Below the pieces are notes generated by a model. The model worked only from the letters and a program-made list of their open reading frames with translations, was not told the DNA's origin and did no database searches. A DNA stretch of 63,999 nucleotides, the filler included, from Jimgerdemannia flammicorona (taxonomy: Eukaryota), in NCBI GenBank assembly GCA_003990765.1. It is 3 parts of 3 records of this genome, joined end to end, with 100 filler letters (N's around TTAATTAATTAA, not from the genome) between each part and the next. Parts side by side here need not be neighbours in the genome. Positions count along the whole stretch, not along the records: positions 43,306 to 63,999 come from RBNJ01001607.1; 2 more parts are not named here. One strand, 5' to 3'. How positions within the stretch are numbered: position 1 is the stretch's first letter; every line of letters starts with the position of its first letter. Position numbers and translations under genes: made by a program. Positions 1-63,999 of this stretch are shown here, one piece after another.

Positions 1-420
1 CAATCAATTATCCAGGTCAAGCTGCTTTCACCCTGGGCACAGCCACCTCTTGCACAAACAGAAGGATCAGTTGGTTATGACCTCTGCCTCCCCTACCAAG
101 CAAGAATCTGACCCAGAAGTACCAGGACTTTTGACCTACAGATCACACTCACTATACCACCTGGGCATTATAGATAATTGGCCTCAAGATCCTCATTGGC
201 AACCAAAGGAGTCACAGTAGAAGGAGGAGTCATTGATCAGGACTACCGAGGTCCCTTGAATGCTATTATCTGCAATTCTAGTAGAACTAGCCAATTCTTC
301 AGTCCTATGGAAGCCATCTGCCAAATCCTGTTTATCAAGATATCACAGCCAACCATCCAAGAGGTAGACCAACTAGAAGATACCAACAGAGGACAAGGAG
401 GCTTTGGAAGCACCAATAGA
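1..420 (+). pseudogene. Retroelement-encoded trimeric dUTPase domain (two in-frame stops)
   Basis: Frame 1 shows all five dUTPase motifs: SVGYDL, ASRSSL, GGVIDQDYRG, AICQIL, RGQGGFGST. Confidence 0.95.
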
Positions 421-780
421 AATCTATGGACACCACCTATCGAGGTTCATCTAGCAACAGTTGCTCAATTCCGACAAATAAGACCTCACATCTGCCACCC
501 AATCCAAGCAAAAGAAGACATTCTCCTGCAGCCCTACCAGCAAAAAGGCCTAGATGTGCACCTACTAGTAGAAGCAAACAACTTAATATTTGCACTATCA
601 CTGGAGCTTCAAAAGGAATACCACATCCTCCTGGCTAAAGAACGAATTCATGACCAGATGTCACCGATCCACATCCCTATCAGAAACTCAGACTTTGAAG
701 TAATAACTATCCCCAAGGGAACAACACTGGGATATTTCGAACCACTGATAGATACCTATGAGGAAGAAGTCTTCGAATTC
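421..780 (+). other. Second, degenerate dUTPase-like segment in the same frame
   Basis: EDILLQPYQQKGLDVHL...IHIPIRNSDFEVITIPKGTTLGYF follows the dUTPase beta-strand pattern but lacks the catalytic motifs. Confidence 0.45.
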
Positions 781-849
781 TTAGGAAACGGCAAGCCCTC
801 TCCGGTGAGACTAATGGTACCAGGGAGGAAGACTCAGCAAATTCAGCAA

Positions 850-2260
850 TCAAAGCCATTGACATCGAGACAACTCTAACCAAGGACCAGCAACAACAAA
901 TACAGGAGTTGATAGAGGAGTACAAAGATATATTTACCACTACATATGATAACTTCCCACCATATCAATATGGAGAATACCCTATACATACTGGAAATGC
1001 AAGACTGATCTGACAACGATCCTACCAAACACCACATCATCTGATTGAATTCGAACAATAACACATAGATGAAATGCTATGAAATGGAGTCATCAGACCA
1101 TCATCAAGCCTCTGGGCTTCACCAGCAATCATAGTACCAAAGAAAGGAGGATGGAGATTAGTCATGGATTTCAGAAAACTCAACAAAGTCACCACAGAAG
1201 ATGCCTACCCACTGCCAAGAATTGATGACCTCATCAATGCTCTCGGAAAAGCCAAGTACATGACCACTACCGACCAGTTCCAAGGATTCCAAGTAATACC
1301 CATTGCCAAAGAAGATATCTGCAAGATGGCCTTCATCACCAGACGAGGACAGTATGAATACCTATGAATGCCCTTTGGACTCTGCAATGCACCCACCTCA
1401 TTCTAACGAATGATGAACTATGTCTACTGGGACCTCATTGGAAGAAATGTACTAGTGTACATAGATGATGTAATCATCTACTCTGAGACATTCAAGCAGC
1501 ATTTGCAAGACCTTCGCAAAGTATTCAATACCATTCGAAATTCAGGACTCAGACTCAATGCCAAGAAGTGCTTCTTTGGAAAACATCAAGTCGAATATTT
1601 GGGATATGTTGTCTCAGCCCAAGGAACACATGCCGACCCCCGTAAGGTGGAGAAAGTCAAGAACTACCCAACCCCGACCTCAGCAAAGGAGACCCTATCT
1701 TTTCTTATGCTGGCATCCTACTATCGATGATTCATCCCAAGGTTTCCAGATAAGGCAGCACCTCTCCGAGATATCTCCAAGAAGGACCAACCATTCTACT
1801 GGAAAGAAGAACAACAAAAGTCATTCGATCTACTCAAGAAGGCTCTTACCGAAGCCCCTGTCCTGGTGTGACCAGACTTTGGCAAACCATTCATCCTGGC
1901 AACTGATGCCTCAGCCTTAGGACTTGGATCAATTCTGTCTCAGCAAGATGACCAGAAAAGGGAGCACGTTATCGAATATGCTAGCAAGGTCACAAATGAA
2001 ACACAAGCAAATTATGGAGCCACTAAGTTGGAATGCCTAGCAGTAGTTTGGGCTGTAGACCACTTCTGACACTATCTCTTGGGAAAGAGATTCGCCCTCA
2101 TCACTGACCATCAAGCCCTACAATGGTTGTTCAACAAGCCGGAGCCCTCAGGAATCTTTGCTAGATAGATCATGTCTCTGCAAGAATATCAGTTCACTAT
2201 TGTCTACAAGAAAGGTGCTAAAACTTCCAATGTCAATACCCTGTCAAGAATCCCGCAAAA
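850..2260 (+). pseudogene. pol: Gypsy reverse transcriptase + RNase H
   Basis: MDFRKLNKVT, DAYPLPRIDDL, MPFGLCNAP, VYIDDVIIYS, KKCFFG..VEYLGY, LATDASALGLG, TDHQALQWL; scattered CGA>TGA and CAA>TAA stops. Confidence 0.95.
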
Positions 2261-2314
2261 CCAACAAGAAGGGAAGGAGCCCCCATAAGAGAAGGCTGCT
2301 TCCCACCCACCCAA

Positions 2315-3534
2315 ATGAACCAAGAATTGTGCCTCGCCCTCACCTGGAGTCTGCACCACAGAAGCTTCAAGAAAGGAATCCAACCAGCCCACAAGTTGTT
2401 TATCCAAAGGAATTTTAAGAAATTCCAAGAAGGCAATGGCGAACTTTGGAGAGTAGAAGGAGAGCAGTATACCCAAGTTCCAAGAGAAGAAGAAATATTG
2501 AAGATCCTGATAACAAATCATGACCAAAATGCACACCGAGGAATTGGCACCACAATTGCAAGAATCAAGAAGCGATACTGGTGGCCCAAGATGAGAAAAC
2601 AAATTTCAATGCACATTCAACAATGTGATACCTGCCAAAGATACCGACAAAAGCCTACTGATAGAGTACCATTAATACTGATTGCAGCACCAGCTGGAGC
2701 CTTTCAAAGGCTGGGAATAGACATTATTGGACCCCTACCAGTAATTGGCTGAGGAAGACGCTACATCCTCACTATCGAAAACCACCTGACAAAATGGCCT
2801 GAAGCCTTTGCCATTGAGACTGCTGATGTCCAGACAATTATTGGGATCCTGTATGATGAAATTTTCAACTGCCATGGTGTGCCCAAGGAAATCATTACAG
2901 ACCAAGGCCAAGAATTCGTCAACCAAGCCATAAAGACCTTTGTGAGCAACTTCAAGATCAAGCTACGACCAACAACAGCCTACCACCCATAGGCAAATAG
3001 ACTCACTGAACGAATGAACCAGACCATCAAGCAAGGTCTCAGTAGAACCGGAGATCAACTAAACTGAGATATTTATCTACCGGCAATTCTGTTCAGCATC
3101 TGTACCTCTAAGGCAAGCACTACCCAACAGACCCCCTTCTATCTGGTGTATGGCCAAGAAGCACATGATCCTACTGAACCAGTCCAGCTAGATCTGTCAA
3201 AATGAGTCATAGAAGAGATCACCTAGTTATACAACATATGCCAGCAAGTACAAGGATTTATTGCCAAGGCACAAGAACGACAAAAGAGGTACTATAACTG
3301 CAAAGCTGACCTCGAACCCCTGCTCATTGGACAAAAGGTTCTGGTGTATCATACTATCATAGAAGGAAATTAGAGTACCAAGCTTGAACCAAAATGAGAA
3401 GGCCCCTATCTCATACACTAAGTATTCTTGAACCACACTTATCAACTCAAGACCTTGGATGGAGTTATACTCAAGACCAAGATACACTACAACTGCATAA
3501 GACTCTACTACTCAAGAGAAGCAAAACACATTTG
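2315..3534 (+). pseudogene. Gypsy integrase (HHCC zinc finger, DDE core, GPY/F tail)
   Basis: HDQNAH...CDTCQR, GIDIIGPLP, ITDQGQEF, TERMNQTIK, EGPYLI; no chromodomain visible. Confidence 0.93.
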
Positions 3535-3848
3535 AACAATCTTGTTCACTCTATCTGTATCGTCTCTGCTGGAGATACGACAGACGTTTTACTAGAAACT
3601 CAAGAAAGCCAACAATGTTGGAACCAGACTCAAGCCCATCCACATAACAGACATTGTTACTAAGAAATTGCCTCAGATTACAAGAAATACTATTTCCGAT
3701 GGGTTCAAACCCCCAGCCGTGACTATGGGAGCCCTCGCCCTAGACAAGGATGGCCAGACCTCATAAATGCACCAACATTCTACTCATCCCTAGAATTAAG
3801 ATTACCCAACTCTGTATAACCCTCACCGCCAAGGACAGCTCTTATTTT

Positions 3849-3860
3849 GCAAGGGACAGA
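3849..3860 (+). promoter_or_regulatory. Polypurine tract
   Basis: GCAAGGGACAGA immediately before TGTGATGT; homologous sequence at ~45381-45397. Confidence 0.6.
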
Positions 3861-4001
3861 TGTGATGTCTACAATTGACCCTGTCCAAATTCAGAGTATC
3901 CTGTGACTACAAGATCAGATGACATTATGGTGCAATAACTGGTGACCAGCCCAATCCATCAAATGATTTTACCAAAAGAAGACAAGATGATCTAAGCCAA
4001 A

Positions 4002-4949
4002 ATGAAGACCATGTTATTTAAGGAACCATACTCCGCCTCAGGGATCGGCACCAAAGAACCAAGTACCCACCACACAATACCTCCCATTCGCCAATCCAAC
4101 CAGACCTCCCGCCGCTCTACCCCTTTGCCTGACCCAAAGACCCTGATCTTTGAAGCTATCAAGAAGGCCATCTGGCACCCAGATACTTCCGAACACTTGA
4201 ACTTCTACACCGAGGACCTTGGATACTTCATTAACTACTGGTATATAATGACCCAACAGCTCAAAGATACTACCGAATGAATGACCCTCTGGCATGACTA
4301 CAAAATCGGACACTGCCTTTGCAATGAGACTCAAGAAGATGACTGGGAAGACCTCATTATCGAAATATTAACCACCAGCCAGCTAATCAAGAGAACCCTC
4401 CGTGTCTACCAAATCTTCCACCATATTTCCTGGGCTATAGTACACCTACAAGGAGTGACTGCTGGAAGTCTCGCCTGCCTCTCAACTGAAGATGCAGACT
4501 GGATAGAATCAGAAGTAGCTAACTCTATTGGCAGTAACCAGGTTGCCATAGGAAGCCAACAAACCGAGCCTACTCAACCAGGCTTTCACACTACTCCACT
4601 CCGAGACAACCATCAAGGTCACCTAATGAGTCTCAAAGGACCACCCATTACTATTACAACACCTGTTGGAGCAACCCCAACTACTCACCACCCTGTCAGC
4701 TACAATTCACACCTCATCATTTGGGAACCAAATTAAGAAGTTCCAGAAGTCCCTACCAATACAGAAACTGAAGGATCTGAGGAAGAAGAAGAGGAGGAAC
4801 AAAGAATCTACCAATCCTCTGTCCGCCTTCAAGCAGTCCAAGGGTTGGAGAATGTTGTCAAAGATGATTGGCCACAATTCTACCCCCTCACCTCCTGGCC
4901 GGCACTCCTACTCTTTGAAGAATGGGATGAAGAAGTCACAACCCAGTAA
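4002..4949 (+). pseudogene. LTR(U3)-encoded ORF of unknown function, family B (~315 codons, two C>T-type stops)
   Basis: ORFs 4002-4280 and 4281-4736 plus an acidic tail to TAA 4947-4949 are one frame. Aligns by eye with 47516-48490 (WHDYKIGHCLCNE vs WQEYKIGNLLCQE; VYQIFHHISWAI vs IHQIFRHAPWSI). Confidence 0.8.
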
Positions 4950-5336
4950 GATGATTGAATCACTGATGAAGGGTACTTTACCATTCAGTGATCCCACATC
5001 CATTTCCTCAGTCCAGTCAGCCAATATTTGTCAGCAAGTCAGCAACACCCGTTTTCAGCGATACCACCCACAATATCCATATCCAGCACTAGCACTCATC
5101 TTATCCCAATTTGGCACAAACAATTGTCACACCCGTTTTCAGTGTTGCCACCCTCCACAACCATTTCTGGCAACAATCAGCATTCATGTCTGCTCATCCG
5201 AATCCAGCATTGCTATCCCCTACAACCCAATCTGTAGTAAACAATAGCCTGCACCTCGCATCATGCAAGCTAATAGCATAGCGAATGTTCGCCACAATGT
5301 AGTATACCTTAGCTGCATCCATAGCTAGCAAACTTG

Positions 5337-5375
5337 TATAAATAACCCATATTCTTAGAGTGAATAAACCTCAGT
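5337..5375 (+). promoter_or_regulatory. LTR core: TATA box, poly(A) signal, putative initiator
   Basis: TATAAATA 5337, AATAAA 5363, TCAGT 5371; same layout in other LTRs of the window. Confidence 0.7.
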
Positions 5376-8284
5376 CAACTGGTTTTGAGAAATAACCACT
5401 GCCTCCAAGAGACCAGATAAATTCTGAGAACAAGATAACTAGAGCAATGATCACTCGAGGTTTGAGTTAAAGAATTTTCTCTTGCCATGGAAAGAAAACA
5501 TTACCTGACTACTGCCATTCAACCACCATTCGAGACCCGAGACCCAGCCAAGGATTCAAAACCATGACTGCCATGCATTCAGACTGCCATTCAGACCGTG
5601 CATTCGACCACCATTTGAGATCCAAGACCCAGAAACCCAAGGATACCCAGCCAAAGGATACCAGACTGCCAAAGACCGACCCGCCAGCCTACATGAATGA
5701 CCGCCTAGAACCTTTCAAGTTAACAAGTCAAGATGGACGAGCAAGCCATCAACCTCCGTTTTCCTGACCTACTGCGCCATGAACCACTTAAAGCCAAGCC
5801 CATCATCACTGCATAAATTCAAGTTCACTGCTAAGTTAATTGCCACCAAGAATGCCCTTTTCCACTGAATATTGAGCTATTGAACAATCGAATGACCTCC
5901 CCATTGAACAATCAAAGTCCTGCTATTATCAATTATTGCATGTTTTGAACAACCCGATCATGTGACCACCGACCCGCAACCATCGCAAATATACTCAGTC
6001 ATATACCGCATGCTTTACCAAGTGACACATTGAGCCATGCCAGAAGCAACTAGGGATACAAACTGCACACCACAATATATTCAAAGAATACAACTATGAA
6101 TAATTCACATGACAACAAAAGACTAATAATAGCTTTGAAATATAGAAATCTTTATATATACAATCAATAGTATATCAAATAGTATAAAAGTCTTTACTTA
6201 TATAATAACTATATCTGATACATCTAACACATAACATTAATACTTAGGATATATTGGTAAGATGAGCCTCAAATATATGATAAGAAGTGGTATAGTAAAA
6301 GGATTGCCAGTATATATACATCTAGAGAATAGTTTTTGTGAGATATATATAGAAAACAAAGCCTCCTAGTAATTATTCAAAGAATGACTGAAGTGTGCCT
6401 TAGAGACTCTCAATCTAATCTATATAGATATATGTGGCCTGATATATACTCCATTATATTCTAGCAAAAGATACTTCTGATATTTATTAATGATCATACA
6501 TATGTATAAGATATATATATATATTTTCTATTGATAAAGAGTAAAGTCTTGAAGAAATTCAAAGAATTCAAAGCAATTACTGAGAATGAAACAAGATATA
6601 GAATATATACTATACACTTAGATAATAGATATAAATATATCAATAATATATTTAGAGAATTCCTGATGAAACATAGCATAAACCATCAAATGATAGCTTC
6701 TTATATATCTCAGCAAAACAGTATGGCTGAGTGATTTAACCATATGATTATTGAAATAACTTGAACAATGATTAATATAGCAACTAGACTAGGATATTCT
6801 TATTAGGCTGAAGCTATCAATATGGTAGTATATATCTACAACTGATGCATATCTTGATTGCTTAGTAAGGATTCTAGTAACAATAAGTATTTCAGAGATA
6901 ATAATCTTACCTTTAAAGAATTATAGAGTAGAATGAAGCCAGATGTATCATACTTACAAATATTCAGATATAAAGCATATATCTTTGACAAAAGTAACAC
7001 AATTTAGTATAAATTTGAGCTTAAGATAAGTAAGCATATATTTCTTAGATATTCTGATAAAGCATATAGACTATGAGATCTATACAAGTAGTATATAGTC
7101 ATTTTGCATAATATATAGTTTAGAGAAAAAGGCTTAGAGATCTATATAGAAGTATTGATTGAAATAAGCTCTATATTCCAGCCAGTATAAATGTAGTAAC
7201 CAGCACAACTGTCATCTATCTCTCCAGTGGTCAATTAGAACTATTTTCAACTACTATATGTATCTAAGTCTGAGCCAGAGTTGGCTGAGCTAAGAATAAT
7301 AGAGATCAAGGATGAAGATGACAGTGAGTCTAATGATAAGAGATTTTTTACAAGGAGTAAGTAAAAGTACTCCAATGTTTGCTAAGAAACTCATTCTGAT
7401 TTAGGAAATTATTAGGATATACCAGTAAGCTCTAAATAATAACAACATTAAGACTACATGAGCTATACCAAAGCATATAAATGTACATATATTGCAACAT
7501 CTTCCAGTAAGCTAAGAATATACAATAAAGCTAAGGAGGAAGAAGGCTCAGCGGGAGCCAAGGGAGTGAACCCAGAGCCAGTGTCAAAGCAAACAGAAGA
7601 TATGTGGAAAGGTATATATAAGGGGGATGAACAAAGAACATAACCAAAAATGCATCAACCATTTATTGCCACATAAAAACATAGTCCTTATATACAAAAT
7701 ATGATGTCCCAAAAGGGAGGACACACCACAACTCGGGGCAAACCGAATTAGGAACCACATGACCACTGGAGATAGGTGGAGATAAAGGGGGAGCCAATCC
7801 CAGTTGTAGGATAAAAATCACAAACAAACACAAATAAAACAAATCCAAATTAAGATTAAAAAACATCCTTGCCCCCTCCAGAGTCTCACACTTGCTCTGG
7901 GGTCTCAGCCTTACTCCACTCCCCTCTGCTACCTTTGGCCCCTCACTTTACTTGGGCTCACTGCAGCTTGCTCCATTTCAGCCTCACCTCTCGCTCATAC
8001 TCACTCCTCCGGGGTCTGTGGATGTTTTTTAATCTCGATTTAGATTTGTTTTGTTGGTATTTATTTGTGATTTTTATCCTGCAACTGGGATTAGCTCCCC
8101 CTTTATCTCTGCTTATCTCTGATGGTCATGTGGTTCCTAATTCGGTTCGCCCCGAGTTGTAGTGCATTCTCCCTTTTGGGACATCATATTTTGTATATAA
8201 GGACCGTGTTTTTATGTGGCAATAAATGGCTGATGTATTTTCGGTTATATTCTTTATTTATCCTCCTTATACACACCTTTCCAC

Positions 8285-9502
8285 ATGTCTTCCGTTCACT
8301 TTGACACTGGCTCTGGGTTTGCTCCCTTGGCTCCCACTGGGCCTTCTTTCTCCTCTGTTGTACCACCTGCCCTTGGGGCCTCCATCCTTATTGATGAGCT
8401 TATGGATGAGGTTTTTCCTCCTCCTCCTCCTCCTGCCTTCACCCCTACCACTATCTCATTTGAGACCTATGTCTCATCTGCTATCCTTTCCCTTCCCTTG
8501 GACCTTCATCCCTCTGGTTGTCCACTCCTCACCCAGTTTTGGTTGGTTCTTACCCTCTCTGCTAAGGAGGCTCGTCTCTACCATAATGTTGACATCATTG
8601 CTCCACCTGCCATCTGCTACTCCATTCTCCCTGAGGCCTGCCACCAAGCCCTCTCTGAAGAGGTTCATACCACCACTGCTGCTGCCAAGCTTGCCACTGC
8701 TGATGCTGCTGCTGCTTCCACCACCACCACTTTCACCTCCTTCCACTATGTCTGTGCCACCTTCATGGCCTTCACCTCCTCTCACCTTTTGGATGCTGCC
8801 CCCTTCTGTGGCTTTGCCATCTAAGATGTTCCTTCTGTCACTGCTAATATTGATGCTGTATGTCATTTCCTCCTCACTGGCACCTCCTTTGTTGCTTGCC
8901 TTTACGAGCAGGAGACATCATGTGCTGCCACTGCTGCTCGCACCGCTGCCACTACTCCCCTACCCACCTCCTCTGAGGTTTCTGTCTCCAAGGCCATTTG
9001 TACCAAAGCTCACACTGCTGCTTGTGCTGAGGTCTATTCCTTTGCTACCACTACTGCCAAGGCCCCCTCCAAGACCCCCACCAAGACCCCTGCCAAGCCC
9101 AACCAGGCTTTGTCAGCCTCTTCCTGGTCTCCCTTCCCCACCAAGACTTCCTCCTCCATTCCCCCTGCCCCCAAGCATGGCCACCAACTTGGTTCTCACT
9201 CTGTTGGGGCCTGGCCTTATGCTGTCTGCTCTGGTTGCCTCCACTATGCCTACTGGCACCTGGCCAAGTCTATCTGTCCTCATGGTGGTGTTCCTCACAC
9301 TGCTGCCTCTTTGGCTGCTCACTCGCCTTCGGCCTCCTCTGCTGGTTCCTCCTCTACCTCCTCCACCCATGTCCCCAAATGTAAAGGCTGCATGAAAGCC
9401 TGTGGCCACAAGGTCTGGCACTCTGATGGGGTGTGCTCCCATTCATCAGGCTCACCACCTTCAAAAAAAGTCAGAGGGAAGGGGAAGGCCTCCCACTCTT
9501 AA
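8285..9502 (+). pseudogene. PLE ORF1 (~405 codons, one CAA>TAA-type stop at 8822) with two Cys/His knuckle-like motifs and a basic C-terminus
   Basis: ORFs 8285-8824 and 9110-9502 are in frame; CSGC..WH..C, CKGC..WH..C, PPSKKVRGKGK; TATATAA at ~8194 upstream of the ATG. Confidence 0.7.
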
Positions 9503-9515
9503 ACTTCTCCCCGGC

Positions 9516-11495
9516 ATGGTTCTCCCCTGGTGTCCCTATCCCTTCTTGGATTCTGTTGTCACTTCTGGTGTACCCTGAGTGGTTCCTCACTTTGTCTTTC
9601 CCAGTTGCTCATCCTGAACTTTCGGATTTACTCTTCTCTTAGGACTCTTTTGTCTCCTCCTTTTTCTCCAGCTGACTCCCCTTCAAGTCTTTACCTTATC
9701 TTTAGGTCCTCACTTCATTTTTCCTGTGACTCCCTCACAATTCTCTTTCACTGATCTGGCTCATCTCACATATTTTTGTCATGCTCTTGACCTTGCCATT
9801 TTCTTTCAAGATCATAGTGAGATGCCCTCTCACTATTTTGTTCCTAGCGATTGGGTCCCCCCTCCTAATGTCTCTTTACACTGCATATTCCTCAATATGG
9901 CCTGCTCGCTGTCTGTTCCCAGACATGCTTGCTCTTGCTTAGTTTTGGACCATGCCATGTGTACCACACTTAAATTGGTCAAGCAATTGTCCATACATTT
10001 GCTCATAGCTACTGATAAGAATCAGGGTTTTGCACTTATTCCTAAGTCACTCTACCTTGATGGCCTTTCTGCCCTCCTCCGAGCCATGACTTACAAGCCT
10101 AGTGCTCTTGGATTGGATGAGATTCTCACTCTTCTTTGGATTTCTCTGGCTTGCACCAGATTACCTTTGGACTCTCCATTCGCAAACTCCATTTTCAACT
10201 TCTTCCAGGACTCTTTGTCCTCTCCAGATATTTCTCTTCTAGTTTTCTATGCTCTTCCTAAAGTTCATAAGCCTATTTTGGCTTAGTGTCCCATTACGGC
10301 TACTTACAGTTCACCTACTACTGAGATTTCAAAGTGGTTATTCTGCTTTTTCCTCTTCTAGATGGCTCTCTTACAACACCGTCTTGGGCCTGAGTATACT
10401 ATTCTTTATGATACTCAGGAGCTTGCCCTTCTCTGCTCCACCATTGTGCCTGTTCACCATTTTTCCCATTTGGCCTCTGGTGATTTCTCCTCTTTTTATA
10501 CTGCTATTCATTTTGATGAGATTGATGATTGCCTTTGCTTCTTGGGTTCCATTGTTTTTCCTTTAGATTCTCTGGTTTCACTGGCTTCTATTGTTGAGCT
10601 TATGCTCCTTGTCTGCAGCTCTAATTATTTTGAGTTGGCCCTTGGCTCCTTTAACCAGACTTCTGGTATTGCTATGGGTATGAATTGTGCCCCCATCCTT
10701 ACCAACCTCATTGGCCTGACCCATGAATTGCATGTGTTACATGATATTTCTTCACCTCTTTCCATTGCATTCTGGGCTGGGGATGTCTTCTTTCCCTGAT
10801 ACATTGATGACTTTATTGTCTTTGCTGTTGCTGGTATTGATATCCCTAGTGTATTCCTGAGCATCTACCCTCCCCACCATTCTATTATCTGGGTGTGCAG
10901 TATGACTAGTATTCCCTTTTTGGACCTTTCCATTTCTCTTTCTCCTTTCTGAACTGTTGTTTATTCCTGCTTTCCCTGTTCCCAACAGTTCCCTGACTTC
11001 TTGTCCAATCATCCTTATCACACTCTTCTTGAATGCATTCATGGTGAGACTCATCATCTTGTATTATACTGCTCCCATTGTTCTGATTGGGTGTCTGCTG
11101 TTCAGGTTCTTGGCAACTTCATGGTCCATCATCATGCCTACCCTATTTCTATCGTTTGCAATCTGCTTGCTTCTGTTGAATGGTCTGTTGTTCGCTCTTC
11201 CCTACTCTCTCCTCTTTACCCCCCCTCCCTTCCCTCCCTCTCCCCTTATCTTCTCTATACCCCCTCTTCTTTCCCACCCCTGATTCTTGTCATACCATTT
11301 GATCATACTCACTGGGTTGCTCAATGCCCTGATACTGTCCTGCACTCTTCTCTTTCATACCATAGACTTTCATCTCTTTCTTGACGCCCTCTGATTACTC
11401 GTTCACATCTTCCTTCTGTTTCTTCTTTAATCCATCACTCTCATTTTGCATTTTTGTCACCTTCTGGTACCTCCGGCTCTGCTGGAGAGGATTAA
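9516..11495 (+). pseudogene. PLE reverse transcriptase ORF2
   Basis: One frame with stops: LSLGPHF, ATDKNQG, FYALPKVHK, GDFSSFYT, NYFE..FNQTSGIAMG..AP, YIDD (10800), IPFLDL, SNHPYH; ends TAA 11493-11495 with no GIY-YIG motif. Confidence 0.9.
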
Positions 11496-13922
11496 AAAAC
11501 ATTCTTGTCCTCTCCGGGGTCTCACGCTCACTCTGGGGTCTCAGCCTTACTCTGCTCCCCTCTGTTGTCTTTGGCCCCTCACTTCGCTTGGGCTTGCTGT
11601 GGCTCACTCCATTTTGGCCTCACCCCTCACTCACGCTCACCCCTCTGGAGTCTGCAGATGTTTTTTAATCTCAATTTGGATTTGTTTTGTTTGTGTTTAT
11701 TTGTAATTTTTATCCTATAACTAGGATTGGCTCCCCCTTTATCTCTGCCTATCTCCAGCAGTCATGTGGTTCCTAATTCGGTTTGCCCTGAGTTGTGGCA
11801 CATCCTCTCTTTTGGGATGTCATATTTTGTATATAAGGACTGTATTTTTACATGGCAATAAATGGCTGATGCATTTTTGGTTATATTCTTTGTTTATTCT
11901 CCTTATATATGCCTTTCCACATATCTTCCATTTGCTTTAACACTGGCTCTGGGTTTGCTCCCTTAGCTCCTGCTGGGCCTTCTTCCTCCTCAGCAAGAAA
12001 TAGAAACAAGCAATAGATGAGGAATATGATTTACTTATTGAGAATAATATATGAGATCTTATGTCCCTTTTACCTAATCATTAAGTAATTAGATCTAAGT
12101 GAGTACATATATAGAATAAAACACAATGCCAATGGTAATATAGGGTAGTATAAAGCTCATTTCATTACCAAGAGTTATTTACAAGATTATAGCATAGATT
12201 ATGATGAGATATTTTCACCAATATTCAAGCTTACTTTACAGAATACTCCTTGTAATTGGCATGGTATATGATCTTGAAATCTATTAAATAGATATCAAGA
12301 TGATATTCCTGAATGATGATATAGATACTAAACTATATAATAGTCCAAATGGTAAGTTTATATATAAATTATACATATAAAGGACTATACAGTATCAAGC
12401 AAGTAGTGTACTTATAGAATAAAAAGATTAATAAATATCTTCTTGATAATAGATTTATATGATGTAAAGTAGATAATTATATATATATTCAGTATTATAA
12501 TGATGGCATCATAGTATTCATTAGTATATAGGTAGATGATATTATTATTATTACTAGTAAGAACAGGTTTAACAGAGTAAAGAAAACTCTATACTAAGAA
12601 TTCAAGATAACCAATATGGTTAATATATCTTTTCTTTTGAGGATATTGATTATATGTGATAGGAATATGTATACCATATACCTCTCACAAGGAATATATA
12701 TCAAAGCTATCCTTGAATACTTTAATATAAATAAGTATAAGTCTGTTACATAGCACTTCTATGGATACTTCTATGAAATTAAGAAAGCCAGATACTACTC
12801 CTGAGAATAATAACAATATGTCTACCAAGAATAGTACTAATATTCTCTATTGATAAGCAGTCAGTTCTCTTATATATCTCATACTTGAAATGAGGCCTAA
12901 TATGTCATATATCATGAATAATGTGGTGCAGTACTCCTTCTACTATAATAATTCATATTGGAGTACTATTAAAAGAATATTCAGATATCTAAAGAGTATA
13001 GTATACTATATGCTCACATTGAGTAGTAATATTGAATTAAGCAGGAGCAATAGCAAGAGCAATAGCAAGAGCAATAGTAAGAGCAACAACAAGAGCAATG
13101 GCATCTAGCTATCTGGCATATGTGATACTAATTAGGCCAGAGACTTAGATGATTATTGATCTATGACCAGATATCTCTTCTATATTGGTGATCAAGAATC
13201 TGTTATCTCATGACAAATATATAAGTAATTCTCTATTACAATATCATCTATACAAGCTAAATATCAGGCTTTATCATTGGTAATAAAAGAAGCCATATAG
13301 CTTTGTGAATTATTAAAGAAGCTCAGCTTTACTCAAGAAAGTACTATACTATATCAAGATAACCAGTCTATGATTACACTCATCAAGAATCTGATATACT
13401 ATAGCAGAATGAAATATATCGATATATAGTATCATTTTATATATATATAAATATATAGAAATCAGTACTATATACCTAGAATATATCTCTATAGAGTATA
13501 TGATTACTAATTTACTTATAAAAGCTCTTTCAAAGCTGAAGTTCAAGCTATATTATAAAGAAATGAGTCTTATACTAGCATTTGCTTAATTATGGAATAT
13601 TTTTCAAGCTGCAAAAACCTCTCTTACTGTATTATATATTACATATATATTTGATATCTATAAGTAGATTACATATATTACATTCTTTATATTCTTCATC
13701 TATGGATATTTTCAGATATATTTCAGAATACTTTTCAACCTACAAAAATTTCTTACTGGTCTTTTACTATATTCTTTACCTATTTTCATACTTATAAGTA
13801 GGAAATTTTGACCTTTTGTAGTTATCTAGATAGTATCTCATTAGTCATATTTAGTTTACTCTAGTTTACTTCTATTTTAGTTTGTATTCTTTTTTTAGAT
13901 TATATATCTTATTGAGTGAGAG

Positions 13923-13994
13923 TATTGATATGGCAACTCAATAGGCCAGTATGTAATCTATATAACTTCAATAAAGTACCTCTCTTTTATAATA
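13923..13994 (+). repeat. Short Copia 3' LTR (shorter than the 17326-17454 copy)
   Basis: Follows purine tract GAGTGAGAG; TATTGA(TGTTGA)...TATAATA; both ends match 17326-17454. Confidence 0.65.
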
Positions 13995-15244
13995 ATTATA
14001 AAAAAAGAGAAAAAGAGAATAATAGTAAAAAAAGCAAAAAACATTAAGCCAATAGTATAAATACTAATATATACTAGTGAATTATTCTTTATAGAGATAT
14101 ATAATATATACAGATATCAATTTAGAAGATAATCTAGAGACTGGTAAAAAATGCTCTAGTAATAAGGATCAAATCTATATCTATTAGCAATTCCAGCATC
14201 AGTTCTATGAGATCTAGTTTTATCTATCTATTATCTATATATAAGTAGTACTCTTAACAGATTAAATTTATTCAGATAAAATTCAAATTAGATTATTTTT
14301 ATAATTTAATTTAAATTAATCTAGATCAATTTGAATCTTTGAAATTTGAATCTTTAATACTATTATTTCTTTTTTATATATATTTGAACACATTCAATAC
14401 ACTATCTTTAGATCTACTATCTTTGTTATATATAATACTATATTCTTTTTCTTTCTTAGAGAGACTATTACTTGATATATTACTTATTTTAAAACTCTCT
14501 ATTATTTACTTCAGTTGTTTAATATTGTCTTAACTCATCACTTATTCCAATATATATTGATCATTATATCTCAACTTATCATTCAATTCAATATGTTTTA
14601 ACTTATTATTTAATCTAAATATCTCAACTTATCACTTAATCTAATATATTTAATTCAATATATCTCATTTAATATACTTTAACTTATCACTCATTTTAAT
14701 ATATCTTACTGCTCATTTCAGTTAGTAGAAAAGAAAAAAAAATAATAATATAAGATTTAGAATATTTAGAATTTTTCTTATTATATAGTTTGAAATCTTA
14801 CTCTATCTTTTTGTCTTTTCAATATTTCTTTTTGAAGAGGGAGAGTCACTGCTTATTTCAGTATCCTCTTATTACTTAATCTAGCATCTTTTTTATCTCT
14901 TTTCAATTTGATATAGCCTTGCTTTATTTTGCCTCATTACATCACTTATTCAATGTTACACTACTCATTCAATTTATTTAATCAATTAATAAGATAATTA
15001 ATTAATTTAGATAAGTTGAATAAATTAATTAATTTACTTATATTAATTATTTTATCTTATTATCTTACCTATTGATAAGTTCACAAACAAATAAATAATA
15101 GTACTTAATTCTTTTATATATTATATTCTATCTTATCCTATCTTATTTAATAATTTTCAAAAGAGAGAATATTTGAGATAGAAAAGTAATTTTAGCTAAT
15201 AATATTAAATTTTTTCTTATATAGATAGTATATAAGCTATATAC

Positions 15245-16808
15245 TGTCACATAGTGGTCACTAAGCCCTTCAAATATGTCAAATTCTCTTTAAGGTATAT
15301 CTCTTAGATTAACTCAAGTTTGTTATAAGTAAGTTCTTATTAAAGTGCCTTCCCAAGGTCTTATAGTCCTCAAACTTCTTATCTTTAACTGTCTTATTAT
15401 CTCTTAGATTGCTTACAAGAAAGTGTGTATATTGCACTGAGTTGACTGACTTTATTTCAGAGGAAATAAGAGGAGTATTTATACAATATATAATTCAATA
15501 GTTGCTAAGATATAAAGCTAAATATAAATTCCAATAACTAAAATAAAATGCCAGGACTGGAAAAACTGCTAAATTCTAGGGTTGGTACTAATGATTGTAT
15601 AGATTCAGGATGCTGGTATAATTTGGTGTCACATCAGAATACCAATGCTGGTATTATTCAGTATTATATCAAAATACTAGTGCTGGAACAATTCTGTGTC
15701 ACCTAAAAATTAGAGCAGAATGTTCAAGACCATAGGGGCTTTATCATCAGAGGTCAGGATATCTTCAAAGGAGATGAGGTCCACAAATGTCTCATCTGTC
15801 TCATTGTTGTCATTATATAGGTCATGTATCTTGCATATATCATACATTTTGCATACTTCGATGTTATGCAGAATGACATCATCACTGATGATGTCATCAT
15901 GTTCAGTGGCAGTAGTGAGGACAAGGAGATCTGGAGCTCTTCAGTCTATGAGGTTCTCTTCCACAAAATAGGAGACAAATGTGGGGTCTTGGGGAGGTCT
16001 AACCTAGATACTTGGGTCTTGGAATACTGAGATCAATCCTTATAGGAATTGGTCTGAGTTATTCTAGAGGATAGGATGCCAGAAGTCTTCTACTTCATCA
16101 CTATTGAGAGTGATAGTAGACTGGGCTTCTGTAGCCACTCTGGCTTCTAGTATATTGATACAGCAGGATGACAGGTCTCTGAAATCTGAGACTCTAATAT
16201 ACTCCAAGTTAGAGATCAACCATAGTGTATGCCTGAAGATCTGATAAATCTTCTTAGCTATCCTTATTTTATATATATCCATGGGAGTGGTATCTTATAG
16301 TTCTTGAGTACTGGCCTGTGGAAACTCCCGACAGAGGAGGTTTTCTATTTTATACTCCTACCATATTTAGAGGTATTCAGTAGCAATGGTGATTCTTGTT
16401 TCCATTTCATAGTAGTAGAGGATATAATGATAAGAGTTACTGATACCTAGGTTGACACTAGGATTCCTTCTTGAGTGGGTCCTCATGGCTCTTCTGATGT
16501 CTTGAAACATCCTTTCTTTGACTGAGATACCTTGGTGGTTCCTTGATCTTGAGGTTTGGCAGACAGCAGGCATTTCATTTATAGTGAGTCTTTGAGCTAT
16601 TTTGGGATTGGTGGGTCTTGTTGGTTACTGTTACTGTAGTTCCTTGATCCTTCTTTTATATTCCTCAGGATACTTGTACTATGGTCACAATGACTTACAG
16701 TTAGTCATCATTACTCATCTTGTCTGCTGTATGATCTTCTTGTACTCTGATCTGGTAAAGAAAGACTGTCTCTTGTACTTATGTCATCATTCTGGAGTCA
16801 CTGTTACA
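15245..16808 (-). mobile_element. Solo LTR of family A with decayed ORF (16573-15710)
   Basis: TGTCAC...GTTACA bounded by ATAC on both sides (15241-44, 16809-12); colinear with 47078-48607. Confidence 0.93.
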
Positions 16809-17325
16809 ATACTTATAAAAAGTAGTAATGATGGTGATGATAGTAATAATAGTAATAATAATAATAGTGGTAGAGGGAAGTTCTGATAAAAAATTATAGA
16901 GATCCTTTAGATTATAGAATTCATTAATCTTATAGCTATATATATAGCAATCTCTATAAAGCAGCCAATAGTAAATATAGGATATAATTGTATTTTAATT
17001 ACAGAATGACTGATTTCACATTGAGCTTTTTTTTTTTTTTCTTAGAGTCTACAACTCTATAGTAAGATCTGCTAACTTTATTTACAACATCTGGTTAAGA
17101 TGAAGAAAGATAAGAGAATAATTCAAAATATATCTTTAGTATATAACCAAGCTATTGAGTCAATATATTATATAGCAGAGATCTTAAAAGAAATAGAAAT
17201 AAGTCTTTATAAGTATTCTTATATAACTTAACTATATATAACTTAATCTTCTTTTAATAAAATTTTATCTAAACTTATATATAACTCATAACTCAAACTA
17301 TAATTTATCCTTAGATTAAGACTTA

Positions 17326-20135
17326 TATTAGGATAGTAACTCAATATACTAGTATGTGACCTTATGTCATTCTATCAGATTTATGTCATTCATTCAGTAA
17401 TATAGAGCAATATATAACCTATGTGACTTTAATAAAGTGCCTCTCTTTATAACAAAGATTATGAGTCCTACTAGTACTAAGCAGCTATAGCAAAATATCT
17501 CTTTAAATATACTACATACATATATACTAGAAATGTCAGAAGACCAGCCTAGTAATATAAGTATGGAAATAGATATACCAATCATAAGCATTCTACTAAC
17601 TATGGATGTAACCTCAATAAGTATAGAAAATACAGTTCTGGTTATTAGTATAAACACAGCTAAGAGGTCTATCCCAATCTTTAATGAGAAAGACTATATT
17701 TTATATAACAAATCTCCTCAACAAATATAACTTAGTAGAGTATATAAAGTTATAAGTACTAATTTAAGATTATGATTCTGCAAATGATCATTAAGCATTA
17801 TGTGAAATTATATTTATATTATCAAACTTGTAAATAAAGCTTGTATGATAGCTCATAAGATGTGAAAAGCCCTATATAAGTATCATATATAAGTATCTAC
17901 ATTGAATCAATTCTACTTTGAATAAAGCCAAAGAAGATTATCTGTAATTTTGCAAGTTGTATTAACAATCTAGTAAATCAAGTAAGTTCTCTCAGTATAT
18001 CTACAGATTGTATTAATAATGAAGATAAGATTATAGCACTTATCAGAAGACTTCTGGATATATATAATATTATTATTATAGCTATATGTAAGCGCAGCAG
18101 CCTTTCAGATTATGCCCACATAATAACAAGTCTCATAAATGAGAAAATGTATCAAGAAAATAGTATCAATAATGATGAGAATACTTTTTATAGGTCTTGT
18201 AAATGTGGAAGTACTAAATAAGATCAAAAGTATAGTCAATAAGACTAGTAAATCCAAACTTAAGCTCAATAATACAATAACTAGTCCACTAATTAATTAA
18301 TTATATATAATGGTTACTGTGAATACTACAGTAAGTATAGATATAGGAAATACCATTATTATCATTAGAAGAATGACAAGAAGAGTAGTAAAAATAAGCA
18401 ATAATGTAGAAGTCAGTATTAATAATATATGTAGGAGTAGTAGAAAGAACTATTGAAGAAAGCATAGCAATCAAATACTGCTGAAACTGATGAAAGCAGT
18501 AATCTATATTTTGTATAAGCTACTAGCTCTATTACTAATTCTACCAGCATGAGATCTATATCTATGACAAGTAGTTCCACTAGTATAAAATCTACTATAT
18601 CTATAAAACCTGGTTAGAAAGATAATAATTTTAGACTAAAAAGTTCTACCAATTCCATTAGTAATACCAGTTCTGCTAGTGTGAGATCTACCATTAAATC
18701 TACCAACCCATTATCTATGAATTCCAGTCAATAAAATACTTTTTAGCTGACAAAAAGTAGTGATAATGTCAACCATATACCCAGTAGTGAATTCATCAAT
18801 ACAGCTGATGATAATAATATCTGACTTATAGATTCTGAAGTTATACAATATATAATATCATACAGAGAATAGTTCTCTATATACCAATTATTCAAACACT
18901 CTATATCTATTAAACTAAGAGATAATAATATCATCTATACTCAAGAAAAGAGAAATGTCAGCATATATCTCTATAGGAATATTATCAAGCTCACTGCTAC
19001 TCTTGGAGATATACTGTATACTCCAGAGATAGGAAAGAACCTCTTCTCTATAGAGAAAATAATATCTCAAGGTAACAAAGAGATATATACATATATTCAA
19101 AGGGTACAATAGCATATAATTTACATAATAACAAAAGACTAATGATAGCTTTGAAATACAGAAATCTTTATATGATCAATGATATACTAAATAGTATAAA
19201 AGTCTCTACTTATGTAATGTAATGTAGCGGATGCTTACTCTTGAAAGTACGTCAGATTTCTGTATCTTGAAAACTTGACTGTTCTGACTCTCGCAGAGTC
19301 TCTTGAAGTGGCAGGGGAGAGTGGGTGAGTTCAAAGTGTATCTGCCCGCAGGCTTACTAGTTCCTTTGCTATCTCTTTGCTTTGAACTATTTCAATCTGA
19401 GGTTTATTCACTCAAAGATACTGGGTTATTTATACAAGTTTGCTAGCTATGAGAGGGTGGCTAAGTAATAAATGAGTCATTTGGACTTTGTTGAAACATT
19501 TGGACAATGTCTAAATGCTATACTAAATCGGGGTATCTGATTTGGATAATGTCCAAAATTTAGACAATGTCTAAGAAATTAGACAATGTCGAAATCGCGG
19601 ACTGCTAACTATAATGCTATACTACTTTGGGAATGGGTGCGATCAAGTGTCTATTCCCTATTTCCTTCTTCCAAATCTGGCTGTACTGTCACAGTAATAA
19701 CTATATCTGATATATTCAATATATAGCATCAATGCTTAGGACATATTAGCAAGATGAGTCTTAAATATATACATATATAATAAAAAGTGACTCAGTGAAA
19801 AGATTGCCAGTATATATATATTTGGAGAATAACTTTTGTAAAGTATGTATAGAAAACAAAGCCTCTCAGTGACTATTTGAAGAATAACTAAAGTATACCT
19901 TGGAGATCCTTAATCTAATCTATATGAATATATGTGGTCTGATACATATCTTATCACATTCTAGTAAGAGATATTTTCTAATATTTATTGACAATCATAT
20001 ATATAAGGCATATGTATATTTTCTATCAATAAAGAGTAAAGTCTTGGAGAAATTCAAAGAATTTAAAGCAATCACTAAGAATGAAATAGAATATAGAATA
20101 TATGCTATATACTCAGATAATAGATGCAAATATAT
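17326..20135 (+). mobile_element. Second Ty1/Copia relic, 5' part (LTR 17326-17454, PBS, gag, protease, start of integrase)
   Basis: PBS-like GATTATGAGTCC (decayed GGTTATGAGCCC) at 17457; 19091-20135 colinear with 6075-6640; LIYMNICGLI..KRYFLIFIDNH integrase motif. Confidence 0.85.
19218..19693 (-). mobile_element. Solo LTR (476 bp) related to the family B core, no ORF
   Basis: TGT...ACA flanked by GTAA/GTAA (19214-17, 19694-97); 19397-19451 is the reverse complement of ~5320-5375. Confidence 0.85.
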
Positions 20136-21553
20136 TATAATGTGCTGGCTCAATGGAGGCAAATTACAAGGTTGGGGGTTGATGTAGTTTGGCTTGAGCC
20201 CCCAGTTACTTTGTCAAAAGCAACAAAATATTCTAAGATTCCTGAGATCCTTGGTATTTAGTAGTATAATAGTCAAAGCTGGATATCTATGAGTGGTTTC
20301 CTTATTGGGACTGTTCTCTGGGTGTAGCAGCGATTTGTGTGTGAATGGGTTTCCTTCTTGGGTCAACTGGGAATGCCACAATAATTTATATAGCACGACG
20401 ATCTCCAAAAGTATGCAATTTCTGGGTGTGACAGTCTGGCAATTTAGCAGTTCTCCTTCTTGGGTGGTGGGCGATCTTCATGTAGCACGGCGATCTCTGT
20501 GTAGCATGACGGGTTTCCAAAAGTATGCAGTTTCTGGTGGATGACTCGATTCGGCTCTCTGGGAATTATATGGCATGGATTCTTCTATAGGCTTACTAGG
20601 AATAATGAAGAACTTGGATGGCTCTTCTGGGAATGCGGATAACTCGAAAGTGGCAGATGATGCAGATTTGGCAGGCTTCTTGAAAACAGTGGCTTAACTG
20701 GGAATTAACTCGGATGGCGCGGATTCTTCCTGAATTGGCAGGCTCTAACTGGGAAACGGGATGGCATGGATTCTTCCTGAATCGGCAGACTTCTGGGAAA
20801 TAACTCGGGTGGCGCAGATTCTTCTAAATCAGCAGCTTCGACTGGAAATATGAACTACTGGCGGCATTCTTTGGGAAAGGGTCTCTTGGCAAAGTTATAT
20901 CAAAGACTGGCTTCGTTTGCACGGGGTTACGTCATAGACTGGCTCTACTGTGAAGTTGCATCAGAAACTGGCTTGAGCAAGGTGGCTTTCTCTTAGGCGG
21001 CAGAAAGGTGGAAATCTTCAGGCTTATCTGGCAAGTGAACCAAGGGTTTCTCTTCAAAAGGCAGTGAAGTTCTTCTTGAACTTAGGTGGCAAGTCTTCAG
21101 GCTTATCTGGCAAGTGAACCAAAAACATAACAAACTCTTCTTTGTATCGGAAAGTGGACCGGAGTGGGAATAAGGGGACCAATTGCTCAATCTTTAGAGG
21201 CTTCTTTGGTTTGCACTTCAATTCAGACTGAGGTTTTATTCACTCTCACCTCTGGAGTAATTTATACAAGTTGGTTGCTATCTGGTTACTATGTGGCTAA
21301 CTATAGATTTGCTATCTTCGGTAATGTTTGGGTGTGTCCTCTGGGTACAGGTGTGTCCACAGGACATGAGTGTGTCCACAGGACATGAGTGTGTCTGCAG
21401 GACATGAGTGTGTCCACCGAACATGAGTGTGTCCGCAGGACACAGATAAACAATCCTGATCTGGTGTCTTGGCTAATTATAAGTGTGGCGGGCATGAGTA
21501 ACTATGATACACTGGAAGTCACATCATGCTGAGTAAGTATGCTAATTGTTTGC
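20136..21553 (-). mobile_element. LTR 'family C' inserted in the Copia integrase, cut by the contig end
   Basis: 20136-20205 is the reverse complement of ~40705-40771; minus-strand TATA/AATAAA/TCAGT core at ~21227-21268. Confidence 0.8.
21350..21443. repeat. 20-bp tandem repeat (GGACATGAGTGTGTCCACA-like) x4-5 inside the LTR
   Basis: Direct reading; each unit is quasi-palindromic (GGACA...TGTCC). Confidence 0.85.
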
Positions 21554-21653
21554 NNNNNNNNNNNNNNNNNNNNNNNNNNNNNNNNNNNNNNNNNNNNTTA
21601 ATTAATTAANNNNNNNNNNNNNNNNNNNNNNNNNNNNNNNNNNNNNNNNNNNN
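21554..21653. other. Artificial contig spacer (N44-TTAATTAATTAA-N44)
   Basis: 100-bp spacer with a linker giving stops in all six frames. Confidence 0.98.
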
Positions 21654-21862
21654 CACCGCTCACCACAGATGGCCCTGGCATCCCCAACCCATCTCCTCTT
21701 TTCCTCCCAACCTGCTGCCAGTCGAAGGCATGGCTGCCCCCCTGGCCGACCTGCCCACCAGTTTGCTCATTGCTCGCCATGTTGATAGTAGCTTTTCACC
21801 AAAAACTTCGCAGAAAGTGTTGTCCAATTCTTGTGTCACCTGAATGTTACCGGTGAAAGGTG
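21654..21862 (-). mobile_element. 5' end of a diverged L1/Tx1-type LINE, adjoining the PLE
   Basis: Reverse complement CACCTTTCACCGGTAACATTCAGG...ATGGCGAGC matches the 5' ends at 28118, 52122 and 62205; AFDWQQVGR shared. Confidence 0.85.
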
Positions 21863-22497
21863 CGGTGTTGGCTTTCATCTCTTTCCCGATGCCCTCTGAT
21901 TGCTCGCTCATGTCTTCCCTCTATTTCTTCTTCAATCCATCGCTCTCGTTTTGCGTTTTCATCACCTTCTGATGCCTTCGGTTCTGCCGGAGAGGATTAA
22001 AAAACATCCTTGCCCCCTCCGGGGTCTCGCACTCGCTCCGGGGTCTCGGCCTTACTCCACTCCCCTCCACTGCCTTCGGCCCCTTGCTTCGCTCAGGCTC
22101 ACTGCGGCTCGCTCCGTTTCGGCCTCACCCCTCGCTCGCGCTCACCCCTCTGGGGTCTGCGGATGTTTTTTAATCTCGATTTGGATTTGTTTTGTTTGTG
22201 TTTGTTTGTGATTTTTATCCTGCAACTGGGATTGGCTCTCCCTTTATCTCCGCCTATCTCCGGCAGTCATGTGGTTCCTAATTCGGTTTGCCCCGAGTTG
22301 TGGCGTGTCCTCCCTTTGGGATGTCGTATTTTGTATATAAGGACCGCGTTTTTACGTGGCAATAAATGGCTGATGCATTTTTGGTTATGTTCTTTGTTCG
22401 TCCCCCTTATACATGCTCTTCCACATGTCTTCTGTTCACTTTGACACTGGCTCTGGGTTCGCTCCCTTGGCTCCCGCTGGGCCTTCTTCCTCCTCCA
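21863..22497 (+). mobile_element. PLE 3' end and pLTR, less decayed copy (CpGs retained), abutting a family A LTR
   Basis: Colinear with 11362-11991. Confidence 0.9.
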
Positions 22498-23878
22498 CAA
22501 TAGCAGCAACTCAATAAGACCCACCAATCCCAAAATAGCTCAAAGACTTACCATAAATAAAATACCTGCTACTTACCAAACCTCAAGGTCAAGGAACCAC
22601 CAAGGTATCTCAGTTGAAGAAAGGATGTTCTAAGACATCAGAAGAGCTATGAGGACTTATACAAGAAGGATTTCTAGCCTCTATCTGGGTACTGCAGATC
22701 CTTATTACTTTATCCTCTACTGCCATGAAATGGAAACAAGGATCACTATTGCTACCAAATATCTCCAAATGTGGCAGAAGTACAAAATAGGAAATCTTCT
22801 CTATCAGAAGTTTCCACAAACCAGCCCTCAAGAGTTACAAGATGCTACTCCTATAGATATATATGAAACAAGGATAGCTAAGAAGATTCATCAGATCTTC
22901 AGACATACATTATGGTCAATCCCTAACTTAGAGTATGTTAGAGTCTCAGATTTCAAAGAACTGTCAGCCTGCTATATCAATATACTAGAAGCCAGAGTAG
23001 CTACAGAAGTCTAGTCTACCATTACCCTCAATAGTGATAAAGTAGAAGACTTCTGGCATCCTATCCTCCAGGACAACCCAGATCAATTCCTGCAAGGATT
23101 AATCTTAGTATTCTAAGACCCAAGCATCCAGGTTAGATCTCTCTAAGATTCTACATTTGTTCCTTATTTTGTAGAAGAGAATCTTATAGATTGGAGAGCC
23201 TCTGATTTCCCTGCCACTGAACATGATGATGTTATCAGTGATGACATCACCTATACAACATGCACAAAGTATGCAAAATGTGTAACCTATATGATGAGAC
23301 TGAAACATTTGTGGACCTCATCTCCTTTGAGGACAGTGATGATAAGGATAAAGCCTCCATGGTCCTGAATATTCTACTCTAAGTCCCTTAGTTATACTGA
23401 ATTATACCAACATTCTTTTCCTATATAACAGCTATTTCTCTACCAGTATTCTGATCTTGTGACTCAGAATTATTCCAGTACTATTTTTCAGTATTACTGA
23501 AATTATACCAGTATCCTAAACCTGTACAACCATCTGTGCTGACCCTGGAACTTGGCAGTTTTTTATATTCCAGCATTTTTATTTGGTTATTGAAATTTAT
23601 ATTTAGCTTTATATCTTAGCAATCATTGAATTATATTTTGTATAAATACCCTTCTTATTTCCTTTAAAATAAAGTCGGTTCTGGTTCACTTATATATAAT
23701 TTCTTATAAGCAATCTAAGAGATAACAAGATAGTTTAAAGATAAGAAGTTTGAGAACTATAAAACCTTGGGAAGACACTCCAATAAGAACTTGCTTATAA
23801 CAAACTTGAGTTAGTCTAAGAGATATATCTTGAAGAAAATCTGATATATTTGAAGAACTCAGCGACTACTATGTAATA
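22498..23878 (+). mobile_element. Family A LTR, 5' end replaced by the PLE; decayed ORF ~22560-23382
   Basis: ORF 22649-23014 matches the LTR protein; end ...ACTATGTAATA (decayed GTGACA) followed by ACAT, with no PBS. Confidence 0.88.
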
Positions 23879-24096
23879 ACATATATATATCAACAGATCA
23901 GTCTTCAACAGTTCATAGTACTGATGATACTTTAAGTCAAACATCCTCAATAGTTTCATACTTTCTATACAATCCTTATTCTAAAATCTAATTCTATTGT
24001 ACTAAGACTGAAGATAATGTTATTTATAATTATTATAGATAAAAAATTAAAAAAAGAAAATACATTTATGATATAACTAATGCTTTTGTTTGACAT

Positions 24097-27000
24097 TATA
24101 ACAGTGACCTCAGAATAGTAATATCATCACAGGAGATAGCCTTTCCTTACAAGCCACTAAATCAGAGCATAAGAAGATTATATGGTATAACTCACTCAGG
24201 CTACAAGATAAGCAATAATGACCAACCATAAGTCATCATGACCACAAGATAGATATCTCAAGAAATATAAAAGAAAGACTAAGGAACTACAGTAGCAGTA
24301 ACTTAAATAAGACTCACAAAATCCCAAAATAGTTTAAAGACTCACTATAAAAAAAATGCCTACTGCCTACCAAATCTTAAGGTTCAGAAATTACTAAGAC
24401 TTCTTAGTTCAAGAAAGGATATTTCAAGACATCACAAGAGTTATAAGGACCTGTACCAGAAGAACTCCTAGTCTCAACCTGGATACTGGTGACTTTTACT
24501 ACTTTATTCTCTACTATTATAAAATAGAAACAAGGATCACTATTACTACCAAATACCTCTAGATATAGTAGGAATATGAAATAGAAAATCTCCTCTGTCT
24601 GGAATTCCCTCAGATCAGTCTCCAAGAGATATAAAATACTACTTCTATAGATGTATATAAATTGAGAATGGTCAAAAGATCTATCAGATCTTCAGATATG
24701 TATGTATCTTAGTAAATCTCCAACTTGGAGTATACTAGAGTCTCAGACTTCAAAGAATTATCAGTCTACTACATAGATATACTGGAGGCCATAGTGGTCA
24801 CAGAAGTCTAATCCACTATTACTCTCAAAAGTAATAAGGTAGAAGAGTTCTGGAATCTCATCCTCAAGGACAACTCAGATCAATTCCTGTAAGGATTAAT
24901 CTCAGTATTCTAAAGCCCCAGTATCCAGATTCAATCTCCTCAAGATCTCACCTTTGTCTCCTACTTTGTAGAGGAAAATTTTATAGATTAGAGAGTCTCT
25001 GATCTCCTTACTCTCTCTATCACCACTACTGAATATGATGATATTGCTTTGCTAATTGATATGTACAATATATGCAAAATATATAAAATAGATGAAATAT
25101 TTACTGACCTTATCTCCTTCAAGGATATTCTGATCTCTAGTCTTGATGATAGTGATGAAGATTAAGTCTCTAGAATTCTGAATATTCTGCTCTGAGTTCT
25201 TTATATAACTTTGAAATTCTTCTAGTATTCTGATCTTATATAACTATCAGAAATTATTTCAGCATTCTGATCTTATACAACCAATTGTATAAATACTTGA
25301 ATTTGTACTTACAACTGAAGTTTTCTGTATTTAAGTATCTTATTTATTTGGTTATTGAAATTTATATTTAGTTTTATAACTTAGCAACCATTGAATTATA
25401 TTTTGTATAAATACTTCTCTCATTTCTTTTGAAATAAAGTCAGTAGTCAAGTATTGAAAACACTCAAACATTCAAGTTCTCAACTACTCAAGAGTACAGA
25501 AGTTCTAGTTCTCTATTCAATTCCAAGCAAGCAAATCTAAGAGACAATAGAACAGTTTAAAGATAAGAAGTTTGAGAACTATAAGATCTTGGAAAGGTAC
25601 TCCAATAGAACTTACTTATAAGAAACTTATAGTTGGTCTAAGAGATATACCTTAAAGAGAATCTGATATACTTGGAGAACTTGGTGCTCACTATGTGACA
25701 ATTTTGTACCCATTGACTAATGATACTATTAGGATTCTTTACTTTCAAACTAAAAAATAAATAACTACCATAATAACTATCCTGACTATAAGAGTCATCT
25801 CCTGCAAGAATTCAAGATAAGATAAAAATATATCTCTCTACATTCTATAGATTTACTACTAAAGAGTCAATTCTGACCTTTATTGAAGACTTTGAATAAT
25901 TTACTGCTATATGAGCTCTCAATGTTGAAGCACAATTAGCCTTTCTATCTATCAGTCTTAGAGGACCTATCAGAGGCAAGTTCAATATAGCTACTATTGC
26001 TGATACTGGTATAGCCAAACTTACCAATATGAAGAACTTCCTCAGAACTATATACTATACTTAAGAGATCAAGCAAGCTCTCAAAGATCAACTTAACATT
26101 ATCTGCCAAAGACTCAATAAAGACTCCAACTTATTCTATACCTAAATCTGCAATCAAATTATCTTGACTAGCTATGATGATACTCTCAAGGAACAAATAG
26201 CTGATTCAATCTTCCTAAAAGAAGTCTACTATGAAATTGCCCTAGCAATCCAGTCTATCCCAGCTGCTCTGACCCTTGATCAGAAAGTGGTCTTTATACA
26301 GAAATATTAGACTACCAGATACTCTGCTGAATACTCAATAGAAAGAATAACTAGCATCAAGATGGAGCCACCAAAGCCAACCAGTATCATACCCACTACA
26401 GTCATCAATAGATAACTATTCCTATCTACCCCCAAGATGACCAAAGCTGATCCAGTGGAGGAACTTGCCCAGCAGTTTGTCAAGATAACTGCATACCTTG
26501 ATGATATTGTTAGAGAAGTATGAAGTATCAACAGGAGACCAGTACAGAAGTTTATAGCTACTATAGAGGAATACACTATTATATGTTTTAAGTGTAAAGA
26601 AGAAGGCCACTATACAAAGAATTATATGACCAAAACAAGATATAGAGCCCAAACAAGTGATGCTACTAGAACTAGAGAACAACTCAATGCTGTAGTTATC
26701 AAGGAGATTAGTGATACTGATAATGAAGAATACTATGAGGAGTCTGAATTCTACCCTATTACTGAAGGTACTAGAACCTGGTCCAAGCCCTATGACAAGA
26801 AGAACAATAGCAAGCCAGTTGGAAGACCAAAAAAGACCTCAACCATTATCATTCAAAGTAAGACTCAACTTAAGGAGATTGATTAAGATATGAAGTTAGA
26901 TGAAGCTATCTATCAAATTATTGAAGGTACTACTTCAGTCTCAGAAGAAAGTGAAAGCAAGAAAGAATAGAAGCTGTGCAAGACTAAGATCCACTAGTAT

Positions 27001-28117
27001 GATATCTATATAGATCTCAAGGAATAGAAGATCAATGCTACTTTTGAACAACTAGCAGAAGTCTCTGCCTTCAGACAATAGTTGAGAGTAAGACTTGCAA
27101 CCACTGTCAAGAACTAAGAGTACAAGATCATAGAAGCTCACAAGATATAGGAAGATAAACAAGAAGACTCAGGCAAAGAATCTAAAGATCAGTGCAAGAC
27201 CTCAGCCTATACTCAATATCAGATTGAAGATTATATCTTTAATACTATCATTGATACTGGTGCTGGAGAATACCTAAGACAATTGACTGCCTAGGCTGGA
27301 ACATTGAAGAATCCACCAAAATGGTCTATATCATAGTAGATGATATATGAGCTATCTCTCTAAGCAAGATCTGAAAAGTTTCCATCAATTGGAGAAGCTA
27401 TCATCTCAGTAGATATGATTATTACAAGTGCCACCAACTATAACATCCTCATTAGTAACCAATAGCTTTACATATAAGGCCAAGGCTATCATTGACCTTA
27501 ATATCCAGAAGATGTAGATCAATTATAGAGGAAGAAAGATATGAGTCTCTATCAATATCCACAAAGGAGTACTATCAGACATGGAGGAAGGAGATGAAGA
27601 GGATACAGAAGTCTTCATATACTTAGTATACAAGAATAAGAGTAAGACAACCAAGCTTACAGATGAGCAGTAGTACAATAAGATCATCAATGGCTATGCC
27701 TCTCAAGGAAGATGCCTCCATGGTACTAGAATATACTGCTCCAAATACCTGAATGACTGCTGGTACTATATCAGTGAAGTCAGAAAAATCTGTCAATAAA
27801 GATATAAGTAAGAAGTAGCTGAAGCAAGAAAGAAAGCTGAAGAAGATGACCAGTCTCCAGAGCTTCAAGCTAATAGTGACAATGAAGAGGAATAAGAACT
27901 GGACATCACTCTCAAGATTAAGAAGTTTTATTCTAAAGTCAAGATCCCAGAATACAAGATGGAAGGAGCTATAGGAATAGAACTTACCAGTATCTAAGAT
28001 ACTATTCTTGAACCACAGACCACCACTCTACTTGATACTGGAATTGGAGTCAAGTTATCAGAGAACCATATCAGAATTATTAAGACTAGGAGCAGTCTGG
28101 CCAAAAGTGAAATCTCA
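24097..28117 (+). mobile_element. Family A Gypsy, 5' part: LTR (24097-25700), PBS, gag with CCHC knuckle, protease, dUTPase; interrupted by a LINE
   Basis: LTR TATAACAG...GTGACA; decayed PBS at ~25704; gag colinear with 47021-46209; CFKCKEEGH ~26584; IIDTGAG ~27250; dUTPase at ~27910. Confidence 0.88.
27910..28117 (+). pseudogene. dUTPase N-terminal half downstream of the protease
   Basis: KIKKFYSKVKIPEYKMEGAIGIEL..ILEPQTTTLLDTGIGVKL..IKTRSSLAK; truncated at the LINE 5' end. Confidence 0.8.
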
Positions 28118-31100
28118 CATCTTTCTCCAGTAACATTCAGATTACACAATCTTTTGACAATACTTTTGACACAGTTTCTGGAGACAAGCTACTAGTATCA
28201 TGGCAACCAATGAGCATTCTGAGGTACATACTAGGCAGGGTGGCCCTGGAGTGTTCAAATGGTAGCAAGTGGGGAGAGGCCCTGGCTTGGGGGGAAGTAT
28301 GAGGGACCTGCTGGTGGGAGGACATAGTGGAGGAGGGGGTGGAGCTGGAGGTCAAGGGTCTGGCAGAGCAAGCTTTGCAGAGAAGGTGAAGGGGGGTCAG
28401 TAGAGAGCTAGACTGAAGAGCTGGCTGAGGGGGTAGTGGCTGAGGTGGGGACTACTGATGGGGGTGTGACAGATAATCTGGAAAAAAATCTAGATGGGAC
28501 TGCTGATGGTGAGCCAAGCAGTGAGAAGGGCATGAGGCCTGGGGACCTAGTGGATGGTGTAATGGGACTGGTGGTGGCTCCATTACTCAAGAAGTTGATC
28601 TCAGAATATACAGTCACGATGTGTTTCTGGGGCTTGATGGTGATGGCAAAAATAGTTCTGGGGCTGATCATGAAGCAGATGAGTGGTGCAGCATCTGTTA
28701 AGTTCCTGAAGGGCCTAGAAGGGGTGGAAGTGGGATTTGAGGAGGCTGGGCTACTGGAGGAGGCTTTGAAGGCTAGGATGAAAGTGGGCAAGGTGTGTGT
28801 ACTAATAGTGAGATGCCTGTGGTGGGACCTGAGAGTAGTGCAGCTTCTGGTGAAAGGAGTTCCCACTATTACTACTGTAGAGATGAGAAAGAGAGTTGAG
28901 GAGATCATGTCAGAGTATGGAGAGGTGGTCGATATTGGGTTCAGAGTATGGGAAGGAACCTCTCTCTGGACAGGGGATATTGATATCAGGATTTGGTTGG
29001 CTGAGCAGGAGGCTACTGGGAAGGCTTGAGACTGGCCCTCAGTGATGGTGTAGGGGGCTTTCTTGTGCAAGGTGACAAGAGTAAAGGAGAGCAAGGAGGA
29101 GGAGGAGGATTTGCTGGAAGTGCTGGAGGAGTTGAGTGGAGCAGTGGAGAGGAGGGCAAAAGCATGGAAGGCATTCAAGGAGATGCATCTTGAGGTGGTT
29201 GGAGAGAAGCAAGTCCGCATCAACAAGGAGGTGTGGGAGAGGTCCCAAGGGTACAGAAGGCAGAGGGAATTGTTGGCAAAAATGGAGGTGGAGGCAATGA
29301 GGAAGGCAAGTGATAGTGCAACCACCAGAGGTGCTGAGGCGAGTATCTGGGCTGCTAGTAGTGGAAGGAATGAGGAGGGGGGGCAGGTGGAGGCTGAGAA
29401 GATGCTGAGCAAGAATTCATATGAAGATGGTACACTGGAGGTTTGGGAGAAAAACTGGGAGGATTCACCTTTACCCTCCCCCCTTATCAGAAGGGGTCTG
29501 GTGGTGAGGGGTAGGGTGGTGGAGGATGTGCCAATGTGCAGTGCTCAGCAGGTGTGCTTTGGAGTCTCAAATGTGGAGAAGGGGGGATTGGTAGAGGTGA
29601 CTAGAGAAGAGGAATTGGTGGATGTCCCAGAGGAGGGATGGAATGAGTCAGCAAGTGTAGGGGCTGATACTATAATATTGGATGGAGAGAGGCCAGCGAC
29701 CCCAGGAGGGAAGGAGGTGGGAAACTTGCTCTGGGTATGCCGAATGATGAACAACTTGGTGGCAGAAGAGCTGGGGGAAGTCAACCTCTGAGTTATGAGC
29801 GATGAGCATTGGGCAAGGGTCCTGCAGGGCAATGGAGTGGTGGCAGCATTGAAGGCAGAAATTCTGATGGTATACTTGGAGGAGGAGGGGTATGAGGTAG
29901 ATAAGGAGAGGGAAGCTGCTCTGGCAGTTGTGGCGGGTGAGCAGGCTGCCCACTGTTAGACTAAGTGGCATGGACTGCAGCTCTGGCAAGAGGCTTACTT
30001 GGAGTACTACAAGGAGTTTGAGGAAAAGGAAGATGGGGAGATGGCTGAGATTCTGGCTGAATTGGAGGCTAAGAGGACTGAGGAAGCAGAAGCTATTGCT
30101 GAGTGTAACCTGGATAGGGCACAGGAGGAAGTGGACATGGAGCAGTAGAGGACACATCTGAAACTATATAATTTCCCTTATGAATAGTACAACCAATATT
30201 TTTTCTTTGAACATGAATGGGTTATGGGGCACTTATCAATGTAAGAACATTTTTATTTGGCTGAAGGGATTGGAGGCTGATCTCTTCCTCTTGCAGGATG
30301 TCAGATGTGAGGATGACTTAGATAGACTGGAATGGATGAAGGAGTGGGGAGGTGAGGCAGTTTGGAAGAGCAAGGTTGGAATTCTGGTGCAGAAGGGCAG
30401 AGGGGAGATATGAGATGTGCAGAGCTGGGGGGATAGATTGGTCTGGGGAGAGTGGATATGCACAGGTTGGGAGCCAGTCATGGTGGACTCCTGTTACTAC
30501 TCTGTGGTATGGGGTGAGCAGGTGAATTGGGTGACAGGCCTACAGGAGAGTGGAATTCTTGTAGAGGTTGGGGTAGATGTACTTGGTGAGGACTTCAATA
30601 TGGTCCGAGACATATTGAGGGATAGAACTGATGGAGGATAAGGAGCTGTAGGTTGGAGTGGAGGACTGGTGACATGGAAGGAAGTGGAAGACTGAGTGCT
30701 CTGGTGGATGCAGGTAGGGAATATTGGGGAAATAGGAGGGTATACATACACTGGGCCGGGGGCCTGGGGATGAGAATTGATTAGATTCTGACAGCCAGCT
30801 GCTGGGGCTTGGATGTTTGGAAGTCCCTGGAGGTGGAATGGTGTTCTTGGTCGGATCATTGGGGGCTTTTAGGGCAGGGACATTTTGGGGGGAGTGGGGA
30901 TGGGCCTGGACATTGGTGTCTCAATTCCTCCTTACTAGATGATAAGATCTGGTGGGATAAATGAGCTGAAGTCGTTCAACTGCAGGTAGAGTGCTAGAGG
31001 CAGGAAGGTGTCCCAGTTGATATTCGGTGGATGAGGATGAAGGAGATGGCCAGGGCCTTCTGGAGTGAGGCTGGTATGGAGGCAGGGAGACAGAGGAGGC

Positions 31101-33920
31101 AGCGGGTGTGGTGGGCATCTAGTAGACTATCTAGACTCTTGGAGGACTAGGCAAGACTGGCAACATTGGAGGGAGAGGAGGACTGGTGATTGATAAGGTT
31201 AAGAATGGAGGTGGCTAAACTACAACAGGTGCTGCAGAATGAGGAAGAGGCAAGGGTCCAGGGTCTGGCAGCGTGGCTTCATTGGCAGGGGCTAGAGGAA
31301 GGAGAGTGGCCCTCAAAGTTTCTTACAAGAGCCCTTCAGGCAAGAAGGGTGTAGCAAAGGTGGGAGGGGGTGCTTAATGCCAATGGTTTATTAGTGCATG
31401 GGGTACAAGACATTCTTGGATCATTAAAGGAGCATTGGAGTGGATTGTGAAGTGAGGAGGAGGGTGGGGCAGATGCTGAGAACATTGATCAAGCATTGGA
31501 GGATTGGCACCCTATCCGAGCAGATGGGTTGGGTGACTTAGTACTGCTAGTGCTAGAGGAGGAGATCCACTAGGTTCTTGCCATGACAACCTTGGGTACA
31601 GCACCTGGGGAGGATGGTCTGCCCTGAGACTTCTGGAAAAGGATGGTGAGAGTCCCTGGAGTACTGGGAGAGATGATGGTGTTGTGTGATTGGATTCTAT
31701 AGATGGGGAGATGGGTGGGAGAACAGGATCTAGGGCTGGTGACATTGCTTTACAAGAACAAAGGAAGCTGAGAGGACTGGAAGAACTAGAGGCCAATTAT
31801 GCTACTGGATATGGACAGAAAGTTGGTTACTAAAGTGGTGGTCACAAGGTTACAAAAGGTGGCCCAGCAAGTCTTGGGTGAGGAGTAGCAGGGCTTTGTT
31901 AGAGGCCAGCTCATCAGGGATAGCACAGCATAGGTGTATGGCATTATTGAAGAGGTATAAGCCAGTGGACTGGATGGGCATCTGGTCTTTTTGGACCAGG
32001 AGAAGGCTTATGACTGAGTGCGATGAATCTGGCTGGCAAAAGTTTTGGATAAGATTGGGGTCCCATGACAGTTCAGGACCACCATAGTCAGCCTACTGGA
32101 AGAAAGTAGGGTGGCACTCATGTGTAATAGATATAGAGGGGTAGCATTTCCCCTGGGTAGAGGGGTGCCCCAGGGGGACCCACTGTCCCCTATTTTGTAC
32201 ATTTTGTCTTTAGAGCCCTTCATGGACAGAATCAGGCAGAAGATAGTGGGGCTCTCTATCTTTGGCATTGGGTAGAAAGTAGGGGCATTTGTAGATGACA
32301 TAGTGGTCAGTCTGAGATCAGTTGCAGATATTGAGAAGCTCAAGGAAACAGTGGAGTGGTATGAGGCAAACTCTGGGGCTAGGCTTAATTGGCATAAGTG
32401 TGAAACAATGGTGTTAGGCAATGGTCTAGTGGGCAGGGAGATTATTGGTACAATTGTCTCTGCTGGTGAGGTGGTATGGTACTTGGGTATTTATCTGTCA
32501 GTATATGGGTCAGTTCTGTCCAGACTTTGGTGGGAGCAGTGGGTTGGCATTTGGGAGGAGGCCCTGCAGAGTTGGGGGGGCCGTCAATTGTCTCTGGCAG
32601 GATGCATTTCAATTCTGAATGTCTATTGGCTACCAAAGGTGTGGTATCTGGCTTATCATCTGGACTTCCCAGCTTGGGTAGTGAAACGATTGATAAAGCT
32701 GGCCAAGGGGTGGATCTGGGCTGGAAGGTGGAGTCAGATCAACTGAGAGGTCTTGTCCTTACTGATGGTGAGTGGGGGACTTGGGCTGGTTAACTTTCCT
32801 AAGAGGCTGCACTGCTTGAGAGCTTGGTGGCTGAAGAGAGCAGTGGAGTTGGGAGGGGGTGATTGGGTTCCCCTACTGCAGAAAGTCTGGGAGATGAGGT
32901 CCTCTCTGAGGGGTTTGACTGGTGATCTCCTAGCACTTATGGGCCTTCAGAACTCTGGACAATTGTGATACAAAGGCTTCTGGTGGGGAGTGGCAGAGGG
33001 GGTGTGCCATATTGGAATTAGGTGGTAGGGAAATGAAGGGGAGGAGGCTTGGGACCCAGCAATGTAGAGATGGGACCAAGTGTTACTAGGTGGCATTCTC
33101 TTAATTGAGTTTGACATTGGTGATGAGATTGAATGCCAATGGGGACCAGGCCAGGATCTGTGGCCTAGCAGTTGGCAGGGTGTAGGAATCAGTAAGGAGT
33201 AGGACTGGCATAGCATTTGGGCCTAGAGTGCCAAGGTGAGGAGGTGGCTACCACTGAAGTACTGGGTGGTCTGGTGGCATATACTAAGGCGAAATGTCAT
33301 GCTCAACTTCCACTCCGGTCACCTTATCAAGGGAGGCTGCTTCGACTGTGAAGAGTATTATAATGTAGGGCAGGAAGAGAGATATGTACAGATGCCTGAA
33401 CATTAGCTAGAAGAGTGTGAGATACTTAGTACCTTTTGACAGAATATTGGAGATCATCTGGGAGTAGTGTGTCAGGGAGCTGATATGCAGGGGTGATGGG
33501 AGAATTTAAGGGGCAGACTGGAGGGGGGGGTGGAGAAGGAATGGCTGATGTTAGGTTGGGCTTTGGCCATTTGGGTGGGGCTGGCCAGTCACTGGTTATT
33601 TGTTTTTGAGGATGAGAGGAAACTTGGCTCTGAGGTCAGGCTGATGAGGTGGTGTAGCCTTATGGAAGACACCTTGATGGGCTGGTGGCTTGGTTGGGGT
33701 TTAAAGGGGAGTTGAAGGCATTGTTTGGTAGAACAAATCTGTAGGCAGAGTGGGGGGAGGGTTGGTATTGTGGGTGAGAAAGTGGTCTTTGTTCGTGTAG
33801 ATAGGAGGAGTGGCACCCCTATGGGGATTGGATAGTGGGAGGGTAAACTGTAAAATTATTAATAGATGGGTAATAAATGGTGGAGTCCAAGTGACTATAA
33901 AAAATAAAAAATAAATAAAT
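28118..33920 (+). mobile_element. Full-length L1/Tx1-type LINE (ORF1 ~28200-30150; APE-RT ORF2 ~30180-33835; A-rich tail), decayed
   Basis: TNIFSLNMNGL, DFN, SDH, GHWxLNSSLL, DQEKAYD, RGVPQGDPLSP, xDD, SGARLNWHKCE; tail at ~33898-33919. Confidence 0.93.
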
Positions 33921-36900
33921 CAGAAGCTAGAGAGACCATTTGGTATGGGGGGAATGGCATCAATCTGAGTGGGAGTCAGTGAGTGTTGGCTCTTACTACT
34001 GTCTAGTAGCTAGGGGTGAGCAGATTATATAGATTAAGAATCTGTTAGAAGAGGGTGCTCTCTTGAAGGAGAGGGTAGATATTCTGGGAGGGGACTTCAA
34101 TATGATGTGGAATCTTCAGTTAGATAGTGGAAGGAGTGGTGGCCTGGATGCATGGGAGGAGGTAGAGACCCTTAGCTCCTTAGGAGATATGGGCAGAACA
34201 TGGTGAGGAGAAAAGAGGATCTATACACATTGGGTGAATGGTCTAGGTATAAGAATTGACTGGATCCTGATGGCCAAATACTGGGGTATAGATGTTTAAA
34301 AGACTCTAGAGATAGAGTGATGCCCATAGTTAGATCACTGGGGTCTATTAGGGCAGAGGCAGTTTGGGGGGAGTAGAGATGGACCCAGACATTGGTGTCT
34401 TAACTCCTCTCTGCTGGCTGAGAAGATATTGTGGAATACATGGGCAGAGGACATCTAAGTGGAGATTGTTAGCTGGATACAGAAGGGCTCACCAGTGGGT
34501 GTCCATTGGATAAAGTTTAAAGAGGCTGTGAGAGTTTACTGGAGAGAAGCTGATAGGGATACTGGGAGGTAGAGAAGGAAAAGAGTGAGATATGCTTCCA
34601 ATAGGTTGGTTAGATTGCAGATAGAATAGGCAGATTTGATGAATTCTGGAGAGATGGTTGATTGGAGATTGGTGTGAGCAAAATTGGAGGTAGTGGAGCT
34701 GCAATAGGTACTGAGAGAGGAGGAGATGTATATGAAAGGAATGACAGCTAGGCTGAGGTGGCAGGGACTTGAGGAGGGGGGGAGGTCTACTAGATACTTG
34801 TTAAGACTCCTCCAGGCTAGAAGGGTGTGACATCAATGTGATAGAGTCCTTGATGCAGAGAGAGAAATAGTACATAGCATATAACAGATCTTGGGATTAC
34901 TGAAGAAGTAGTGGAGGGGTCTGTGGAGTGAGGAGGAAGGGGGTGCTGATGAAGAGGTAATTGGAGACATACTGGAGGATTGGGAACCACCACAAGTAGA
35001 GGACCTTGGGAACTTGATCCTACCAGTCCAAGAGGAAGAGATCCAGAGAGTCCTTATAGCAACTAAGCTTGGGACAGTACCAGGAGAAGATAGGCTACCT
35101 TGGGACTTTTGAAAGAAGATGGCAAAGGTCCCTGGAGTGTTAAGAGAGATGGCAGCCCTCTGTGACCTTATTCTTCAGAATGGTAAGTAGGTTAGAGAGC
35201 AGGACTTAGGGCTGGTGGCCTTGTTGTACAAGGATAAGAAAAGGAGAGAGAACTGGAAGAACTGGAGACAAATTATGTTTCTGGATATGGACAGGAAGTT
35301 GGTAACTAAGGTGATTGTCATGAAATTACAGAAGGTTGCCCAACAGGTACTAGGTGAGGAGCAGTGGGGCTTTGTTGGAGGCAGACTTATTAGAGATAGA
35401 ATGGCCTGGATTCATGGTATCATTTAAGGGGCACAAGCTAGTAGACTGGATGGGAGACTGGTCTTTTTAGATCAGAAGAAGGCCTATGACTGTATTTGGT
35501 AGGTGTGGCTGGGTAAGGTGCTGAATAGAATTGGTATTTCTCTATGATTTTGAGCTTCTATATTGAATCTGTTGGAGGGCAGTAGGGCAGCACTGATGTG
35601 TAATAGTCACCAGGGTCTGGTATTTCCCTTGGGGAGAGGGGTTCCTCAGAGAGATCCACTGTCTCCTATTCTTTATATCCTTTCATTAGAATCTTTGATG
35701 GATAGGATTCAATAGAAGGTGGTAGGGCTCTCTATCTATAGTATAGTGTAGGGTGGGGGCCTTTGCAGATGACATAGTGGTTGGACTTGGCTCAGTAGCA
35801 GATGTTGAGATACTTAAGGAGATGGTAAAATAGTATGAGACACACTCTGGAGCAAAACTCAACAGGCATAAGTATGAGACAATAGTGCTTAGAAATAGAC
35901 TAGTGGGAGGGAATATCATTGGAACAATTGTTCTGACAGGAGAGGTGGTACAGTATTTGGGCATTTTTCTTTCAGTATATGGATCTATCTTGCTATAAGT
36001 GTGGTGGGAGAGGAGGGTGGCCATCTGGGGAGAGGCTCTTAGAGGTTGAGGAGGTCACTATATCTCCCTAATAGACCAGATATCAATTTTGAATGTCTAC
36101 AGGTTCCCCAAGCTATGGTATATTACTTATTACTTGGATTTTCTAGCTTAGATAGTGAAGAGACTGATGAAACTGACTAGGAATTAGATTTGGGCAGAGA
36201 GGTGGTCCCAGATCAGTTGAGATACCCTTGCAACACTGGTGGTTTGTAAGGAGCTAAGACTGGTGGATTTTCCTAAGAGGCTGTACTACCTGAGAGCTTG
36301 GTGGTTGAAAAGGACTATTGAACTATAGGGAGAGAGATGGGTACCACTGATGCAGAAGGTGTGAGAGATGAGATTCTCTCTATAAGGGTCCTTAGGAGAT
36401 TTGCTATCTCTGGTAGATCTGGGTGGAAGCTGACAGCTCTGATATAAAGGCTTCTGGTGGGGAGTGATAGATGGTGCTCATCACATAGACCTGTGCTAGT
36501 ATAGCAATAAGAGGGAGATGCTGTGGGGATCAGCTATGTAGAGATAGGACAGACTGCTTTTGGAGGGCACTCCACTTACTGAGTTTGATATTAGTAATTG
36601 AGTAGAGTGTCAGCAGAGACTTGGTCAGGATCTTTGGCCAAGCAGTTGGCAGATAGTGAGGATTGGCAAGAAGTGGGACTGGGCAGGAGTCTGGTCATGG
36701 AGTGCTGAGGTGTAGAGGTGGCTTCCTCCCAAGTTCTGGGTGATATGGTAGCAGATACTGTGGAGGAATATCATGTTGAATTTCCATGCTAGACATCTAG
36801 TAGATGGTGGACAATTGGAATGTGAGAAGTGTTATAATATAGAATAAGTTGGGAGATTTGTGTAGATGCCAGAATATTAGCTGGGAGAGTGTGAGGTTCT

Positions 36901-37400
36901 GGGGGACTTTTGGATAGTAGTAGAAGACCAGCTAGGTGTGGAGAGGAGGCCAGATGGGGAGAGAGGTCACTGGGAAGATTTGAAATCTAGGTTGATAGGT
37001 AGTGTGGGCAATAAATGGCTTACTGTAGGGTGGGTTATAGCTGTATGGATAGGGCTAGCTAGATATTGGCTCTTTGTTTTTGAGGAGAGGTAATAGCTGA
37101 GTCTATAGGAGAAGTTGTTAAGATGGGAGGAGTTGATGGGAGATTTGCTGACAGGGTAGTGGGTTGGTTGGGGTCTCCAGGATAGGTGCTGATACCATTT
37201 GATAGAAAGGATCTGTAAACAGAGTGGTGGATGGGTAGCAATGGTTGATGATCTAGTGGTCTTTAACTGAGAGAGTGTAGGAGGGGGAAGAGCCCTCTAG
37301 GGGGATTGGATAGGAGTGGGATCAGTGTATTTTATATAGGATATACAGGTGTATTAATAAAGGAAAGAGTCCAAGAGACTTTAAAAAAAAAAAAAAAAAA
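33921..37400 (+). mobile_element. L1/Tx1-type LINE subfamily B, ORF2 from mid-APE to poly(A)
   Basis: Start resembles 60688 onward; FADD at ~35762; poly(A) 37383-37400. Confidence 0.88.
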
Positions 37401-37911
37401 GGTATTATAGCAATTATCAAAGTAACTAATATATTATCTAATAACCTATATAGAGGTCTTAATTATAGAGGTCCTAATCACAAAGGTCCTGATTATAAAG
37501 ATTATCTATAGTTATCAAATTTGTTACTCATATTTAGTCAGAAATCACAAATAAATACTCTTAGTATTCTCATCCAAAATAAAGCAGTTTTAGTTCAGTT
37601 TTTGATATAAGAATCAAGTCTCTCTTTATATACATATATACATATATACTCCTAAGTCTTAGGAATGATATCTAATTAACTTTAGTATTTCTGACTAAAC
37701 TCAGAAGTCTAGCTAAGTTCTACCAGAATTAAAGATTAGTATATAAATCTAAAGACTTAAGGAAACTCTTTATTGAATCTGAATTCTAAGGTAAATTTAG
37801 TCTATATATAAATAAAGAATAAGTTTCTTATAACTGCAATTATTAAAGAAAGGGAATTACTACTATAACTACTTTTAGTAGTACTTTCTTACACTAAAGG
37901 CTTCTTGGTAT

Positions 37912-40771
37912 TATGACAAACCAGTAGAAAAATATACCAAGTTACTATCTAAATTAGTTACTATAATTAGCCATATACTATATCAAGAGTACTAGACAAC
38001 CAGAACTGCTCTACTGTGCCAACTTGTATAAATAACTCAGATAGCCAAAGAAGGAAACATTATGGGACATTGAAGGTCTTCTCAAGATATTGAAAGTCTC
38101 TTTGAGACATTGAATATCTTCTTGAGATATTAAAGGTCTTACCTCTTATAAATAGTAACCTATAGTTAGCCATATAGTAACTAGATAGCAACTAACTTTT
38201 ATAAAATACTTCAGAGATAAGAGTGAATAAATCTCAGTCTAAAAAGTCAAAGAAAAGCAGAAAGCTTTCTTTTCTACTTCAGTTCTCTTTTTAATATAAA
38301 GCTTTGAAGAAAAATCTACTACTTAAGAAAAAGACTATCTTTTGAGAAGTCTATCATGTTTTGATTTGCTTACCAGATAAGTCTGAAGAATTTGAGAAGT
38401 TCATCTTATCACAAAGCCAGTCTATTTTAATACAACTTTGTAGTAAAGCTAGTCTCTAATATGACTTTGCTAAGAGAAGAATTTATAATTCAAGTTATTT
38501 TCCAGAAAGTCTACTATAGGAATCTTGCCACAAAGTCAGTCTATCTAATACAACTTTGCAGTAGAGCCAGTCTTCAATATAACTCCATATAAACAAAGTC
38601 AGTCTTTGATATAACTTTGCTAAAAATCTGTACTATCTGAGTTATCAAGTTATTCAAGTTATTATTCAAGAAGCCTACTAATTTAGAAGAATCTATACTA
38701 AGTTGAGTTATCTATCAAATTGAGTTATCAATCTGCTACCTAATAAGAAAGTCTGTTAAGATTATCATATTAATAAATTGCATACTTTTTAAAAATACAA
38801 TTATCATACAAAAATTATATAAGGAACTCATTACACTATACAGAGATCATTATTCTATATAAAGACTATTATATAGAAATTATATAAGAAACCTGCTCAC
38901 ACTATATACTGTTACGTAGTGGTCACTGAGTTCTTCAAATATACCAGATTCTCTTCAAGGTGTATCTCTTAGACTAACTCAAGTTTATTATAAGCAAGTT
39001 CTTATTGGAGTACCTTTCCAAGGTCTTATAGTCCTCAAACTTCTTATCTTTAAACTGTCTTATTATCTCTTAGATTACTTGCAAGAAAGTATATATATTG
39101 CACTGAGTTGACTAAATGGACTAAGTGGACTGAGTGGACTGAGTGGACTGAGTAGACTGACTTTATTTCAGAGGAAATAAGAGGAGTATTTATACAAAAT
39201 ATAATTCAATGGTTGCTAAGATATAAAGCTAAATATAAATTCCAATAACTAAAATGAAATACCAGAACAGGGAAAACTGCTAAGTTCTAGGGTTGGTACT
39301 GATAGTTGTATAGGTTCAGAATGCTAGTATAATTCAGTATTACATCAAAATGCCAGTGCTGAAACAATTCAGTATTACATCAAAATGCCAGTGCTGGAAC
39401 AATTCAGTGTTATATCAAAATGCTGGTGCTGGAACAATTCAGTGTAACCAAGAGACTTAGAGTAGAATATTCAAGACCATAGGGACTTCATCCTCATCAG
39501 AGGTCAGGATGTCTTCAAAGGAGATGAGGTCTGCAAATGTCTCATCTGTCTTGTTATTATCATTGCATAGGTCATACATTTCACATTCTTTGCATATGTC
39601 ATATGGGATGATGACATCACTGATGATATCATCACATTTGGCAGTGGTGATAGCAGGAACAAAGAGATCTAGAGCTCTCCAGTCTATGAGGTTCTCTTCC
39701 ACAAAATAGGGAACAAATGTGGGGTCTTGGAGAGATCTAACCTGGATACTTGGGCCTTGGAATACTGAGATCAATCCTTGCAGGAATTGATCTGGGTTGT
39801 CCTGAAGAATGGAATGCCAGAAGTTTTCTATTTCATCATTATTGAGGGTGATAGTGGACTGGGCTTCTGTAGCCACTCTTGCTTATAGTGCATTGATATA
39901 GTGAGATGACAGATCTCTGAAATCTAAGACTCTAACATACTCCAAGTTGGGGATCAACCATGGTATATGCCTGAAGATCTGATAGATCTTCTTAGTTATC
40001 CTTATTTCACATATATCCATGGGAGTGATATCTTGTAGCTCTTGAGTGCTGGCCTGTGGGAACTCCTGATAGAGAAGATTTCCTATTTCATACTCCTGCT
40101 ATATTTGGAGGCATTCGGTAGTAATGGTGATTCTTGTTTCTATTTCACAGTAGTAGAGAATATAATAATAAGGGTCTTCAGTACCCAGGTTGATACTAGA
40201 AGTCCTTCTTGAGCAGGTCCTCATGACTCTTCTGATGTCTTGGAATATTCTTTCTTCGACTGAGATGCTTTGGTGGTTCTTTGACCTTGAGGTTTGGTGA
40301 GCAGCAGGCATTTTGTTTATAGTAAGTCTTTGAGCTATTTTGGGATTAGTGGGTCTTATTGATTACTGCTACTGTGGTTCCTTGATCCTTCTTTTATATT
40401 TCTCAAGATACTCAACTGTGGTCACAATGACTCATAGTTGGTCATCATTGCTCATCTCATATGCCATATAATCTTCTTATGCTCTGATCTGGTAACTTAC
40501 AAGGAAAGACTGTCTCCTGTACTGATGTCATCATTCTGGGGTCACTGTTATAATATATAAATCACTGCTTACACTCAAGAACTTATCCTAATAAGGAAAT
40601 CACCAGAATTAACTGCCATATTCAGATTTGACTATTATACCACTAAATATTAATAAGGATATTAAGAATCTTAGAATATTTTATACTTTTTAATAAAGTA
40701 ACTAAGAACTCAAGTCAAACTACATCAACCCTCAACCTTGTAATTTACCTCTATTGAGCTGGTACATTATA
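37912..40771 (+). mobile_element. Solo LTR family C (~1.2 kb net) containing a nested family A solo LTR
   Basis: TATGACA...CATTATA flanked by GTAT/GTAT (37908-11, 40772-75); core TATA 38200, AATAAA 38226, TCAGT 38234. Confidence 0.8.
38910..40552 (-). mobile_element. Solo LTR family A with decayed ORF (40311-39457)
   Basis: TGTTAC...GTTATA; flanks ATAC and ATAT (TSD with one C>T); ORFs 39457-39876 and 40099-40311 match the LTR protein. Confidence 0.9.
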
Positions 40772-40839
40772 GTATACTTGTATACTGAGTCTCTAAGTAA
40801 TATCTTATTTTTTGAATTATCTAAAAATAAGAGAGAGAT

Positions 40840-41210
40840 AGAAAATAGAATTATTACAGATAGTAAGATCTTTATAAATCTTCTCAATAATAGCTTAGAT
40901 AATTCTTTGACTTGCTTTTATATTAAAGAGTATATTATCAAAGTTTCACAAGATAACTTAGATCTCTTCTATAAAGTCTTAATCAATAACTCCTCCGCTT
41001 AGACTAATGTTGAAATTATTGACTAGGCTGTTTTGTTTAGCTAAATAGATATAGATTCCTTTAGAGACTTATATTCCAATATCTATCTATATTGTTATAT
41101 TTGAGTCTGATAAAATAGTGAGATTCTGATTACTGTAGAGATTATGGCCTATATTAGTTAAGTATATCTTAGTGAAGATAGTGGCTTTGTGAAACATTTT
41201 TTATATCTTG
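40840..41210 (-). pseudogene. Heavily decayed dUTPase within an old AT-rich element (~37401-42720)
   Basis: Minus strand reads NIGHNLY...YLAKQNSLV..SGGVID*DFIEEI*VIL (motifs 1-3). Confidence 0.7.
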
Positions 41211-42721
41211 ATAATATTTCAGAACTTCTCTTATCTGATCCTTATCCAATTATAATAATGCTATATTTTCTCAAGTTATTAAAAGAGTTTTATTCTTCTT
41301 TTCTAGGTAGTCATAAGATATATATTCTTTCTTCTTACAGATAAAGTATTGATCCTTTTTTCAGAGTTATCTTTGTTCATTTTTACTATATAACTTAGTC
41401 CTTCTATAGTTCTTTTGGCTATTCTAGTTCTTATTTCCAGATGTAGTAGCCTTTTATTCCTAGTAATTCTTCTTAAATTTCTGGTTTTATAGACTTTAGA
41501 TTATCAAAATCTCACAAGCTCTTTGTTATATTTGAGCAAAACACTATAAATAATACTGATATTCTTGAGAAACATCCTATTCCTTAATCTTCTAGATAAA
41601 CTAGTCTAATAAAGCTACTAAGAGATAATTGATCCTAGTACTATTAATAGCTAGATTATTTTCTAATAGATAAGTTCTATAGTCTTAAGGTAGATATCTA
41701 TTCTGGTAGTGAAGATTTTAAGATGACCCTTACTATCATTATAGAACTTCATATATATAGGCTAGCTTATTCTAAGTTTCTTAAATATAAACTATATTTT
41801 AGAATTTATTTGGTAGAAAGGTCTTAAGTTCTAGATCTATAACATAGTTATCTCATTCTAGTCAATTTTTAGTTGAATTTTGACTATAGACTTAGAGTCT
41901 GTTTTTCTAGATTATAAGGTATTCTTCTAAGATATACCAGAACTTAACTATTATTCTTATAAAAAAACATTGCAACTATCTCTATCTGAGCTATAGATAT
42001 TATATATAACTATTAGAAAGTATACTCAATATTGTTGAGTATTCAAAATAGTAGTAGATTATCATTTCATTAGTTGGCTCACTATTCTATATCTACTATA
42101 TTGATGAATATTTTAATATTACTGTTCTTTCTACTAAATATTAGAATTCATAGTTTGTTCTATTTTACAATTTATCTAACTATTCCTATTAGTATTACTA
42201 GCTATAGAGTAAGGGTCTAGATCTGATCATCAGTCATTATAGTTATTAGTAATAGAACAATAAGAGTTAATTCTTCTAATAAGAGTTCTGTCTAATATAA
42301 TTAAGGTGCTATATAACTTGGGGTTGTTTGGTTTTTAAAAAGAAGATTAAATAGATTTACAAAATTAGATAGTTTAAATCTCTAAACTAGTGACTGATCT
42401 TATTCAGATATCTGGAGTTCTTAGCTCTTTTAATTGCTAGAAGTATCTAGTTAGAATATTTCTAGGCCTATAGTTTCTTATTAACTATCATCAGATTAGT
42501 ACCCTCTTAGGTCTTTCTCAGGATTACTATCTTGATGAATATACATAATAGTTCTAGTTTCTTTAAAAGAAAGTAGCTAAGTTCTGATATTTCTGATAGA
42601 TCTAAAGTAGCTCAAAAAGATACTTATAGATTCAGATATTCTTGAAGGAATTCTGGAAGAAAATATTCTAAGCTTTATTTAAGAATATTTATATAAGATC
42701 TGAAGAAAGATCTGGAAGGAT

Positions 42722-43205
42722 AGGGGTTGGGAGACTTTGGGCAGACCATTGGGGACTGCTTGGGGGTAAGGCGTAGGGGTGATGAGGTAAGGGGGAGGTG
42801 GGAGGACCTGAGGGATCGATTGATAGGAGGGGTAGGGGAAGAGTGGATTATGCTAGGCTGGGCATTGGCTATTTGGGTTGGACTGGCCGGCCACTGGCTA
42901 TTTGTATTTGAGGAGGAGAAGCGATAGAGCTTGGGGAGCCGGTTAGCAAGGTGGCAGTTCCTTATGGAGGATACCTTGACAGGCTGGTGGCTTGGTTGGG
43001 GGTTGCAGGGGGGTCAGAGGCACCGCTTGGTGGTGAAAATCTGTGGTCAGAGTGGTGGGAGAGTTGGCATTGTTAGTGAGAGAGTGGTCTTTATACATGA
43101 AGAGGTGAGGTAGGACCCCCCGATGGGGATCGGTTAGTGGGTGGTGATATTGTATACTTATTCATAGACTGGTAATAAAGTTGGAGTCTAAGGGACTATA
43201 AAAAA
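42722..43205 (+). mobile_element. 5'-truncated LINE 3' end with start of poly(A)
   Basis: Highly similar to ~57490-57975. Confidence 0.9.
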
Positions 43206-43305
43206 NNNNNNNNNNNNNNNNNNNNNNNNNNNNNNNNNNNNNNNNNNNNTTAATTAATTAANNNNNNNNNNNNNNNNNNNNNNNNNNNNNNNNNNNNNNN
43301 NNNNN
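43206..43305. other. Artificial contig spacer (N44-TTAATTAATTAA-N44)
   Basis: Same spacer as 21554-21653. Confidence 0.98.
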
Positions 43306-43320
43306 AACAATCTGACCACC

Positions 43321-43740
43321 AGAACACTAGACTTTGTCAAGTTAAGACAAACTGCTAAGGCCCCAACCAAAGGAAGTCAAAAAGCAGCTGGATATGACCT
43401 GTATGCAGCCGAAGAAGCTACAGTTTCCAACCAAGAAGTCAAACAAGTCTATACAGGAATCAGTATCCAAATCCCTGAAGGACATGTTGGAAGAATATGC
43501 TGTTGCAGCAGCCTAGCGCTAAAAGGACTCTCAGTAGAAGGAGGAGTCATTGATGAAGATTATACAGGCAAAATCATTGTCCTCATCCGAAATCACAGTT
43601 GGATACCCTTCAAGATCCCTATTGGTTTCTGCATCGCCCAGATCCTATTCAAAAAAATCAAGTCAACCCTGACAGTCAAAGAAGTCCCTGAACTACTGCC
43701 CACCATCCGAGGATCCAAAGGATTTGGCTCATCAAACAAG
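43321..43740 (+). pseudogene. dUTPase domain, open across the whole domain
   Basis: AAGYDLYAAE, CCSSLALKG (R>C consistent with CpG decay), GGVIDEDYTG, IAQILF, RGSKGFGSS. Confidence 0.95.
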
Positions 43741-43949
43741 GCCCCAGCCCAATCTACTATGAGCAAAGAAGAATAATTCTACAAGAAGATAGAAGATGGA
43801 TATGTACCAAGTGGCTGATGCCCTCATGGTATTGGAATGTACTCTTCCCGAATGATTGATGATTGCTTCTCTTGTGTCAACGAACTGACTCAAAGAAGAA
43901 CCAACAGAAGAAAGGCTCCTACAACCGAAATCACCACCATTGGATCAGA

Positions 43950-44290
43950 CAAACTGCTCACCCTTAAAGCCTTTGTCAACGGAGCACCTGTCAAGATCAT
44001 GATAGACTGTGGTGCCTCAGGCAATTTCATTAATGAAGAGACAGCCAACAGACTCAAGGTCTTCACCTCCCCAGTATAGCAAACTCAAGCAGTTGCTACA
44101 GCTGATGGAACCTCACATGTTATTAGCAAAGAAGTCCGCAATCTACCCTTCTGAATTGGCAACTACCGAGTACATATTACCCTCCAAATTGTACCACTTC
44201 CTGACAATGAAATCATCCTTGGGACTCCATGGTTAAAATAAGAGAACCCCATGATCGATTGGGTAAACCATTCTCTAACCATCAAGAAAG
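43950..44290 (+). pseudogene. Retroviral-type aspartic protease
   Basis: KIMIDCGASGNFI, ADG, IILGTPWL..NPMIDW. Confidence 0.9.
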
Positions 44291-46208
44291 GACGCCACAA
44301 CTTCAAACTACAAGGTGAAAAGGACCCACTCAACTCTAGTGACCCTGGACCAAAGATCACCCACATCAACAAACTACAACTCAAGAAATTGGCCAAGAAA
44401 TGCCCTCTCTTCGCCATCTCCATCCAACCATCCAGAGGAGAACCCAAGAACTCTGAGGAAGACTTTTCCAAAGTTGACAGCCATGTCAGACCACTACTCC
44501 AGAAGGTCCAAGACACATTTCCAAACTGAACTACAGAACCACCTGCACCTGTCATTATTAATGACCAAGAAGAATACAAGGTTGAACAAATCCTCAACAA
44601 AAATAGCCACAAGAACCATCCAAATGGTACAACAACACCAGAACAAATTGGAAGGCCCCGACGAGGACGTCGAAAGCTAAGAAGGGGAGAGTTGTAAGTG
44701 CACAATCTCCAAGCCACTAAAATCGCATGGTATCCTCAGAACTAATTTGGAAACCATATGTGAGACTACAAAACAAGTTACTGAAGAGATCATCTGGTTA
44801 CACAAATACGCCAGCAAGCACGAGAACCCACTGCCAAGATACAAGAATACTAGAAGAAGTACTACAACCATAAGACTGACTCTGAACCGCTATAGCTTGT
44901 TTGGTGTACTGTACTATTACAAAGAAGCCGAAAGTACCAAACTCAAATCAAGACAAGAAGAACCCTATCTTACCCACTAAAAGGTTCACGAACTGCACTT
45001 ATCAACTCAAGACCAAGATATACCATGACTATACAAGACCTCATTACTTAGCAGAAGCAAAATGCATTTGAACAACTCTGTTCGCTTTATCTGTGTCACC
45101 TCCGTTGGAGAGTGACAGACACTTCATCTGAACTCAAGAAAGCCGACAACATCGAAACCAATCTCAAGCCATCCATGTGATAGATATTACTACTAGAAAT
45201 TGCCTCGGATTACAGAAAATATCATTTCTGAGAGGTTCGAACCCCCAGCTGCGACATTGGGAGCCCTCGCCCTAGACGAGAATGGCCAGTCCTCGCAAAT
45301 GCACCAGCAGACCAAAAAAAAAAGAGAACCAAGACCTGTTATCCTTGTACAACCACCGCCACCAAGGACAGCCTTAATCTTATAAGAGATAGACATGATG
45401 ATATCTTGAAAACTGATGATATCAGAAAAACTGCTCAGACTTTGCCAGTGATGATGTCATCAATAGTGATGTCATCAAGGACTAACCAGACAGTGCCTAA
45501 ATCTATAAATAGTCTAGCAGTTATAATATAGTTAGATTAGCCTTATACAACGTGACTGTGAACTGACTCAGCAGTCAGACGATCTCTTGACATATCAGAT
45601 CACACTTGTACTAAGTGACTGCATTCCAACTCAACAAGGCACTTAGTGCTACATCTATATTCAGCATAGTCCAGATAGCCCCTCACTAGTATAAATACCC
45701 CCTCTCCCAGACCTCAGAATCTCAGACTCGAACAGACTCGAACAGACTCGAACAGACTTGAACAATCCAAACACAACTCCTGAGTACTTTCCCACAATAT
45801 CCCTTCACACAAATACTCCTAGTATAGCAATATCATGAATAGCAAATTAACCTATTCCATAACCCACAAACCACTCTTAAGTAAATCCACTCTCTGTTAT
45901 GTCCTACTCCTAACCCTGTCACGAAATTTCCTAATTGGGTATTGTCTGCAGTGATATGCCAATTCAACTAAGCTGGTCTTAGTTTCTTGAACTTCCTGAA
46001 ATACGGAAAATCCTGAACATCCAGAACTAGTCCAGAAAAGGACTTTGGTTGAGACGTCAACCCAATCTTGAAATCAATAAGCATAGAGGATGTACTCCAT
46101 ATGAAATTGATCTTGACCATAAGAAAACGGTCTTCCAGAATATCCAGAACTTCCAGAAAACCCTTCTAGAACTACATAACGGTCACCCTAAAAAGTAACC
46201 CTCTTACA

Positions 46209-47021
46209 TCTTCTGTAGTAGCTGCAAATCTCTGCACTGGTCTCCTGTTGGTACTTCGGACTTCTCTAACAACATCACCAAGGTGTGCAGTCATCTTGGC
46301 GAACTGCTTGGCAAGTTCTTCCACTGGGTCAGCTTTGGCTGTCTTGGGGTTAGGTGGGATTGGTTGTCTGTTTACAACTGTGGTAGGTATGATACTAGTT
46401 GGCTTTGATGGCTCCATCTTGATGCCAGTTATTTTCTCCATTGAGTGTTTGGCAGGGTGTCTGGCAGTCCAATATCTCTGTGCAAAGACCACTTTCTGAT
46501 CAAGGGTCAGTGCAGCTGGGGTAGACTGAATTGCTAGGGCAATTTTAGGGTGAACTCCTTTGAGGAAGGTTGAATCTGCTATTTGTTCCTTGAGGTGATC
46601 ATCATAGCCAGCCAGGACAATCTGGTGGCAAATTCAGGTATAGAATAAGTTGGGATCTTTACTAAGACCCTGGCAGATAGTATTGAGTTGATCCTTGAGA
46701 GCTTGCTTGATCTCTTCAGTATAATATGTTGTTCTGAGGAAGGCCTTCATGTTGACAAGTTTGGCTGCACCAGCATCAGCAATGGTGGCTGCATTGAACT
46801 TGTCTCTGGCAGGTCCTCTGAGGCTGACCAGTAGAAGGGCCAATTGAGAATCTACACCAAGGGCTCATACAGCGGCAAATTGTTCAAAGTCTTCAATGAA
46901 GGTCAGGATTGACTCTTCAGTTGTATATCCATAGAATGTGGGGGGGCGCATTTCTATCTTGTCTTGAATTCTAGCAGGGGTGACTCTTGTAGTCAGAGTA
47001 GTTGTTGTGGGGGTTGTTCAT
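46209..47021 (-). pseudogene. gag: Gypsy gag (capsid region), truncated by the 43306-46208 element
   Basis: MRPPTFYG..FIEDFEQF..SLRGPARDKF..ICQG..TFLKGVHP..DPVEELAKQFAKM. Confidence 0.88.
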
Positions 47022-47060
47022 TTTTCAGCTTGAAAGTGAGGGATTTGTCTTGAATCACCA

Positions 47061-47074
47061 GCCAATAGGCACCA
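47061..47074 (-). promoter_or_regulatory. Primer binding site
   Basis: TGGTGCCTATTGGC 3 nt inside the LTR end; complementary to a tRNA ending ...GGCACCA (identity not determined). Confidence 0.7.
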
Positions 47075-47515
47075 AGTTGTCACATAGTGGTCGCTGAGTC
47101 CTTCAAATATGCCAGATTCTCTTCAAGGTGTATCTCTTAGACTAACTCAAGTTGTTATAAGCAAGTTCTTATTGGAGTGCCTTCCAAAGGTCTTATAGTC
47201 CTCAAACTTCTTATCTTTAACTGTCTTGTTATCTCTTAGATTGCTTGCAAGGAAGTGTGTGTAAGTGAAACTGGAACTTGACTGACTTTATTTCAGAGGA
47301 AATAAGAGAGGTATTTATACAAAATATAATTCAATAGTTGCTAAGATATAAAGCTAAATATAAATTTCAATAACTAAAACTATCTGGCATTATTTAGTAT
47401 CATATCAAAATGCCAGTACTGGAACAATTTTGCATCACCTCAGAATACCGGTACTGCCATTATCCAGTATTACATGAGAATCCTGATGACGGCATTATCC
47501 AGTGTAACAAAGAAC

Positions 47516-48490
47516 TTAGAGCAGAAAGTTCAGGACCATGGGAGCTTCATCATCATCATCACTGAAGGAGATGAGGTCCGCGAATTCATCATGCAGGCCG
47601 CACGTCTTGCATACTTTATTGTTATGTGTTTTGTGTTCTTCGTGTGCTTTGGGTATGTCATGCGGGATGACATCATCGCCGATGATGTCATCATGTTTGG
47701 CAGGGAAATCGGGAATAAGATCTGGAGCTCTCCAGTCTATGAGGTTCTCTTCCACAAAATAGGGGACAAATGTGGGGTCTTGGGGAGATCTAACCTGGAT
47801 GCTTGGGCCTTGGAATACTGAGATCAATCCTTGCAGGAATTGGTCTGGGTTGTCCTGAAGGACAGGGTGCCAGAAGTCTTCTACTTCTTCGCTGTTGAGG
47901 GTGATGGTGGACTGGGTTTCTGTGGCTACCCTGGCTTTTAGTGCATTGATATGGCAGGATGACAGGTCTCTGAAGTCTGAGACTCTAACATACTCCAAGT
48001 TGGGGATCGACCATGGTGCATGCCTGAAGATCTGATGGATCTTCTTTGCTGTTCTTGTCTCACATAGGTCCATGAGAGTGGCATCTTGTAGCTCTTGAGG
48101 GCTGGCCTGTGGGAACTCCTGGCAGAGGAGGTTTCCTATTTTGTACTCCTGCCACATTTGGAGGCATTCGGTGGCAATGGTGATCCTTGTTTCTATTTCA
48201 TAGTGGTAGAGAATGAAGTGATAGGGGTCTGCAGTACCCAGGTTGACACTAGGAGTCCTTCTTGAGTGGGTCCTCATAGCTCTTCTGATATCTTGGAACA
48301 TCCTTTCCTCGACTGAGATATCTTGATGTTTCCTTGACCTTGAGGTTTGGTGGGCAGCAGGCATTTTGTTTGTGGTAAGTCTTTGAGCTATTTTTGGGAT
48401 TGGTGGTTCTTGTTGGTTGCTGCTACTGCAGTTCCTTGATCTTTCTTTTATATTCTTCAGGATGCTTGTGCTGTGGTCACAATGACTCAC
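47516..48490 (-). CDS. Uninterrupted LTR(U3)-encoded protein of unknown function (324 codons open from GTG; 282 aa from the ATG at 48364)
   Basis: Open frame lies wholly inside the LTR, upstream of its TATA (~47319); same frame in four other copies; diverged homolog at 4002-4949; VCKxC motif and acidic tail. Confidence 0.85.
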   Translation of the reverse strand: MSHCDHSTSILKNIKERSRNCSSSNQQEPPIPKIAQRLTTNKMPAAHQTSRSRKHQDISVEERMFQDIRRAMRTHSRRTPSVNLGTADPYHFILYHYEIETRITIATECLQMWQEYKIGNLLCQEFPQASPQELQDATLMDLCETRTAKKIHQIFRHAPWSIPNLEYVRVSDFRDLSSCHINALKARVATETQSTITLNSEEVEDFWHPVLQDNPDQFLQGLISVFQGPSIQVRSPQDPTFVPYFVEENLIDWRAPDLIPDFPAKHDDIIGDDVIPHDIPKAHEEHKTHNNKVCKTCGLHDEFADLISFSDDDDEAPMVLNFLL

Positions 48491-50054
48491 AGTTGGTCAT
48501 TATTGCTCATCTCATATGCCATATGATCTTCTTGTACTCTGATCTGGTGGCTTGTAAAGAAAGGCTGTCTTCTGTGCTGATGTCATCATTCTGGGGTCAC
48601 TGTTACAGTATTCATTAAAATGCTAAAGTAAAATAAATAGTAAAAGTATAAAAGAGATAAGCAAAGTGATACAAAATCTGAAAAAATACTGATAAATACT
48701 TCTCTACTCACTTGTAAAACTTTAATAACTTCTCTTAATTTCTCCCACTTACTCTCTTTAATTACCATATCTCACATTTCTTTATCTGCAGCAGTTGTAA
48801 AATCCAGTATCAGAATTATATTTGAATAAATTAATATTAGTCAATAAAGTCTAAAACTATTCTGTAATACTATTATTAGTAATCTACCATAGCAAGCTTT
48901 AGTGTATGTTCAATTATTGCAAATGTTGAGTTCCAACATATACTGATATTCAAAATAAGTTTTTTTCAAGAAAGATTAATTGTCTTATATTATTCAGTAA
49001 GTTTTTTTTTGCTACTATAGTATTGATCAAATTGCAACAATTAATTTACACAACTTTGAAACACTATTAGAGCTCTTCTTGGTAATTTTACTCTAATCAC
49101 CAAATAGTTACATGAGATAATCTCAAGCAGTAAGATTCAGAACATGAGTCTGACACTATACATAGTTATTGTTAGCACTAAAGATTATATTTTCTTATTA
49201 AAGTTTGATTGCCAAAATGCAGAGAAATGTGAGATTATTGAAGGCATTATCTGTTGTAATAGCTAATATCTATATTTCAAAGTTTTGATATATAAAATTA
49301 GATAGAAAGCAGTTAATAATTAAAAGTAAAAAGTATATTTTTTCTTTTTATTCTCTTTTAAAATAAAAAACTCTCACACTTTAGTTATAATACTAAGATT
49401 CTGAATATAGTTTAAGAATACTTCTACAAATTTTGTTCAGAATGAGAACCCTCAAGTTTACAAAGTCAAGAGTGAGGGTTTGAAGCTACTAGTTAATATC
49501 AATCTAATGTCCAGTAATATCAAGAAATGAAATAACATTAAGTGATATCTACAGTTCAATTATTAATGAAATTTTATCTATCATACTCTATAGTAAAATT
49601 TGAAATATAGTTAGCAATCATACTTGATTCACCAATATCTCTAATATTACTAATAATATCTGAATACTTTTATCTAAAGTTTTTGATAGAGATTATTATG
49701 CTCTTTTTTATAGATCTCTGTAATATCATTATTAATAGTATCAGCACTGAAGTATATATATAAATCAGGCTTGATAAGACCAAAGAGACTTCATTTTTTT
49801 TTTTTTTTTTTTTTTAATAGACTCATAGTCCCACAGATTTTTATTGGAAGGGAACCTAGACTATATAGGCCAAAACCCTCTCCTACCACCCACCGAATAA
49901 TATCCCCCCATTAACCTAGACTACTAAAATATCCAGCAGTCCCACTGCTCTAGCTACACCTGTCAAACATCAGCTATGTTGACCCCCATGACATAGACCA
50001 GACTTGTCTGCTCACCAGGACTGGATTATTATTTACACACAAGAGCACACCTAT

Positions 50055-51226
50055 TTTTTTGTTTTAATGGACTCATGTCCTGCAGAATTTTATTAGAAGG
50101 GAACTTAGACTATATAGGCCAAAACCCTCCCCCACTACCCACCAAGCACTGTCCCCCCATTAACCTAGGCTAGCTATTGTCCAGCAGCTTGACCATGCCA
50201 GGTGCAGCAGTGCCTATGTTGGTGTGCACCTCATTCTGCACACCATGCTCTCCCTACTACCAGGAGAAACCCAACCATATGCCAACGACCAAAAGTGCAT
50301 GCCTGAGAACCTAACATATATACAAGGCTACACCCAAGCTGAATAGAATAACCCCTGCTACTCCAAAGAGAATGACAGACAAAGAAAAACCCTCATCAAA
50401 GCACAACATAGTGGGTAGGGCCTGGTTCTCCCAGTCAAGGTGAGTAAAGGACTTACACATGAGGCAGGAGGAAGTCCCCAATACTCCACTACTCAAGCCT
50501 GTGGGCCTCGATTACATTGCTGTGTCAGTTCCCCGTTCCAGTTGAGTGCAGCCAAGATGCCTGAAATGGGTAGCCTTGGGCCCCCTGACTCCCCCTAACG
50601 ACTGGGGCCCAACCCCACTGACTACCAAAAGAAGCCAAGAGTGACACCTACTACCTAACCACACCACACCAATCCAAAGGCCCCACCGAAGCAGCACCTG
50701 CCCCAGCCCCAATGACCACCCCCAGCCTGGCACCCTACTGTTCACTGTTATTGCCCTTCCTCTATCTGTGATGGCCATCTCCTCTCCCATCCCAATAACA
50801 CCTGAAAAGCAGTCAACTACGACAGAACCACACTCACTGGGAAGCTTGTCAAAGCCAGAGGGCCCCACCACAGGCACTGAAGACCTGCAGGTAACCTATA
50901 CTGAGCACTTGATGCCCAAGGTCAGCCGACTTCCTACACACCAAGACAACACCTTGTTGGTGATGGCAAAAGGAAGAAGGCACTGTACCAAAACAGGTAC
51001 ACTCTGGATACAGCTGAAGGCACCAGAATCTGCAAAAAAGTGGAGGAAGTACTGATCTGACACCAATAAAGAGGCAACTCATCACCATTGTCCTCCTACC
51101 ACTATGCCCCTGCAGGCACAGCAAACCAACCTGAGGTAGAGGGGGTAATATTAGGGGAAAGGGGACTCAGAAGGTCACCTACCAAACCTTGTGACTGGTA
51201 AGATAGCAGAGAAAGGAGCTCACGTG
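50055..51226 (-). mobile_element. Inner copy of the same 1.2 kb retroposon family
   Basis: T-tract at 50055; TSD AGAGCACACCTAT at 50042-50054 and 51227-51239; colinear with the outer copy. Confidence 0.85.
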
Positions 51227-52121
51227 AGAGCACACCTATGCATCAGATCCAGTAGCACCAGGACTGAATAAATAATAGCCCCACAAACCCCAAAAGAAAG
51301 CCCAAGACAAAGAAAAAAACCCCCCAACTAACCAATAGAGAGCAAATTGGATTCAAAGTAGATGAGTAAAGGACTTATATGCAGAACCTTTCACAAAGAA
51401 CTTACACATAGGCTAGGGCCAGAAAAGACCTCACTCCCACTCCCCAAGTCTGTGGGCCTTGATCACATTGCCATATCAGCTCCCAGTTCCAGTCAGGTAC
51501 TGCCAAATTGGGAAGGCCCCACTCCCTAAGCCTGCATGCCTCAATCGCATTATCTCATCAGCTCCTGGTTCCAGTTGGGTACAGCCAGGATGTCAGCCCT
51601 TACACTATCCCACCCCCTACCAGCGAATCGAAAGGCCTTGCCAAAATATTATCCACCCTAGCCCCAATGACTGCCCCCAGCCTGGCACCCCACTGATTTA
51701 CCATTATCACTCTTCCTCCTATCTGTGATGGCCATCTCCCCTCCCATCCCAATAACACCTGAAAAGCAGTCACCTATACCAGAACTGCGCTCACTGGGAA
51801 GCTCACCAAAGCTGGAGGGCCCCACCACAGGCACTGAGGACCTGCAGGTAACCTATACTGAGCACTTGATGCCCAAGGTCAGCTGACTCCCTATATAGCC
51901 TGAGATATACTGAAACAGTACCTCATTGGTGATAGCAAAAGGAAGAATGTGCTGTACCAAAATAGATGCACTCTAGATATAGCTGAAGGTACCAGAAACT
52001 ATGAAAAAGTAGAGAAGACACTGATCTGATACTGATAAAGGGGCAACTCATCACCATTGCCTCCCTCCCACTGCCCTGCAATAGGTACAGCAAACCAACC
52101 TGAGGTAGAGGGGGTAATAAT

Positions 52122-55100
52122 CATCTTTCTCTGGTAACATTCAGGTTACACAATCTTTTGGTGACACTTTCGACACAGTTTCTGGAGAAAAGCTACTAGT
52201 ATCATGGTGACCAATGAGTATCCTGAGGTGTGTACTGGGCAGGGTGGCCCTGGAGCATTCGAATGGCAGCAAGTGGGGAGAGACCCTGGCTTGGGGGGTA
52301 GTATGAGGGGCCTGCTGGTGGGAGGCCATGGTGGAGGAGGGGGCAGAGCTGGAGGTCAAGGGTCTGGCAGGGTGAGCTTTGTGGAATAGGTGAAGGGGGG
52401 TCGGCAGGGAGCTGGATTGGAGAGCTGGCTGAGAGGGGGGAAGGTATCAGTGAAGGATACCAGACAGCAACCGCTTGGGGGTACCTCTCTGGAGGGCCAT
52501 AGGGGTGGAGCTGGAGGGTAGCAGCTAGGGCAGGGACTGCTGATGGGGGTGTAATGGGCGATCTGAAAAAAAATCTAGATGGGACTGCTGATGGTGAGCT
52601 GAGCAGTGGGAAGAGCATGAGGCCTGGGGACCTGGCAGATAGTGTAATGGGACTGGCGGTGGCTCCATTACTCAAGAAGTCGATCTCGGTGTTCATGGTC
52701 ACATTGTACTTCCAGGGTTTAGCAGTGACGGCAAAAATGGTGTTGGGGCTTATTGCTAAGCAGGTGGCAGGAGCAGCCTCAGTGAAGTTTCTGAAGGGAC
52801 TGGAGGGGGTGGAGGTGGCATTTGAGGAGATTGAACTGCTGGAGGAGGCACTAAAGATGGGGTTAGTGGTTGGGGAGATGTGTGTTCCGATGGCGAGGTG
52901 TTTGAAATGGGATCCGAGGGTGGTCCAACTGTTGGTGAAAGGAGTACCCACAGTGACAGTGATAGAGATGAGGAAGAGAGTGGAGGATGTCATGGCGGAG
53001 TATGGAGAGGTGGTGGATATCGGATTCAGGGTCTGGGAAGGGACCATGCTCAGGACCGGGGATGTGGATGTGAGGATTCAGCTGGCTGGGAAAGAGACTA
53101 CTGGGAAGGTGAGGGACTGGCCTTCGGTGATGGTTTGGGGAGTATTTCTATGCAAGGTGATGTGGGTGAACGAAAGTGAAGAAGAGGAGGAAGATTTGTT
53201 GGAAGTGCTGGAAAAACTGTATGGGGCTGTGGAGCAGCAAGCTAAGGCCTGGAAGACTTTCGAGGAGTTGACGCACCTGGAGGTGGTGGATGAAAAGAGG
53301 ATTCGAGTGAACAAGGTGCAGTGGGAAAGGGCTCAGGGGTGGAAGAGGCAGCAGGATCTGCTGGCTAAACTGGGGGGTGGACCACAGAAGGATGAGAGCA
53401 TGAAGACGGGTGCAGAAGGGGCCAGAGCAAGTGTCTGGGCTAGTGAGAGAAGTGGGAATGATGGGGCAAAGACAGGGAAGACAAAGGAGGTGAAGACTAG
53501 CGACCCATATACTGATGGTACCTTGGAGGTTTGGGATGAAGTTTGGGAGAACTCCCCCACCCCTTCCCCTCTTATCAGGCATGGCCTGGCTTCCAGGAAC
53601 AAGTCTGGGGAGGACATGATGATGCTGGGGACCCAGCAGGTGAAATTCAGCATTCCGGAGATAATGAAGGGGGACCAAGTAGTGGCAGCCGGGGAGGAGG
53701 AACTAGTGGATGTCCCAGAGGTGTAGGATGAGGATGTGAGTGCCAGAGCTGACACCACGATGCTGGATGGAGGGAGGCCGGTGACCCCTGGTGGGAAGGA
53801 GGTGGGGAACCTACTTTGGATGTGCTGGATGATGAATAACCTGGCGGCAGAAGAGCTGGGGGAGGTGGACTTGCATGGGATGGGTGATGAGCACTGGATA
53901 AGGATTTTGCAGGGGGAAGGAGTGGTGATGGTGCTGAAGGCGGAAATTCTTGCAGTGTATCTGGAGGAGGAGGGGTATGAGGTGGACAAGGAGAGGGAGG
54001 CAGAGTTGGTGGTTGTCACTGGGGAGAAGGCTGAGTACTGTTGGAACAGGCATCATGAGTTGCAGCTTTGGCAGGAGGCTTGCATTGAGTACTGAGAGGA
54101 GTTTGAGGAGAAGGCTGATGAGGAGATGAATGAGCTGTTGGCTGGATTGGAGGCTCAGAGGGCTGAAGAGGAGGAGGTGATGGCTGAATGAAATCTGGAC
54201 ATGACACAGGAGGAGATGGGTATGGAGCAGTAGGGATTGATTGGGAACAAACCACATTTCTTTATGAACAGTACAACTAACATTTTTTCTTTGAACGTAA
54301 ATGGGCTAAGGGGCACAGTTAGACGCAGGAACATTTTTATTCAGTTGAAGGGATTGGAGGCCGATCTCTTCCTCTTGCAGGATGTTAGGTGCAAGGATGA
54401 TTCTGATAGGATAGAATGGACTAAGGAATGGGGTGGCATGGCGATTTGGAACCGCAAGGTCAGGATTCTGGTTCAGAAAGGCAGAGGGGAGATACAGGAT
54501 GTGAGGAGCTGGGGGGAGAGATTGGTCTGGGGGGAGTGGATTTGTGCAGGTTGGGAGCCAGTCACAGTTGGCTCCTGTTACTGCCCTGCTGTGTGGGGGG
54601 AGTATGTGGATTGGGTGAAAGGACTCCTGGAGAGTGGGATCCTTGCTGAAGCTGGGTTGGATATGCTTGGAGGAGATTTCAATATGGTTCGGGATATACA
54701 GCTGGATAGAACTGATGGCAGATAGAGTGCTGAGAGCAGGAGTGGGGGGCTGACAATGTGGGAGAAGGTTGAAAGGCTAGGAGCACTGGTGGATGCTGGT
54801 AGGGGGTACTGGGGTGACAAGAGGGTATATATGCATTGGGCTGGAGGTCTGGGGCTGGATTCTGACAGCCAACTGTTGGGGCCACAATGTTTGGAAGGTG
54901 CTAGAGGTAGAATGGTGTCTGTGGTCAGATCACTGGGGCCTTTTGGGACAGGGGTGTTTTGGGGGAAGTGGTGATGGGCCTGGACATTGGAGCCTAAATT
55001 CCTCCTTATTGGATGATGAGTCCTGGTGGGAGGAGTGGGCAAAAGACATTCAGCTGAAGGTAGAGATTTGGCAGCAGGAAGGGGCTGCAATTGGGGTTCA

Positions 55101-57966
55101 GTGGGTGAGGATGAAAGAGATGGCCAGGATGTACTAGAGCGAGGCTGACAGAGTGGTGGGGAAGCAGTGAAGGCGGAGAGTGCATTGGGCTTCTACTAGA
55201 TTGGCTAGGCTCCTGGAGGAGTGGGCGAGACTGGCAGGAGTGGAGAGAGAAGAGGATTGGAGAATAATAAGGGTGAAGATAGAGGTTGGGGAACTACAAC
55301 AGGTGCTGCAGGAAGAGGAAGAGTCTAGGATATATGGCCTAGTGGCATGGCTTCGTTAGCAGGGGCTGGAGGAAGGGGAGAGGCCTTCCAAGTTTCTTAT
55401 GAGGACACTTCGAGCAAGAAGGGTACAGCAGCAGTAGAAAGGGGTACTTGACTTGGGTGGTATACTAGTGCATGGTGTACAGGATATCCTTGGAATGCTG
55501 AAGGCATGATGGAGTGGATTGTGGAGTGAGGAGGAGGGTGGGGCAGATGCTACAGCCATTGACCAAACATTAGAAGATTGGTACTCACCACAAGCTGAGG
55601 GATTAGATGACCTGGTGATGCCTGTAAAGGAGGACGAGATCTGCCAGATTCTTGCTGCGACAGCCTTGGGTATGGTGCCTGGAGAGGATGACCTCCCCTG
55701 GGACTTCTGGAAGTGAATGGTTGAAGTCCTGGGCATGTTGGGGGAGTTGACAGCATTGTGTGACTTATATTGCAGTCAGGAAGATGGGTGGGAGAGCAGG
55801 ACCTTGGGCTGGTGACATTGCTTTATAAGAACAAAGGAAGGTGAGAGGATTGGAAGAACTGGCAGCCGATAATGTTGCTAGATATGGACAGAAAGTTGGT
55901 GACTAAGGTGGTGGTCGCAAGGCTACAGAAGATAGCCCAGCAAATTGTAGGTGTTGAGCAGAGGGGCTCCATAGGGGGTCAGCTTATTAGAGATGGCACA
56001 GCCTGGGTACATGGCATTATTGAAGGTGCTCATGCCTGTGGACTGGATGGGTGTCTTGTCTTCTTGGACCAGGAGAAGGCCTATGACCAGGTGCAGCGAG
56101 TCTGGCTGGTGAAAATATTAGATAGATTGGGGTTCTGGTCCCATTCCAATCCGCGATGGTCAGCCTACTGGAAAGGAGTAGGGCTGCACTTGTGTATAAT
56201 GGGCATAGAGGGGTAGCATTCCCTCTGGGAAGGGGAGTGCCCCAGGGGGACCCACTGTCCCCCATTTTGTATGCTCTTTCTTTGGAACCTCTAATGGACA
56301 GGATTTGGCGGAGGATGGTGGGGCTCTCTATCTATGGAGTAGGCTGGAAAGTTGGAGCCTTTGCAGATGACATGGTGGTTGGTTTGGGAGTGATGGCTGA
56401 TGTCGAGGAGCTCAAAAAGACAGTGGAGTGGTATGAGGAGAACTCTGGGGCGAAGCTGAATTGGCACAAGTGTGAAACAATGGTACTGGGCAATGGCCTG
56501 GTGTGTGGAGAGGTTATTGGAACAATTGTCCCCACTAGAGAGGCAGTGCAGTAATTGGGCATCTATTTGTTGGTCTATGGGTCTGTTCTGCCCAGGCTGT
56601 GGTGGGAGCAGAGGATTGGAATTTGGGAGGAGGACCTGCGGGGTTGGGGGGGAAGGCACTTCTCTCTGGCAGGAAAGATCTCGATTTTGAATGTCTACTG
56701 GCTGCCGAAGCTGTGGTATTTGGCTTATAATCTGGACTTCCCAGCTTGGGTAGTGAAGAGATTGGTGAAGGTGGCCAAGGGATGGATTTGGGCTGGCAGA
56801 CAAAGTCAGATTAGTTGGGAGACTTTGTCCCTACTGGTGGCTAGAGGTGGTCTGGGGCTGGTGGACTTCCCCAAATGACTACACTGCTTAAGGACATGGT
56901 GGCTTAAGAGGGCAGTGGAGTTGCTGGAGGGGGCTGGGTTCCCCTGTTGCAGAAGGTCTGGGAGAGGTGGTCATCACCAAGAGGCTCAACTGGTGATCTT
57001 CTTTCATTAGTTGGGCTTTGGAACACTGCACAACTGCGATATAAAGGCTTCTGGTGGGGGACAGCCAAGGGGGCACACTGCATTGGTATTCGCTGGCAAG
57101 GGGATGAGGGGGAGAGGGCTTGGGGCCTGGCGATGTGGAGATGGTAGGGCATTCTTCTGGGAGATGTACATTTACTTGAGTTCAATGTTAGTGATGGAAT
57201 TGAATGCCAAAGGGGACCAGGCCAGGATCTGTGGCCTAGTGGTTGGCAGGGAGTTGGAATTGGTGAGGAGTGGGACTGGCATAGGGTTTGGACCTGGAGT
57301 GCCACAGTGAAAAATTGGTTGCCGCCGAAGTACTGGGTGGTCTGGTGGTGCATGCTGAGGAGAAATGTGATGCTTAACTTCTGCTCCGGACACCTTGTAG
57401 TAGGTGGCTGCTTTCACTGCGAGGAGTGCCATAATGTAGGGCAGGAAGGGGGATTTGTACAGATGCCAGAACATTGGCTAGGGGAGTGTGAGGTATTGGG
57501 AGACTTTTGGCAGGCAATTAGGGACCAATTGGGGGTAAGGTGTAGGGGTGATGATGTATGGGAGAGGTGGGAGGACCTGAGGGATTGATTGGTAGGAGGG
57601 GTAGGGGAGGAGTGGATTACTTTAGGCTGGGCATTGGCTATTTGGGTTGGGCTGGCCAGTCACTGGCTATTTGTATTTGAGGAGGGGAGGTGACAGAGCT
57701 TAGGGAGCCAGTTATCATGGTGGCAGTGCCTTATGGAGGATACCTTAACAGGCTGGTGGCTTGGCTGGGGGTTGCAGGGGGGTCAGAGGCACTGCTTGGT
57801 GGTGAAAATCTGTGGTCAGAGTGGTGGAAGAGTTGGAGTTGTTGGTGAGAGTGTGGTCTTTATATGTGAAGAGGTGGGGAGGGGCCCCCTGATGGGGATC
57901 GGATAATGGGTGGTGATATTGTATATTTATTCATAGACTGGTAATAAAGACAAGAGTCCAAGGAAC

Positions 57967-58016
<50 letters not shown>
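52122..58016 (+). mobile_element. Full-length L1/Tx1-type LINE (ORF1 52204-54233; ORF2 54264-57906) with long poly(A) and TSD
   Basis: TSD AGAGGGGGTAATAAT at 52107-52121 and 58016-58030; APE and RT motifs (GGDFN, SDH, AFADDMVV); poly(A) 57970-58016. Confidence 0.96.
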
Positions 58017-58020
<4 letters not shown>

Positions 58021-58794
58021 GGGTAATAATTGTGGAAAGTGGACTCAGAAGGTTGCCTATCAAACTATTGTGACTAGTAAGGTAGTGGAGAAAGGGATGC
58101 CAAAGAGACTTCATAATGAAGGGCTCTCAATAGCTGTAAATGGTTAATCTTCACATATAATCTAGCAAATAAGTCAATTTCAAAACTCCAGTATAGTATA
58201 TAACTGAATTGTTTTTTAGAAAAAAAGAAAAAATTTCAGATATGTGAAAGATATATTTTCAAATTTATACTAAAATAAGAGAGAGAACATCTACTTACTA
58301 TAGTTAGAATATCAATTTTACCATGATATTATACTCAATTTCATTTTATCTAAATATTGAGCTTTTATATACTTTATCATATTTATAGTAGAGCTACTAT
58401 ATATACAGTACTTTTGTCTATATTTTAAAATTTTTATACATATATCAAGTAAACTATAAATATATCAAAAGGATAATAAGTTTTATATTTTTTTTTTAAA
58501 TAAAAATAAATTATCTGTAATCCTTATATGAGACTTTATTTTTACCAGTATCAGTATAATGTGGTCAAACTTCCGAATGAGGAGCATAGTGTAGAATGCT
58601 ATTTAAAGAAGTCTGAACATTGTTTAAAGAAGTCTGACTTGAAGTATCATAGTACTGCAAAATATTGGTGACTGGTCTGTTGATATTTATATAGTGTATG
58701 TATATACTTATATATAAATGTTGTCTAAATATGTTCTTCTGTTTAAATATGATTGTAAATCATATGATATAGTGGAGCATAGGCAATTTGGTTT

Positions 58795-59070
58795 CTGTGA
58801 TTTGAATCAGATGTTTAAATCATATATTTGAATCAGGTGTTTGAATCCAGTGTTTGAATCTAGTGATTCAAATCTGGAGATTCAAATTTAGAGGTTCAAA
58901 TCTAGTGATTTGAATCTAAAGATTTGAATTTGAAGATTTGAATTAGAGCAGTCATGATTTAAATTGATTTGAATTGATTATTTGATAAATTTGAATTGAT
59001 TCAAATTGATCATATAATAAATTTGAATTGTTCAAATCCAGGAACCATCACAATTCAAATCAATTCAAAC
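58795..59070. repeat. Subterminal array of TTTGAAT/ATTCAAA motifs in both orientations
   Basis: Many copies at ~13-bp spacing next to the putative hAT terminus. Confidence 0.75.
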
Positions 59071-59163
59071 TGACTCATTTAGAGCACTATCACAGATGTT
59101 CCCTACTTTGTGAATGATCTTACCATTAACTAGAGACCTTAAGAGCAAAATTATCTTATACTC

Positions 59164-60062
59164 TATGATAATATCACCCCATTAGGTAACTTGGAGAATA
59201 ATGGTATCCAACTTATTTTATTAGAAGATGATGTCAACAACTTTCTTTCCTCACTCCCAGACCCCCCCCCCCCCCCCACTGACTTCAGCATAACTGTAAA
59301 GGATGCAGAAAATGATTTTGCTAGACTCCTTGAAGAAAATGAAAGGAGGATAAAGATGATATAATCCTGGTCACATTGAATTTTAAGATACATGAGGATG
59401 GCTTTATTAACCAAATTGAGTAAGTTAGTTAGTTGTATAAATAATGACTACATATTAACTAGTCAAATTCATCATAAATATAAAATTAATCTTATTTAGT
59501 TAGTTAGTTATCTGAATTCCAAAAGCATGATAAATAGTATCTTCTAGTAATTGTGAGTTATAACCAATTACCAGCTTTATTTTTAGTCTGAAAGTTGTAT
59601 AAATACCCCTTGATCTGTAATAAATAAATCTCAGTTAGTTAAAGTTTAAAGTTAAAAAGATTTCTGAGAAACCCACTGCCTCCAAGAGAATGAACAATTC
59701 TAGAGATCAAAATATCTACCTGGAGCATGAAGCTCAGAGATTGGGAAGATAAATCACTCTTGCTACTACTGCCAGTTAATGCTGCTCAAAAAATCATCAT
59801 AAAACTCAAGATACAAGTCAGTTAAGACTGCCTTGGAAATCAGAAATTAAGACCTACTGGGAATCTAAGAGCAATGTACAAACAAGTCAATTGAAATTGA
59901 ATATTAAGAACAACTATCTCAGAAAATTGTCATGGAATTCAAGATATAAGTCAGTCAGTTAAGATTACTATGAGAGTAGTGGACTTCTTTTATTCAAACC
60001 ACTCAGAGAAAACTAAGCCACACAGGTATCCTTTCATGAAAAGCAATATATTTTCAAGTTTT
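59164..60062 (+). mobile_element. LTR related to family B, boundaries uncertain
   Basis: TATA 59598, AATAAA, TCAGT 59631; 59660-59765 resembles 5383-5487; TATGATAATATC start resembles TGTGATG. Confidence 0.65.
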
Positions 60063-62196
60063 CACTTTGCCTATACTAGTATATTAGGTGTGGCAGGAGT
60101 CTGGCAATAGTTTACAATAAGTTTCATCAAAATTCATCAAGTTTTTATCTGATGGCGACCTAAGGTTCATAAAGCTCTGAGTACTTGGAGAGGAAGAGGC
60201 CTGGCCTGGACCACTCCAAGAGTTTTGCAGTGGTGGCAGGGACTGGTGCTGCTGCTGGTGGGACAGGTGGTCAGGGGAGATCTGCTGAAATCAAAAACTG
60301 ATATACTGTAGTGTGGGGCAGAAGAGCTACTGCTAGAATAGAAGTAGGGCAGGGGAGATATAGTGTTGACAGGAAGAGGAGTCAGGTGACTGGTCAGGTG
60401 ACTGGTCAGGTGTCTGGCAGGAGACAGGAGTTAAGTAGTATAATAGCTGGGACTGGGACAACTAACATTTTCTCTTTGAATGTGAATGGGTTGAGGGGAT
60501 CTGGACAGTGTACGAACATTTTTACCTAACTCAAGAGATTAGAGGCTGATCTCTTTTTACTACAGGATGTTAGGTGTGAGGATGAGGATGATTGGGTGAA
60601 GTGGACTAAGGAATGGGGTGGGGCTACTGCTTGGTTTGAAAAAGTGGCAATTCTGGTGAGGAAGGGTAGAGAAGACTTAGGGGAAATCAGAAGCTCGGGT
60701 GACTGCTTGGTCTGGGGAGATTGGCAGTGGCCAGAGTGGGAGTCAGTGAGGGTTGGCTCTTACTACTGCCCTGTGATTAGGGGTGAGAGGATTGCATGGA
60801 TTGAGGAGCTGCTAGAGGAGGGTGTTCTCTTGGCAGAAGGGGTTGATGTGCTTGGGGGGGACTTTAATATGGTTTGGGATCAGCATCTGGACCACCCTGA
60901 TAGTGGGAGGAGTATAGGAGGGAGAAGTGGAGGTCTGGATGCATGGGAGGAGGTGGAGAGGCTGAGCTCCTTAGGAGATATAGATAGAACATGATGGGGC
61001 AATGCCAGGGTCTACATACATTGGGTGAATGGCTTAGGTACAAGGATTGACTGGATTCTGATGGCAGAATGCTGGGGGTCTGATGTCTGGAAGGTATTGG
61101 AGGTGGAATGGTGCCCATGGTCGGATCACTGGGGACTGTTGTGACAGGGGCAGTTTGGGGGGAGTGGAGATGGACCTGGACATTGGCGCCTCAACTCCTC
61201 CCTGCTGGCTGAGAAGGGGTTGTGGGATTTGTGGGTAGAGGACATTCGGGCGAAAGTTTCTCACTAGAGGTGTGAGGGTTTGTCAGTGGGTGTCCGTTGG
61301 ATGAAATTGGAAGAGGCTGCAAGGGTCTATTGGGGAGAGGCTGGGAGAGAAGCTGGGAGATGGAGGAGGAAGTGCACAAGGTATACTTCCAGCAGGCTGA
61401 GGAGATTGCAGATGGATTGGACAGGTATGCTTACTTCTGATGGGTTGGAGGATTGGAGGTTAGCGAGGATTAAATTGGAGATATTGGAACTGCAACAGGT
61501 GCTGTGAGAAGCAGAGGAGGTGCATATACGAGGTATGGCTGCTAGGCTACAGTGGCAGGGGCTTGAGGAGGGTGAGTGGCCTACTAGATATTTATCCCAT
61601 CTGCTCAATGCTAGGAGGGTGTGATATCGGTGGGATGGAGTTCTAGATGCCAATGGGGACATGGTACATGGCACACAATGAATCTTAGGGGTTTTGAAAG
61701 AGAAATGGCAGGGTTTGTGGAGTGAGGATGAAGGGGGTGCTAATGAGGTGGCTATTGAAGACACATTAGGGGAATGGAGGCTGCCACAAGTGGCTGGACT
61801 GGATGATTTGGCCTTGCCAGTGCGAGGTGAGGAGGTCCAGAGTGTCCTTGTGGCAACAAAAACTGAAACAGCACCAGGGGAGGATGGACTACCATGGGAC
61901 TTCTGGAAGAAGATGGTCAAGGTCTCCGGCATTTTGGGAGAGATGACTGCTCTCTGTGATCATGTTCTTCAGAGCAGTGAGTGGGTTGGAGAGCAGGACC
62001 TCGGGCTGGTGGCTTTATTGTACAAAGACAAGGGGAGGAGAGAAGACTGAAAGAACTGGCAACCAATCATGCTTTTGGACATGGACAGGAAGATGGTGAC
62101 TAAGGTGGTTGTTGTAAGGCTGCAGAAGATTGCCCAACAGGTGCTGGGGGAGGAGCAGCAGGACTTTGTTGGAGGCAGACTTATAAGAGATGGGAC
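60063..62196 (+). mobile_element. LINE subfamily B: 5' end and ORF1 start joined directly to ORF2 (APE, start of RT); interrupted at 62196
   Basis: ATGGCGACC 60152..KSFAVVAG; TTNIFSLNVNGLRG from ~60457; NWQPIMLLDMDRK. Confidence 0.8.
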
Positions 62197-62204
62197 CAAC
62201 CCGA

Positions 62205-63999
62205 CATCTTTCTCCAGTAACATTCAGGTTACACAACCCTTTGGCAACACTTTCGACACAGTTTCTGGAGAAAAGCTACTAGTATCATGGCGACCAACGA
62301 GTATCCGGAGGTGCGTACTGGGCAGGGTGGCCCTGGAGCGTTTGACTGGCAGCAAGTGGGGAGAGGCCCCGGCTTGGGGGGAAGTATGAGGGGCCTGCTG
62401 GCAGGGGGCCGTGGTGGACGAGGGGGTGGAGCTGGAGGTCAAGGGTCCAGCAGGGTGAGCTTTGCGGAGAAGGTGAAGGGGGCTCAACAGGGAGCTAGAC
62501 TGGAGAGCTGGCTGAGAGGGGGGAAGGTACTGGTGGCGGCTTCCAGGCAGCAACCACTTGGAGGTACCTCTCTGGAGGGCCATAGGAGTGGAGCTGGGGG
62601 GGTAGCAGCTGGGGCGGGGATGCTGATGGAGGTGTGATGGGTGATCTGGAAAAAAATCTAGATGGGACTGCTGATGGTGAGCTGAGCAGTGGGAAGGGCA
62701 CGAGGCCCGGGGATCTGGTGGATGGTGTAATGGGACTGGCGGTGGCTCCATTACTCAAGAAGTCGATCTCAGCATTCGCAGTCATGCTGTGCTTCAGGGG
62801 CTTAGCAGTAATGGCAAAAATGGTATTGGGGCTTATCGCTAAGCAGGTGGCAGGAGCGGCTTCGGTGAAGTTTCTGAAGGGACTAGAGGGGGTGGAGGTG
62901 GGATTTGAGGAGGTGGAACCGCTGGAGGAGGTGCTGAAGGTTGGGTTAGTGGTTGGGGAGGTGTATGTTCCAATGGCGAGGTGTTTGAAATGGGATCCGA
63001 GGGTGGTCCAACTGCTGGTGAAAGGAGTACCCATGGTGACAGCGATGGAGACAAGGAAGAGAGTGGAGGGTGTCATGGCAGAGTATGGCGAGGTGGTGGA
63101 TATCGGATTCAGGGTCTGAGAAGGGACCGCACTCAGGACTGGGGATGTGGATGTGAGGATTCGGCTGGCTGGGAAAGAGGCTACCAGGAAGACGAGGGAC
63201 TGGCCTTCGGTGTTGGTCTGGGGGGCTTTCCTATGTAAGGTGACGCGGGTGAAAGGGAGTGAAGAAGAGGAGGAAGATTTATTGGAAGCACTGGAGGAGC
63301 TGGATGGGGCGGTGGAATGGCAAGCTAAGGCCTGGAAGACTTTCGAGGAGTCGATGCTCCTGGAGGTGGTGGATGGAAAGAGGATTAGAGTGGACAAGGT
63401 GCAGTGGGAAAGGGCTCAAGGGTGGAAGAAGCAGAAGGATTTGCTGACCAAGCTGGGGGGTGGTCATCAGAAGGATGCGAGCATGAAGATGGGTACAGAA
63501 GGGACTGGAGCGAGTGTCTGGGCTGGTGAGAGGAGTGGGAACAAAGGGGCAGGGTCCGGAAAGACTAAGGAGGTGGAGATTAGAGACCTATATGCTGACG
63601 GTACCTTGAAGATCTGGGACGACGGCTGGGAGAACTCCCCCACCCCTTCCCTTCTAATCAGATGTGGCCTGGCTTCCAGGAACAAGCCTGGGGAGGACGT
63701 GACAATGCTGGGAACCCAGTAGGTGAAATTCAGCATTCCGGAGGCGTTGGATGGGGACCAAGTGGGGGCAGCAGGAGAGGAGGAACTGGTAGATGTCCCA
63801 GAGGTGTGGGATGAGGACGTGAGAGCGGGAGTGGACACCACGATGCTGGATGGAGGGAGGCCGGCGACCCCAGGTGGTAAGGAGGTGGGGAACCTACTTT
63901 GGATGTGCCGGATGATGAATAACCTGGCGGCAGACGAGCTGGGGGAGGTGGACTTGCGTGGGATGGGTGATGAGCACTGGATGAGAATTTTGCAGGGGG
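62205..63999 (+). mobile_element. L1/Tx1-type LINE 5' part (5' UTR, ORF1 from 62287), less decayed, runs off the window
   Basis: CATCTTTCTCCAGTAAC start; colinear with 52122-53915. Confidence 0.93.

Follow-up and report, generated by a model that had tools for sequence, protein, structure and literature searches.

Retrotransposon LTRs usually count as promoter and terminator modules without coding content, and they are masked ahead of gene annotation. A repeated 1530-nt unit in a 63,999-nt stretch of Jimgerdemannia flammicorona DNA (the window, along which all positions are counted) raises the question of whether an LTR can itself hold a gene. An initial annotation of this DNA had described the unit as a Gypsy LTR with a conserved open reading frame (ORF) inside U3, shared by two diverged lineages. 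The question has three parts, namely whether the unit is an LTR, whether the ORF is a selected gene, and what its product might do; the features on which the answers rest are collected in Table 1.

Table 1. Position and character of the features described in the window.
Feature	Position	Strand	Description
pol of element B	178..3766	+	dUTPase, protease, RT, integrase with GPY/F tail; decayed
Putative 3' LTR of element B	3861..6028	+	single copy in the window; TATAAATA at ~5340, then AATAAAC CTCAGTCAA
ORF B, homologue of the LTR A ORF	4002..4949	+	stops at 4278-4280 and 4737-4739
LTR copy A1	15245..16808	-	solo LTR; duplication GTAT/GTAT; ORF decayed
LTR copy A2	22498..23874	+	5'-truncated; ORF decayed
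LTR copy A3	24099..25700	+	5' LTR, then homologous PBS and leader; most decayed copy
LTR copy A4	38910..40552	-	solo LTR; duplication ATAT/GTAT; ORF decayed
LTR E	45396..46208	+	813 nt; TG..ACA ends; TATA at ~45689; short U3 without ORF
gag-like frame	46209..46864	-	one in-frame stop; cut at 46209 by insertion of element E
PBS-like sequence and leader	47040..47077	-	AC TTGGTGCCTATTGGCTGG...; adjoins LTR A5; homologous to 25701 onward
LTR copy A5	47078..48607	-	1530 nt; 5' LTR of a truncated element; sense ends TGTAAC...GTGACA
AATAAA, then TCAGTC	47280..47292	-	poly(A) signal and putative initiator
Main LTR promoter TATA box TATAAATA	47312..47319	-	downstream of the ORF; marks the U3 end; conserved in 5/5 A copies
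LTR-encoded ORF	47516..48364	-	conserved ATG at 48364; 282 aa and stop codon
27-nt inverted repeat (GATGACATCATCGGCGATGATGTCATC type)	47666..47692		within the codons for the acidic segment DDIIGDDVI; self-match
Candidate internal promoter TATA ATATAAAAG	48445..48453	-	~80 nt upstream of the ATG; predicted from sequence

Identity of the 1.5-kb repeat

The evidence identifies the 1.5-kb repeat as an LTR belonging to a Ty3/Gypsy-type retrotransposon. Five copies, which make up family A in the window, were found by blastn, and on the plus strand the copy A5 starts with TGTCAC and ends with TTACA; its sense strand is the minus strand, a point absent from the initial annotation. The target-site duplications of the two solo copies match at all four bases in A1 and at three of four in A4. 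Both A5 and A3 are followed by a TGG-containing leader (at 47077 and below, and after 25700, respectively), and the two leaders are 82% identical over 830 nt. Parts of the 64-kb stretch occur in 20 of the 21 listed public sequencing runs, mostly soil metagenomes, and in an alignment of contigs from four public runs, contigs diverge exactly at 47077/47078 and at 48607, the two ends of A5. The TGT...ACA ends, the repetition and the solo copies with 4-bp duplications, on which the LTR claim had been based, were all recovered, and the contig breaks agree with them. The further claim that a PBS and gag follow both A5 and the copy ending at 25700 stands for the homologous PBS-like leader; the gag at A5 is a gag-like frame (46864-46209), so labelled by position and motif pattern only, which had no Pfam match in a profile scan.

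The TATAAATA motif recurs in LTR B and in L001, a metagenome contig, and in both of these it is accompanied by an AATAAAC CTCAGTCAA arrangement like that of LTR A. From the AATAAA/TCAGTC arrangement the R region of LTR A would be very short.

Although the window holds no complete element bearing both LTRs, let alone one with the ORF in each, and although the pol of lineage A lies outside it, it is extremely improbable that the unit is something other than an LTR, with the frame being an ordinary internal ORF (ORF0 or ORF3) or open by chance. The entire ORF is included in both solo copies that have target duplications, the PBS and leader come immediately after two copies, contigs from other genomic locations stop matching at the two ends of the unit, and the chance of a given frame staying open for 324 codons is 6e-9, as calculated from the stop-triplet frequency of the window.

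The copies A4 and A5 were also considered as the LTR pair of a single element, and this pairing was rejected: the interval between them consists of a plus-strand element and an assembly gap. They are 82% identical, about as any other pair of A copies, with CpG counts of 3 and 16, respectively. The differences among the five A copies are those of post-insertion C>T decay.

An open reading frame within U3

It had been claimed that more than half of the LTR is one open frame upstream of the TATA box, and this was borne out. The A5 frame is open on the minus strand from 48490 to 47516, that is for 324 codons from a GTG or 64% of the LTR, with TATAAATA downstream of it; since the TATA box comes only after the frame, the ORF is in U3. 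The ATG at 48364 is conserved in four of the five A copies, and the candidate TATA ATATAAAAG is present in all four A copies that hold the region, as well as at the very start of L001. The ORF is open in A5 only; in A1 to A4 and in B it is a pseudogene. With respect to the family member P0001 the A5 ORF shows 28 differences, 17 of which are accounted for by one C>T or G>A change each, and about ten arginines were lost to changes of this kind. The A5 copy was thus probably damaged by deamination-type changes, and its protein may be non-functional.

Evidence for selection

On the contig L001 an intact homologue of 323 aa is found, and after it comes the same tail with TATA and AATAAA. Comparison of the A5 ORF with L001 by the Nei-Gojobori method over 215 gap-free codons gave a pS of 0.68 and a pN of 0.23 (omega 0.156), a value that rests on this one DNA pair, in which synonymous sites are nearly saturated; pairs of A copies are excluded from it for their post-insertion C>T decay, and A against B for 26% identity and saturated synonymous sites. 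The other five frames of the A5/L001 pair gave dN/dS values of 0.40 to 1.65, and none of 300 column shuffles of the alignment reached the observed omega (minimum 0.46). Mismatch at the three codon positions was 0.30, 0.19 and 0.45, an order that persists when CpG, TpG and CpA sites are left out. Several further open homologues of the ORF exist, and a profile search of the window in six frames placed all six significant matches inside LTR units (the five A copies and B). A dN/dS of 0.16 that is far from 1 and specific to one frame agrees, together with the codon-position pattern and the further open homologues, with the earlier proposal of a selected accessory protein in U3. These comparisons of sequence firmly indicate that the U3 of LTR A holds a genuine sense-oriented protein-coding gene of ~280-340 codons under purifying selection, and we consider it very likely that a real, selected gene is embedded in the LTR.

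LTRs are capable of capturing foreign sequence, which leaves room for the ORF to have been picked up from the host or a foreign source as a passenger with no role for the element, or its conservation might stem from cis-acting DNA signals in U3. In keeping with such a view, a palindromic TGATGTCATCA-type motif is found both in the coding region and in the ORF-less LTR E, and the E lineage does without the ORF. We regard this origin of the conservation as very unlikely: constraint on a DNA signal alone would not give an excess of synonymous over non-synonymous change confined to one frame, the ORF is open in many diverged copies, and its position and orientation are the same in lineages whose other LTR DNA no longer aligns.

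Related LTR lineages and the protein family

The selected gene has a homologue in a second lineage, represented by element B. The pol of this element gave Pfam matches to dUTPase (2.5e-18), RVT_1, Integrase_H2C2 (3.5e-17) and rve and has a gag-asp protease; its dUTPase, at 178-876, lies upstream of the protease, so that the order is dUTPase-PR-RT-IN. The description of both lineages as dUTPase-bearing therefore holds for B, the pol of lineage A being absent from the window. LTR B is preceded by a purine-rich tract; its start, which we infer to lie at ~3861, is accurate to ~2 nt, and its end is ambiguous, falling at ~6028 or, if similarity to the A terminus is taken as the guide, at ~5619. The integrase frame ends ~95 nt ahead of LTR B, which leaves no room for an env gene, and ORF B starts 141 nt into the LTR. 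The homologous ORF proposed at 4002-4949 aligns significantly with ORF A, at 26% identity over 208 aa (E 5e-18 by blastp of the pair, E 5e-15 by tblastn against the window), and contains two stops. Outside the ORF the LTR DNA is no longer alignable between the lineages, whereas the position and orientation of the ORF are kept.

Element E, whose interior occupies 43306-45395, is a B-related, internally deleted dUTPase element, and public-run contigs break at 46208, the end of its LTR. Since E is a relative of B with no ORF in its LTR, the gene is not needed in cis by every relative. A 30-nt segment resembling the 27-nt inverted repeat of the A5 ORF is found in LTR E.

Relatives of the protein were sought in several collections. 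A profile search of 1.84 billion (1.84e9) representative proteins gave 12 matches at E<=1e-3, all without a name and without any precomputed Pfam domain; a repeat protein among them is spurious, and none of the 11 credible matches exceeds 342 aa. All nine matches of a word-index search came from metagenome contigs of 600-1625 nt. Scanning of metagenomes with P0001 yielded one locus, L001; with alignments of the family, a metagenome scan gave 162 pattern matches and a viral-contig scan 156, with no relatives in either. Pfam-A held no family at E<=10 for the window ORF and none at E<=5 for any of the four members scanned, the best E in a PDB sequence search with the ORF was 0.67, and in the ESM Atlas the ORF scored at best 0.84, against unnamed eukaryotic clusters and below the useful range (a dUTPase-PR query scored 0.83). 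A search with part of the integrase gave no match at E<=1e-10 among 367 candidates. By their alignments the LTR ORFs clearly appear to form a small unannotated family spread across diverged LTR lineages, namely A, B, L001/P0015 and P0004/5.

Predicted structure of the protein

The model of the protein comprises a predicted helical core domain (residues 15-160; pLDDT 91, pTM 0.83), a conserved but poorly modelled stretch (161-222; net charge -8) and an acidic, disordered C-terminal tail (223-282; pLDDT <50, net charge -10). Foldseek searches of PDB and BFVD returned nothing at E<=1e-3 for either the full or the domain model, and the wide VIA-align search gave no Z>=5 for the core model. The modelled core domain is a candidate new fold. 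The top structural rows are helix-turn-helix DNA-binding domains, all below the noise level of the tool (Z<5): SopB (Z 4.3 and 4.1), VirB (3.6), sigma-F region 4 (3.5), ParB (3.4) and KorB (2.9). The best row (Z 4.3, rmsd 4.3, 77 residues aligned) is under the tool's noise guide for helical models. The ParB, SopB, VirB and KorB rows cover model residues ~54-139, with 77-79 residues aligned at an rmsd of 4.1-4.3; they are the best for the core, yet with Z 2.8-4.3 and identity of 8-14% they offer a lead and not membership. Because the structural matches are below the noise level, DNA binding is only a lead.

No hydrophobic segment was found in the A5 protein (maximum Kyte-Doolittle 19-residue mean 0.52), and the same maximum was 0.47-0.74 in all four members tested, with no type II transmembrane anchor. 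These values, and the position of the ORF inside the LTR and not in the interval between pol and the 3' LTR, uphold the view that the protein has no transmembrane segment and is not env-like.

Comparison with known accessory genes

The sag gene of MMTV is a sense ORF of ~300 codons that lies wholly in the U3 of a 1.3-1.5-kb LTR and is the last cistron of a genome with the dUTPase upstream of the protease. The ORF described here has the same LTR position, in U3 and in sense orientation, and its element family likewise has the dUTPase upstream of the protease. Unlike Sag, a type II membrane glycoprotein, the LTR ORF protein has no hydrophobic segment, and it comes from an element without env that is Ty3/Gypsy-like (gag-asp protease, Integrase_H2C2, GPY/F tail); no sequence or fold match to Sag was found in Pfam, PDB or BFVD (the last at E<=1e-3). 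Foamy virus tas/bet and HIV/SIV nef resemble the present gene in lying downstream of pol and running into or within U3. Here, in contrast, the whole gene is inside the LTR and is therefore carried by the 5' LTR and by solo LTRs as well, and searches of PDB and BFVD found no similarity to foamy Tas, HTLV Tax or nef-type proteins.

The ORF3s of the bdelloid elements Vesta, Juno and TelKA and the ORFs of plant Athila/Tat/Retand elements are internal, lying between pol and the 3' LTR, and usually have a separate message; the ORF3s described in the available part of that source are env-like, GDSL, DEDDy, coiled-coil or TM proteins (PMC5408684). Such genes are alike to ours as extra lineage-specific ORFs after pol in dUTPase-bearing Gypsy-like elements, but the LTR ORF family lies inside the LTR and matches none of the protein types described in that part (PMC5408684). 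Excerpts of a further source contain dUTPase-bearing basidiomycete elements and, in the legend of a fungal Gypsy figure, an "add. ORF" of unknown function (PMC2864245); judging by that legend, the LTR ORF may overlap with the latter. In the available portions of the literature on LTR-encoded proteins, such proteins are those of retroviruses only (MMTV sag and similar) and this family is undescribed (PMC2864245, PMC5408684, PMC10787394, PMC6875170, bioRxiv 10.64898/2026.05.04.722472).

Proposed expression and function

The overall explanation that we favour, and consider likely, is that of an LTR-embedded selected gene which is the last cistron of the element and probably encodes a regulatory protein. 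In the genomic RNA (R-U5-gag-pol-U3-R) the gene would directly follow pol and the polypurine tract, and it would probably be expressed via a subgenomic mRNA ending at the poly(A) site in R. Such an mRNA could arise by splicing or from the conserved TATAAAAG ~80 nt upstream of the ATG; use of the internal-promoter route rather than splicing is plausible, at somewhat less than an even chance. With an internal promoter, each LTR would be a gene complete in itself, and this would apply to solo LTRs too. None of the 21 listed runs is recorded as RNA; in two runs guessed to be RNA, contigs cover the LTR and not the gag part and extend into unrelated flanks, which makes them uninformative on transcription.

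The protein would most likely act in the nucleus as a regulator or adaptor in the expression of its own element, transactivator-like in combining a helix-turn-helix-like helical domain with an acidic activation-type tail. Foamy Tas, a DNA-binding transactivator whose activation domain is acidic, is expressed from an internal promoter, and its features provide the working model for the LTR ORF protein. The cues that fit the role suggested earlier, that of a transactivator or anti-silencing protein, are both weak, namely the acidic tail and the sub-threshold resemblance of the model to helix-turn-helix domains, and that the protein is specifically a transcriptional activator is possible, if doubtful.

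The conserved low-confidence stretch and the acidic tail with its repeated hydrophobic cores are also consistent with a selected gene that antagonises host defence (small-RNA or chromatin silencing, through binding of SUMO or chromatin factors) instead of activating transcription. Residues 161-222 would then be a contact surface, and the acidic-hydrophobic repeats DDIIGDDVI and DLISFSDDDDE, which we take to be of the SUMO-interaction type, would serve in this or other partner binding. The copies lie in heavily C>T-mutated DNA, as from cytosine methylation or RIP, and may thus have been subject to host silencing. These motifs are short and compositional, however, and Pfam, PDB and BFVD searches found no similarity to known suppressors; a role against host defence is unlikely.

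A post-transcriptional factor acting in nuclear export or packaging of unspliced element RNA, like retroviral Rev or Rem or Cer1 CERV, is decidedly unlikely. Accessory export factors do exist in LTR elements, Cer1 CERV among them in the available part of the source (PMC10309623), and A-type members share a conserved N-terminus that is short and basic (QTSRSRKHQ) as well as a conserved, leucine-rich C-terminal end (MVLNFLL), but the patch of basic residues is weak and lacks conservation in lineages B, P0004 and P0009, and structural comparison found no RNA-binding fold.

The transactivator-like regulatory protein can be given a bolder form, which we consider quite doubtful. Each LTR, solo ones included, would be a self-contained gene with its own TATA, an ORF for a 280-340-aa protein that belongs to a structurally new family, and the LTR poly(A) signal, and would supply a trans-acting activator or anti-silencing regulator that serves the whole family, including the ORF-less element E.

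Significance for retrotransposon biology

With a conserved gene lying wholly inside U3, Ty3/Gypsy-type elements would acquire a new class of accessory gene, and the retrovirus-like "complex" genome organisation would gain a counterpart outside vertebrate retroviruses. The LTR ORF family, with neither annotation nor a detectable structural relative, is in addition a source of a candidate new fold. If true, self-contained LTR genes would be the Metaviridae counterpart of the regulatory genes of complex retroviruses, and thousands of "dead" solo LTRs could still supply functional transposon protein. Coding solo LTRs would bear on the regulation of transposon families in trans and on the upkeep of non-autonomous elements.

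LTR family A and the open frame in its U3

A blastn search with 47078-48607 identified five copies of this unit in the window (A1 to A5, the last being the query), all of which read TGTAACAGTGAC...CACTATGTGACA on the sense strand. Because the long frame is read from the minus strand, the sense strand is minus for A5, A4 and A1 and plus for A2 and A3; on the plus strand, A5 starts with TGTCAC and ends with TTACA. Duplications of 4 bp surround A1 (GTAT/GTAT) and A4 (ATAT/GTAT), shorter than the typical 5 bp of Gypsy elements of chromovirus type, and a homologous leader (AC TTGGTGCCTATTGGCTGG...) lies directly 3' of both A5 and A3 (82% identity over 830 nt; 47037-46209 versus 25741-26570). The initial annotation was thus right to call the unit an LTR. 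Its claim of a primer binding site and gag after A5 and at 25700 holds for the homologous leader, while gag is so named from position and the usual motif pattern, as Pfam gave no match for the frame at 46864-46209. Contigs from four public runs (region 45500-49000) leave the window sequence for unrelated DNA at 47077/47078 and 48607, which is what further insertions of this LTR would produce; the runs containing part of the stretch are in the main soil metagenomes. A1 and A4, both solo LTRs, share a target context, GTAT followed by GTATATAG..., which suggests either that the element prefers TATA-like target sites or that an old segmental duplication took place.

As had been proposed, a single open frame fills more than half of the A5 LTR (975 of 1530 nt) and, since it ends upstream of the TATA box, lies within U3; the R region is probably very short. 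With stop triplets making up 5.7% of window trinucleotides, the odds of a given frame staying open for 324 codons are 6e-9. The ATG at 48364 (AAACAAAATGCC), which would give a product of 282 aa, is kept in four of the five A copies and is ATA in A2. In all four runs, sequencing depth falls sharply over 47606-47722, where the ORF codes for its variable acidic portion and where contigs carry approximately 100-130 nt of other sequence; the length of this segment is hypervariable from one genomic copy to another.

Coordinates of the features discussed (A, B and E denote LTR family A, the element at the left end and its internally deleted relative)
Feature	Position	Strand	Remarks
LTR A1	15245-16808	-	blastn
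LTR A2	22498-23874	+	blastn; lacks first ~190 nt
LTR A3	24099-25700	+	blastn
LTR A4	38910-40550	-	blastn; 2 more bases by alignment
LTR A5	47078-48607	-	blastn query
Long frame (A5)	48490-47516	-	324 codons from GTG
Candidate internal promoter ATATAAAAG	48453-48445	-	~80 nt upstream of ATG
TATA box TATAAATA	47319-47312	-	kept in five A copies
AATAAA	47292-47287	-	kept in five A copies
TCAGTC	47285-47280	-	kept in five A copies
gag-like frame (A5 leader)	46864-46209	-	one internal stop
dUTPase (B)	178-876	+	Pfam, 2.5e-18
RVT_1 (B)	1083-1727	+	Pfam
Integrase_H2C2 (B)	2222-2749	+	Pfam
rve (B)	2753-2989	+	Pfam
Integrase tail (B)	to ~3766	+	GPY/F-type module
Purine-rich tract, then TGTGATG (B)	~3861	+	
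ORF B	4002-4949	+	stops at 4278 and 4737
TATAAATA (B)	~5340	+	then AATAAAC CTCAGTCAA
dUTPase (E)	from 43306	+	directly after N run
Protease (E)	43819-44076	+	
Integrase tail (E)	44769-45309	+	70% identical to B 3198-3777
LTR E	45396-46208	+	813 nt; TG..ACA ends; TATA ~45689
Palindromes, LTR A5	48607-48570	-	near LTR start
Palindromes, LTR of B	3861-3960	+	near LTR start
Palindromes, LTR E	45396-45480	+	near LTR start
Palindrome in ORF	47666-47692		acidic-tail coding part
Pol_BBD fragment	18873-19109	+	Copia-type; E 1.2e-7
RVT_1, third family	32276-32743; 55845-56551		
Frame, third family	52503-53723	+	407 aa; no Pfam match
Frame, third family	28411-29544	-	378 aa; no Pfam match

Homologues and selection

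The Pfam scan covered 150 of the 188 window ORFs of at least 75 aa. The A5 product matches 4146-4754 (+) in element B at 26% identity over 208 aa (tblastn within the window, E 5.5e-15) and the product of ORF B directly at E 5e-18 (blastp), so that the homologue announced at 4002-4949 is real. When the six translated frames of the window were searched with a family profile, six hits were significant, namely the five A copies and B, with two more rows at E>1. The layout of B is the same as that of A. Its LTR occurs once in the window and has an ambiguous end, at ~5619 (match to the A terminus) or ~6028 (GTGACA). Of the two dUTPase-bearing lineages in the initial annotation, B does carry the domain; for A, whose pol is outside the window, dUTPase stands as a claim.

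A word-index search of 5.8e9 proteins returned three hits among 591 candidates, with 69-83% identity, on metagenome contigs and without Pfam domains. A profile search of 1.84e9 representatives of any length yielded 12 hits with E<=1e-3, none of them a fused or longer form; five reached <=1e-30, and one (P0013) was a spurious repeat protein. Further lineages emerged from these hits (P0004/P0005, the B-like P0007/P0008, and the distant P0009-12 and P0014), and W.(E/D)Y.IG..L, then A(K/R)(K/R).(H/Y)Q.F.H.P, then LS are common to all. Repeating the word-index search with the 15-row alignment as query produced nine hits, all on metagenome contigs of 600-1625 nt.

One metagenome contig (L001, 1345 nt) carries an intact 323-aa homologue (55% identity in the multiple alignment) followed by the same TATAAATA and AATAAAC CTCAGTCAA tail as A and B, and so is also an LTR. 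The ORF is the only long LTR stretch still alignable between A5 and L001. Over 215 gap-free codons pS was 0.68, pN 0.23 and omega 0.156, a rough value as it comes from one pair with synonymous sites nearly saturated. The other five reading frames gave omega of 0.40-1.65, none of 300 column shuffles reached the observed value (minimum 0.46), and mismatch per codon position was 0.30/0.19/0.45, or 0.23/0.14/0.33 without sites in CpG/TpG/CpA context. The frame-specific pattern in this alignment is nevertheless clear, in agreement with the selected protein inferred beforehand. The U3 of this LTR holds a selected gene in sense orientation, and the ORF, a real and well-supported feature, is an LTR-retroelement accessory gene lying wholly inside U3.

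Properties of the protein

The protein family is unannotated and without a structural match. Pfam gave no family at E<=10 for the A5 product and none at E<=5 in all four members scanned, the best PDB sequence match had E 0.67, Foldseek searches of PDB and BFVD returned no match at E<=1e-3, and VIA-align against 48,161 chains gave no Z>=5. AlphaFold2 with the 15-row alignment reached a mean pLDDT of 70 (mostly >90 for residues 15-160, mixed for 161-222, <50 for 223-282); the core alone (pLDDT 91, pTM 0.83) is predicted to form seven helices, one of 37 residues. The top VIA-align rows, all below the noise guide of the tool, are helix-turn-helix DNA-binding domains (SopB, Z 4.3 and 4.1; VirB, 3.6; sigma-F region 4, 3.5; ParB, 3.4; KorB, 2.9 and 2.8), a likeness of the modelled core that may be taken only as a lead. 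Net charge is -1 for residues 1-160, -8 for 161-222 and -10 for 223-282, and the tail contains acidic-hydrophobic repeats (DDIIGDDVI, DLISFSDDDDE, ..VLNFLL). No hydrophobic segment was found in four members (max KD19 0.47-0.74), matching the earlier statement that a transmembrane segment is lacking.

An ORF-less relative, decay and neighbouring elements

Between A4 and A5 lies element E, which is related to B, runs on the plus strand and is internally deleted, lacking RT, RNase H and the integrase core. It interrupts the gag of the A5 element at 46209, and contigs break at 46208. The U3 of LTR E is just ~300 nt and contains no ORF, which suggests that the protein is dispensable or supplied in trans. 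A 30-nt piece of LTR E matches the A ORF segment that encodes the acidic DDIIGDDVI (87% to A4, E 1e-4), weak evidence that this LTR may be a deletion derivative or may share a palindromic cis-element.

The other four A copies show 51-75% identity to the A5 product, each split over two frames (tblastn, window) and hence with at least one frameshift apiece. CpG count is 16 in A5 and 0-3 in the remaining copies, whose private changes are mainly C>T and G>A, outside CpG (in CpA, CpC and CpT) as well as within it. Compared with the closest database protein (P0001), A5 has 28 differences over 245 aligned residues, of which 17, including 10 arginine losses, are accounted for by a single C>T or G>A in A5; by this comparison A5 appears not pristine but open yet scarred. 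Given these changes and the frameshifts and stops elsewhere, the window contains one open, scarred copy and five pseudogenes. Across the window, changes in repeat copies are strongly skewed towards C>T and G>A in every dinucleotide context, beyond CpG, which fits methylation-driven or RIP-like decay; base composition is strand-asymmetric (G 14621, C 11656).

A third retroelement family is present in three copies, 70-89% alike (28118-33900, 52122-57990 and 60442-63999), with long frames lacking Pfam matches upstream of RT on both strands. A Ty1/Copia remnant lies between A1 and A2. The N runs at 21554-21653 and 43206-43305 each consist of two 44-N blocks 12 bases apart, and adjoining element structures are unreliable.

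Possible function and expression

The sag gene of mouse mammary tumour virus (MMTV), an ORF of ~320 aa in U3, is the closest analogue by genome position; by proposed mechanism the closest would be foamy virus tas/bet and nef, retroviral genes running into U3. A search of the literature, Repbase and Dfam lying outside it, was dominated by hits on MMTV sag and turned up no case of a Ty3/Gypsy element with a protein gene embedded in its LTR. Bdelloid rotifers have dUTPase-bearing Gypsy-like elements with additional ORFs (PMC5408684) and dUTPase is known in basidiomycete elements (PMC2864245, which names an "add. ORF" without assigned function only in the legend to a figure). The ORF3s described there (PMC5408684, PMC2864245) are internal and of other families, whereas the A ORF is inside the LTR.

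The helical core with its weak helix-turn-helix likeness, together with the acidic tail, places first a nuclear regulator of transactivator type, a tentative reading of the models. A host-defence or chromatin adaptor ranks second and seems unlikely, and an RNA-handling factor, third, is more doubtful still. Palindromes of TGATGACATCA / TGATGTCATCA type recur close to the 5' end in each of the three LTR types and within the stretch of the ORF that codes for the acidic tail; they may have been CRE-like TGACGTCA sites before CpG decay and are possible cis-elements.

The ORF would be the last cistron of the genomic RNA, after pol and the polypurine tract, a position that would require a subgenomic message ending at the R poly(A) site. 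This could be made by splicing from the leader or from an internal promoter, for which the candidate ATATAAAAG is found in the four A copies that extend over this region and again where L001 begins; the AAGACTYACYACAAACAAA stretch ahead of the ATG is likewise conserved. If such an internal promoter is used, 5' LTRs and solo LTRs could express the protein.
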